From contig CM120640.1 in NCBI GenBank assembly GCA_051362555.1, forward strand, positions 11,718,001 to 11,782,000: a stretch of DNA of 64,000 nt, given 5' to 3'. The notes beneath the pieces were generated by a model, which was given only the letters and a program-made list of their open reading frames with translations, had not been told where the DNA came from and made no database searches. Below are positions 1 to 64,000 of this stretch, one piece after another (the stretch's first letter is position 1; the number at the start of each line of letters is the position of its first letter). Source of the stretch: Lingula anatina. Its lineage: Eukaryota; Animalia; Brachiopoda. The position numbers and the translations under genes are program-made.

Positions 1-348
1 ATTCTGTGCATTTTTATCTCCATTATGTACTCTCCAAGCCAAACGTAACTCTTTATCCATGCATTGAAAACTTAAAAGCTACTACACTATAATGAGGCAT
101 GAATTTTACTTTCTGGTTGAAAATGAAGAGAAAAAATCTTGAGTCTTCAGTCATCTTGAGTTTTCAAGATTTTTTATACAGTTAATATTTACTTGTGTCC
201 ATGGATAATATAAGCCCACCAACTTGACTGCATACTGTCTCAAAATGGTGGTATCCTCATGCTCATACAGGTAATTAACAAGCAGGGAAACCCTGGAAAC
301 ATTAACCTTGTACGATTTTAATTAGCTACAATTTTCAAAATTTCATAC

Positions 349-2677
349 CTCATCATAAAGCTTTTTACACTGGCTATTTGCATCGACTTGGCCAGAAAAA
401 GACTGTGTAGGAATGATTTTGTTCAACGCACTGATGATGCGATCATCTAAATTTCTCCACTGTTTCAAGGTATCCTGAAAGAGAAAGAAGTTGGCTGGAC
501 ATATTTGTTTTCATTCTACAGCTATACAGTACAAAGAGTGACAAATACTTTTCACTAGTTGCATTAAGTAGGTACCACTCAATTATGATAATGAATAATC
601 CTTTTAAAACCTTATTTATAACTTTTCAATCACCTAACCCTGAACCTGACCCAGCCAGTAAAACAGTTAAATGCATTGAAAGCCATGATGGATTTAACAG
701 ATGTTCAAAGTAAAATTTCACATTAAGTTTCAAAAATTTGCTTTAACATTTAATTTTCTCCATGTTATCTCTTTTTTTCAATAAAATGTTGCAACTTGGC
801 AATTGTATGGGTAATTGTCTAGTGGACATATCTAAAAAGGAGTTTTAATTTTCATTTTTCATTTCAATAGACACCCGAATTACATGAAAGTTTGGTTGAA
901 GAATGAATAAGAACGTAACAGTTTACACTGCATCTTATATTCTATGATTTATGCATTAACAAATGTGTTTCCAGGATATCAAAATTAGGTATATCACAAT
1001 TAGCTAGGGGCGTCACAGTAGTAACTATCCAGGGGCAGTGAAGTGCAAAACTGAGACTGGCCTGCTAACAGCTCGCCTAGATGACATCCTTTTTTTTTTT
1101 AATCTCTCTTTTAGCGCCATGTAAATAAACAAATACAGTACAAGCCATTTACTAGATAAGCTGTAAATCAAAGAGTTAATTCCGGTCACGTGATTTTCCG
1201 TGTTGCAGTCTTAGAGAACTTTGATTTAAGGACGTTTTTAAGTTTTGCCTCGACAAAATGTTAAAAATTTTAGATAAGTACTGCATGGAAGTTTTTGTAA
1301 TTTATTATGTGTAAAGTTCATGAAATTTGCAATATTATGCCGAAAAATTATGAATATTGAACCATGCGAAGTATAGTTTATTTGATGCGCAATATTTACA
1401 GTACATGATCTGCAAGGAAGCCATCCCAGCCATGTGCTTGTGCAGTCGCCAATTTGGGTTTGTTTTCAGGTCATTAGATTAACATTGAGCCCTAATTGCC
1501 CTAACTGGTCACAAGCAATTTGAGCTGCAGCTACAGCTGAGTGATCACTGCTGGTCAGTGGTCACGGGTCTTTAGTTGAAAAGTTTTGGTGAAATTTTGC
1601 AGTTAAAAAACTTCAATATCTTTGTTGCTTGTACGAATATTTTAAAAATTCCAAAAGAATTCATCTGATTTTTGCATTACCTTTCAGAAGATATAAGTAT
1701 TTTAATTTTCTGATCAGTTTGAAAAATTTTCTGATATACCTATCAAAATTGGGTACTTTTGTAGTATACCCCCCCCACCCTGTAACTTTCTGTAACTTTC
1801 ACTTTTCAAACATTTTTTTTTGCATTTTCTTGTTGATCTATGTCAAGAACAAGCAGCTCATAATAATTTCACAAAGGAAGTCCAAGTATACAATGTATCA
1901 ATCATATCGTCACATAAAATTACCTTAGAGTTAGCCAACGAAGACTCGGCAAGTTATTGACTGCGGGTGCATTGTAGATTTTCACAATTGTATTTCAATG
2001 GGCTGGATTAAACATGATTAAAACTAATAAAAAGACCACAGGTAATTACAAAAGCATTTTATTTCAACAGCTTTGACATAGATGAACAAGACAATGTAAA
2101 AAACTGGTTGAAAAGTGAAAGTTACAGAAAGTTACAGGGTGGGGGGTATACTACAAAAGTACCCAAAATTGGGCCACTTGAATTTTGTAGTTCTGAAGTT
2201 ATTACGAAGTTATGAAGCTTTAGAAATAAGACCTTCATATCTGAAAAATGACTTAAGTTGCGACTTAAGTTACCTAAGCCATTAACTTAAAGCTAGTTAC
2301 GCAATAAAAAAGACTCGTTGTTACATTTACACGCAAAACCTTAGTTACTACAACGTATGTTGATAGTGTTAATGCAGGTAACGCAAGAATATCAGATAAA
2401 AACTACATCTATCCATATTCTGAAATTTTATTTTATATAACTTTGACCTTGGAACAGTTCAACTTTAAGAAGCCACTAGCACACACGTGCGACTTACGAC
2501 TCAGGTCACAAGCCTCGTCCCAACGCTGTTCAGTGACAAACAACTTGTGAACTATAAACATAAATCTTCTCTTTCTGAGCAACACTTCCTATGAATAATG
2601 AAAGTTTAATTTACCTGAAACTGTAAAAAATCATCGCAGGGCAAGGACCCGGCTTCGTTGTTACTGGACGCCGCCAT
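349..2677 (-). CDS. MIX23: MIX23/CCDC58 (mitochondrial intermembrane-space protein), first two coding exons; gene continues off the left edge
   Basis: Exon 1 is 2677..2615 (MAASSNNEAGSLPCDDFLQFQ, donor CAG|gtaaa). Exon 2 is 474..349 (DTLKQWRNLDDRIISALNKIIPTQSFSGQVDANSQCKKLYDE, ttcag| acceptor, GAG|gtatg donor). The join is phase 0. The peptide closely resembles the CCDC58 N-terminus (MAA..C.EF..FQ..L...R..DDRI...LN...PT.SF.G..DA...CK.LY). Confidence 0.9.
1752..2163. mobile_element. 412-bp MITE, probably Merlin-type non-autonomous DNA transposon, in MIX23 intron 1
   Basis: ~55-bp near-perfect TIRs (GGTACTTTTGTAGTATACCCCCC..ACCCTGTAACTTTCTGTAACTTTCACTTTTCAA). An 8-bp direct repeat CAAAATTG flanks it at 1744-1751 and 2164-2171. 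Confidence 0.85.
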
Positions 2678-5600
2678 TACAACTTCCCGTATGTTTCTAG
2701 AGCTTTAACCTATAGGTGGTAGCACTGCACGGGTTTGTTAAAACACGAATCGACAGCAGAGGGCGTTACGTAGGCGTCAAATGCATGTTGTTGCAGCATA
2801 CCCCAGCTTGCTTTTTTTGGCAACAAATTAAGTTTAAGAGAAACAAATATTGGGACAAAGTTGACGAGAGTAGGCCTACATTTTCAACGGGTAAGGCTTG
2901 GTATATAGTATAAAAATAATTTGATCATCTCCCAGATGCATTCATGATTAGGTCTATTTTTGACCATTTTCAAGAGAAATCCATATAACGTTATAAACAT
3001 CCACTTATAAAGGCTATTTGATCATGACGTTTAATTATTCGGTTATATCGTCAAAATGCACCACACATTCACTCGTACTCAAGAGAGAAAATGATGCATG
3101 TTGGTGACCCAAAACTTGCTCAGACTTCACCTGTGCTTGCAATATTGATATCATATATTTGTTTCACAGCTAACATCTCAATTAAGGCCTAACTCCAGAA
3201 GTAAGACGCTTTCAACTCCCAATACATTAATCCCATTGAAACCTTGATACCTCTCAGTTTTAAGCTAAGAGCTATCAGACGGATGAACATGGTAATCTGG
3301 CAGCACTTGCGGGAGTCGTTGTAGAGTGGGGCGGCTGTTTTTAAAAATATTTTTTATTTTTTTTATTATTTTTTTTATTATGATTCGTTACTGGAGTGGA
3401 TATTTTCCCATAATTGCCATGTGTTCACAGTCGAAACACGGGTCTTGTTTTTAACTCATTAAATTGTGTGTTTTGAACTCGTTCAATTGCGTGATCAGAT
3501 TGCAGTTCATTAAGTCCTGTATAATGAGTGGATCCTAAATTCAGTTAAGACAAATTAAAAAACAAGAAATATCGCCCTTTTTCTCTCGTCTGTATCCGCA
3601 TAGACGAACTGACAAAAAATAAAGGCGTTATTATAGCAGCTGGAAAACTGTCTGCCCCCTGAAGTAAGACCGTCGACTTTTTTTCAGTAAAAATGTGTTT
3701 ATGCTTTCTTGTCGGACAGAAAGTCCGCGCAAAAAGATTGCTGCGCTGTTGCATAGCAATTTGTTAAAAGAGCCAGCGAGCTAAATTGAAGCAAAAATCA
3801 ATTATTCAAAAATCACACGGTGAGATCTGAAATTGACTGCTGATGGGTACGTTTTATATAATATGTAGGGGCCTACAATTACTGATCACAATGAAGAGAG
3901 GGAACGGTATTCTTAATTGTGCTTTGCTTTGTATATGGCGGCGATACATAATTTAAGAGTTAAGATGCGACGCGATCTACCAAGTCCCCTGCTGGTAGCC
4001 TACACAGATCTGTTGCCCATTTAGCTTCGACTGGAGACCGCCTGCATTTTTACTTGCAATTGGAAGCTTACCTGATGTCAACGTTTGTTGTTTAAATCGG
4101 TTATATACACAGAACAGGTAACCTCTATCTGCTCTCTGCTCTGAATTACCCTATAGTTTTTTTTAATATGTAGTTAGTGGTGGGTCTTCGTAGCCCAGAC
4201 TGATTAACTAACCAAGAGTAAAGTCTGCTACCTATAGACGTACAGGTACAATGAGGCGCTCAACTACATGTACCTGGATTTTATCCCCCATTGAGATTCC
4301 ACTCCCCCCGCGCCGGTACTATTTTTGTATTACCTTGGTGAAGAGAACACTGAGGATAAAATGGCTTGTCACAGGTCTCTTACTGGGTTCTGACTCCTTA
4401 TCTTTAATCCACGAGTCCTGTGCAGGACTGAATTTAGTAACTTTTAATAGGCGAATCGGAGATCCAAATAGTTAAACATACTATGAAAGTGATTCAGTTA
4501 AACTTTCAAATTTATCCTCTTCATATTTTATAAATAAATTAAAAAATCTATTATCCTCTGAATAAAAACTGCTTGAATCAGAGTTTGAAATCATTTTTTA
4601 AAAATAACGGTTAATTTACTTCGATTAGAAAGCTAATTTAACAATGACACCTTCAAATATAATACCGTTGGCGAACATAAAACATTCAACAGAGGGACGT
4701 GTCATATCTAAATCATTACTGCTATAATCAGACTAATCAAAAAAGAACTTCATTAATTGAATGCCAAAGGCTGTGTTTTTGCACCGTCCGCTCTCTTCGC
4801 ATTGTGCTTGTAGCACGTAATTTCTAAATTGTTTCTCTGAGTAGGCCTAACCTTAAGGCTTTATCATTCGTATTAAATTATAACAGCGTTGGGGTCAACA
4901 GGTCACCTGCAAAAAATAAAGATCGATCTAAAAAAAATTGAATTTGACCAATAATTTTATTTATACAGGTCCAGCCCTGAGGATAATTTAGCCTGGTTTG
5001 ATGATAAAAAAAATATTTTGTGAAAGATGGATGTTAGTTGTGACACTGGGCTAGTACCTGCCTGCCAAAAACGCAAAATAACTTTGGGATATGAGGGGGT
5101 GGTAATGCTTCAGATAAACAACCATAGCCCACCTGAAGCCAACGACAGGCAGGAAGTGGGGTAACTTGAAGGCAACTTAATTTCCGGTATTGCATTTTGG
5201 GAGGGAGTAGGGTACGGCGGTTAGTCCTTTCACATGATTAAGACAAAAATCCGAAACATTCCTGTATAATTTCAACTAAATTTCATATCGTCGTGGCAAA
5301 TTAGTTTCATAATTACGGTCTCTTGGCCACAATCATGTTATTTCCCGCTAGCTATTAATCCTAACACGACCTGCGCCATCACCTACCAGTAACACGAGTC
5401 AATAACATTATTACGCACGATATAAATCACATTATTGCCCATAATGAGGTATTTTAAAGCAATTTTAGACCAGCTTACATCATTCAAAGGTAGTCTGCGG
5501 TGTCTCCGCTAACATGATTCTGTCTAAAGGGAAAATGATGTGATGGAACCCAAAGCTCAAATTGCGCCGCGATATCACTTGGAAATTACTTCTTACGAGG

Positions 5601-8600
5601 ATTTAATTCCTTTTACTTTCTTTTTCCAGTTGCAGTAAGAACACAGTAGGTGTATAATATAGATTTAAGATCTTAGAGGGTGTGGCAGGAATGTTCAGGC
5701 GGGAAGAAGCCTTTAATCAAGAACAACGTCTTAAATAACCCCTGTTATAATATCAAGATGGTAACATTTGAGGTACGCAAATCTGTTGAAATTTTCAAGG
5801 AACGTAACAGGGTGGTGTTAGTTAAATAAAAACGCATGAGAGTTTTGGTGTGAGCGATACAAAGATCTTTTAAAAAAAACAAAAACTGAACCTAATGTTA
5901 CAGAGGAAAAACCCTGAAGTAGTATTAATGAGCGAAGTTACAATGTACATTGGGCCATGGCATGAAATATTAGACATGTTAAATTAACCCTGAGTCTGGT
6001 TGCTTTAAAATTATTTTAATTTGGAAAATGTTTTGCAATTTTACTGAATAGTTAGTTTCAATACTTTGTCCAGGTTTCTCTCTCTCTCTCTCTCTCTGCG
6101 TGCGGTAACTTGACTGTACATGTTGATTTTATTTCCCCTTGAGCTTTAATAGATGAATATTGACGCCTTTAAAACGATCAGTGACTTAAGATAATACTTT
6201 GAATTTGGCAGGTAATACCTATGCTTGATATTAATAGCAACCCATTGAGGAAGATGGCACGCTTAATACACTGTCCATAGTATATTTTAGGGAGAACACC
6301 TGCTGTCCTCACTTCTCCTTAGTTTTGCGGCATGTCATACGTGCCGGTTATTTTTTCCCGCATTCAGCGGACAAAGGAAGATGCGAATCGTGTCGAAAAT
6401 TGCCCTCACTTTGTGAAAACAGAGAATTCCTTTGTGACAAAAATACACACAGTAGCGTTATATTTGCGAAATTCTGTGAAAGTTGTACAAAGCTTAGGTG
6501 CGTTGAACTTCAATTGTCGAATAAGCTTGTTTAAAAGATTCTTTTTATGATATTGGATATATCGGCCCACCTTCACGCCATTTTCTTTTATGAATTTCTT
6601 TCTTCCCTTTTAAGTGTTTGTTATCGTCTTAGCTTGTCAGTTGATTTGTATTTTTACCTCGTTCTTTGTTTGTTTGCCTGTTTACTGTTTACTTTTGTTT
6701 CTTTTTTCGTGTTCGTCTAGCACAGGTACTCTGACCATGACAAAAGCGCATAGTAAAAGAAGCGTCACTTCAGCAGCGTATGTCTGTGTTTTGTAGGGGT
6801 ATATTACAGGCCAAGGTAACTGAAGTATCCGGGCAGATGGGCCATCTAGACAACGCTAAATTGACACGTATGGTACCGTCCACGTAAGCAATTCTACATG
6901 CGTATCTGTTCTGCTTTTTAGTTTTTAGCTGATTTTAAAGAGATTCTGAAGCTGTTATGTTCTTGTTCTGTCCTTGACCAAAAACTTTATATTTCATAAA
7001 TCGTTATTCATCATATTTATCATTCTTTATAAATCTTTATATTTTATTTCGATTATACATTATAACATTTAAAACATTTGTTGATGCTAACTTTGATATC
7101 TCTATCAGAATAATAAGACTTGTGAGAATGATTATGTAACTATCGTCTGTAGGTTTTTTCATCAACTCGCAAATTGATGAACCCCACGAACGTCGTCTAA
7201 AACGCAGATGTAATCCAGCGTCTTACAAATTTTCGTGGCTAATTTTCCACAAGAATTCAAGTGCTCATCAGCTGTTTTAAGTGGACCTCATCTAGTGGTG
7301 AGCATCTCAATATTAGCAGTGCTCACCTCTTCAACTGTTTCTGACACACTCTGGGTTTCACACGGTGGTTATCATTACTGAGTTCTACAAAACAGGTGCT
7401 TGAGACTTTCACGCTGAGTATGTGACATCTCAAAATCAGGCTAGGTGCTCGAAATGTTACATGTTTCCTTCTTTTACATTTGTATTTCTTAGACTTTGGT
7501 AACTCATTATCGATCTGTGTTACGTCATATCAAATGAGTGTCAAGAATGTCGTCACGAAACTTGTGTTTCGAATGCAATAAGCACTTAGGTGCGTTAGCT
7601 TGCATGCGCGTGTGTGAGCGATTTAGCCCAGGGGCTTAAAGTAGTTTAATCTTTGTTATACTTGTTTTTGTTGTTGTTCTCCCTTACTTAACGAAGCTCG
7701 TTTTCAACATATCATATTTCAGTGGGTTATCAAATTTTCATGTTACGCCGGAGCAATTTGATAGCCAACGATTAAGACTAGAAATTATTATTTAAAGACT
7801 AGAAGGTCATATTCTTCTTTATACGGTCGTTAGACACTTTCTGAAATAAATAAAAGATAAGTAAGAGAAATTGGTGACGGCTGTGGTCAACTTGCAGATG
7901 TGCCGTTCTTGGCCTTGTGAAGCGCGTGTACATAGTGCCGTGATGGAGACGATTGCCTCTGTTCAAGGTCCATAAATCGTGACCGGGCAGACCGAACAAC
8001 TGACGCCTGTGCGCGTAAAAAAAAAAAAAAAAAAAAAAACTGAGCGATTTGCGATGATACAGGTTCGACTTGCTTTGAAGCGAAACCACAAGTCATGCCT
8101 CGTCGCTTGTGCAAATTGAAGAAAATGTTTTGACACATATTCTTTTCTTTAGAGCTTGCTAAGCGGGTCTGAATCTGTGACGATGGTTAAAGGCATGGGA
8201 GGCGATAAGTGGCACTGAGTTTTCCACAATAAGTTTTTTTATGTACTTATAAAACTAATAACCAATGCTAACTTCACCTTTTGCATTCATTGAATCACTA
8301 AATCCAAACCATATCATTGTTTTACACTCTGACCACAGGTTCCGCTAGTACTCTGTTACAAAATTAGTGCAGTAAATTTATCAACCAATTTTTTTTCATT
8401 TTTTTTTTTTTTTTTTTTTGGACATAAAAAGTCCCTTTTGCTTTAAACCGTTGATTTAAACCTCCCTTAATTCGACTTGTATTGGATAGCGGGGAGCAAA
8501 CGAGTATGGTTAAATTTTATTATGCTTTTCCACGTTTGACCGCAGATAGAAAGGATTTTCTGTGAGATTGATGCTTGGCTGGAGGGCGTAATGAGACACG

Positions 8601-8677
8601 TTGTAGCTTAATCATGTAGCAGCACTAGCGATTACAGATGAGTCCAGCGTGTGCTTTATCTCCCCCTGCATATAATT

Positions 8678-8958
8678 GGGGTAGGGCAAAGGGTTAGGGG
8701 CCACGGGGAAGATAATGATCATCCTTGGTGAGACTGACGAATCCGGGCACGCGCCGCGCGCACGTCTTTGACACCACAGTGACAGGTAGATGAAGTCGGG
8801 GCGGAGCGTCATCCTGCATTGCGGTCGGTGATTAAGTACAGCACGAACTACTACTGGCAGGTGACGGCATTCAGAATCACTCATCCACACAGACACTATT
8901 AGAACATCAGAACAAACTACTTCAAAAGGCGCGCGCGCATGCTCCCTCCTTTATAAGG
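8678..8958 (+). promoter_or_regulatory. Proximal promoter of the achaete-scute gene
   Basis: TATAAGG at 8952; GGGGCGGAG GC box at ~8798; proneural E-box GCAGGTG at 8857; Hes/Hairy class C site GGCACGCGCC at 8746; G-run cluster at 8678-8700; very CpG-rich. Confidence 0.75.
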
Positions 8959-9007
8959 AGAGGTTGTCGGGATAAACTGGCACACGACTCGCACGCGCAG
9001 CGCTAGT

Positions 9008-9793
9008 ATGCACAAGAATTTAGAGACAATGTCGTGCGGAAACTCGTCGCCGGTTTTCTCACAGGGTTTCATAATTATAAGAAGTCCGTACCAATCCAAC
9101 GAAAGTGGAGCTATGGTAGTGCCCACTACAAAATCATGCAATGAAAACCTGGACCCGGATTCAGAACCTTTACGCTGCAAAAGGCGCTCAGATATGAACA
9201 AAATTACTGGCGTAAAAACGCAAACAGGGTCCGTTATGAGAAGGAACGAACGCGAACGAAATCGCGTAAAACACATAAACAAGACATTCACTGTGTTGCG
9301 ATCACATCTGCCAAATGGACAAAACAACAAAAAGATGAGCAAGGTTGAAACACTGAAAAGAGCCATAGATTACATCAGATATATGGAAGATCTGCTAACT
9401 GAAACGGGCAACAATTTTCTCAGTGGACAAGTACAAACGGATTTGTCGTCTGGGGTGCCGTCCAGTATGAATTATTCTGCCAAGATACAAGTCCATCCCT
9501 CAATGGGCTCCTCACACGTAGAGGAACAGAGTTTCTTTCCTCAGAATTTGCAAAATCCAGTGACGACCCCCAATCAAGCACGAACACCTGGTCTTATGCC
9601 GCCAATGTATTACACTTGCACATCTCCCGAGGGCTATCAACAAGAAAACGTGCCAGCCACGCCGAACTCACCCGCAAATTCCATATCATCTGTCCTGTCG
9701 TCCGACTACAGCAGCCAAGTTTCAGATTCGTCTGCTGAGGATTTGATGAACATGGATGAAACGGATTTGGTGGATTTTGCTAACTTGTTTTAA
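9008..9793 (+). CDS. ASH: Achaete-scute homolog (ASCLa/ASH proneural bHLH factor), single exon
   Basis: LRCKRR motif; basic region SVMRRNERERNRVK; loop/helix 2 KKMSKVETLKRAIDYI; Ser/Pro-rich C-terminal half; acidic C-terminal motif DLVDFANLF*. The start may instead be the second ATG at 9029. Confidence 0.95.
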   Translation: MHKNLETMSCGNSSPVFSQGFIIIRSPYQSNESGAMVVPTTKSCNENLDPDSEPLRCKRRSDMNKITGVKTQTGSVMRRNERERNRVKHINKTFTVLRSHLPNGQNNKKMSKVETLKRAIDYIRYMEDLLTETGNNFLSGQVQTDLSSGVPSSMNYSAKIQVHPSMGSSHVEEQSFFPQNLQNPVTTPNQARTPGLMPPMYYTCTSPEGYQQENVPATPNSPANSISSVLSSDYSSQVSDSSAEDLMNMDETDLVDFANLF

Positions 9794-12700
9794 GGTACAA
9801 ATTTATATTTTCTTTTAAGTCTTTGGATGTAATAGTTTGTATCCGCGATAATCGTTAAAACCAATGGCTAAGTTTTTCAGATATTTATTCATATTTAATT
9901 TTGATTTGAATTTTGATGGTGATCAGTAGTTTTTAATGTGCATGATATTAATTTTTGAACGTACATGTATATAGTGACGACCCTCATGAATATGTGTTTT
10001 TATTAATGATATAACCAGTGCTCCGCTTCTTCGTTAAACATAAAATTGTCATGATAATCATTCTAATGCAAAAGCTCGCTAGCTTCAGAGGTATGGATTA
10101 CACAACTTTATAAATTCAAATTAAATAGAAACAAACAAAAAATGTTTGTTTACAATGCAGCATTCTGTTCACTTTAATGATAATATATTGATAATTCTTG
10201 CGGTAGTCGTTTATGTAGAAAAAAATGTGCTTTATTCTTTTGTAACAAAACTTTTTTTATTTTGCATTTCAAATTACCATAAAAATTAATTTAAATCGAC
10301 ATTTTTGAAAGTTGGGATTTTAATATGACGGTCTCTAAGGCTTTCACTCTTTAGTAGCCTCTTGTCTAAATCGTTTTTTATTTTTCTTTTAGAATGGCAA
10401 GTTGAAAAGCTTGTCCTAACGGCACGCGCAAAGCCCATCAAACGTGAGCGCGAATACATTTCTTTTGTAGCCTACTTTTCCATTATCTGTCTCAAAATAT
10501 TACTCGGGTAAAAAAATCGATTTTAGAAATGCCTCATTTTTTTATAATCCGGCAATGTATTTTATATCAAGTACAAGAACGTAATATGAAAATGCATTGG
10601 GATGCGTAATTGTTATTTTGTCAGACACCCTTGAGCATTCGTTTCCCCGTGCTATCTGAGAAGAAGCATCTTCTCCTTGCGCCGATATCACGTTGGTTTC
10701 AGCCAATTAATGCACGTATGTAAATTCCCTCCTCCAACGGGGAAATCGTAATTACCTTGCACAAGTTTCACCTGCCTCGTTGTCATAGCGATGCAATTAA
10801 GTATCCCGAATAATTTGTGTTCATACCCTTATTTGGAAAACCGGCGCCAGATATCTTGGCGGTAGTTGTCTTTCTGCACAACTTTCATTGTCCCACAGTC
10901 TACTTGCCACATTTTAGTAATTGTTAAAGAAATCTGACTTCTTTAAAAAGCACGTTACGCGCAGGTAGTGTAATATTTCACCGTCACAGACAATTTTGGC
11001 GCGCGCCTCTGTGGACATAAAAAGGTTTCAGCCCGTGCCGCTGATTAAGTTTCACACAAAATGGGCTTATGCAGGCAACCGTTGAAATTGTTTGATGTTT
11101 TTCTACGTCGATAAATAAAGTCAGTAGAATTATTTATTGCAGGTGTTTAACTGCCCTTTAATCTATAATTTTCATTTTTTAAAAATGTTAAAGACATCGT
11201 TACAGAAAGGCTAATCGTAAGGTAAAACATCTCGATGAAATCACAAATCATTAAATTGTATTGAATTTTTTTGTATCTTTGCAGTTATTGCACAGATTTG
11301 GTGGTCATATTGAGAGAAAATCCAGACAGACAGATACAACACCAGCGGCGGCACCATCATCCCCACGACTGATATGTTGAACCAATTTTTCCTAAGCCTG
11401 GAGGTGACATGAGGGTGATTGCGGCACGGTCCCGTTACTGGGTTTCACCTGTCCTATGAGAAAGATGACAAGTCGGTTTTTGTGACACGGTTATTTAACC
11501 CGTGGCTCTCAGCAACAATGTCTTCCCGTAACGTACCATGTTGAATCATGATGTAATCCCTTGTTGAAGCAGAATTTTGTACTTAAATCGCTTGGCCCTG
11601 CGTGTATATTTTTATGCAGATCCCCAGCAGATAACATAGATAAGCTTCCAACCTGACTTAAACATTGATTATCGTATCTGTCGGGATACGTTGATATGTA
11701 TTTTTTTCCTTTTTTGTGTATAACGGATAAAAGTGCGATGATAAAATTTATTTTAGCTGGTTATCTGTGGACAAAGAATGATGGTATGATATGTTATGAT
11801 ATGTTCAGTGCTCCATAGGAAGTGATCTCATTATTCACAATATGAATTAGAATTTTCAGTGGTCCGTTACAAGACCTGTTGAGTGTTTTGCTAAGTCCGA
11901 AATCGAAATAACCATCATGTGCAACTTTAAGGTCTCCATGTAAGATGGAAAATGAAGTCAATCGTGATCAACATTCATTTTGTTAAGAAATTTTTAGTTG
12001 AAAGTATTTTTAATTTCAACTTAAGATTATGTTTGCATAGTAATTATGCCACCAAATGCTGTCTACTTAACCCGCCGACACCTGTTAAAGTACAGTTTCT
12101 GTTGACAGTGCATCGTCTCGCGAGTTAAAATAACGGCAGATGGTGGCCATGTCACTTGATATTTGCCGGGTCACCTGCTTGGCAATACAGAGGAAAAGGC
12201 GGGATTTGGCGCGGTAAGGGGAGGAGACAGAAAATTCAAATTATGTGCTGGATTTCCCTTTCAGTTTAATTAAACGTGACTTTGTCGTTGCCCTAGGGTG
12301 CTCTGGTTATTTATATGAAACGCATTTTATTTAGGCGTTCCATTTTCAAACACCAGGAATATAAGTTTTTCTTACCTTTGTGTCTGTAAAGATATACCCC
12401 GTAGCCAACTGACCAAAGAGACACGCAGTTTTGGAAAAGTTTCACCTGTCTCCTCTCCACTTATAGAAAACTATAGAAACTGACCTGGTCATAGCCTTAA
12501 AATGACCCTTAACAAGGGGGATTTTGTTTCGGTTTCTGGCTGTGAAACATTTCACTTTTGTTATGGACAGAAGATCTCGATTTTTGTAGTTTGTTAATGA
12601 CTTTATACATACATCAGTTTTTACAACTGAGGAAAGAAACCATTTTCAAAAAGTGTTTTACAAGTCAATTATCTCTTTTATACAATATGTGTGAATCAGG

Positions 12701-15700
12701 GCTCAAATTGTTTTATGAGTCAAGGTTTACAGGGTTAATCGATATTGCAACGTATGGTTTAATATATTTAATATTTATAATGTTTTATAATGATATACCA
12801 GAAAATTGGCGTGAAGCCTTTTGTACGTTTACAAGTTTTACAACCATATCGTATGTCATGATTTAATGACAAATGTATTGACAATTTTTAATGGATTTTG
12901 ATAATGATATACTAAGTACAACGGTATTTCTTATTTAAGCGCATATGCACTCTTTTGTATATGAAGAATACTCATTTTTTTAGAATGCAAGTATATACAA
13001 ATTAGTATAACCAACATTATCTGAAAAAAGATCTCGAATGATTACATTTTGACATTTTTATTGCCAATTAATTTTTATTTCTTTTATTGGTATAACTGAA
13101 ATGATCGTTGTTTACTTTTAGCCATTTTCATCTAATACCAAAAGTGTAATGATATTTATGCATTCTATAACAGTTAATGCCTTTAGGTCAATGGTGTCAT
13201 ATTTCTTATTGTGTAAGAGATACGTTGCCAGTGCTATTGTTACAGCATATATTATGTTTTAGATAGAACTTGATCATATATTACAGTGTCGCTGAACTAT
13301 AATATATACTAACAATAAAGTGTATCAAATAGGCTACCTATTAGAACCAAAATAGTTCGTTTTGTAAGTAAGAGAAAAGTTTTACCGTTAACAAATCAGT
13401 TAACATCCAGGTTTGCCATTGTTTTAGTTCAAGTTTATATCATAGTTTATAGTGTTTTAGACTATTTTTATACATTTAATGTAAATATTCACATCCATGT
13501 TATATCAATAAATGTTGGTTATGAATAACGGAATTGTGAAGTGTAACTGTACTGGTATTGGGATGTAAAGTGATTGACATCTTTCGCCGCCTTCGACTTG
13601 CTATTGGATAACCACTACTTTTTTTCTTCTATTGGTTGCATTATTCAATCTTATTTTATTTGTCTTACACGCATACACATACCCAAAGAGAGAGGGGGTG
13701 GAATGGTGAACTACCATAAGTTTCATTTCATTGTTTTCCTATCGCCGTTGGCGCACTGCTATTCGAATACAAGCTACTACGTAATCTATAGAGTTCAGTC
13801 GACTTTCAAAGTCTTGGCGTAAATAATTTGATCATGCAGGGCGCGTGTGAGCCATTGTAGTTCGAATGTAATCATAGACTTGTCAACAGTCAAGGAAGAG
13901 CATTGCCACGGGAAACAAATTTAGCGCAACTCATTATCAAAATAATTAAAATGAAATATACCTAAAACGGACAAACAAGTGACAAAGAAGTATGCTTGCG
14001 CGCGCAGTGATACCCTGTACCATACGCCAAATGTATGTAATTGTCTAGAACAAATACGTTTGACAATTGTCTCATCCGAACCCAGGACGAAATCTGACTT
14101 TAACTGTATTAAAACAGTGCAAAGGTCGAAAGGTAACACCTGTAAATGACTCCACAAACTGTACCCACGAGGGCCTTCCATATCATACCTTGTCTTTGTT
14201 CTCCAAAATTAACAGAATTTGCACTTAAATAAGAACCTCATATTATTTCTTTTTGAAGGTAAAACTCTAAACCATAAATGATGATATTCATGAACATTTA
14301 TATACCCATGCCATAGTAGTGGTAGTAGTAGTAATAAATAATTTTTCTAAAATTTATAACACGACCAGTCACTCAAAGGTTTTATGCCTGGTCACACACG
14401 TAACATCATTATTCCCCACTTTATAAAATAAGTTTTACCTCATGGTTGGATACACTGTATATCCCATGCACAAACAGCGCTGACAAAAATGCCGAATTCT
14501 AAAGAAGTTATTTGACCGTCAAAACCTGAGAAAGTGCCAGTAAGAAATCCGCTCAACAGACATTGAACAGAGGCACTAATTCTTGTATGACACGCCCTTG
14601 TCAGGTGAGCTAGTATAACACCCATAGAGACTTTGAAGATAGTGTTGTGTAACATAGTGTTAAAATCATTAATTTAATGACCGCGCGCATTGGGAATGTC
14701 GGCACAACAAAGCACCTGCAATGGAGGTTCGAATGAATACAAATCAGACGTATTCCACTGTGGTGAGAGGCAGTTTTGGAAGAATGGCAGAAAGAGGGTG
14801 AGCATGAAGGAGGGGGGGGGGGGGGGGGGATATGTCAAATACGCGTATCTCAGATAGATGGAAGTATATTAAATGCATGTGATCTCTTTTCACTGCATCT
14901 AATAATTGTCAAGATGACAGATGATCTTAAGCTATCAACGTCGGCTGAAATTAGTATGAGCATAACTGTTGGTAATGACCCATCTTGTAATGGTATCTTA
15001 TTACACGAATCTTCTTTTCAAGCACATTTTAGATTTTTTTGTGTCATTTATGACTCTATGCTGTTCTTAGATAGACTTTAGGAAGCAAGTTGTCCAGGTT
15101 CCAAGACTATTTTGCTATTTTGGTATGAAAACACATTTGCTGTGTGCAAGTCAACGTCGATTTTATTATAGCTTTTTCACTCTTTTGGTCCCCATAAATA
15201 TCATGATTATTATCATGATCTATCATGTTGTTTGCCGTCATTTTGAAACTGTTATATCATGAACATCCACTTGCACTCCACTCTTATATACATTTTACCA
15301 ACAAAGAAAAAAATTAGACCGTGTGTAATCATCTGTGGGGTCATACATGAAAATGGAACGTTATGAACAGCATAATGAATTGTAGCCTTATCATATGCAT
15401 AAATATCTTGTGCTTTTCGTTTCAGAAACGTGGCCAATACTCAGAGACCAAGTTTCTTAATTTTACAAATTGCTTTTGTAGAATATCTTTGGAAATGTTA
15501 TTGAAGAGGAAGAGAATTTCCAAACTTCAGCCACGAGCCATATTGGCGAAAACAGTAAATCTTTACTGCTGCCAGATTTTCAAGATTACGGATTTTTTTT
15601 CCAGTGTGAAGGACTTAACAGGGCTTCAGACAGCGTCGGCTTGATTTAGTATTAGAGGTATACTGATTGCTAACAGTGGGGTGCTGCATATCCCAGCGCT

Positions 15701-16939
15701 AAGACCGTGTTGACATCTTTCCTAATAGGACAGATCGCGCCTCAATTAGCTGCATAGTAATTTGCCGGTAGGCTATACAATTCATACATTATACCATCTT
15801 CTTATGGTTTCTCCTAAATCTGTCAAATACCAAAGCAGCTTTAAAGTCAAGAGATCACACACAAAGATGAGCGGCATTGTTGCGCAATGTCGTGCTGAAG
15901 CTATTCCGTGGGTGTTGCAGATGAATCCGAATGATTCTGAAATAACGGAGCTGGATAGAACTTATATTGTTCAAATGACGCAACATTTTACTACCGAATG
16001 TGATCGAGAATACGCCCATCAAATCAATGACAAGTAGGCCAGCTGATGCGAAGAGGATTACCCTAAACCAGATGATCGGGCATTCGTCTCTGTATCTATT
16101 CATCGACCAAAATGCATAGGCCTACCTTGTTCGAAATTAATATTTCTTGTAATCCTAGACTCGCTGCACATGGATAATGTCTTTACTTGCCTTAATTTAG
16201 GTATTATAATCCAGTCGTTAGCGCAAATAAACATTAACATCCTCGGATGCTTTGCTACAATCGAGAAAATCCTTCATAACATTTAAATGGGAATGGACAA
16301 TGCTTTGTTGCGTTGAAATAAAGCAGATCTTCATTTATCAATGGATATATAGATAAGAATTAACTGAAGTTAATATTTAAATAACATATATATCATCTGC
16401 TGACAGTAGGCTAAGACTTTGCTCAGGGAAATCGAGGCTTTGATAGGTTCAATCAGGTGCCCCCCCCCCTCCTCTGCTTGAACCCCCCTCCCCGGGGACT
16501 GAAAAATATAGACGTTGGTAGAACATGGAAAATCGACCCTAAACGTGACAAAGAAATGAAAAAAAAATACCAAGATAAATGTGTAACATACTGCAAGGTA
16601 ATAAATGTGCTATCACAGCTATGTTTATCCGATTCAAAGGAAAAAATCTGCAGAACCTCAAGCGTATTGTGTTAGTTGTGACCCGAAAGAAACATTTGTC
16701 GTTGTTCTCCATGTACTGACCTCATTTTCGTAACTGTGATTTCGAATACATAGAATATGAGGATACGAGAAGTGACTGAACGTGCCGAACGTGCAACATT
16801 GGAAAGCAAGGACGTAGGTCGAAGAAAATGGTCACGTACAGGCTAGCCAACGTCCGGAAAGCTGATAAGCACGAAGAAAAGGTCCAGCAGGAAAATCAGT
16901 ATTTAGTCAGTGCATATAGATAGAACGATTACCTCAGAT

Positions 16940-17287
16940 ATGAACATTATTAGGACTGTCAACACTGTTGCTTCTGCCGGCACTGGCAGTGGAAGACCAA
17001 GTCTATTTAGGTTGTTGCAAGGCTCGAACGTCCGAAATTTAGGGACATTAAGGCTGAGAGTTGAGAGACGAATTGCTGCAAACGGACCTCAACATCAGGC
17101 CATTTCAGTGCGTACTTATAAACGCGGTGGTTGGTACCAGGGGAAGGGAAATGAGAGCTTTTATCTGACTGTCATGTTGCTGGTTACAGCTGCTCATTTC
17201 CTTATATTTGGAGGTGTGAAACTGAGTACCTATTTAACCAAACGAAAAGAAGATAGAGGCGAGCAGAAAAGAAAAGTCTATATTTAA
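16940..17287 (+). CDS. Candidate 115-aa mitochondrial single-pass membrane microprotein (unrecognised family)
   Basis: ATG-initiated ORF in a CpG-rich promoter-like patch. It has 10 Arg and only one acidic residue in the first ~70 aa, a VRTY cleavage-like motif, a hydrophobic stretch FYLTVMLLVTAAHFLIFGGV, and a charged C-tail. Confidence 0.55.
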   Translation: MNIIRTVNTVASAGTGSGRPSLFRLLQGSNVRNLGTLRLRVERRIAANGPQHQAISVRTYKRGGWYQGKGNESFYLTVMLLVTAAHFLIFGGVKLSTYLTKRKEDRGEQKRKVYI

Positions 17288-18317
17288 TGGTTGGTACCCT
17301 TTCAACATTTTAGTCGAAAGTTAGCATTGTCAAAGGTAAAACTAAGAGGAATTTTTATGATTTTTAAGAATTTGAAAGATGTTGCTGTCATGATTAAGCC
17401 TTTTAAAGGTAACCTACATTGTATATCCTGTATTTTACATCATAACTAAATTTTCCTAGAGAGAAATATTATTCTCCTACATATTCAAGAATCATTGTTT
17501 GGCCTATTCTGCATTTTGATAGGATGTTTTATACCTGTTGTTGATTAAATGATTTAATCCTAAAACTTTCCCATAAAATGTAAAATGGCATCTGCCTTCC
17601 TTACATTTACAATATACATTAATGCACAGAATCAGAAATGGCACAACATTTTCACTTTTAAAAAACTAGTGCAGTGTTTTGAGCATTGGGTTTTATTGCG
17701 ATATACGTAGTCATCCTTATGAAGCTGAGAGATGCCATTGCTTGGATCTTGCAAGGATCTAAGGGTCTAAAAAGAAAATAATGGCATAATTAAGGTACTC
17801 ATTAGACAAACTTTTGTTAAAGGGGCTTTATTCTTTTCAAGCTCTGAATAGAAGCTTTGCAGGATTAAAGTATGACTTTTCCAAATGAAGCCAGGATAAA
17901 AAATAATTGTTATTCATATACTGTACTTTAGTTGTTAGACTGAAATGTGTGTTAACATTAGTTTGCATCCTTACATGCAGAGCCATTATTTTCATTATTA
18001 ATATTTTTTGCTCTTTTGTAGGATTATGGACAAGATGGAGCAAGTTGTTGTTGTACAAAATGTGGCAGTAGAAGAGATTAATCTTGACTTTGCTGAAGCT
18101 ATACAACTCTACAATAACACAAGCCATCTTCATCAGCCCAGTGTATAAAATCACAACAACATCAAACCATGGATGAACAGAACTGTGTTGACCTTAATTT
18201 AAAACAACTAGTTAGCTTTTTGTGAAAAATGGCTTGCCAAAAAATGTGTATGGATGTGCACAGCAGTGCCCACCTTGTTATGTTATCCTAAAACCGTCAG
18301 TGATCAATATTGAAATC

Positions 18318-18322
<5 letters not shown>

Positions 18323-18394
<72 letters not shown>
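18323..18394. repeat. Compound microsatellite (TA)n(GA)n
   Basis: Directly visible dinucleotide runs. Confidence 0.95.
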
Positions 18395-18397
<3 letters not shown>

Positions 18398-19615
18398 AAG
18401 ATGGAGATTACTTTTTTATGATTGTTAAAAATGCAATGTATTGACCCAAATGAAGAATCTTATTTATTAAGAAAATATCGATTCTAAAACAAAATTATTA
18501 ACTCTAATGCTGGACACTCACGTAGATCTGCCAGATTTTACAAATTCCAGTGTTTTGTCCTTATCACAAGGACATCTTCAGGGAACTGTCATTATTTTTT
18601 AATACCTCTGAGAATGCCTCTTAATACCTCTCAGATGGGTAGAAGCTGCATACTACACATTATTGATTAAGGAATTGTAAGGCAGTGAGTCAATAGTGGG
18701 AACATAGATGTATTTGCTCAATGTACTAATCGTGAATCATATGAGAAAAACTACTGTTTCTGTGAAAATGGTCCAAAAGATTAATTATATTTATCTATAT
18801 ATTTATTTGATGCTAAGATCCAATATAATAACTTATATTGGGTCTTTGATGTTGGTTTGATGCTTGCTATCATTAAAATTGGATGGAAATTTGCTAGCTT
18901 ATTTGTTTGGTAGATTTTTTTGTCTAAGAATACATATAACATTTATACCGGGTTTTTGCTACATGTACATTTTTATTGTTAATTATGGTTTAAGATTAAT
19001 TTTTTGGATATGTGACAAAAAAAAAAAAAAAAAAGGAATGGCGTTCCATATTGATAAACTACATCTGCATTTACCCCAATTTTCAACTTTTTCTCAAGAC
19101 AAATTTTCATGATCAGTATGCTTTTGTTATTTCTAGTGACGTTTGAAGGGCGCGTCTGAAGCATGCAGCATTGCTGGCATAGTTAAGCTGTGTACCTAAA
19201 ATCAGGGAATTATATCGGATATAATTCCATGCTAAAATGAAGGGTGCCTAAAGTATAAATTTAAACATTTATATGTCTTGCTGCATAAATCTCTTGTGAC
19301 AGGATTTTTTGTGTCTATCACATTATTAGATAACGGAAATGTTAATTCCCTTTGCCATGCACTTTCTGCTCGATGACCCACCAGGAGCTCCCGTCGGCGC
19401 TTGTTGCATTTTTAAATGGCTTATCTTGTAGAGAGCTCTCCCTAAAGAGGAGGTAGGATTCGCCCATTGGAAATGGAAAGCACGCTGCGAGTGATAACTG
19501 CATTTTTGGTGCACCACTGAGGAATATCTTAACAAACGTTGGCTGTTTTTACCGGCTGTATTTGTGCTCTTCTAAGGGCTTGCATCTTTTGCACAAGAAC
19601 CTGAATTCATACAAA

Positions 19616-22600
19616 ATGTCTTTTCGAAGATTTGGGATACTTAATACTGCCTCAAATTATATATGCAGGCAAAATGCGCACACAACGTTTAGGTTGTCCA
19701 CTCGTCTGCTTCATTTTCATGCCGGTAAATATGATCAACTATATGGATATCCTGGTTATCAGCATCGAATTGGAAGATTCAGAACAAAGACAGAATTAAA
19801 GTTAAAAACACACATTTTGATGAGTTCTAGATGGAAACAATGCTCTTCTTCAGGTGGTAATCAATCAACAAATGAACGGTGTGGAAACAACACAGAAGAA
19901 ACGGCAAAAGTTCACAAAGTGAAAAAGGGCATTGGAAGTTTGATCAGGTTTACATGCCTAAGTGCTGTTACATTGGGAGCTGCTGTATATTTGACTTATA
20001 AATATTCAGGCAGTTCAGACCCTGATAATCAAGACGAAAACCCTCTTGAATCAAATCGGATAAAAAGGGTGCATGATCCTGAACTTGGAAAGAAAGCCAA
20101 GTTGATTTATTACAAGGATGTTTATCTTCCTTACTTTATGGAAAATGAACTACAAGATATTGATGACTTTGAAGTAAGAGATTCAGACATATGGGTTATT
20201 ACTTTCCCCAAATCAGGTATAAAACTTTTCTTCTTCTTATGACCCTAGACTCGAACAACGTATAGTTTAGTGATTCAGCTAAGGTTTTAATATTAGACGT
20301 AAAAGAATATACCCAGTAATAATTAGTCCTGTCCAAATACATATATATTGCCAAAACATGTACGTGTATACCTCATATATGTGTATTCTATTGAAAACTG
20401 CAGAAACTGAATACTCCATTTGGTTCAAAATTATTTCAAAGGGAACATCAAAATAAGTGTTTGAACTTCAAAACATAAATATGGGAGATATGAAGATATA
20501 ATTATGACAATTTTTGTAGTCTGGCGTGTGTAACATCTTAATTCTTCTCATGCCTCCCCCCTCCCCCCATTTGTTACTTTTACTACCTCATTACAGTTAT
20601 TTTAGTTCCATTTAAAAGTATTTCATGATTGTATGAAATAAAACTTTGCTGAACTTTCTCAGATTTGCTGCTTTCATTTATGTTAATCACCTGTCAGATG
20701 TACCTATTTTGGCATGACACATACTAGTATCTGTACTTCTATAGCATTAGGGTCATTGCAAAGTACACAATGTACTTGAATTTTTCTACTCTGTTACATC
20801 TTTGACACTGCAAAATCAGTTTACTCTTATATTCGTAAAGATGTAGTTCAAGAAAGTTAAGATGAGGTGTATTCTTCAGTTTTATTCGAGTTCCTTTTTT
20901 ATTGAATATGCAATTTATTTTTTTATGTGTGCATTTTTTTGTTTGCTCCTCTGTTGGTAAAGAATAAGGTGATAAAATGTGTTTATTAATCTTATTAATC
21001 TCATTACACATATAAAATATATTTTTAAGTTTAAATGAAATGTTGAATATATTTACAGGTACTACATGGGTGCAGGAAATGGTTTACCTCATACAAAATG
21101 ATCTGGATGTGTCTAAAGCCATGGATAGAAATATGGAGGAGAGATTCAGTTATTTTGAATTTCCATACCCTGGACTCAAAACAATAAGTCAGGAAAAGCC
21201 ACCAAGATTCATTAAATCTCACCTTCCATGTCATTTACTGCCAAAAAGTATGACCACTTCAAAATGCAAGGTACTAGAACATTGTGTGCTCATGCATTTC
21301 CATATATTTATATTTATACATTTAATTGTACCAAGTATTTACTGTTATGATGCACAGAAGTTTCAGATGCAGATGTTCAAGATGCAGACGTATTTATAAT
21401 TTTGTTGACCATTTACATCTATTACAAATTTATGTACTTGTCTCTATTTAGTGAAGATGAGTTGTTTATCTGTCTTTCCCTGATTCCATCCACACAATAC
21501 AGGGTTCCAGAAGAGACAGGCTTGTGGCTGAAGTGATGTGTAGTGGTGTAAGACGTGAAGCTGAGTGGGCAATTTTAGCTTGAGGTGAACGGGAGTGAAA
21601 ACGTGGCCTCAAGAGAAAAAATTGTTTTTTTGCAATATTAGAAAAAAAGATAAAGCATTGCACAACGCTTGTGGTTTGGTGCCATTCAGTTATTAGTTGC
21701 GAACTACTTCCTGGTTTTCACGGGGTCCTTTAAGGACTCTAAAACATCATTATAAAACCCCCCAAAATAATTAGCCATGGGCATATCAGATTACAAACAT
21801 GCAAAAATTGCACATGACAACGATTTACAGCCTCGCGGGAATTCTTTTCCCCTGATGCTCTTTGTAGTACTGTAGGTTGATGCAGCATATATTTCAAAAC
21901 AAATTGACTGCAAATTAAACAAGACTTTGCACCTTCAGGTTTCCTAACATGTTTTCATATCATGTACGTATTATTTCTACATGTACAAGTATTCTCTGCC
22001 CAAAATGGCAAAAGAAAAAATGTTATCTCACCATATTGTTGGAAAAAACTGCTTTTTTCTCTGAGCCCACATCTTGAAACACGTTCACCTCCAGCTAAAA
22101 ATGACCACCAGCACAATCCTGTCTCTTCTGGTACCCTCTTTTTTGTCCTTTAAAAAAAAAAAAATCAAAAGTCCTCATATTGGTAAGAAAACCTTGACTA
22201 AAATTTAATGACAATGATGTATTTTTTCAGAAAATATATGTAGTCAGGAATCCCAGGGATGTAACAGTGTCTTATTACCATTTCATAAGAATGATCAATG
22301 AAATTAAATACAGAGGCAATTTCAGGGGATTTTTTGAGAGATTTAGGCTAGGCATGGGTAAGTGACTTTTTCTGCCTAGTAAGTAAATGTAGTTGACCAT
22401 TGTTTGACTATTGTTTCAAATAGCATTCAATTTCATCTTCATTTAGGTATCGGAGTTTCAGTTATAGAATAAAGGTAAATTGTTTCCAATAGCACTCAGT
22501 TTGATCTTCATTTAGGTGTTTGACTTTCAGGGTAGAATAAAGATTATATTGAAGGAACATTGGGTAAAACAATATGTGAAAAATACAATATTCATGTTGA

Positions 22601-24373
22601 TTTTTTCTCCTTTGGACCAGTTGCTTATGGGCCATGGTGGGATCATGTGAAAGGCTATTGGGAGCATAGGGATGATGAAAACATGTTATTTCTGAAGTAT
22701 GAGGACTTGCAAAAAGTAAGCAATGAGAAAAAACTAAAGCTTTAATAATATGAATACTTTAAGCAGTAATGGGACGTGTTCACAATGAATTTATCGACCA
22801 AGCTACATTGTGCTCACACTAACTCCACAGGGACTCTTGCTGAATGCAGTCAGATTAACAGATTAACACTGGCGTTAAGTGGATGATGATATGATTATTG
22901 GAAACAAGAGGGGGCATGTTAGTCTGTTAATCTGATTGCAGTGAGGGTCACCATGGAGTTTTAGTCACTTGTAGCTAGGTTGATAAATTCATTGTGTACG
23001 GGCCCATAATCACATGTACCTGAAGACAAACATAGCTTAACATGGGGAAAACTTTTCTGATACTGATTCTGTGCTGGTCCGAACTAAATATTTTATTTCC
23101 ATTAAATTATGTTTAAATGTGGTTTATTGTTATTCAGTGTATTTTCACATAAACCTTGTCATTCTAGAGGACCTGCTTTATCAAAATAGTGCCATTCCTT
23201 GGGCTTTCTGAGGCGGTCATAACTGGTCTGACCAATAGTTTTCCCATGTCTATGAGCATACTGTTTTTGCTTCCTTTTTATTTTTGGTCAGGATGCACAT
23301 ACTGTCTGTAATAATACAATTACTTTATTGACACTCTTTTTTTTTCAAGGATCCTTATGGGGGAGTAAAGAAAATTGCAAAATTCCTGGGAAAAGACCTA
23401 AACGAAAAGGAAGTATACAATGTGGCAGTATACTGTAGTTTCTTTTGCATGAAGGACAATCCAGCCTCAAACTATTCTTGGTGGGATACTTTTGGTTTAA
23501 GAGATAAGAAAGAGGCAAAATTCCTACGAAAAGGTGAGGTTGCTTTTAGGGCTGTGCTACTTTCAAATGTCATACACACCCCATTTCCATAGATTAGATC
23601 GACCTACTTTAAATCGACCTAACTCCCTGGGGGTTCACGCTAAATAGCTGTCAGCCGGGCAGACACGAAAGTTAATTACCCCCTTACAGCTTGTAGTAGG
23701 CAGGACGGACATTTAAGTCAGATTATCTGAAAGTAATCTAGTGAGACTCCCCGCGGGGATAGATTGATCTAAAATCTATTGGAATAGAGCCTTAGATACA
23801 TGTTCATCACTGGTCCTACCAGTCTGCTGTCATCGGGTGACCAGATCACATTACATCCAGAGCTGTAAATCTCACGTGAAACATTAAGAACCAGCTGTGT
23901 AGAGTTATTAATGAAATAATACAATATGTATAAACACTTTATTTATCAGCAGGCTTCATTTATTAAATAAGGTGCCTTTGTGTATTTTTACTCCTTTTTT
24001 ACTCCATATTTGTTTGAAACTAAACTACAAAGTACAGGTGTAATAATGAAACATTTTTCAGCTTTATCTGTTATTTGGCAGCCAGCATTTTGTTAGTTTT
24101 AAATTAAAAGTGCTAATACTTTATTAGTAAAATCAACATTTCCTAGTTTGCTGTCTGTTCATTCATTTGTCTAAGGGGATGTTATTTTACAAGTAAACTT
24201 ATATGTTGTTTTGTCATGTTCAAAACCAGTTTCTATTTAAATATTTTTTAGGGATAGTTGGTGACTGGAAAAACTACTTCACAAATGACATGTGTCACAA
24301 AATGGACCAGGTAGTGGATGAAAAATTGGCAGGAACGGGTCTGACATTTGAATACGAGATACCAAAACGTTGA
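19616..24373 (+). CDS. Cytosolic-family (SULT4A1-like) sulfotransferase with N-terminal presequence and transmembrane segment, ~446 aa, 6 exons
   Basis: Exons 19616-20216, 21059-21270, 22231-22357, 22621-22715, 23350-23533 and 24252-24373, all GT-AG and phase-consistent. Motifs: 5'-PSB TFPKSGTTW, catalytic KSHLP, 3'-[42 protein letters not shown]. Confidence 0.93.
22770..23006. mobile_element. Foldback MITE (PIF/Harbinger-like) in SULT intron 4
   Basis: ~100-bp imperfect inverted arms (TGGG..CACAATGAATTTATC..CTACA..CAGATTAACAGA). TAA flanks both sides (22767-22769 and 23007-23009). Confidence 0.75.
23577..23791 (+). mobile_element. 215-bp Harbinger-like MITE, copy 1 (SULT intron 5)
   Basis: Same length as, and highly similar to, 60596-60810; imperfect ~30-bp TIRs; TTA on the right flank. 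Confidence 0.85.
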
Positions 24374-26385
24374 TTATGTGACAAAATGAATGCAAGCCTC
24401 TTAGAAACCCATCTCTCAGCAAAATTTCTAAAACAGTGTTTTGTGCCAATTACTGTACTTTGTATGATTTCTCTATGGTTGACATGTCCTAAATAAAGGT
24501 GGCATTTTTTGTTCCTACTCTGATCTTTCTGTTTTATATCTGCCTGTACTTGCACTGAAACTTTAATTTTTATTGTGTCATGAACATGCTGCGTTTGCTC
24601 AATCTTGACTCTCTGCTTGTTTACTGGGCACATTATAACGTCACATGCACCCCGACTTACCCCTCCTTCCTACCGGTACATTGTTTCCTAAGATAAATCT
24701 TGATTGGATAAAACTTTTTAATTATTCAGGGATAATCGGATGAACTAGTAGCGTACTGGCAATTTCTCTCAGCCGTAATATGATAAGTGGGTTCGATACT
24801 TTATAAAGGCCTATATTTGGCAAAATGACGTTTCTCCCATTACTTTTACGTGAAATGCACACCATAATATAAGCGCAATAAAAATGAACAATTTTAGAAA
24901 ACAAAATCCCTTGTCTGTTGCTTTATTCACCACTTCACGCAGATCTGCACAGGGTTGTAAGTCGTCAGTTTTCCTGCTTTGTAAATTTGTGTGATATAGT
25001 GATCTACTAGTTAAGGCAACAACATGAAAATTGGCGTGGTCGTCGAATAGGGTGTGAGCTACAATCTGACGTCCGCGTTTGATTTAGGGGAAATTGGCAC
25101 CTGTTCCTGGTACCAGAAATGTGATTAAATCCGCTTTAAAACGGGTTGATAGCTATTCAGGCGAGGGATATTATTTGAAAGCGATGTTTCAGTTTTTACC
25201 TAAAGTATCATCAGCTCGAATAAGCATATTCATTCCCATGTATTTTTGATGCGACAGCATGATCTCATAACATGAAACTCTATTTCCGCATTATCTAAGC
25301 TGATATCGAGAAAAATCAGTACGTACCGAACCCGTGAAAAGGGGAACCTAAACAACATACCTCCGCCCTATGTATAGAGGGAACGGCACAGCAAAGGGCG
25401 GCGTAATAAGATGGAATTTCTTTTCTAGTTCGACATAATTTTCGACAAAAACACTGGTCAACACAGGAGCAAGCTTTCTGCTTTTTTTGTGTTTTACAAA
25501 CAGGAGGAAAAATAAGTGCTGAAGGTCAAATTTACAGCCAAAAGTTTGAAGAGGGTGCAAATTTTAAACCTTTTTCTACTGAACGAGATATTTTTCCTTC
25601 TTTTTGCCTGTGCATTGTATTCGTGTTGTATACGATGCGAGCCTACTGTTACTTATTTAATTTACATAACTATTTATTTACGTTACGTGGCATTTGCTCT
25701 CAAGACATTAAAATTTTTTTTCATATTAAACGAAACTTAAGTCAGTAGTCTAACTGATAATAAATTATTAAAAGGGGATAATGCTTTACGCTTACGCATT
25801 TGGAAAAATGCGAGATTGTTGCATCGTGATTATTGCAAAATAAATTATAAACAAACACTAAATAGGGACCAATTTATATGCAGAGGGTGATCACTCCTAT
25901 AGAATAAAGAATAAAAAGCACAAAGATGAACTGGTAGGAAAGGAATCAAAATGACATGTGTCCTAACAAAAACAGCCGATTTTTAGTTTGTCCAGGGGAG
26001 TTTTACTATTTTAAAAATAATTTAATGAATCAGACATAACTGTAATGAGGAGGTAAAAGACGAAGGGTATTATATGGGAATGATTAAATTGTTACGGTCG
26101 CCAAATACGCAGCCGGACAAATAACTGGCTCCACACTGAAAAATTCGTCATCATAATTTTAATTAACTTATAAGTGTTATTTAAGCTATATAAGGTATTA
26201 AATCTCTTTAACTTGTTTTTTTTTTTTACTTCAAATAATTATTTTTGCGTCCCTTTAGAAAATAATTTTGAACGAACCTTCCTTTTAAGTGGCAGTTTTC
26301 AATAATATACACCACGAATACACGTCTACGACGCACCCACTGTACTGGTATTCATTAATTTTTTGGCAACGTACCAGATATTTAA

Positions 26386-26714
26386 AGGGATAATAACTCT
26401 TCGTGGCCAAAAAATAAATTTTCCTCGAGTAAACAACAGTTTTCCCCTAGTCTACTAACCAATGGTTAATGGCTTTTACATTCAAAGTTAGTCCCTGTTT
26501 TTTTTTTAAAGTTTGGTTTTTTGTTAAAATCTCTCAAGATATCATAACAGAGTACAGCCATCAATGGAGGTTATGTGATCTGAAGACAAGCTCAGATATC
26601 AGAATATAACTATAACTGACGTTTTTGTGGTAAAACAGAACATTATATTTCTATGAGTTGTTCACAATGTTTTTATTGTGAAATATAGATATCGTACGAA
26701 GAGTTATTATCCCT
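26386..26714. mobile_element. 329-bp MITE with TTAA TSD (Kolobok-like) just upstream of the ASB gene
   Basis: Perfect 19-bp TIR AGGGATAATAACTCTTCGT; TTAA at 26382-26385 and 26715-26718. Confidence 0.85.
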
Positions 26715-26903
26715 TTAAAATACATGCCTCACCCCCACCCCCACTAAGTTTTTTTTTTTACTTCAAACCATGTTCAATCTTGCAGTTTCTCATTTTCTAT
26801 TTGCTTACCTTGACCTATTAATCATACATGTCATTTCACGTGAACAGCTCGTGGGGAAACCCGTGCCTCGTTTTCATATGTGACCTCACGGGATTCTGCT
26901 AGC

Positions 26904-29900
26904 ATGACAGGAGAACGGATTGCCGGTGAGCATGATGTGTCTGTTTCAAACCGTTAGATTGAAAATGGTATTAAAAGAAAGTGATAATTGTGTCAGTTAT
27001 CATAATTAACCCAACAAAAATGCCTTTATTCACTGAAAATGACACTTCTTTTGGTGTTCGAATAAGGAAAGTTGGCGGGTAGCCAGACCACCGTCTTCTT
27101 ACAATACTCGCTCTGTTCATTGGCTCAGATTTTGCCATGAAATTTGAGCTTATGTGGTTTAATGTCAATTTTTATTGTATTAATGTTTTCACGTTTAAAT
27201 TTGCCCGTATTGTTACCAGTGTAGATATCAAGGGCAAATAAATTTGATGATAATATTAGTCTAACTATACTCTGTAACTGGCTGGAAATGTTCACGTATT
27301 TGTTTAATCCATATCAATACCAACTATATATTTTTTCTCTTAGAGCCACCCAGACTCAACCTGGAGAAAAGTGTTACCCTCTTCAAACTATTATGTGAAG
27401 GCACACCTGGTGACATTCAGAATGCAGACATTGGCTTTGAATTTCAAATAAGTAAGTGAGAAGAGTCCAGTCTAACATGAAAATTCATGTGTTCACACAT
27501 CTGTTTATGGTCTCCACTTTGTACTATACATGCTGATGCATGAAAGATATACTAGTGGTTGCACATAACTGTAAAATTACACGCAGGTGATTATTTTCCC
27601 TCTCACCTCCTCAAGTCCCACACTCCCGTAAAGCCAACCAGTATTCCCATCACATAGCTGTAATGCAAGATTCGTCTGTTTGTCTTCAAGTTTTGCTGTT
27701 GTGAAATAATAATCTGCGAATGAGGGAGTAATGATGGCCATCAACATAGTTCTGAATGCGAGAAGTGCATTGGGGATTGTTTCCCACCTAAAAGCAAACT
27801 TGAACAATCACTTTGGCAAAGCAACTTCCATTGCCCATTATTCTCTATGTTAGGAATGAATAGGGTCAGTTTTGTTGATGTGCAGTCACTTTAATAAAGA
27901 TTTTTTCCTTTTCTGTTTCTTCAGAAACCCATGGAGGAGACTGTGGTTGTAATAGGGATTTGGAATACCAGTGGCATGACAAATTTGACATGGAGGAAGT
28001 TCTCCGAGTAGGTACCTGCCTTTGTAATAACAACACAGCAATGGAAACATCTTCAGAATTTGACGAGGATTGCTTTTACCCCTCAGCAAATTGTTGTGCA
28101 AGTTTCTTTCCTCTTCATGTAGCAACAGCTTCAAACAAACCTCTGATGGTGAAATGGCTGATTGACCGCGGTGCGGATGTAAACTGTAGAACTGCTGCAT
28201 GGCAAATGACACCATTACACATCTGTGCCACACATGGCCACGTTGACTGTGCCAGGGTGCTTCTTGAAGCAGGTGCGGACTTGAACATCCTGAACAAGTC
28301 ATTACACACTGCTAGTTCATGGGCCGTTTTCAACAAACAGCTTGGTGTGCTGCAGGTGCTCTTAGAAAAGTTTTGTGCTCAAGACCCTGTTGGTAACTCA
28401 CCTGGACCTAAGGATTTGGTCCACATGTGCCTTGATTTGTTTATGACTGACTCTTTTGAAGAGGCATTACAGATGGTCATCAAAGCAGGTAGGTATACAG
28501 TTGGTTCTTTGGTTATATACATGTACTCATTGGATCTAACCGTAACTGCCCTGACCGTAACTGTTCATATAAAATTTTTGTTTTGGTTTCTATTGGATTC
28601 CTTTAGTATTTTGTAGAAAAGTATTATATGGGAAGCAATTGTATTGCGGAAATTCTCAGTAACTTTATTTTTACAAGAGGTGGACAGATATTTAATTAAA
28701 TTCATGTATAGTTTGAATAAATATATATATTAAACAATTTTGCTTCAGGTATAAATGTAAATGTTCAGACTAATGGTAGAACGCCACTACTGCGGGCAAT
28801 AGAAGAGAACAGTCTAAGGGGTGTGGAGTTATTGTTACAAAGCCCAACAATCGATGTCAATGTTGCAGGGTTTCATGGACAGATCACTCCTCTGTGTGCA
28901 GCCATAGAGATGTCCCACGGTAAGTGGAAGTAAAACCATCACATTAGATGCCCATTGTCCATAATGAATTATTTTATCAAAGTAGGTTAAAATATTGCAT
29001 ATCTTTTCGATTTTATTTCGATAGAATTAATAATTTAGATAAGAAGATTTCGAGTAGATAAAGTAAGCCAGTTGGTTAAAACAAAATAAAGAGATTTGTT
29101 AGTATTGTCATAGTGGGATATTAAAGTTACTGTTTACGTTTCCTTGGTTCTTGTAAGATTTAAAATCATTTTCTTCAAAACATTTTCTCTCTTTCAGCTA
29201 ATATAAAGATCATAAGCATGCTTTTGGAAGCCGGGGCTGATCCTAACTTGTGTTCAGAGGGAGATAATACACCTGTTATGATTGCATCAGTGGAAAACAA
29301 ACCTGACGTTGTCAAACTATTGATTGACCATGGAGGTGATGTGAACCTGGTGAATAACATGGGCTACCAGGCCTTGCACTGGGCTGCCTGGGACAACCAT
29401 GTAGGAGTTATGAAAGAACTCCTGTCTGCTGGAGCTAAACCTGATTGTCAGACCAGTGACAAGAACACACCCCTTTCTCTTGCAACACACGGTGATGCCA
29501 TGGCTGCATTTAACTTGCTTCTACCTCTGGGTTGTAATGTCAATAATAAAGACAAGGATTTGGACACTGCTTTGCATTATGCTGCGTACAATGGCAACTT
29601 AGAGATGGTTCAGAGTCTGATTAAACATGGTGCAGATCCCGAGATGTTAAATAATGTGGCTGCCACTCCTCTGTGGAATGCTGTTTATCAAAACCACTGG
29701 AATGTGTTTCAGTATCTCCTCAAATTAAATGTCCCTCTGGATGTGCCAAGTAGGGGTATAGACCAGCATGCACAATCATCTGATGTTGTTTATATTTACC
29801 CTCAACCTGTGACACCATTTTATGTGGCCCTTGAAACTGGCTTTTTTCCCATGGCACAATGTCTAGCTGTGGCAGGGTACAACATTACAAAGGAATATTG

Positions 29901-30150
29901 TATACAAACTGGAGATGTCCCAGATGCTTTATTGCACTCTCCTGAAATGATGAACTGGCTAGATCAGGCCATCTGTGAGCCCCCAAGTCTCATGTCACTG
30001 TGTAGGTATCAGATTCGCCAGGGACTTGGAAGAGAAGTCAAGGAGAAGGTACAACAGCTAGAGATACCAGTGGAACTTAAGCATCATTTGTTGCTTACTG
30101 ATTTAACCAGCATTCAACTTGATTCTCCATTCACACTTTTGAAGTTGTGA
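26904..30150 (+). CDS. Ankyrin repeat and SOCS box protein (ASB family), ~605 aa, 5 exons
   Basis: Exons 26904-26925, 27344-27451, 27925-28488, 28749-28919 and 29198-30150, all with phase-1 joins. Many TPLH/GADVN ankyrin repeats and a C-terminal SOCS box (PPSLMSLCRYQIR..LEIPVELKHHLL). The first two exons are less certain. Confidence 0.88.
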
Positions 30151-32400
30151 ATTATTTTGAACATTTGATGTCATTTGCTTTAGAATGGACAGAAAAGCTT
30201 AAAATATTGAAATTTTGTGCAAAAGCATCTACAGAGATTTTAATGTGGATTGTTTTGCATTTTAAAATCCTCATTTTTATATAGTAGATTATAAATGTTT
30301 GATCTTCAGGGATGAAATTTTTAGGCATATTTCAGATTTTTTGGGAGCCAAAAATATCATTGGCCTTGGTGTCCCCCTGGACCCCATGACTTTTTGCACT
30401 ATATGGCAATCTCATCCCTTGATCTTGGTAGTCTGCATGTTTTTTTTCCTAAAAGATATTGAACCCAAAACTTGTTTGGTATCTGACATATTGCCATTGT
30501 GAAGTTTACAAATTATTTTCAAATAAACAGAATATTGTATACTAACATGCAACATTTTCAATAGTGTGTGGACAAGAAAAACTTGGATCATTTTGTAAAA
30601 ATGTATGTGCAATTGCAGCATGTTAATGTGATAATTTAATATATTACATGTAGTTGCATCTTAAATTAACTATAACTAAGTGCCAAACGGAGTTCATTAT
30701 TTTCAATAACAGTGTTATATGAATATAAATGTTATTCAAAATGACAAAGCCTCTCCTATTTGCCAGAATCAAAATGTCGAAGACTCATTTTTCTGTAATA
30801 TTTCATCACAATAGGCTGCATTTTTAGTGTTGACAATTGTCAAAACGTATCCAGACTAAAGAATAGACTTTGATATTGTGGGTGGTGTAGGTGCTCCTGA
30901 CCATGTTATGATGCACCACCTTGATTGCAAGTGTTAAGTTGGCCTCGGAGAAGAATTTTATCAGTTGTGTTATAAGAATGAACTAAATTTTTCTTGGAGG
31001 TAAAACTATTTCAATATTAACCTGTTGACTGAAGAAAATTTTACTTCTGGCCTGTTTTCAATTAATTTCAATACTGAACTTATTTTGTGTAGTAGTGGCT
31101 GATTGAATTCTGCCTCAATTTGTAATTCCCGAGCAATATCAGTCTATATATGCAATTAGGACTGCCTTGCCAGAGTCGGTTGTGTGATGAACATGAACTT
31201 TTCTAGGTAATAGGGCACTGAAGTTTTGTTTGCAAGTATGCAATAATACTGTGAATATTGCGACATTATTGCACAATGTACCCACTTCCAGGGACAGCCT
31301 TGCCATCTACTTTGCAAGTTCATTATTATGATTATCAAAACTTATCGATATGATCTGTCCCATTTGAGCTGCTTGAGCTTATCCAAGGGAAACCAAAAAA
31401 GGAACTTTTCCCTGCTACTTGGGTGACTACACCCAAAAACAAAGGGGATAACCATATTGGCAACTGTAGTCACTGTTGATTAGAACACCAAAATGTTGCG
31501 CAGTATCTTACCTGTCTCTGGAAGTGATGAAATCTCGCAAACTTAAAATTGGACTTCTGTGCCCTATTACAAGCATCATTCTCAGCTCCATAGCCTACAT
31601 TGTTCATATATCAAATGTGTCAGCAACCTTTATTATAAATTTTGAAGTGTGAAGTTTCAAACCACAGATTAGCAGATTAGTTCCTTTTAAAACATGTTTA
31701 TTCACATTCAGTATTCCAATTTTAATAAAATGAAATATACATAAAAATATTTTTTTCTTGTAATATTTCCATGCAACAGAAGACATGACAACAAGATTAC
31801 TCTTGATCAGCTAAAATGGAATGTTAGCTATACCATTCTTGATACATGATTATTTGTGTTGAAAAAAAGGTTAAATTTGTGGATGACATTATTCTTTTTT
31901 GCAAGACTGGATGACATTTTCAAAGGCATTAATATGTATAAATATAAACAGTACAGCAGGTTCTTCAGCAAACAGCAGCTTACTTTACATGTAAAAATTA
32001 CCATGAAATTTCAAAATAATCATATTCATGATAAATGTGAGAATAAATGTAATGAGCTAAATACAGTTTGCCAAAAGACAAAACCTAAAAGAGTATATAA
32101 TGTAAAGAACACAACTTGAGTTTCCTTGATTGTTACAGTATTTATCACATGGTGTTTGTGGTCAGATCAAAGCTGGTTAGTTCACAACCTTATAAGGCAC
32201 TTTGGAAAATTCATAGTTTGGCATTATGTACTAAGTCCAATAAATTCCTATTATCACCTTGCATGTTCAGTTTCAAGAATGAAATTGCTGCCATGTGATG
32301 ACTGCAGTGACAGCAAAATAACTGACAGCACTACATTTACCAAGATCGGTTGGACCTTATAGATATTTGCATCCAGCTTTTTGGGTTTTTTGTTTTTGTT

Positions 32401-35400
32401 TCACGAAGCTCTTAGAAATGCTCCGATGAAGTCATTGTAACTTATTTTTCCCTTCAAGTCCTTATCATAGTATGTCATAAGGTGGTAAAATTCATTCTCG
32501 CTTAAGTTCAGGTTAAATTCTCGAAGCACTTGTCGGAACTGGGCTGGTGTAACAATTCCTAGTCCAGGTTTGTCCATCATTCGAAATGCTCTTCTCATTT
32601 CCTTCCATTCACTCACAACACTTGATTGAAGTCTTTGCATGGCTTCGAAAAAGAATGGGCTCCCTTCACCTGTGCTGACCTGAAATAAATATATAATATA
32701 CCATTTAAAAGATCTGGTTCAAATGTGGCACCAATGTGTAAAGAAAAAAGAAAACTTATAACGGACGTAATGATTCTGATACCTCTGGTTTACAGTGCAC
32801 ATTTATTTTGAAGGTCATTCTGAAAATTTGAGTTAGAACCATTTATTTTCCAAACCATCCATGAGTCTAGTATGATATACATGTATAGATTCACCAATGC
32901 AAAGAGCATGGGAAATGCAATAAAAGAGATGACATTAAAGTTATACCATGTTTATCGATCTATGAAACTCATTCAGTTTCCACGCCATAGGATGAAACCT
33001 TATGTTATACAATGCCTGTAAACAACATTGGCTCTGTTTTGATCACTTCCACTGCAATAATAACATCCATACTACAAACCACAGTATAAATGAGAAACAG
33101 TAAAGGGAACCAATTGAAGGAAATATGGGCTCACAACGAACAAAAATGACAAACATGCAGAATTCATCCGTGAAAATAAAGGCAACAGGATCAATACAGA
33201 CAGGACTTCAGAAAACGTGTCTTAAAATCTTTTTTAGCACAGACAAAGTTAAGAAAAAGTGTCAATTCAAATAATTCCACAGTGCATGCATTAGTGGCTT
33301 CTTGCCTCATCTTTGTGTTTAGTCTTCCATAGAATGTCTTGTACTAGAGCTTCCAGTGTCATGGTTCTCTCCATTTCAAATTTGTAAGAATCAGTTTTAC
33401 TTCTTCTATGCCTTTTACGAGTGCGTGATGATCTAGCACTCATGGTTACATCAAGTGCATCACTGACACCATTCTCTTTATTGTCATCATCTTCCTCATC
33501 AATTTTTTCCTATACACACATGACGCACAAAGGAATACTGTCATTTATTTAATATTTCCTAGCACTTTACAGATACAGTATATTTGCTATACTTGCATTT
33601 AGTGACTTGGTTCAAAATATTGCAAAATGGATAATTTCACTTTATAGGGCCACACATTTTAGAATGTGCATGGTTTGTATCTGAAGACTTCAATAAACAT
33701 CATAAGACAGAGTCAATAGGTTACACATACAAACTGAAGATGTCTACAAGAAATAAACAGTAATTTATTTATTTATTGTTTTTATAATTTTTCATATTAG
33801 GAGACATACCAGTGGGTAATTATAAAAAAAAAAAAAAAACGAAGCAAAAAAAAAAAAAAAAAATTATTCATCAAATTGAACTACTATTGACAAAAATTGA
33901 TTCTGTCATATTAAACAGCCTATATCTACCTACCTGCACTTTGGGTTCCTGCAGCTTCTTTCTTCCAAAACCCTTGTCTGCTGCTCTGCTCAGGACAAAA
34001 TGGCGCAGGAAATGAACATATGAAAAACGGCCATTTTCTTTTAGGTCATACTTGATCATTAATTGGTCAAACTCATAAGGAGCCATTTCAACTCCAAGTT
34101 TGTCAAATATATCTGAAATTGGAAAAAAGACTCCATTAAAATCTTTATGTTCACTGATTATTTCACTGTGAAATGGATTCAAGTTTTGCAAACTAATAGT
34201 GATAAATATTTTCACTACTTGGCATTGGTGCTATATACTGTACGTAGGTTTGTGTGTAATTATAACATTCAATTGCAGTAACTGCAATACCACTGACTTA
34301 CCAAAATTTCATATAACCAAACTACATGTGTATTACACTTCGAGTATTTCAGATATTTTCAAACAGTTCACCAACTTAAAAAAAAACTTCTACATGCCGA
34401 ACACCATTTTAAGTAGCCAATGGTATTGTAATGTATACCTTTGATATCTTGCATTTCCACAGTCCCAGTATTCTCCTGATCACACAGTCTACACAGCCTC
34501 TGTATGTCCTTCCATGTACGGTGAATGTGGTCCCTAAGCTTGTTCTCAATGTGTTCTGCATTGACTAGAGGTGTATAGTGCCCACCACCCTGACCGGACT
34601 GCCTGGACCCGACTCTTGATCCTGCTCTGGACCCTGCTGGGGTGCCCATTAGCTCAGACTGTCAAGAATATTTAGAAATATAGATTTATAATTTATGGGA
34701 ATTAAAGTAGAAATGTGTACCCAAATATGAAATATTCCTCCACTAGAAATTGTGGGAATTTGTTTGTATATAACAACTGAAAATAATGCAAGAACTACAG
34801 TGTAAAACTCAGTAGAATATAGAGAAACATTTGGAACAAGATTACACTGTGAGAAGCATAAACAAGCCACACAAATAAGTTTTCCCTTGACAGTGCTATT
34901 AACAACACATTTCTTTCTTCATCTTTTTATGTAACATCTGGACTCTTTTTGTTATTGTGTTTACAAAACATGGATGTCCACAAAAGCATATCATATTACC
35001 AGTGGGCAAGCAAAACTACCCATTGTAATTGATCAAAACAGGCTACAGTTACACTACAGCTGTTACTTAAATCTCCAAGTTAAAAAGTATACCAAACAGA
35101 GAGGTTTTACATATCTACATGAACATGATTATCAAGTTTCTCCTCAATCATTAAGAATGAAAAACAATCTTACCCTAGCTACAGATCCCGATCTCAGAGA
35201 GAGTGGTGTTTCAGACCTGCGGCCTCCAGGTGAAGCCCCAAGCTCAGAGCGGGAGCGAGATGGAGGTCTTGGCGATGTACTGTTGCTGTATCGCTTCAAG
35301 AAGTCGCGATATTCCAGGTTGCCGAACTCATTGATCTTCAGAGTGTCCCACAAGTTCTCAAACTTGAATAAAAATTTGAAAATGATTAAAATTAATTTGT

Positions 35401-38400
35401 TCAGCCTGTACATTTTAATATTCATTGGCACCAGTAAGACTTCTTTCATGATAGTCTTTTTTGAAACAGTTATCTATAGAGAGAGGCGGACATAAAAATA
35501 TAAATTACAAATTGTAATGTTAAAAATATGTTGCTTGATTGCTGTGAAGATCAATTAAGTATTACTGTTACATATTAGTATGTAGTGAAAATATTTTACG
35601 AGCAAAATATCTGCAGTACATCACATAAGATGTACAGGTAAGTACTATGACAGCTAGGTATAGTACCTGATCATTGGAAAGCCTAAATGAATTCCTATTC
35701 AGCACATTTCTGAAATCCTCTTTGGAGACCACTCCTATTTTGGCATAGTCAATCTCAGCAAATGCTCTGGCCATCTGGTAAAAATGGGTGGTGACATTTT
35801 CCCGAAGTGCAGCATGAATCTCTTCCATACCCACAGACTGCTGTGGTGTTCTTCCTCTCATCATGTTTCTTTGAAGAGTTTCTAGCCATTGCTCAGATTC
35901 CTGCAATGACAGTAAACAAATGAATGTAATTATTTAATACATAAAGTTGAATTATTCAATACATATTATTTTAATAATTATGTATATTTTCAAGTGTAAT
36001 TATGACCAGCAAATGCTTCTCTTGATATTTAACTGGAGATCCATCCCTTGTCCAGTTTGTTTACTCTCTAAAAGTCAACTAGCTATTAAAAACAAAGACA
36101 ATAAATAAATAAATACAATCAAAACAAAATTAATCTGAAAAGGCCCCCTTCAAATTACCTGTTGTGTATCTTGCTTGAAATAATCCATGAAATCTGGGTA
36201 AGACACAGTATTATCTCCCTGAGCACTCATCCTGCTCATGAGATGCCGGTACTGTGCATCTGTCATCTTGAAGCAGAAATTATCCAACACACGGCGGAAA
36301 TCTGCTGTGCCAATAACCCCTGTTTTGTCTTTATCGAAGGCAGTAAATGCCTGCAGTAAAATAAGAGAAACATGGCTGCATGAGAATTAGTCAGTAAAGT
36401 CTGTTCCGATATGGTACATGTGCAACTAACTGTTTGTCATAAATGGCCTGCTGTACTAGTATGCTCTTTTGTAACTGTAATTAAGTCTAAAGCAGAGAAT
36501 GAAAGTATTCTGATCTACCCAGTATCACATTTAAAATAATATCAAACAAGTCTTTCAATCATATGGTAGTACACACTAAGGCAAAATAGACCATGATTTC
36601 TATTGTACTTACAGATATGAGAACTTCAAAGTTATTGCTGATTTTATCACGAATTTTCTTTTCTGCAGAAGTGGGATTCAAATCTTCATATTCCTCTAAC
36701 TGAACATCTGTTCTGTGACCGTAGCTGGATTTTCTGCCGTCTTCAAATGCCTTCAAAAACTGCTCATAATTTATCCTGCTGTTGGTAGCTACTAGCCCGA
36801 TCCTGAAGAATATTTAGGTTACACGCTTAACTGTACAAGCTTTCTATTCTGTTTACATCCACTCCATAGCAACGACCTCTGGCTACACTCCTAATGTTTA
36901 TTCAAGGTCACAGACTGCCTTTATCAACACTCAGCTCTTTAACAAATATTTAATCAAAGTGGATATTACATGGTTGACATGATTTCAATTGAACCAGTGA
37001 AAAGAGTCGATTCTCCTCACATTATACTGATGTTTAACTGGAGTAGTTTCCCAATAAACTTTGATCCTGTCCTGACAAATTGCTTTTTCATGCATAACTA
37101 TTTAGCACAAAATGTGGCCAATAATAGCTTTTCTTATAAGCCAAACAATGGAGTATTATTCAACCTTAGGTGACCTCAGGACACATGATATGGCTAAATA
37201 TGATTTGTCTCCAACAAACATATTTACTTCATTAACATTTCTCAAAAATAAAAACATTTAGGTGAGCATCATATATGCAGGTACATGTATGTTAATCTGA
37301 CACAATACAAAAGAAACAATCGGATTAAAAAAAATCTCAGAACATTATTATGAGATGTGCATAATTGACTGTCTGTCAGGCAGATGCATTTTATTGCATT
37401 TACATGTAGGGAAACTGTCCGTGCTATTCTTTTAATGATAATAAACATATAAAGAGATTAGACAGAAAAAATTATATTTAGAAATTTGATGTAAGTACTT
37501 GTGTATATAAAACCACTTTTCGTCAACTTCTTTAAAAGTAAATATATATATATGTAGTTTCTATATGTATTTACATATTTTTTTTTTTACTTTGCAAATC
37601 ATTTTATCTCCATTTCATTTTTTTTCTTGTTGTTTTTCATAAAAAATGTTTAGAAAAAATAATTTTTGAACATTTTATCGGTAAGAAAAAAATGGATTCA
37701 AGTTATTAAAATTTACTCATTATGTTTTCATATGCCATGTTTTGCAAGCATTTAACAACTATGTCAACATTTCTATCTACAAACCATATCATATCAGAAA
37801 GATACATGTAAAAAAAAAAAAACATTTACTAAATTGTACAATACTTCACATATAAACCTTCTTAAAAATAATCAGTGGGATTAGAGATCAAAGACGGAAG
37901 CTTTTGTTCAGCCCATATAAAATGATACTCAAATAAGTGATCTGAAAAATGTTTTTGCATTTAGTGCTTTGAAGCTGCAGTTTGCATTTAGGAAAAATAT
38001 CAAAGATGACATGAAAATCCCTTTACATGAAGTATTTTTCACTAATAACCCATCCCATGCACCTTTAAATTAAGTACAATTTGTTGACTTGAAAAAATCT
38101 TCATTTAATATACCCATTATTCTGTATGTTAACTACATGTATATTAACTAGTCAAAATATAATACACTTACTTATCTAAAAGCTGGTAGAACTGGTCATC
38201 ATTCAGGAAGTAATTCAGGTCCACCAGTACTTTCTGTATTTCACTGACAGACAAGGATCCTTTTTTCTTGGTATCATACTTTTTAAAGGCAGCATACATG
38301 TTGTCATATTGGTCACGGAAACGATCCCTAAATGATGAATTGAAACATCAATAAATGCATGTTCATATATTGATGTGAACTTTATCAAAATATACCATGC

Positions 38401-41400
38401 ATAATACTTTAATAGATATACATCAAAAATGAAAAATGAGAATGAAAAGCATGATTAATATTTCAATTATTACAAAATAGAATTTTATTTAGAAAGTGTC
38501 CATTAGTAAGGCAAAATATTATTTAAAAAATTATTTTATGAATATTTACCTTGCTTGATATTTTAATATTTAAAAACTTTGATATAAAATAACCATATTA
38601 TGTATTTAAAAAAGGTGTCTCCCGCAATTTTCATCTTGATCAAGAATACAGTGATTGCAATGATTTATGCAAAACAACCCACCTTAATTCTCTTTCCACT
38701 TCATTCACAGACATCACAGCCGTCCTCTCTGCCTGGTGCTGCGTGATCCTCTCATGTTTTGCTTGCTGCTGTTGATGGTGCAGGTCCAGAGCTTTGTAGC
38801 TGTTGTCAACTATCTTTCTGCTGGTCCCACCCATGTCCCCAGGGGCAAACTCAGCTGCTCCCAGTTTCTGCAGGAAGTCTTGATGGGTAACATATCCTTT
38901 ACCTTCACTGTCATATCTTGCCCAGAGCTTCTTAAACTCTTCTTTCTCCATGTGAAGAATAAACCTGGCCAATGTTGAGCGAAGCTCCTTCTTTGTTATT
39001 ATGCCATTTCCATTTTTATCCATTGAGCAAAATGCCTATAGCAAGGAAAAAAAGAAATAATTACGTGCTGCTGAACTGCTTGTATATTGTCTTGATTAAT
39101 AGAGGGGCAAAGGCTTCAGCACATCAGAAAAATTTTCAAACTGATTCTTAAATATATATAAAATTTGTTTTGAGGTCACATATTTTGTTTATCTGAAGTT
39201 AAATGATATGTCATTTTTCATGGCATTATTTCATGCATCTTTAGTATGATGATAATTATTAAGAGGATCCATCCCTTTTAAAGATTCAAAATCACATAAA
39301 ATCTGAATCCAACATCCAACACTCACCGTGGAAAGGTCTTTCCACTGAGCATGAACTTTTTGAGCTAAAATATCATGCACTGTATCTGCTTGGAGGAGTT
39401 CTGGGTAATATGTATCATTGAACCTAAAAAGTAAATGAAATAATTCCCAATACATGTTGCTGAAAGCAGATAAATGCATAACTGAACTATCTGGTCTGGT
39501 GAGAGTTTTCTCCTTTCATTTTTTAAAAATATCCTACTACTGATACATGTAGAATAAAGAATGCATCAGATGTTCCAATAAAATGAAACCACCTTTAAAA
39601 AAGTGTTAAACAAGTGTTACTAAATTTCCTAATGTCAGTTACCTGTGATCCGAATTGAGCCATTTGTGTCCTTCAGGTGTGTCTCTAATCTCAAAGGCAT
39701 CCAGGAAATCCCGGTAACTTAATTTGGTCTGTTTGGTGAATCCCAATCTTTGACATAATCTCTCAAACTCTTTGTCTGGCATGATGAACATAAAAGCATC
39801 TAGCAGACGACGGAAATTTGCTTTTGTTAAAAGGCCATTATGATCATCATCAAACTTGTAAAACGCACCCCTAAGGTCCTGTAAAGCAGAAGGAATATAT
39901 CAGTTATTCTCAATATAAATAGTTGCAACAAGAATATCAAGATATACAATAGTGCATCTTCCATAAAAAATGCTGAATATTAATCCAAATAATCATTATG
40001 TACTACAATGAATGATGAACTTGTTATATTCAAAATGATTTTTTCATCATTTGAGCTAATAATAATGATGCACTAACATGTATTTGTATAAACAATATCA
40101 TTAAGTTGAATATATATGGTACTAGTATATAATATTATATATAAATAAATGATTTTCAAAACCATATATGATACTCACGGCAAAGTTTTCCCTAAGTTTA
40201 CCGAGAAACTTTGCTTCTACTTGTTCAGCAGTCATTCCCACTTCATCTCCCCTGATGGGGTTCACCCTGTGGTTAGGCTGATGGACATTGCCAGGGGATG
40301 CATCACCAATCCTGGGGTCCTCAAATGCCATTACAAAGTCTGTGTATGAAAGGTGCCCCTTGTAAAACCCAAGCTTTTCTGTCAAATTCTTGAAACATTC
40401 ATCTGACATGACCATGCCGAAGCTGCTAAGAACCTGTAAGAATTTAAAAAATAACCACTCAATTTAATCAAAAAGGAATACTGACCATTTATAGCGTACT
40501 AAAATATATTTCTATCTTCAATGAACTGTAAGCAGTTTTTCTCAAAAAATTTAAGTCATAAAATTATTTGGTATCTTCATAAAATTATCAATTTTTGTAA
40601 GTCAATAGAATTTACATGTGAAATACAATGTAAATGCATTATTTGTAATCACTTACCTCCCTGAAAGACTTCTTTGAAATTTTGCCTTTGCCCTTTTTAT
40701 CAAATGATAAAAAGGAGCGTCTAATTTCTTGATTGTGTTGAGCCATTCTGTCTTTCAGCCTCACAATCACCTCTTCAGGAGTCATGGCATTTGTTCTATC
40801 TAGGTTTGCCTTGTTTTCAAGTGCTTGTCTACAAAACAAAACAAATTAAAAAAAAGCCCCAGTATTAGAGAATCCTTTTCTAACAAATTAATAGTTTTAA
40901 TCTAAAAATCATCTGCGCTCCTTTAAATTCTTTTTGATGTTTTACCTTAGGGTTGATGTGATAACCATTTTATCATTTTTCCTTTGATCTTATGTAAAAT
41001 CACGTTTATGAGAAGTAATATGCAACTTCCCTTTTCTGTGTAATCTTTCAAAGTATTTCACGTACAGAGTGCATTGTTATTTGAGCCAAGGAGTTATAAC
41101 AGAAGGAGATTACACGCGTGGGGGCGGAGCCCGTATTACGGTCTCTCATTGGTCGGAATGAATAGAACCCAGAGAACAATGGATGCCTATCTCTGTTACG
41201 CTTAATTGCTACTCTCGTTTAAATCTCGTTTGTTAGTATCTGTGCCTTCGTCTGTTGATTTTTGAGGACAGAAACAGAAACGGAGTCCCAAGTTTCTAAA
41301 AAATGAGAGAAATACAGAATTTATATGATATTACGTTGGACAAGGTTTTCAAAAAACAGGTAAGTGCTTTAAAATGCATAACTACACGAAATAGGAAGAT

Positions 41401-44400
41401 AAATTGCAACTTTTATGTCGTAGGGTCTCACTGTGTAAGTGCCCAGCTTCACGTTGATCTCGCGAGGTGGTGTGTGGAGAATAAATATTGCACGAAAAAT
41501 ATTTCCCACTCATAACAAGTGCCTATAAATATAGTATCAGATGAAGAAAGTTTGGTCTTTATACAGTTGCAATTGTTAAGTAATTTGTGGCAATAGCAAA
41601 GAATAAAACTTAGGTGCACTTTCAGTAGCCGAATAACAAGCAGATGCTTAAGCCGCCATCTTGTTAATATTTCGAAAAAAAAAATTACTCCAAAAGACAT
41701 TTTCCTCCTACTTTTTGAAACTTGTGTCACATGACAGTCATAAAATTTAACTAATTGTTATGTGTGCAACACACTTGCTTGAGCAGTATTGTTTTTTTTT
41801 TGCGATTTTACATGTGGTCTAGCTTGGATACGACAATTGACAATTTTCATGAGTTCCGATCAAAAAGTGTTACGCTTGTTATGGCCAAAAGCCTTACCGC
41901 TTTTTGTACTTTTCAAATGCAAGATTATAAAAAAATTTGGTGTGTTTAGATTCTTGAACATCTTGGTCGTGGCGTGGTATATATTGCATGGATACTGCTC
42001 CAATATTTCTTGAAAAAAATAACCCGATTTGTTCAGAATACCAATTTTTTACTCTAGTGTTATGGGTAAATGTACCATTTTGGCCTTTACCTTTTTCATG
42101 TCTAAATCTAAAAAGACTTATCATGACAGTTGGTCATCATTTTTCTTCTCACCATGGTGGGTGGCTTTGGAGTGGTAACTTTGTTGTTAAAGTAAAGTGC
42201 TCAGTTTTTTTGACTGGAAAATTTTGCCTCCACCCAGCATTTTCCATCATGGCGGTCTAACAGGAAGTTTGACTTCACAGTGTCTTTGGTATAGTTATTT
42301 TTAACTTATTTAGTCTTCTTTTTACATATATATGTTTTAATTCATATTAAACCTTTGAAAAAAGAACACACATGAATCCTGGTGCTTCTTAATTTAAAGT
42401 CTTAAGGTTTTAAGTTCACCTAGGCTCCACCAATTACTTTACCTGTTATCTCACTACACATCTCTCTTTGAGTCGAGGTGTGTAAGACACACTTTATTGT
42501 GTAAGACACCTCTGTAATTAAGGGGTACTTGCTTCTCTACTTAAATTATACTTCACTACTTTGGCATGTTAGGTGGCAAGCTTGGATGTTTCAGTTCATT
42601 TTAAGAAAGAAGCTTTGCCTTGGTGGTTACAAAAGAATAGAACTCTATTAAGGTTTATTCATTACTTGAAATTAAATATTTCATCTTGTAGTGTTGAAAC
42701 AGAAATTCTCTCAAAATTGATAATGAATTTGACATGCATATCTTAACACTACTCAAGTTTTTTTTTCTATTATAGATATGGGAGAAGGCTGCATTGAATA
42801 TATGAATTATGGTCAGGCTGGAAAAAATTAAAATATGTCAATGAAAAAAGGAGGTCAGTGTGTCTGGGGTAAGTTACTTTTGTCATAATGCCTAAGATGC
42901 ATTAAACATTCACTAACAACAGTACCCTTTTTAATTTTTTTTTCAAAATACAACAACCTTGGGCATTTTCCTTTTAGCAACCAGCCTCTCTGAAATCCCC
43001 TTTTTGTCCTGTCAGAAGAGTAGGGACCAGGGCGGATTTAAATAATTTCTTGTAATAAGTACAATTTCTTTCAATTTCTTGGGGTTATTAGCTTGTGATC
43101 ATGAATCTTGATGTTCTATATGAATTTAGTTGTAAATTGTTCATTTATGTGGTGAACATTATTTCAGTCAAGTCATAACAAGACACATTAAACTTCACTG
43201 CATAATTCCATAATGTCTACATGGATACTAGTAGTTCATAATGCTATTATTATGTTTTTTTTTCTAACCTACAGGTTTCTCTCTTTTCTGAGTGGCATGG
43301 CATTAGCAAGGCAGAAGAAAAGGCCCTGAAGAAATTCTCACTTGAGTTGTCCTTTTTGGAGAAGAAACTGGATAAGACTGGCCAACAGAGATTGCATTAA
43401 ATTAATAGTGCTCCTTTATGACATTTTAAAATATTTTCAGTCACCTAACTGACTCTATACATTGCAAAAGTGGACATAAATTTTATGTTACTGTTACGTG
43501 GAAAAAAATTCAAAACCTATATATAAATTGTTGATTGCCAGTGAAATTTCTGTTTCAGTGAAATTTCTTTAAAGCAGTCACTTACTGCTTACTTACCAGT
43601 TAATTTTTTCAGCTGTTACATTTTATAAATGTTCTTACTAAGTGTTGTCTTGATCTATAATAACCTTTTGAAAATCCCATGTTTTTCATCCTATTTGTAA
43701 GAATTAACCACTTTATCTTCTAGGATTTTTTATTTCATTCGGCCCATTAGATTCTCAGACCTTGCTGGCCTGTAAGTGGAATAGTATCTGGCACAGACTG
43801 GTATCAGCAAGTCAGATAAAAAAGAATATAATTATTTCTATTTGCACGGTTGAAAAAAATGCCATCATAGACTGCATAAAACTGGAAAACTGTAGCAACT
43901 TAATCATTCTTTATGACTTCATTTATTACTGCTTATGTGTAAAATTTTTGTTTTTGTTCTTCTATTGATATAATAAAATGGTTTTACTCACAGATTCTAC
44001 TTTCATGAGTATAGAGTGCTTGCATGAGTATAGAGTTGACTTAAAAGATATTTTAAGTTAATATAGTAAATAATAGTTTGAAATTCAATATTCTCATCTT
44101 TATTTGTTTCACTTTAAAGAGCTCAGTGAATACTAAAATTTCTGATATATTTTGTACATAAATATATTTCTGAATGAATAAAAATTATTCTTAATGTATA
44201 GCACTGTGCACTTGTTTACCGACAAATATGAACAGTGTTAGTACGTGTCAAATAATCCTGAAAAAAAGGGAAATTTCCAAGATAAAGAAATTTATAACGA
44301 GTATTCAGTAAACTGACGTGTCGTGGCATTGCCTCAACCTTGGATTAAAATTTTAATTAAATGCATTATAATATTAAAATTATACCGAGTGAGAGAAAAA

Positions 44401-46052
44401 ATACTTTAAGAAATTTAAAACCAGACACAAAGCGTAGGCACTGTCACAATGTATATGTTTATGGGACCCAAGGGCAGGAGGGTCCAAACGTTAATGTATT
44501 AATATTATGTCCTTTGGCAGTGAGGACAGACGTTCACTTGAACGTCATTTTCACAAACCACAGTTGGGACATTTTCTTTTGACTTCTCCTTCGTGATTTT
44601 TCACCGGGTTGTGCCATAAAAAAGCCATCTATCACCGACTAAAAAAAGCTCATGGCGACCATCCTCAGTCACCACCTTATAATCGCTTTCTATGATATCG
44701 TTCCCTTCCAGCACATCGTCCAAATAATTACCTGTGAAAAAAATCGTCAGCATACAGCGGCGCTTTGACATTACTGATCTCGAATTCTAACGTGAAATAA
44801 CGCATATGAAATTTATCTCCAAGCTGAGGAGAGCGACGCAGACGAAACCTTGAGACCGGAGGCCCCCGGTAGCTAGCTCCGCCCACCGTAACAGACATCG
44901 GACAATAGAAAGGCTTGCGTGTAATCTCCTTCTGTTATAACTCCTTGTTTGAGCAGACATGTACATGTATCAATAGTTTACATACCTTTCCTGCAGGTCA
45001 GTTGCACGCCTGAGTTCCTCCTGCTTACTGCCCTCAGTGATTTGAGTGCTGAGTCCCACAACATCCCCTGGCTTCACATCAACACCCAAACGGATCATGA
45101 ACTCAACATAGTTCACCTTGTCATTGGCATGGCTCTCACACCTACTCAGCATGCTACAGAAATAGAGAAATTACAATATTAATTACAACATATCCTCTGT
45201 CTTCACACATTTATTGTATCACTGAGCACAATTTCCACCTAACACTGACTTATGTCTAGGATCAAGAATAAAAAAAATTAAGGTCTAGCAAAAAAGCATA
45301 GCGTTTAGACGTAGCTGTGCAATTAACCATTATTTGACTCACAGTACTTTTGATCCTTCAGGTACATACTGCAATTTACAATCTCATTTATTTTCAAAAG
45401 TGAAAATCTAATATATATCATTTCTTGCTTAAGATAAAGTTACCATACTTACTTTGCAAAATGTTCCTCTGACACAGGCAAACAGAACTTGTCCAAAATC
45501 CTGCGAAGTTGTCCATCTTGTATCATACCATCTCCCCTCTCATCATACGCAACCAGTGCCACAGAGATAGGACGCCAGTTGTCTGTGGCCTTGTCACGCA
45601 GGATCTCCTCCACCTAAAGAAAATAATACACACATATAGTACATGAAAGTGCAACATAGCAGGTTGAATGCACAGTATATCCATGTACATGTATGGTACA
45701 TGTCTGCCTCTGATGTACATGTACTCGCGGATATATAAAGCCTGAAAGTGCTAGTGAAAGTAACTCTTCTACAATTAAGTCTACAGAAAAATGTAAAAAC
45801 CTGAGACCTAAATGCAAAAGGGCAAGTATTGGTAGTAAATATGGTGCACTGTATGATGAGTTTGAAATGGAGGCTTCATTTACAGTATGTGTAAGCATGA
45901 ACAGATACACCCTTTTTGAATAATGTGCACCAAGGGCAAAAAGGAAAAAGAAAAAACTTACTGTTTCCCAAGCCAATATTGTAGGTCTAGGATGGTTGTT
46001 GAATCTGTGAACAGAATTTAGCCATTTGTGACCCTCCTGCAAAAGTCAACAA

Positions 46053-46089
<37 letters not shown>

Positions 46090-49000
46090 TAAATAAATAA
46101 ATAAGAAATAATAAGAAGGTTCAGAAATTGTTTTTTCTTACAGTTAGTGATAAATGACTTCCCTTAAGAGCACACCACAAAAACCATTTTAACTTGAATC
46201 ATTTGTAATTATGTGACATGTATTTAATTTATTAAATCCATGCAAACACAAAAAATGATGATAAATTGTTAATCTATGTTAAGTTGCCTTTACTTACCTT
46301 AGTTTCTCTTGGTTCGAATAACTGTAGGAATTTTAGATATGAGATGTAGTTAGTTTTGTTGGGGTCAAGTCTATCACACATCAGTTGGAACTCATCGTTG
46401 CTCAACTTGATTTTGAAATTCTTGATAATTTTTTTGAACTCCTTTCTTGTTATTCTGCCATCACGATTCTAAAACATAATGATAAACATAATGATTAATC
46501 AACAATCCAATATCTTTTCAGGGTATAAAACATAATTTCTTAGCAATTAGATTAAATGCGCCCCCCCCCCCCCCCAATTTTTTTTTACTTCTTTTCAAGT
46601 TGGTAATTAATTATTTTCTTTTTACTTAATAGCTGACTCTTTTAATATTTTTACTCTTGTCCTTATTTCACTGTTAATATTAGTATTTACCTGATCAATT
46701 TGCAAAAATGCATTCTTAAAGCTGCTGTAACCATTTTCAATCTTGTTACGAAGAAGAGATAAGATTCCATCAGCATCCATCGTTTCTTTAGTTTCACGAA
46801 TTGGGAAGTACCTTTAAAAGATGCAATCAGCTGTCATAAGACAAGTTTTTCTAAGAATTTTTGCTGTGTTTGTTGAAGTCTCAACTGAAATAGCATATGC
46901 ACACATGTTCAGAATAAATGTATGTTTCATTAAGGACTAAACCTACAATACAATAGTTTATTTAACTTGTTAATAAAAGAACTACAGGCAGTCTCTCTCT
47001 CTTAAAAAATGTGCCTACCAATTTTGAATAACCCTGTATGGCACTTACTTATGATTTACTCTCATTGGCACAGTTTGTCCATTGCCAGAGCCCTGAGGAT
47101 CTTGAAACTTGTCCAAAAACCACTCCCACTGAATTTTACCTGAAGCCTTGACAAGACACCTGAATAAAAGAATAATTGCACACAATTAAAGACAATGAAA
47201 AATGAGCTTTCAACTGCACACTGTTTTTAGTATTCACATATTTCTAACTTCACAACTGTATAACTGTCTTTAGGCCTATAATTTTTAATAATTATTCACA
47301 TCAAATTTCTGAATAGAACCAAATAAACAAACTCTTTACCTTCAAAACATTGTGTAGGCATCTTTAAAATAATAGATTCTATACTTAGCATGACAAGTCT
47401 GAACAACATGTAAAATACCTTTCCATGAGTTGTTGAAAGAGCTGGTCAGACATGGGAACAGTGAAACTGATTAAGATTGATTTTAGATCTTCTAAATCAA
47501 CAAATCCATTTTTCTCTGCATCAAATGCTAGGAAGGCTCTTTTTAAATTGCCATAATTGCTTCTCATCTGAAAAAAATTCAAAAGAAAAGGTTAAAATGG
47601 TAATAATAATTACCAGCAGTATATATTTTGTGTAATTATCTTTCAATTCAAAAATGTTTAAAAGTACAAAAGGAATATAAAAAAGAACAGAACAGTGTAT
47701 CTTAAACAACTAGTACCTTTTTCCTGAACTCTATTTCTATTTGGTCAAAATTAAGTCCCTTTAATGCATTATCCCTATCTTCAAAGATTTTTCTCCTGTA
47801 TTCTTCTAGTTTGGGCTTCAAAGGTGCTTGATCCCAGACCATAGCTGTAAGAAAAATACAAAAATGTCATTTAACATTATAACTGATTAAGAATATTGTC
47901 ACCCTTCACCCAGACCTTCTTATTTACTGCCTTACATGCATCCTTTTGGGTAATAAATAAATCTTCAGGGTTCAGTGACTAAATTAATTAATTTATACAT
48001 ATGTCATGTTACAAGTGACGTCATAATTGTGATTTTGGGGTAAAAACTGAAAAATCAGTTTCTTAAATTTCTCTTTTACCTGAGCACCCAAGATCATCAT
48101 TTCATTGCCAATTTAATGGCACCATTTAGTAGTCCAAAATCCTGCCAGCAATGTTTCTTAAAAGTCTCAGTTCAGATTTTATCGTTGATAAGGCAAAATA
48201 ATGCCTTTGTTTAATGAAAATATGTAATTAGGGGCTCATAACTTCACTTCATTTAAACCAAAATAATGCCATGGGATTGTAGCCTATACATTCCTGGTCA
48301 ACTCTGCCAATTTTTGTAATAAAATCTCATTCAGAGAGGAAGTTACACCCCACACACCTCAAAATAGAAAGGTATGAAACTGAGGATTAAAGCTTTGAGT
48401 TGCTTATGCTTATTCATTGCAACGAAAAATTATAAACGCCAATATTTTATATTTTCAAGAGTTTTTTCATTGTTTTAAATCAGCACAAAGAAAAAGGCAT
48501 TATTGAAAAATTAGATGCAGGAATAGACTCATTTTTGGCATCTGATTTATAATAAAGGGTAACAATATCCTTTAGTGGATTTTTTATGTTTCAACTTCAC
48601 AATTATATATGCATAACATAATAAAACATTTTTCAAAAATTAACTATGTCTGTTTGACTATCCCTCTCTGTCTGCCTTTATCTGTCTCTTCTTGTCTGCC
48701 TGCCTGCCTGTTTGTGTCTGTATGCATGTACGTCTGTCTCTCTGTCCATCCATCCATCTGTCTGTCTGTCTCTTAAATAGTTAGATATCCATTTGTCTGG
48801 CTGTCTTTAAATCTGTAATATAGGTACAAAGTGTGTGTGTGTGTGTGTGTGTGTGAGTGTGTGTGTTATCGATGCCATACCTCCTTTTGTACCCTGTGGC
48901 TCCTGTGGTTTTGTGGTTGTATTCTCCACTCTGACACCCAACCTCCGCAGAAAGTCAATATAATCCACCAAGCCACTGTGATGGTAGTCATACCTCTGCC

Positions 49001-51899
49001 AAAGCCTGATTAATCAAATTATATACTGTGAAAATCTAGCACAAAGGCAAATGGCAAGGCATTTTTTGGCTGTGAATTTCAATATTATATTATGTTCATT
49101 GCATAAATTTGGTTGAAGGTTCAAAAATTTAATTGACACAACAAAGTTAATCAATTTTATTAGCAAGTCAATCAATAAATAAAAGTATTATTCTGTTTTT
49201 ACAGTACTAACTAAAATTGACAGAGGGCCCATAACAAAATGCAAGTTTATGTCTTAGTTTAAAAGCTCAATAACATGTTGATTTATTTTACAACTTCGAC
49301 CAATCTAAAAATGCCTTAATTTGTTTTCTATGAAACATACTTGTCAAACTGCTGATCAGTTATTTTGAAGCAGTAATTCTCCAGGACTTTCCTGAGGTCA
49401 TGACGTTGTACCTTGCCATCTCTGTTATAATCAAAGAGATGGAAGGATTTAACAATGTTTCTCACATTTGGCACAAGCTGGAAAAAAAAAGATACAATTT
49501 GACTTTGGATAGATTGAATATACAAGGAGCTTTATTCCTCACCACCCTACCAAATGAACACTCACACAAACGAGTATCTTAAAAAGCTCATTAGTTTTGC
49601 TGTCCTAATATTTTTGTTCATCGTGTTTAAAAATTGGCTTAGTTACAGGTACATTAATCAATGCCAGGATCATAGCCGGATATTGAAAGGAGCCAAAGTG
49701 CCCCATCCCCCGCTACAGGGGTCTGGACAGTTTATTTTGGGGTCAGTCTAAGTATTAATGTTAATCTAGAGAATTTTTACATAGAATTAAGTGTTTCATT
49801 TTTTTCCACATACATGATGTAGTTATGGTTAGGAGTGGACAAGCTTTACTTTACCAAATGATATCATGCAGTGTGTGTACAACTTTGGTAATAGTAATTA
49901 ATAGAGCACAGACAGACAACCAACCTTGTCCCTCAACATTTTCTCTAATTGGTCTATATTCATATGCTCCTTGGGGCCTTGAGTTTGCATATATCTACAA
50001 TAAGAAAAAAATTAAGTCAAGAGCATATTACCATACTTTCTTAAAGTAGTTCACATTTAAGAGCACATTCAGAACAAGATGATCTATGAACTAACAGATC
50101 CACGGCCTAAAATATGGGCAACCCCACTCAAAAGGAAGCCCCCTAATTCTTCTTTCATGTGGGGTCCACCATATTTGATCCATGGATCAGAAGATCCTCA
50201 GATCTACTGTTCTGAATACACTCAAGGTCATCAGATATTATAAAGGTATAAAAAAACCCCTGAATGATCCCCTGTGAAGTTTACTGAAGTTACCGAGGTG
50301 AAAAGAATATCATAAATCTTATGTCTACAAAAACTAACATAAATTTTCTATGCATGTTCATGTATCAGTATAGAATCTGCTTACTTATGTGTTCCACTGA
50401 TCCATTTCTCTGATTTCATTGGCTCATGTCCATGGAACTTATCAAGGAAATCACAGTATTTAACAGTGCCATTTCTGCTTAGTTCAACCTTAATAGAAAA
50501 AAGAAGTAATGAATAATAATGCATATGCGTAATAATAATAAGAAAATTTTTGTTTTACTGTTAGTACTACTGTTAGTAACTACAGAATTCTTCAGTTAAG
50601 ATAATTAACTTAAGTGATTTTTTTTACAAAAACTTTCAAAATGTATAACACATTGAAGCACTTATTCTTACAGAAATTAACTTTTGTTCCTTATGACTTC
50701 TCATCAGAGAAAATGACAAATTGTAAACTGATCATGTCATTTAGATAGTCAGAGAATCTGACAACAAGAACAGTTAATGTACATGTATCAGGGGCGGATC
50801 CAGAGATATTTTCTGACAGTCTTCCAGATTATCTTTGTTGATCCATCCTCCATTTTGACCGTCTTCCGACAGAAAAAATTAGATAGACCTACCCGTCACA
50901 TGATGTTAACTTAAAAATCTGACCATCTTCCAGAAGACCCAGAAGACGGCCTAAATCCGCCCCTGTGTATATTACCTTGGCGATGATTCCATTAAATTGT
51001 TCTGTTGTCAAGGGAAAACAGAAAGACTCCAAAACTCTCCTGAACTCGCCCTTGGTAACTGCTAGACTCTGATCTATATCATAATTCTGGAAGGCCTGTA
51101 GATTAAACACAGAGAATTAATGACTTACATTAAATATAATTGTTTTACAGCTAAATTACTTTTGAAAAACCTATTAAACTATAAGGACTTTTAAGTTTGT
51201 TAAAACAAACATTTCAAGTTACTAGCAATTATCTTGCACTCAAAAGGCAGTATTGTTTCAGTGCTTTTTTTACCTGGTGCAATGCATCATATTTAGTCTT
51301 GACTTTTTCCCTGAGCAAGGATTCCACTTCAATAACTGATAAACTAGGGTTAGCATTTGTCATAGCAGACGTGGCTGAATTATTTCCTTGGGTGCCTGAA
51401 ATATTCAATTGTAATTAGCAAATGTGTACAAATATAATGACATAAGTCACATATGTCATTCTTCACAATAAATTGCAGTCAAAAAACCCCACAAACTTTA
51501 ATATAGACATATCTCTAAAATCATTTCAAGTTGTAGTTTAACAGTCCATATGAAGTTACAATGTATGTAATACATTGGATGTTTGTATAAAGGAAAACAT
51601 ATTTACTGGTACACTGGATTTGATGCTGCCTAACTTTGTGAATGTTTGATAAGAGTTTTTGAAAAAAAAAAAAGACACCATCAATATGCAGATAAACCCT
51701 TGTTGAATCTCTGATTTATAACAGAAATCAACATCTTACCAACTGTTTGTACATCAGGTTTCTGCTGTTCTAGAGCATGGCGACCCTGGGGTATCACCTT
51801 CAGTTGGGTGCCTGTCCTCAGTGGCAGTGCTGGTCTCTCAGTAAAAGTTGCCCCTTGTGTTGCAGGGCGCAATCCTGGCATAACTGCGCTCGCAGCCAT
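32401..51899 (-). CDS. EFCAB6: EF-hand calcium-binding domain-containing protein 6, 28 coding exons, ~1557 aa
   Basis: Phase-consistent GT-AG exons: 51899-51740, 51395-51274, 51095-50976, 50488-50385, 49994-49925, 49477-49341, 49005-48881, 47844-47717, 47567-47419, 47159-47049, 46811-46691, 46468-46298, 46036-45962, 45613-45453, 45153-44986, 40828-40657, 40433-40179, 39878-39643, 39423-39327, 39035-38683, 38327-38172, 36802-36613, 36350-36159, 35900-35667, 35362-35174, 34658-34439, 34112-33934, 32679-32401. Many tandem EF-hand pairs; diagnostic VTKGEFRRVLESFCFPLTTEQF and terminal YYDKDLKGKISYNDFIGAFL. Confidence 0.9.
33291..33509 (-). CDS. EFCAB6: Putative alternative terminal exon of EFCAB6 (72 aa, acidic then basic)
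   Basis: tag| acceptor, phase 0 matching the donor at 33934. Open for 72 codons: EKIDEEDDDNKENGVSDALDVTMSARSSRTRKRHRRSKTDSYKFEMERTMTLEALVQDILWKTKHKDEARSH*. Confidence 0.55.
   Translation of the reverse strand, partial: EKIDEEDDDNKENGVSDALDVTMSARSSRTRKRHRRSKTDSYKFEMERTMTLEALVQDILWKTKHKDEARSH
41087..44947. mobile_element. 3861-bp P-superfamily-like non-autonomous DNA transposon in an EFCAB6 intron
   Basis: Perfect 31-bp TIR CAAGGAGTTATAACAGAAGGAGATTACACGC; 7-bp TSD TTTGAGC (41080-41086 and 44948-44954); no long ORF inside. Confidence 0.88.
46054..46112. repeat. (AAT)n / (AAAT)n microsatellite just upstream of an EFCAB6 acceptor
   Basis: Directly visible. Confidence 0.85.
48660..48866. repeat. 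Degenerate (TCTG/TGCC/TCCA)n tract followed by (TG)n
   Basis: Directly visible low-complexity repeats in an EFCAB6 intron. Confidence 0.85.
50061..50223. mobile_element. Degenerate palindromic MITE remnant
   Basis: Inverted arms GAG..ATTCAGAACA..GATCT..GATCCA.GG..AAATATGG..ACCCCAC match the reverse complement of the right half. Confidence 0.6.
50789..50965. mobile_element. CAGGGGCGGAT-terminated MITE with 5-bp TSD
   Basis: TIR CAGGGGCGGAT / ATCCGCCCCTG; TGTAT on both flanks; inserted 10 nt into the intron after the EFCAB6 donor at 50976. Confidence 0.75.
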
Positions 51900-52303
51900 G
51901 ACTCAATTCTAAAATGAAGAAATGAAAAATGTTGAACTGGCATTTAATGAGTGATATACTTTTATAAAACTGAATGTGTAAGATCCAGCAGTAAACATAC
52001 ATGTATAGGCAAAGGCTGTGGCTACATTGTAAAGTGGCAGCAGCAGAATTATGATTTAGATTTTTTTTTAATGCATGGAAGCGACACCAATTTTAAATTA
52101 AGTATCAAAATGCGCATCTTTCGAGATCTTATCAAAACTTTAGGATTACATACATTTATATGTGTATTATTACACACATTTATATTATATTATTAATAAT
52201 ACTTACTTGTCGAGAGAGTACCCTATAATTATTAATATCATTAATATTTTAATCAATCAGTTCATTTGAATTTTAATGTACTTTTTTCAAACACAAGACT
52301 TAC

Positions 52304-52465
52304 CTGCAGTTTGAATTAATATATTGTCTGATACACCGGGAACTTCAAAAGTTGTTCCCTGTCATCATCAGTAGTGAAACAACCATCCTCACGCTCCTTG
52401 CGTGTTATGGTAGTGCACGTTGCTATGTAATCGATTCATGAATGGAGGTCGTTGCCATATTGTCA
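52304..52465 (-). promoter_or_regulatory. EFCAB6 non-coding first exon and promoter with RFX X-box-like sites
   Basis: Strong minus-strand donor CAG|gtaagt at 52304; CpG-containing patch; GTTGCTATGTAAT at 52419 and a GTTGCCAT half-site at 52451, as expected for a ciliary gene. Confidence 0.55.
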
Positions 52466-52703
52466 TGTGGTCGTCTTGCCAAGAAAAGCCATAATCCAAG
52501 TTTAATGTTGTGCATTCCTAAATTAATGTTTAATAATAACTGATATACAGCTTTAAATATCTCATTAATGCTTATGCAATTTTAATCACAAGAATATAGT
52601 GGGTTATATTTAAATTCTTTGATCGCCTCCTTTCTGTGCTGTCTTGAATACATGAATACCATGTGACGCCACTTTTGCCTTAGATTTATATATCGCCGTA
52701 TTT

Positions 52704-54258
52704 AATAATAATAATAATAATAATAATAATTTATTTTTCTATGGCGCATTCCATTAAAAATCTCAATGCGCCTTACAACATTCACTTAAAAGAGCTAAAT
52801 AACACAATACTAATATAAGAACACATTACAATTTTAAAGGACTAAGAACTAATTTAAAGAACCAATTATTCATATTCTAAAATGATAAGAACCTAAAGTG
52901 ACAACATTTAAAATTAATCATAAAATTACAGTACACCTTATTAAAAACTAAAATTAACTATATGATAGCTACTGATAGGCTATTCTAAAAATATGAGTTT
53001 TCAAAAGCTTTTTAAAAGTATCTATGTCACCTGCTGCTCGTATTTCAGAGGGTAAAGTGTTCCAAACTTTGGGTGCATATATCATAAATGCCCTTTCACC
53101 GTAAAATTTACCAGCTTTTTTCTCTAAGACACTGTGTTCTAAAAGTAAATGACTAAAAGTTGAAAACCTGGTAACTCTTCCATGCTGATGTTGCTTCATA
53201 AGTTCTGAGATATAAAGTGGTTTATTCTCAGTGACTGCTTTAAAAATGACACATAAAATTTTAAATAAAATTCTCTCTCTTTCTGGAAGCCAGTGAAGTT
53301 CCATCAAAACAGGTGTTATATGCTCTCGGCTATTCCATCCCATTTTAGTTACCAGCCTAGCTGCAGAATTTTGAATTAATTGAAGTTTGTTCAGATGATT
53401 TTTGCCTAAACCATATAAGAGACTGTTGCAATAATCAAGCTTAGAAGTAATGAAAGCATGGACTAGTTTTTCAGTTGAAGTTTTGTCCAGTAAGTCACGT
53501 ATCTTACTAATTCGCCAAAGTGAGTATGATGCCGATTTGCAAATTTCAGAGATCCGTCTATCCATAGTTGCATACTGATCAAAGGCGACACCTAAATCTT
53601 TCACATAGCTAGATGGATTGATGTTGACACCACCGATACAAATATCAGATTTCATTGCATTTCCCCTGTCTGACTTAGACCTTGATGTAAACCATATTAG
53701 TTCAGTTTTTCCATCATTTAGTGCTAGCATGTTTGTTTTCATCCAATTTCGGATCTCAACTAGACAAGTTTCTATTGAGGTGATAGCCATGGAGCGATTA
53801 CTTTCACTTGTGACATAAATTTGAGTGTCATCAGCAAAAATGACAGTGTTGAGACCATGTTTAACTATAATGTCTTCTACTGGTAGCATATACAATGAAA
53901 AGAGCAATGGACCTAGCACAGACCCCTGAGGGACACATACTCTAAAATAGTGGGCTCTGATAGCAACGACTCAATTGACACCTTTTGTGTTCGATCTTTT
54001 AGATATGAGGTTAACCAATTAAGTGCTAAATCTTTTACTCCAAATCGGTACTGTAGTCTGTGCAGAAGTATGTTGTGGTCAATGGTGTCGAATGCAGCAG
54101 ACAGATCTAAAAGGACTAAAATAACATCTTTTTGTTTGTCTAAAGAAAGCATGATGTCATTATGAACCCTTAGGAGAGCTGTTTCTGTGCTATGTCCTTC
54201 TCTATAAGCTGATTGAAACTTGCCATATAGACTGTTTTGAGCTAGATAGTTATTCAGA
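52704..54258 (-). mobile_element. 5'-truncated L2-clade LINE (reverse transcriptase, one frameshift)
   Basis: FQSAYR..HSTETALL, LLDLSAAFDTIDH, (G)VPQGSVLGPLLF, FADDTQIY, SKLDYCNSLL, LHWLP. A single-base deletion lies near 53936. The 3' stem-loop TGTAAGGCGCATTGAG..ATGCGCC is followed by a (TTA)n tail. Confidence 0.93.
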
Positions 54259-54439
54259 ATAATAAAAGATCGATGTATATCTCTGAGATTTTGAGAAGAT
54301 AAAATCATACTCTTATAGCAATTCTGGTTTTTAAAAATCATATCTACAGGCCATTAATACACCGGATCTGAGTCTCAGTGCCTAATATTATAAAGTTAAT
54401 TTATCTATATTATAGCCTACATCGGAGTTCTTACGGTCT

Positions 54440-54580
54440 TGTAACGTGACAGAGTCCCCCATGACAGAGAGTCCGCTTCCCATTCATTTGTACAGATAAG
54501 CCTCGCCCTAGATTTTGACCCACTTAGGTCAGGCTAACCCTAACCATAATAACTACATGGAGGGCGGACTCTCCGTTACA
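54440..54580. mobile_element. Small TIR element with TGTAACG...CGTTACA ends and internal CTAACC repeats
   Basis: Inverted termini TGTAACG..GAGTCC / GGACTC..CGTTACA; no clear TSD. Confidence 0.5.
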
Positions 54581-55821
54581 CGGATCCTTAGTTTCGTTAC
54601 ATCGGCCTTTGTAATTAGCCGCTGCACACCTGGCTAAGTGATAAAATCGTCCTTAACTGCCGTTCGCTATCTGTGATTGGGAGTCTTACAGCAATAGATT
54701 GCAAAGACTCATTTGTTTACCTGGATGAGCATAATATTCACATCTCCTGGAAGAAAACGTCCTCAGCAACTTATTTTATCAAAGAAGGTGTTAATTGTAC
54801 TAATAACTGCTGATGTTGCATTACTGGCAAATGTAACGGGTAAACTTTAGGCTGGATTATACCAGTAGTGTTTTTCTCTGAGTCAGTCATACACCGGTGA
54901 TGCACGTACAAAAGCAAAATGGTGAAAGCTTGCCGTGTACCAGACCGCACTGCCAACACATTTTAAAAATCTGACAGGATTTTTTTAATTCCCAAAGATG
55001 AACAGAGGAGGGAGCAACCGTTGCAGGCTATAGGTTGTGCATACGTGACTAAAGACGAAGTTGTTGATCAAGACAAAATTTGGTCCCCTAGCTCCTATAA
55101 GATTTGTGTATGCGTTTTTCAAAACCTGTAAATTTTATTTATCTAAAGTGATTAGTTAATAACAAGTAAAACTGGAAAAAGGGGTTGACATAAATAAAGC
55201 GACCTTATAAATGGTCAAATAACATATCTTTATTACTGTTTGCTATTCAATTTAATAATAAAATTTTGAAACTTTGCGCACTGCTTTCCATGCTATTTTG
55301 ACAAATTTCGTATCAGAAAATTGCACATCTAATTTGTATTTAAACATATCACGCGAAGCTGCTTATATAAATACTGGTGACACCAGTGTCTTCTCTACCT
55401 AAAAGTCGACAAGCAAGTGTTTATGCTGTCCTCCCGGGCTTGAATATTAATACATGTTTACAGGCCAAAAGAAGCCATGGGACCGAAGCCAAAGCCTTGA
55501 TAACATCGCCCCCACCGTATTCCCTCTGGCTTTACCAGCACCATGTGATTAAATCACAGTTTGTGGAAATCTTATAATAATGATGATTATTTTACATTTA
55601 ATAACTTCTTAGTGCTGCACATCTTCCATGTCTTCCTAGCGTACCGCATTTGAAAAAAAAAAAAAAAAAACATTTATTTAACCACCACATATACTGTAAG
55701 GATTGACACTTTCGTAACCAGTAACACAGTGGCTAATTGCAAAGGCCTGTAAAGGAAATCATCCAGGTAAATGCACTGAAATTAATTATTCTCATACATC
55801 ATCTTTTAAAATGGACTGGCT

Positions 55822-56094
55822 CAGTGGCGGATTTAGGGGGGTGGGGTCAGGGGAATCCTGACCCTCCCCCTTCGATTTCTGAAAAAATCACACCTTCAAT
55901 CCCCTCTTGAAATTAAAATTTTGCCTAGCTGAATCTTAGTTCTAAACCGTACGAAATGGCACCGTTCGCTCTCTAAAATTCCAAAAATGTTCGGGGCTCT
56001 TATGCAGCCCCAGAACCCCACCCCAAAGGGAAGGGGGAGGGTCGACTTTACATCTGCGCCCCCCTCCCCTTAATTTATCCTGGAGCCGCCCCTG
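55822..56094. mobile_element. CAG(T/G)GGCGG-terminated MITE with 5-bp TSD
   Basis: Ends CAGTGGCGGAT / GCCGCCCCTG; TGGCT on both flanks; G/C-run-rich interior. Confidence 0.75.
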
Positions 56095-56392
56095 TGGCTA
56101 TTTTAATAGCAAATGAAATTGTTGTTTTGTATCACAATTTTGTTTTGTACCCCCCAATATGGTCAAATTTACCAGCGTCATGGAAAACAAAAACTTGGTG
56201 GATCAACAGTTATAAAGGGGGTAAAGAGGCCTGTTACAATTATAGATTAAAGTACGTGGCACACCACTCCAAACCACTGAGGCACGGCCCTGTTTTAAAT
56301 TAGCAGTGTATTTCAGCGTCTTTTCTAGCCCCTGACTGCCTCAAATCTTGAATAATTACGCCTCACGTAAGATCAACTAACGTTAACAACGA

Positions 56393-56701
56393 TGAGGGTC
56401 CCACTGGGTATTTTCGTTATCCGTGAAAGCCACTTTTTATTTCCCAAGATGAGTGAAATTATCATTATTACTTAGGGTGATCCGTGGAACACCCAATTCC
56501 TGCGACTCCTGAATGCGGCTTTTTTATTGCTCGTCCTTCCTGAAACGAAGTCATTATACCCGTTGATTTGTGATTTTCCAGGGTTATTGACTCGCATTAT
56601 CAGTGAGATAGGAATAAAGTTCCATTTACTGTGGTTTGTGAATGGATTGTTTCATTTCCCGTGAACAGTGATCACTCACTACCCCTCCAATGGGACCCTC
56701 A
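56393..56701. mobile_element. Probable MITE upstream of TIGAR
   Basis: 15-bp inverted repeat TGAGGGTCCCA(C/T)TGG with one mismatch; no convincing TSD. Confidence 0.55.
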
Positions 56702-57048
56702 GTGATTTAATGGGATATTTAAATCGAAATTACATAATATTATGGCATTGTCATTTCCCCACTAAAAATTTTCAAGAAACTGTTTATTCTGCAATTGTTA
56801 TTTTTACCTTGGGATACAACAACTGCAACCCTGGGTAATCTACCTGCCCCTGCTAATCAATGTCAACCTCTGTCGCAAGACAGAGAAGACGAAAGAAAAT
56901 TCTTGTAAAATATTTGTTACACATCTTTTTATTGGTCCATGTTTCATCCTCCAACCAATGAGAACGACCGTTTAATATGGATGCCTGCACTTCCACCACC
57001 ATAAAATGAGACAGCTCCAGGACCGCTGCAATCTTTCCACATTGGACC

Positions 57049-60000
57049 ATGGTTGTGTTTACCCTGACGGTCATCAGGCAGTAAGTATATCGTGCTAAGA
57101 GTATTTTGCAATATGTTGCACGAAAATCTACTGAAACATGCAGGCTTGGTCGCTATTTTCTTTACCGGAGAAGGTCCGAAAAATGTGGACCGTGCTGCTG
57201 CCCGACCAGGCTACTTGTAATGTTAACCAGGTGTCAGTGGGTCAAGGGCGTACGCCCACTGTAAAAAAGGAATATCCGGCCTGGTGCCTCGTGCCGTCAT
57301 GAAGCGCTGGGTGGGTGTGGGGGTAATGGTAGAAAAGAGTTTCTAAGGAAAGAGAAGTGAAGGGTTGTATATGTTGCTCGGAAAAAATCGCGCACATACT
57401 GTTGCATGCACAATAAATGGGGTAAGTGCACACATGAAGTTGAAATCTACCCTTTTTATTGTACAACCTCACGTACGGTACATGTACATCTGCGTGGGCC
57501 TAAGACAAGTACAAACTACAATGCATAGATCCTGCATACAGTGCAGAAACAGTAACTTAAATCTTATGACCCACACCATAAAGTAAATTCTTATAATTAA
57601 CATGTTTCAACTCATGTAAGTGATTTCTCCCTTAGACTGTTTTAGAGTATAATAGTATTACACCCCCACCCCCCCTCCCAAAAAAAAAAAAACTTATTGC
57701 AATTACCATGTACCTCTATATATTCGGTGATATGCCTATCCAAATCTCCATTCCTCTTATAGTAATTTTATTTTGTTTTATTTTTGCTCCCTTTTTTTTT
57801 TTTTTTTTTTTACATTTTGATGTGGTTGCTGCATTTTTTTTAGTTGGGGGGGGGGGCAATCTACACATCAGTAAGATTTAATATTCTTCTTGCTCTAATT
57901 CAACAGTCAAATTATTTTTATCACTTTACTATTATGCGATGTCTGAATTTAGGGTCTAATAGTTTAAAGGAATTGAGGTTGAAGTTTTGTAGGTACTGTT
58001 TGAGTGTAAAACATTTTAATTGTTCACAAAATTTTGGGTTCATAAGTTTAATTATGAAAGCATTTGTTTTAAAAGTTATTTCAAATTGTTCACAAAATTC
58101 CAACATTTGTGTAAAGCTTGTATTGTGCTGAAATACTGATGAGGCCCAGAGATAAATCGTTATATTGCCTTACTTCATTTTAAGATGCTTAATATCATTA
58201 TGTGCCTGGAATTTTTTAACAACTGTGTGCCTGGATTGGACTTCAAAAAGCCAACATAAATTAGACCCATGGCTGCTGTACATATGCCAGCATAGAAGTA
58301 AATTAAGTTGACATGCTGTGTTGCTTTAAGCCTTAGAAGGGTCTATGGAGTGGTGGTTTTTCCTTTTCTTGTGTCCTTGGTGGAAAAAAGGAATTGAGCC
58401 TTTATTTGAAAATAAAGCTTATTAACATTTGTGTCACTGCCCTCTAACAAACAAGGCTCAGTATACTGTTTGGTAAATTGTTTAACGGTGGCCTTTTGTT
58501 ACGCCTTCTGCATGTAACATATATATAGTTTGCAGACTAGTGGAAGCAGTCACCATTTTTCTCAGGTTACAAGGTTTTCTATACAAATGAATGTGGAAAT
58601 GGGCTGTAAATTTTCCTGATCATATGCCAAAGTTAATATGTGCAAGTCTTGGCATGTGTGCTGACGTTAGGAATCATATTGATTTTTAAGCATCAACAGA
58701 ATAGTAGTTCTTAATTGGAATTTATACATTTAAAAGGATATATTTCAGTTTAAAGAGCTAGTCTGTTTATCTGTGATGATAGTTGACTCTGAATGCTAAA
58801 AATCTAGAAGGAAAGTATTATTTTACCACCAGCCTGCAATATAAAAAGCTCCCTTTATGTATTTTATTTTGAAACAATAGTATCCACAGTTTCTCTCTTT
58901 TACCTTTTCTGCTTTCAAAGAGATAGAGTGCAAGAGTTGGTTTGAGAACTGTGTATTTGTGGTCCTTGTGGTGCACCACCAAGCTTGAAGTATGACCTGT
59001 TATATAGACTGTATTTGTTGACCTATGTGATTAAGTGACTTCTACCTTATTACATGCTAAGTGATACCTGTAATTTCATAGGTGAAGCATTTAGTTGTAG
59101 AGAATACTTATTAAATTAAAATTAAATAGCTAAGCATTTGAAAGTTCATTTATGTCCATTTGTGTAGATGATAAATATATTTGTGTTTTATATTTTTCAG
59201 TTCATAAGGCATTCTTATTAGAATAAATGTGTCAATGGTGTGCAGCCAAAAGAATTAAGTGGCATTGCCCTTATCCAGGCTTTAGTGGAACACGATAAAA
59301 GTATTGTTAGTACCTTCATAACAAATATCGCTCACAATTTTAATTATTGTTATTAATTTATTATTTTTGTCACATTCACATGGTTAATGTACAGTGTTTC
59401 TTTTCAGTGGGGAAACAATTGCTAACCAGAAGGGTATCATCCAAGGTAAAATCTCTTTTTTTAGCATTGTATACTTTTTGAGAGTTCCTATTATTGACAT
59501 TTTATTTATTTTAATTTTGTTTTGTTATCTTGGTTGTCACATATACATTTTACACATAAGCAGTCTGTAACAACTATGATTTATATAAAAAAGTATGCTA
59601 AGTTAGAGTAGTTCCATTGAAAAAAAAGTATTTTGTTTACTTTCCATTTCCTGTCTTCAGGTCAGTCAGATACAGAGCTTTCAGATGTTGGTTTGAAGCA
59701 GGCCCAGTTAGCAGCCTCCAGGTTGCAGTATGAACCTTTCACGCATGTCTTCTCCAGTGACCTTTCTAGAGCAAGACAGGTAGCAGCAGCAATATGTATT
59801 ACATATATGCACAAAGGCTCCCATTTATGACATTTTAAAGAAACCATAAACCACTTACTGCTAAAGAAAAAGTAAAAAAAAAAGATAAGAAATGAGTTTT
59901 TGTAATATTGGAACTCTGCATGTACTGCATGTGAATTACCACCCCCTTCACTGGTCTGCTGATACCAGTGGTCCTATATTGTTTCTGAAAGTTGTAAGCT

Positions 60001-63000
60001 CATGAGCCAGTTACAGAATTATAAACAGTAATTTTTTTTGTACTTCAGACTGCCCAAATCATTGTGGAAGGCAGCAAAGCTTGCAAATGTCCCATCAGCC
60101 AAGATGCTAGGCTGAGAGAAAGGGTAATGGGTATATAAAAAGTGACAATAATTATAATGACCTATCAGCAACAAAAATAAGACCCAGAAAAATGTTACAA
60201 CATTTGGTCAGTCTGTCCACATATTGCTACAATATTTCTTTGTCATGTTGACGCTTTTGGTGCATAAATGTAGTATTGCATAGGAAAAGTTACCTTTTAG
60301 ATACCTTATACATATACAAAAATGTGAATTACCACCAACGAACTTTTACAGGTGTGTTTTAGAGAGTATTTTAACTTATTCAGTAACTGTTTGGTATGGA
60401 CGCGCAACTGTGGAGGAGAGGAACAAGTTGGAAAAGATCGTCGAAACTGCAGGGATTGTAATTGGAACAGATCTAACTCCCGTCCATACTATATATCTAG
60501 ACAGGACTAAAAAGAAAACATTATCAATAATGACAGACAGTTCCCATCCAGCCCATACCCTTTTTAAATTTTTACCTAGCCATTCGAGACTCTTAGACCC
60601 CATTTCCAGAGATTAGATCGATCTACTTTAGATCGACCTAACTCCCTGGGGGTTCACGCTAAATAGCTGTCAGCCGAGCGAACACGAAAGTTAATTACCC
60701 CCTTACAGCTTGTAGTAGGCGGGACGGACATTTAAGCCGGATTATCTGACAGTAATCTAGTGAGACTCCCCGCAGGGATAGATCGATCTAAAAGCTCTGG
60801 GAATACAGCCTTAGCTTTTAAGGGTAGTAAGTGATTTTTAAATAGCTTTTATCCTTCAGCAGTAACTATTTTTAACTCTAACATGTAATTTTAATTTTCA
60901 TTCTTTATATTTCAATGGCGCTACTACAGGGCAAAAGATTCCCGATTTTATACATTTGTATTTTATTGGCTTAATAAATTATTATTATTATTATTATATA
61001 ACTATTCAAATTTTATTAAATTTCCACATTGATTTGCAGAAGCATAAACATGTTGATCTATTTACTTGTAATTATTCTGTGAAATAATCTTAATTCTGAC
61101 TCAGATTGAAAAGAAGATGGAGGTTGTTTAAACTGCATCCCAAAGATGTTATAGAAAGTCACTTAAGCAGTGTTTTGGCACAGAAAGGCAGTGTTTGTTG
61201 ATTAAAATCATGTAATTGAGTTTTAATTGTCTACCTGTATATAAATGATAAAAATGGGAACATGCTGACTACTCCATTAACTTGTCAACATACAATATAT
61301 CCATTACATGATGTGGGCTATTAACCGCACGTGTTAGGTAACCACAATCACTGGGACAGAAGAGGGCACAAGTCCTCTGGCAATAATTGTGGTTAACCAA
61401 GTCTTTGGTCTGTTTGATGTAATTGTGGCTAAAAGTTACTTTATCATGACATTAATTGAATCACTAGCAACAGGCAACCTGTAAATTGGAGTGATATATA
61501 TATATATATATATATTTATTTATTTATTTATTTATTTATTTATTTCCATTTTGTGATGTTCTTTTAAAGATTATGATACCCCAAGGCATTAAAATGGCAC
61601 ACATTTGTGTGATATTTCCAAGTGAAATGGTGTAAAGGAATCATTATATTATATTATATTTAAGACAAGTGTGTATGATGTAAAAACCTAGCATGGGTCT
61701 TATACACTTTCAGAAATTTGGCATCATGGAAGGAAAGTGTGTGAAGGAACACAAGGAGATGGCCCAGAAAGCAGGAAAGACGGTGGTGACATACACACCG
61801 CTAGGGGCAGAAACCACAGAACAGGTCAGGTGTAACTTCCTTGTCAAAGAGTGTGCATGTTTGCTTGCTTGTTTCCTCACTATTTTAAGTTGATGGCCAG
61901 TGTCAGATGTGTTACTTGAAAACATTTCATGACTTCATATATATTTGCCTACAGTCCACCAAGTATTTTTCATGTACTTACAATTTAATTTACCACTGAA
62001 ACAAAATACATTTGCTGCTTACACCAGCATTTTATTTATAATTTGTGTTATTTGATTTTCACGGCTATCACATTACATTTACAATTGTAATATATAAATT
62101 AAATATTACAATTGGAAATGTAATATTAGGTACATACTTGAAAATGTTTTGTGCCCATGCACGCAACCTTCATCACTTGGTGGTCATGTTATTAGCTTCT
62201 AATATAAGTAAAGGTCTCTCTTTTGTTTGATGCTTAAGTTATGAAACAGATCAATTAAAAAAAATAAATAATAATTATTTGAAACATTTACCCCTTTCAG
62301 CATGACAGTTGCTTTATTTTGGCCTTGTTCTTAGGAAGCCTAAAACAGAATCTATTTGGTTTCCAACTTGCAAAAGGACTAAAATTAAGTCTAAAGGGGA
62401 CTTGATCACAAAATTGTTTAAATGTGTGCATGTGTGATTTCTGTTTTGTATTTGGCTGCATCCCATTATAGTGACAGCCTTACAGAGATCCATTTAAAAT
62501 AAAGTGGCAGCATTTTAGTTACCATTATTACAGGTTTAGCACTTAAAAACTGCTAAGATGATGTAAAGGTTGTGACAGTGAAAGTGAAATGTGAAAATTA
62601 ACATATTTCAAAATTATTACAATGAAACATTTTTACAATGACTATGACCTAAATGACGCGATATGCAAGTAGTATACTACTGTGAAGGGTTAGTTATAAT
62701 AAGCTTAGACCCTGAACTTGAATTAAGTTGGATATGATGTCTCATAGCTCTGTGCTGTGGCTGATTGAGGGTAACAGCTTTTTCATTATTGCAAGAAGTG
62801 ATGTGATATGCTAGAAGTTTAATGGTACTATCATTGCAAGAGAGTAAAAGTGAATTAATGTTTTGTATTGAAAAAATTCAACTTACTGATTCTAATATGG
62901 CTGAAGTGAAAAAGAATTTCTATTTTTTTGATAAATCAGTCTGCATTTTTAAAGAATACATGAAAAGAATGCAACTGTGACCTCTTACAGCATATTCTTT

Positions 63001-63891
63001 TTTAAAATTAAACTGCTTTAATTTTGTTTTAAATTGAAGGTTCGACAGCGAGTGATATTATTCTTCCAAGAACTTTGCCAGTTGATACAGCGAGAGTCCC
63101 AGGATGAGGAGCCAATGGTGGGCCAGCCTTGTACCATAAAGCGGCGGCGTTACGGCAGCACAGCCTATGGTGCTAATAGTCCCGAGGGGAGTGTTTTCCC
63201 GTCAGACTTCCCGTATGAAGCTGAACAACACTCTACACTCACCCAGCAGACTCAAAACAAAGGCAGCAACAAACCCATACCTAACTGTGATTCTCAGATT
63301 GATCTGGTTATGACTAAAGGAAGCACATCCAGTACTACATCTGGGTGCTCCAGTATGACAGACAATGAGGTACAAACTGCAGAAATCAGTGCAAATGGTC
63401 CTGACCTTGACCCCCAGCAGCCAGGGAGGTCAGGGTCACCAGTGTTCCAGCATTCAACCTGTGATGATGCGGATATTAAAGCACTAGTTACCAGCAGTAG
63501 TAATGCAGAAGCCCAGCAGCATTATGTCTGCCCCAATGTGTCCTTGTCACCCCTCGTAGAGCATAGACTGGAAAGGATATCTAGCATCAGCTCAGGCAGA
63601 AATAGTTTTGATGATGGTGACGTCATCCCACCCATTGTTGCTAATGTTCTCATAGCTTCTCATGGAGGTTGCTTGAAGGAGCTCATCCGCCATTTTGTAG
63701 ATGATCTAGAATGTAAAGTATTTGGAGGAAGAGGGCATGCACTGAGGGTCTCTCCTAATACTGGACTTTCTAGGTTCACTATTACACTATCAGAATTCGA
63801 TGATAAACCAAAGGTAACCTGCTTGCTTATACATGATAAAGACCACCTAAATGGCTATGAACTAGACACGGAAACAGAAGGCAATTTATAA
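57049..63891 (+). CDS. TIGAR: TIGAR-like fructose-2,6-bisphosphatase (histidine phosphatase), ~408 aa, 6 exons
   Basis: Exons 57049-57080, 59408-59445, 59661-59779, 60049-60123, 61714-61824 and 63040-63891. Motifs: FTLTVIRHGET..N..GIIQGQ.D..LS..G..QA, SSDLSRARQTA, LRERKFG..EG, TP.GAET, VLIASHGG, SPNTGLSRF, DKDHL. Confidence 0.92.
60335..60996 (+). mobile_element. 3' fragment of a non-LTR retrotransposon (Rex/Babar-like, DUF1891-type C-terminus) interrupted by a MITE
   Basis: FYRCVLESILTYSVTVWYG..IMTDSSHPAHTLFKFLPSHSRL[MITE]LAFKGSK*FLNSFYPSAV; AATAAA at 60973 followed by a (TTA)n tail. Confidence 0.8.
60596..60810 (+). mobile_element. 215-bp Harbinger-like MITE, copy 2
   Basis: TTA TSD at 60593-60595 and 60811-60813; imperfect TIRs; highly similar to 23577-23791. 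Confidence 0.9.
61494..61545. repeat. (TA)n(TTTA)n microsatellite
   Basis: Directly visible. Confidence 0.9.
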
Positions 63892-64000
63892 TGTCATCTT
63901 TGACTGGGCCTTCTATTCCCTTTGACTGATGAAAGAATTAGCATAAGGAATTTTGTGCATGATCATGTCTGGTTACAGTATGGGACTTGGAAAGGAATTA

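Follow-up and report, generated by a model that had tools for sequence, protein, structure and literature searches.

The locus described here raises the question of whether a sulfotransferase of the cytosolic type could be carried to mitochondria by its own N-terminus and held there in a membrane. Animal sulfotransferases are classed as soluble cytosolic enzymes or as Golgi membrane enzymes. A typical cytosolic-type SULT is soluble, about 300 aa long and has no targeting or membrane segment, whereas the Lingula anatina protein encoded here has 446 aa and includes a leader and a hydrophobic helix. The window that we analysed is a stretch of 64,000 nucleotides (assembly GCA_051362555.1, contig CM120640.1, positions 11,718,001 to 11,782,000 of the forward strand), and all coordinates are positions within it. 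The gene is transcribed and spliced from six exons at 19616-24373 on the plus strand, all introns are GT-AG, and the open frame encodes 446 aa. Its features are as follows.

19490..19615, plus strand: 5' UTR, start approximate; sense-strand depth is up in bins 19428-19609 (runs X2, X3, X5)
19616..20216, plus strand: exon 1, aa 1-200; encodes the leader, predicted membrane helix and linker, then the SULT domain as far as the PAPS loop
19616..19930, plus strand: predicted mitochondrial presequence and matrix-side leader, aa 1-105; 19 K/R and 5 D/E, from composition
19931..19999, plus strand: predicted single transmembrane helix, aa ~106-128, Pro-free; from hydropathy, structure model and relatives
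20012..20053, plus strand: acidic/polar linker, aa 133-146; candidate stop-transfer charge cluster
21059..21270, plus strand: exon 2, aa 201-271; remainder of the 5'-phosphosulfate loop, including Trp204, and the catalytic His255
22231..22357, plus strand: exon 3, aa 272-313; Arg277 and Ser285, 3'-phosphate-binding
22621..22715, plus strand: exon 4, aa 314-345
23350..23533, plus strand: exon 5, aa 346-406; full-length lid (loop 3), Arg405-Lys406
24252..24373, plus strand: exon 6, aa 407-446 plus the stop codon; carries GxxGxW and a degenerate dimer motif
24492..24497, plus strand: first AATAAA past the stop; a second is at 24877

The RNA evidence comes from raw-read runs chosen by species label (X1-X5, X7), and reads support all five junctions. 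The joint 20216/21059 is represented by four reads in X1, three in X4, one in X3 and none in X7, while the junction 21270/22231 appears through loose read ends only (three reads in X1 and four in X5, with no listed joint). The joints 22357/22621, 22715/23350 and 23533/24252 are each present in three of four runs, and sense depth runs on past the stop to about 24800. Reads cover ATG 19616 and the leader, as the initial annotation needed if the transcript was to include this ATG and not splice in downstream, although few reads reach the 5' end and run X1 has a gap of zero depth ahead of the ATG at 19519-19609. At this low depth no joint or loose end points to an upstream exon spliced into exon 1. 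There is no ATG between 19476 and 19615, the closest ones upstream being those at 19416 and 19473; within the covered transcript no ATG precedes the one at 19616, whose -3 position is A. Within the leader the reads differ from the assembly protein at three residues (R5T, R26S, L27V).

The sulfotransferase domain is of the complete kind. Pfam PF00685 matches exons 2-6 in order, with 24-48 bits each against a cut-off of 22, and the cofactor and catalytic residues are present (K199, W204, H255, R277, S285, and R405-K406-G407 followed by GxxGxW). When aligned with SULT1C3/1B1, exon 5 has a single extra residue, and its lid is full-length. The earlier reading that the PAPS motifs, the Trp, the lid and the RKG are intact is confirmed in the sequence, and the PAPS-dependent domain is likely to be active. 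The same features are kept across the family described below, in which the lid measures 24-25 aa in 20 of 20 members and W204 and RKG are retained. The KxxxTVxxxE dimer motif is found in none of 21 family members, the Lingula protein included, as compared to 25 of 75 other SULTs.

Ahead of this domain exon 1 adds about 155 residues in the open 446-aa frame, close to the 150 first proposed. The leader is free of acidic residues over aa 1-39, with D40 the first, and aa 1-30 hold 5 K/R and no D/E. The top 19-residue hydropathy (1.64) falls at aa 106-124, between a Lys cluster and the acidic linker, so that composition and hydropathy agree with the order of basic leader, hydrophobic segment and acidic linker that had been read from the letters. 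In the structure model the leader is of low confidence and mostly unstructured with one helix at aa 20-38, and a second helix spans aa 95-132, with pLDDT 73-90 across aa 101-130. A run of 150 stop-free codons would arise by chance with p about 7e-5 in DNA of equal make-up. When an open frame is given, 1.5% of 20,000 random 150-mers pass the leader criterion and have an equally hydrophobic helix (4.7% for the leader criterion alone and 32% for the helix alone), and thus the extension in one sequence is moderate evidence only. Exon 1 has no Pfam match, and an ESM Atlas search with it gave no usable match. A word-index search of exon 1 alone against longer proteins scored none of 722 candidates, a weak result that was overturned by a later exon-1 search. 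What settles the extension, at the level of sequence comparison, is its conservation across a family and not the Lingula sequence alone.

The gene had been treated as a single case, and this view has to be given up. Homologues from octopods, bivalves, gastropods, a tick and mites also have the leader and helix, as would be expected if the extension is conserved in other invertebrates; the named carriers are Octopus, Argonauta, Mizuhopecten, Sinanodonta, Elysia, Lymnaea, Ostrea, Ornithodoros and Halotydeus. In the exon-1 search 16 of 19 matches have both elements and the remaining three begin too late to show either. Among single-domain matches at E<=2e-77 the count is 15 of 16, the exception beginning past the helix position, whereas only 1 of 74 other SULTs used as controls has an upstream hydrophobic segment of comparable kind. 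The helix is placed 73-90 aa N-terminal to the PAPS loop throughout, and all 18 first-exon fragments of relatives end at the exon-1 break point of the Lingula gene. By these comparisons the Lingula gene is a member of a protostome-wide subfamily with a family-wide extension. Database entries for the family exist, often under the name 'SULT4A1-like'.

The leader sequence itself is poorly conserved, and its length ahead of the helix varies from 33 to 177 aa in 32 pooled sequences. Over the first 30 aa these leaders contain 9.6% R and 2.0% D+E; the D+E content is 12.3% for the 74 control SULTs and 5.7% for random frames. Of the 32 leaders, 15 contain the strict cleavage motif R-x-[FYL]-[SA], where shuffled sequences give 6.5; the p=0.001 is optimistic because the sequences are related. 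An Arg-x-aromatic-Ser site is also present in many relatives, 15-25 aa N-terminal to the helix. A broad cleavage motif (13 of 32 against 3.5) was set aside since it was defined after the alignment was viewed. The helices contain no Pro and mostly have hydropathies of 1.7-2.4, with those of the tick and mites at only 0.9-1.6. In the relatives the residues past the helix are mostly basic (K+R 0.36 and D+E 0.09 per residue), and K+R before the helix is 0.29.

Given these features we lean towards a reading in which the leader imports the protein to mitochondria, the helix stops transfer at the inner membrane, and the likely active domain faces the intermembrane space. The leader, basic, hydroxylated and acid-free in composition, would act as a TOM/TIM23 presequence to be cleaved by MPP. 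Import would then be arrested by the helix together with the charged residues that follow it, and lateral release would leave the N-terminus in the matrix and the catalytic domain outside. Outer-membrane pores would let cytosolic PAPS into the intermembrane space without a carrier, and the enzyme could be supplied in this way. Because the dimer motif is lost, we also propose, more speculatively, a tethered monomer whose acceptor at the membrane might be a lipophilic hydroxyl or phenol, for example a sterol or quinol. Looking at the possible problems with stop-transfer, leaders ahead of such a helix are usually 8-80 aa long, and the Lingula leader has 105 aa, no strict cleavage motif and substitutions in the RNA reads. 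Its helix is modest at 1.64, weaker than those of most relatives, and includes Arg111. The stop-transfer signature is described as a Pro-poor helix followed by a charged cluster, with acidic clusters stressed (PMC11452304), whereas the cluster after the helix is basic in most relatives.

Among other locations, the one that survives best is the outer mitochondrial membrane with the catalytic domain in the cytosol, reached by arrest at TOM or by a signal anchor; we consider it unlikely. A basic C-terminal flank on a moderately hydrophobic helix is the pattern of outer-membrane signal anchors, and the family helices are moderately hydrophobic and, in most relatives, are followed by strongly basic sequence. 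Anchors of this type usually lie at the extreme N-terminus without a presequence, however, and here a presequence-like leader of 33-177 aa, enriched in cleavage-like motifs, precedes the helix. Access to PAPS would be simplest on the cytosolic side, which is also the side of vertebrate SULT4A1, a protein that in yeast sits at the outer membrane and faces the cytosol (PMC8803991).

It is less probable still that the domain ends up in the matrix, either because the helix passes TIM23 and re-inserts from inside or because it is too weak to arrest. The low values of the tick and mite helices and the weak, Arg-containing helix of Lingula would fit this, as would the basic C-flanks, which match the positive-inside rule for a matrix-facing C-terminus. 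Conservative sorting nevertheless favours weaker, Pro-rich helices (PMC11452304), unlike the Pro-free and mostly more hydrophobic ones of the family, and a matrix enzyme would require a PAPS carrier.

We give a similarly small chance to a secretory-pathway membrane protein, in which the helix would be an ER signal anchor for a Golgi-type luminal enzyme or an ER enzyme facing the cytosol. The layout of Golgi sulfotransferases is one helix after a Lys cluster and then a stem, which the extension resembles, and vertebrate SULT4A1 is also found in microsomal fractions. Against this, the leaders are long, variable and nearly acid-free with MPP-like motifs, the C-flank is no less basic than the N-flank, contrary to a type II orientation, and the domain and introns are of the cytosolic SULT type. 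Finally, an extension left unused through a start at Met69 or Met175, giving an ordinary soluble SULT, is very improbable: the leader is poorly conserved and polymorphic and the branch member P0039 has no clear one, but ATG 19616 is first in the covered transcript with A at -3, and untranslated sequence would not keep the open frame, helix and spacing from octopods to mites.

Besides an inner-membrane location, the ancestry of the family has to be considered. The resemblance to SULT4A1 noted in the initial annotation holds in part. Human SULT4A1 is the top PDB match for three of the five exon pieces (the tail of exon 1 and exons 3 and 4), and the Lys-His spacing of 56 that it shares is present in 20 of 21 family members and in 3 of 61 measurable other SULTs, whereas SULT1 has a spacing of 60. 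SULT4A1 does not lead for exon 2, where it ranks 4th, for exon 5, where it is absent, or for the whole profile, where it is 7th of 44 (19th of 43 for the tick member). The profile gap of SULT4A1 minus SULT1C2 is -20 bits for the family as compared to -60 for 18 other invertebrate SULTs. We consider it likely from these matches that the family is orthologous to the SULT4A1 lineage; vertebrate SULT4A1 itself has no anchor, no stacking Trp and a lid that is incomplete.

An alternative that we regard as possible though doubtful is that the family arose only in protostomes, as a branch of a wider group to which insect SULTs also belong, and that its likeness to SULT4A1 comes from slow evolution or from primitive features held in common and not from orthology. 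The best whole-domain matches are SULT1 members, three cnidarian SULTs also have the spacing of 56, and no deuterostome carrier of the extension is present among the named matches. On the other hand SULT4A1 comes first for three of five exon pieces, and the pieces where it fails include the lid, which is shortened in SULT4A1. A published tree also puts a 388-aa tick SULT with six coding exons together with human SULT4A1 and fly St1-4 (PMC11752866). Speaking against a SULT4 ancestry, a 2024 review terms SULT4A1 vertebrate-specific (PMC11275347).

Our own trees took in no vertebrate SULT4A1 sequence. Rows without a loop match were dropped (six in the quick tree and one in the later tree, which was also built without near-duplicates). 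Fifteen extension-bearing rows and one other row form one branch (81/93, unstarred); the starred group that contains this branch also holds insect-type SULTs, and vertebrate SULT1 lies elsewhere in the tree. Strict monophyly of the extension-bearing proteins was not recovered, with 4 changes over 20 rows in the quick tree, where three short bivalve SULTs are nested among them, and 2 changes over 15 rows in the later one; it was not rejected either (AU p=0.202).

A broader proposal, which we hold only tentatively, is that the family is the intact, mitochondrial inner-membrane form of SULT4 from octopus to ticks, and that SULT4A1 derived from it by losing the presequence, anchor, Trp and lid while staying at mitochondria. 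The initial suggestion of an ancestral SULT4 function requires a deuterostome with the extension, and the named matches include none. A stepwise decay of SULT4A1 is suggested by the intermediate lid of the lamprey protein (PMC11275347). Mouse neurons require SULT4A1, which is linked to mitochondria and for which about 25 years have yielded no substrate (PMC11275347, PMC8803991). If the SULT4-lineage reading is true, animals would possess a dedicated sulfation step inside mitochondria, and the family's substrate would be the sought-after SULT4A1 ligand; an intact relative predicted to bind PAPS would then offer a simple substrate screen for this lineage. More generally, a mitochondrial import signal and anchor on a cytosolic-type SULT would, if true, add a third compartment for sulfation. 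No description of the leader-helix-SULT architecture was found in the literature searched, with most subscription journals outside the search.

Comparison with known systems places these features in context. Vertebrate SULT4A1 (PDB 1ZD1) is the nearest solved relative for three of five exon pieces, and the exon 2 alignment to it is ungapped. It is reported to associate with mitochondria as a peripheral protein (PMC8803991). Its adenine-stacking Trp is replaced by Leu, its lid is short and the Lys of the RKG is missing (PMC1847840), and it is reported not to bind PAP. With 284 aa, no presequence or helix, and the dimer motif kept, it is the opposite of the Lingula protein on each sequence feature. 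SULT1C2 and SULT1B1 have the top whole-domain scores and share the complete PAPS site, Trp, full lid and RKG, but are soluble, about 295 aa long, have the dimer motif and the SULT1 spacing, and belong to a separate starred branch; SULT1C2 is reported to sulfonate mitochondrial cholesterol (PMC11411706).

The tick protein of the published tree, SFT-142 (clade A, with Drosophila St1-4), is encoded by a single-copy gene with no UTR-only exon (PMC11752866). The Ornithodoros family member has 390 aa, and SFT-142, judged by its published description, probably belongs to the same family. A second conserved tick gene, SFT-7 of clade B, likewise encodes a long protein of 421 aa, and the portions of PMC11752866 available to us mention no targeting signal for either. 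Single-pass inner-membrane proteins of the TIM23 stop-transfer route have in common with the family, in composition only, a presequence-like leader, a Pro-free helix and then a charged cluster, which is acidic in the Lingula protein and basic in most relatives; no sulfotransferase on this route was found in the literature searched. Golgi type II sulfotransferases have a short cytosolic tail and more positive charge before the anchor than after it, unlike the long leaders and reversed charge balance of the family. In Entamoeba, sulfation chemistry is likewise tied to a mitochondrion-related organelle, the mitosome, where PAPS is made and exported, while all SULTs are cytosolic (PMC6801973).

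The N-terminal extension ahead of the sulfotransferase domain is a real and conserved trait of a family of SULTs, and the check on other invertebrates that the initial annotation had called for finds it in molluscs, a tick and a mite. A search of 1.84 billion representatives with exon 1 as query yielded 19 matches, 16 with the leader and helix and three that start too late to tell, and all 18 fragments among them end at the intron position of the window's exon 1. The exon 2 search gave two proteins of 508 and 518 aa, both with leader and helix. With the database protein P0001 as query 93 proteins were found; the extension is present in 15 of the 16 single-domain matches at E<=2e-77 and in two mite-type matches lower in the list, and in no named deuterostome match. 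The named carriers are Octopus, Argonauta, Mizuhopecten, Sinanodonta, two Elysia, Lymnaea, Ostrea, the tick Ornithodoros and the mite Halotydeus. Additionally, the scallop member is matched by an ESM Atlas cluster of 79 proteins, mostly molluscan, of ~422 aa. Another Atlas cluster, of 110 sulfotransferases (408-aa representative, commonest phylum Chordata), reaches 0.88 against the scallop member, below the tool's threshold, and is a lead toward chordate SULTs with an extension.

Across the family the helix starts 73-90 aa ahead of the PAPS loop and never contains Pro. The first 30 aa of 32 pooled leaders hold 9.6% Arg and 2.0% acidic residues, compared with 12.3% acidic in 74 other SULTs. Among these 74, a hydrophobic segment lies upstream in just one, a protein from a metagenome. 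The strict R-x-[FYL]-[SA] motif occurs in 15 of the 32 leaders, against 6.5 in shuffles, and is absent from the window's protein.

The window gene itself is a 446-aa open frame from six exons, all with GT..AG ends (19616-24373, forward strand). Exons 2-6 match PF00685 in order, and exon 1 has no Pfam match. All of the features named in the initial annotation were recovered: D40 is the first acidic residue, a hydrophobic segment lies at aa 106-124 (hydropathy 1.64) with a Lys cluster ahead and an acidic linker behind, and the PAPS and catalytic residues are present (K199, W204, H255, R277, S285, R405-K-G). The dimer motif is not kept. A 150-codon run without a stop has a chance p of ~7e-5 and, given the open frame, a comparable leader and helix arise in 1.5% of random frames, so by this estimate the single window sequence is suggestive and not decisive. 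An AlphaFold2 model of exon 1 from 16 sequences (pTM 0.28) has a confident helix over aa 101-130, with aa 1-92 unstructured at low confidence.

RNA support came from six raw-read runs sharing the species label, each sampled in part (~6 or 25 in 100). Exon joints 1, 3, 4 and 5 are each covered by reads in three of four runs; junction 2 (exon 2-3) is not among the listed joints, and loose ends matching exon 3 are seen in runs X1 and X5. In X2, X3 and X5 sense depth begins near 19490 and extends across the ATG and the leader; X1 has zero depth at 19519-19609. No incoming joint or loose end marks splicing into exon 1 in these runs at a depth of ~1-12, and because the depth is low the 5' end is only approximate. 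ATG 19616 is the first one downstream of 19473, and its position -3 is an A. Sense depth of 2.6-3.4 at 19246-19427, in X1 only and with a gap between it and exon 1, reflects either reads from a repeat or a 5' end lying farther upstream; the latter would bring upstream ATGs at 19416 and 19473. A loose-end consensus in X3 (three reads, agreement 0.73; 21270 to 22621) matches the start of exon 4 and suggests that exon 3 (127 nt) is skipped in some transcripts; such skipping would cause a frameshift.

The introns and neighbours of the gene gave further observations. Intron 5 holds a high-copy dispersed repeat at 23576-23795, with hundreds-fold depth of reads from both strands that have dissimilar flanking sequences, and nested inverted repeats in intron 4 (22778-22999; arms of 30 nt at 90% and 29 nt at 86%) look like a miniature inverted-repeat element.

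Other features of the window (positions, strand, description)
9029-9793, +, single-exon bHLH gene, presumably achaete-scute-like
16940-17287, +, upstream neighbour, 115-aa ORF; intron ~17290-18021, 3' exon to ~18860; expressed (RNA), no Pfam match
27879-30150, +, ankyrin/SOCS-box protein
~33871-40463, -, multi-EF-hand protein
52969-54353, -, broken reverse-transcriptase element
63022-63891, +, exon with a phosphatase-like segment at its end; no Pfam match

The 115-aa ORF has its first acidic residue at E42, hydropathy 1.93 at aa 75-93, a basic tail, and an intron beginning 2 nt past its stop codon. It also resembles a presequence plus one helix and is a candidate small mitochondrial membrane protein. 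In run X7 the sequence at 16798-18561 departs from the window at a large number of fixed sites, at which X1, X3 and X4 match it, so that a divergent population or a cryptic species may be included under the species label.

The likeness to SULT4A1 proposed initially varies along the protein. Against solved structures human SULT4A1 is the top match of the exon-1 tail (28.6 bits, with SULT1 missing from the list), of exon 3 (34.3 vs 31.9) and of exon 4 (39.1 vs 37.5), but it is fourth for exon 2 (40.8 vs 47.2, alignment ungapped), is not among the matches of the lid exon, and ranks 19th of 43 for the tick member. A Lys-His spacing of 56 is shared by 20 of 21 family members and SULT4A1, where it was read off alignments; it is 60 in SULT1, and only 3 of 61 measurable other SULTs have 56. 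A family profile (17 sequences) scores SULT4A1 at 298.6 over 216 positions and SULT1C2 at 318.9 over 284; for a control profile built from 18 invertebrate SULTs outside the family the scores are 270.6 vs 330.5. Exons of 127 and 95 nt, the lengths of exons 3 and 4 here, occur in vertebrate SULT genes, and exons 2 and 3 of SULT4A1 total 212 nt, the length of our exon 2. Orthology of the family with SULT4A1 is fairly likely.

The careful tree (41 rows, LG+G4) unites 15 rows that carry the extension with one further row, at a support of 81/93. This branch sits within a larger group (97/95) that also includes insect-type SULTs and short SULTs of bivalves, away from vertebrate SULT1. The short bivalve SULTs are nested among the extension-bearing rows in the quick tree, and neither tree included a vertebrate SULT4A1. 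P0039, an unnamed 345-aa SULT that lies within the extension-bearing branch beside the tick and mite rows, has an only weakly hydrophobic N-terminus and is either a truncated record or a case of leader loss. A published tick tree places a single tick gene, SFT-142, together with human SULT4A1 and St1-4 of the fly; SFT-142 is given as 388 aa in six coding exons, and 421 aa are given for the other conserved gene of ticks (PMC11752866). In a 2024 review SULT4A1 is regarded as specific to vertebrates, and the lid is noted to be longer in lamprey (PMC11275347).

A mitochondrial location of some kind is predicted with good confidence. Presequences are described as basic, hydroxylated and without acidic residues, and a Pro-free helix followed by a charged cluster as causing arrest at TIM23 and an N-in/C-out protein (PMC11452304). 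Here the leader would be the presequence, and the helix and charged cluster would stop at TIM23 to leave the protein N-in, C-out. Because the family fits this pattern we lean toward an inner-membrane anchor with the catalytic domain in the intermembrane space. Cytosolic PAPS should cross the outer membrane, and would reach the domain by that route. The chief point against this topology is the basic C-flank of the helix in most relatives. A location at the outer membrane is unlikely, and a domain on the matrix side, or an ER or Golgi location, would each be rather improbable; that the conserved extension goes unused hardly seems credible.

Family sequences are already in databases, several auto-annotated as 'sulfotransferase 4A1(-like)', and our literature search, thin on subscription journals, found no account of a presequence-bearing, anchored cytosolic-type SULT. 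The inability of SULT4A1 to bind PAP is ascribed to a Trp-to-Leu change and a short loop missing the Lys (PMC1847840). In contrast, the window protein keeps the Trp, the full loop and the Lys, and because it retains all the features whose change abolishes PAP binding it is likely to be catalytically active. Its substrate might, as a guess drawn from the anchor and from the reported action of SULT1C2 on mitochondrial cholesterol (PMC11411706), be a membrane sterol or a phenolic/quinol. Entamoeba offers only a peripheral link, as its SULTs are described as remaining cytosolic (PMC6801973). The other known link is SULT4A1, which is placed at the outer membrane on its cytosolic side (PMC8803991): its link to mitochondria is peripheral, whereas the window protein has a predicted presequence and anchor.
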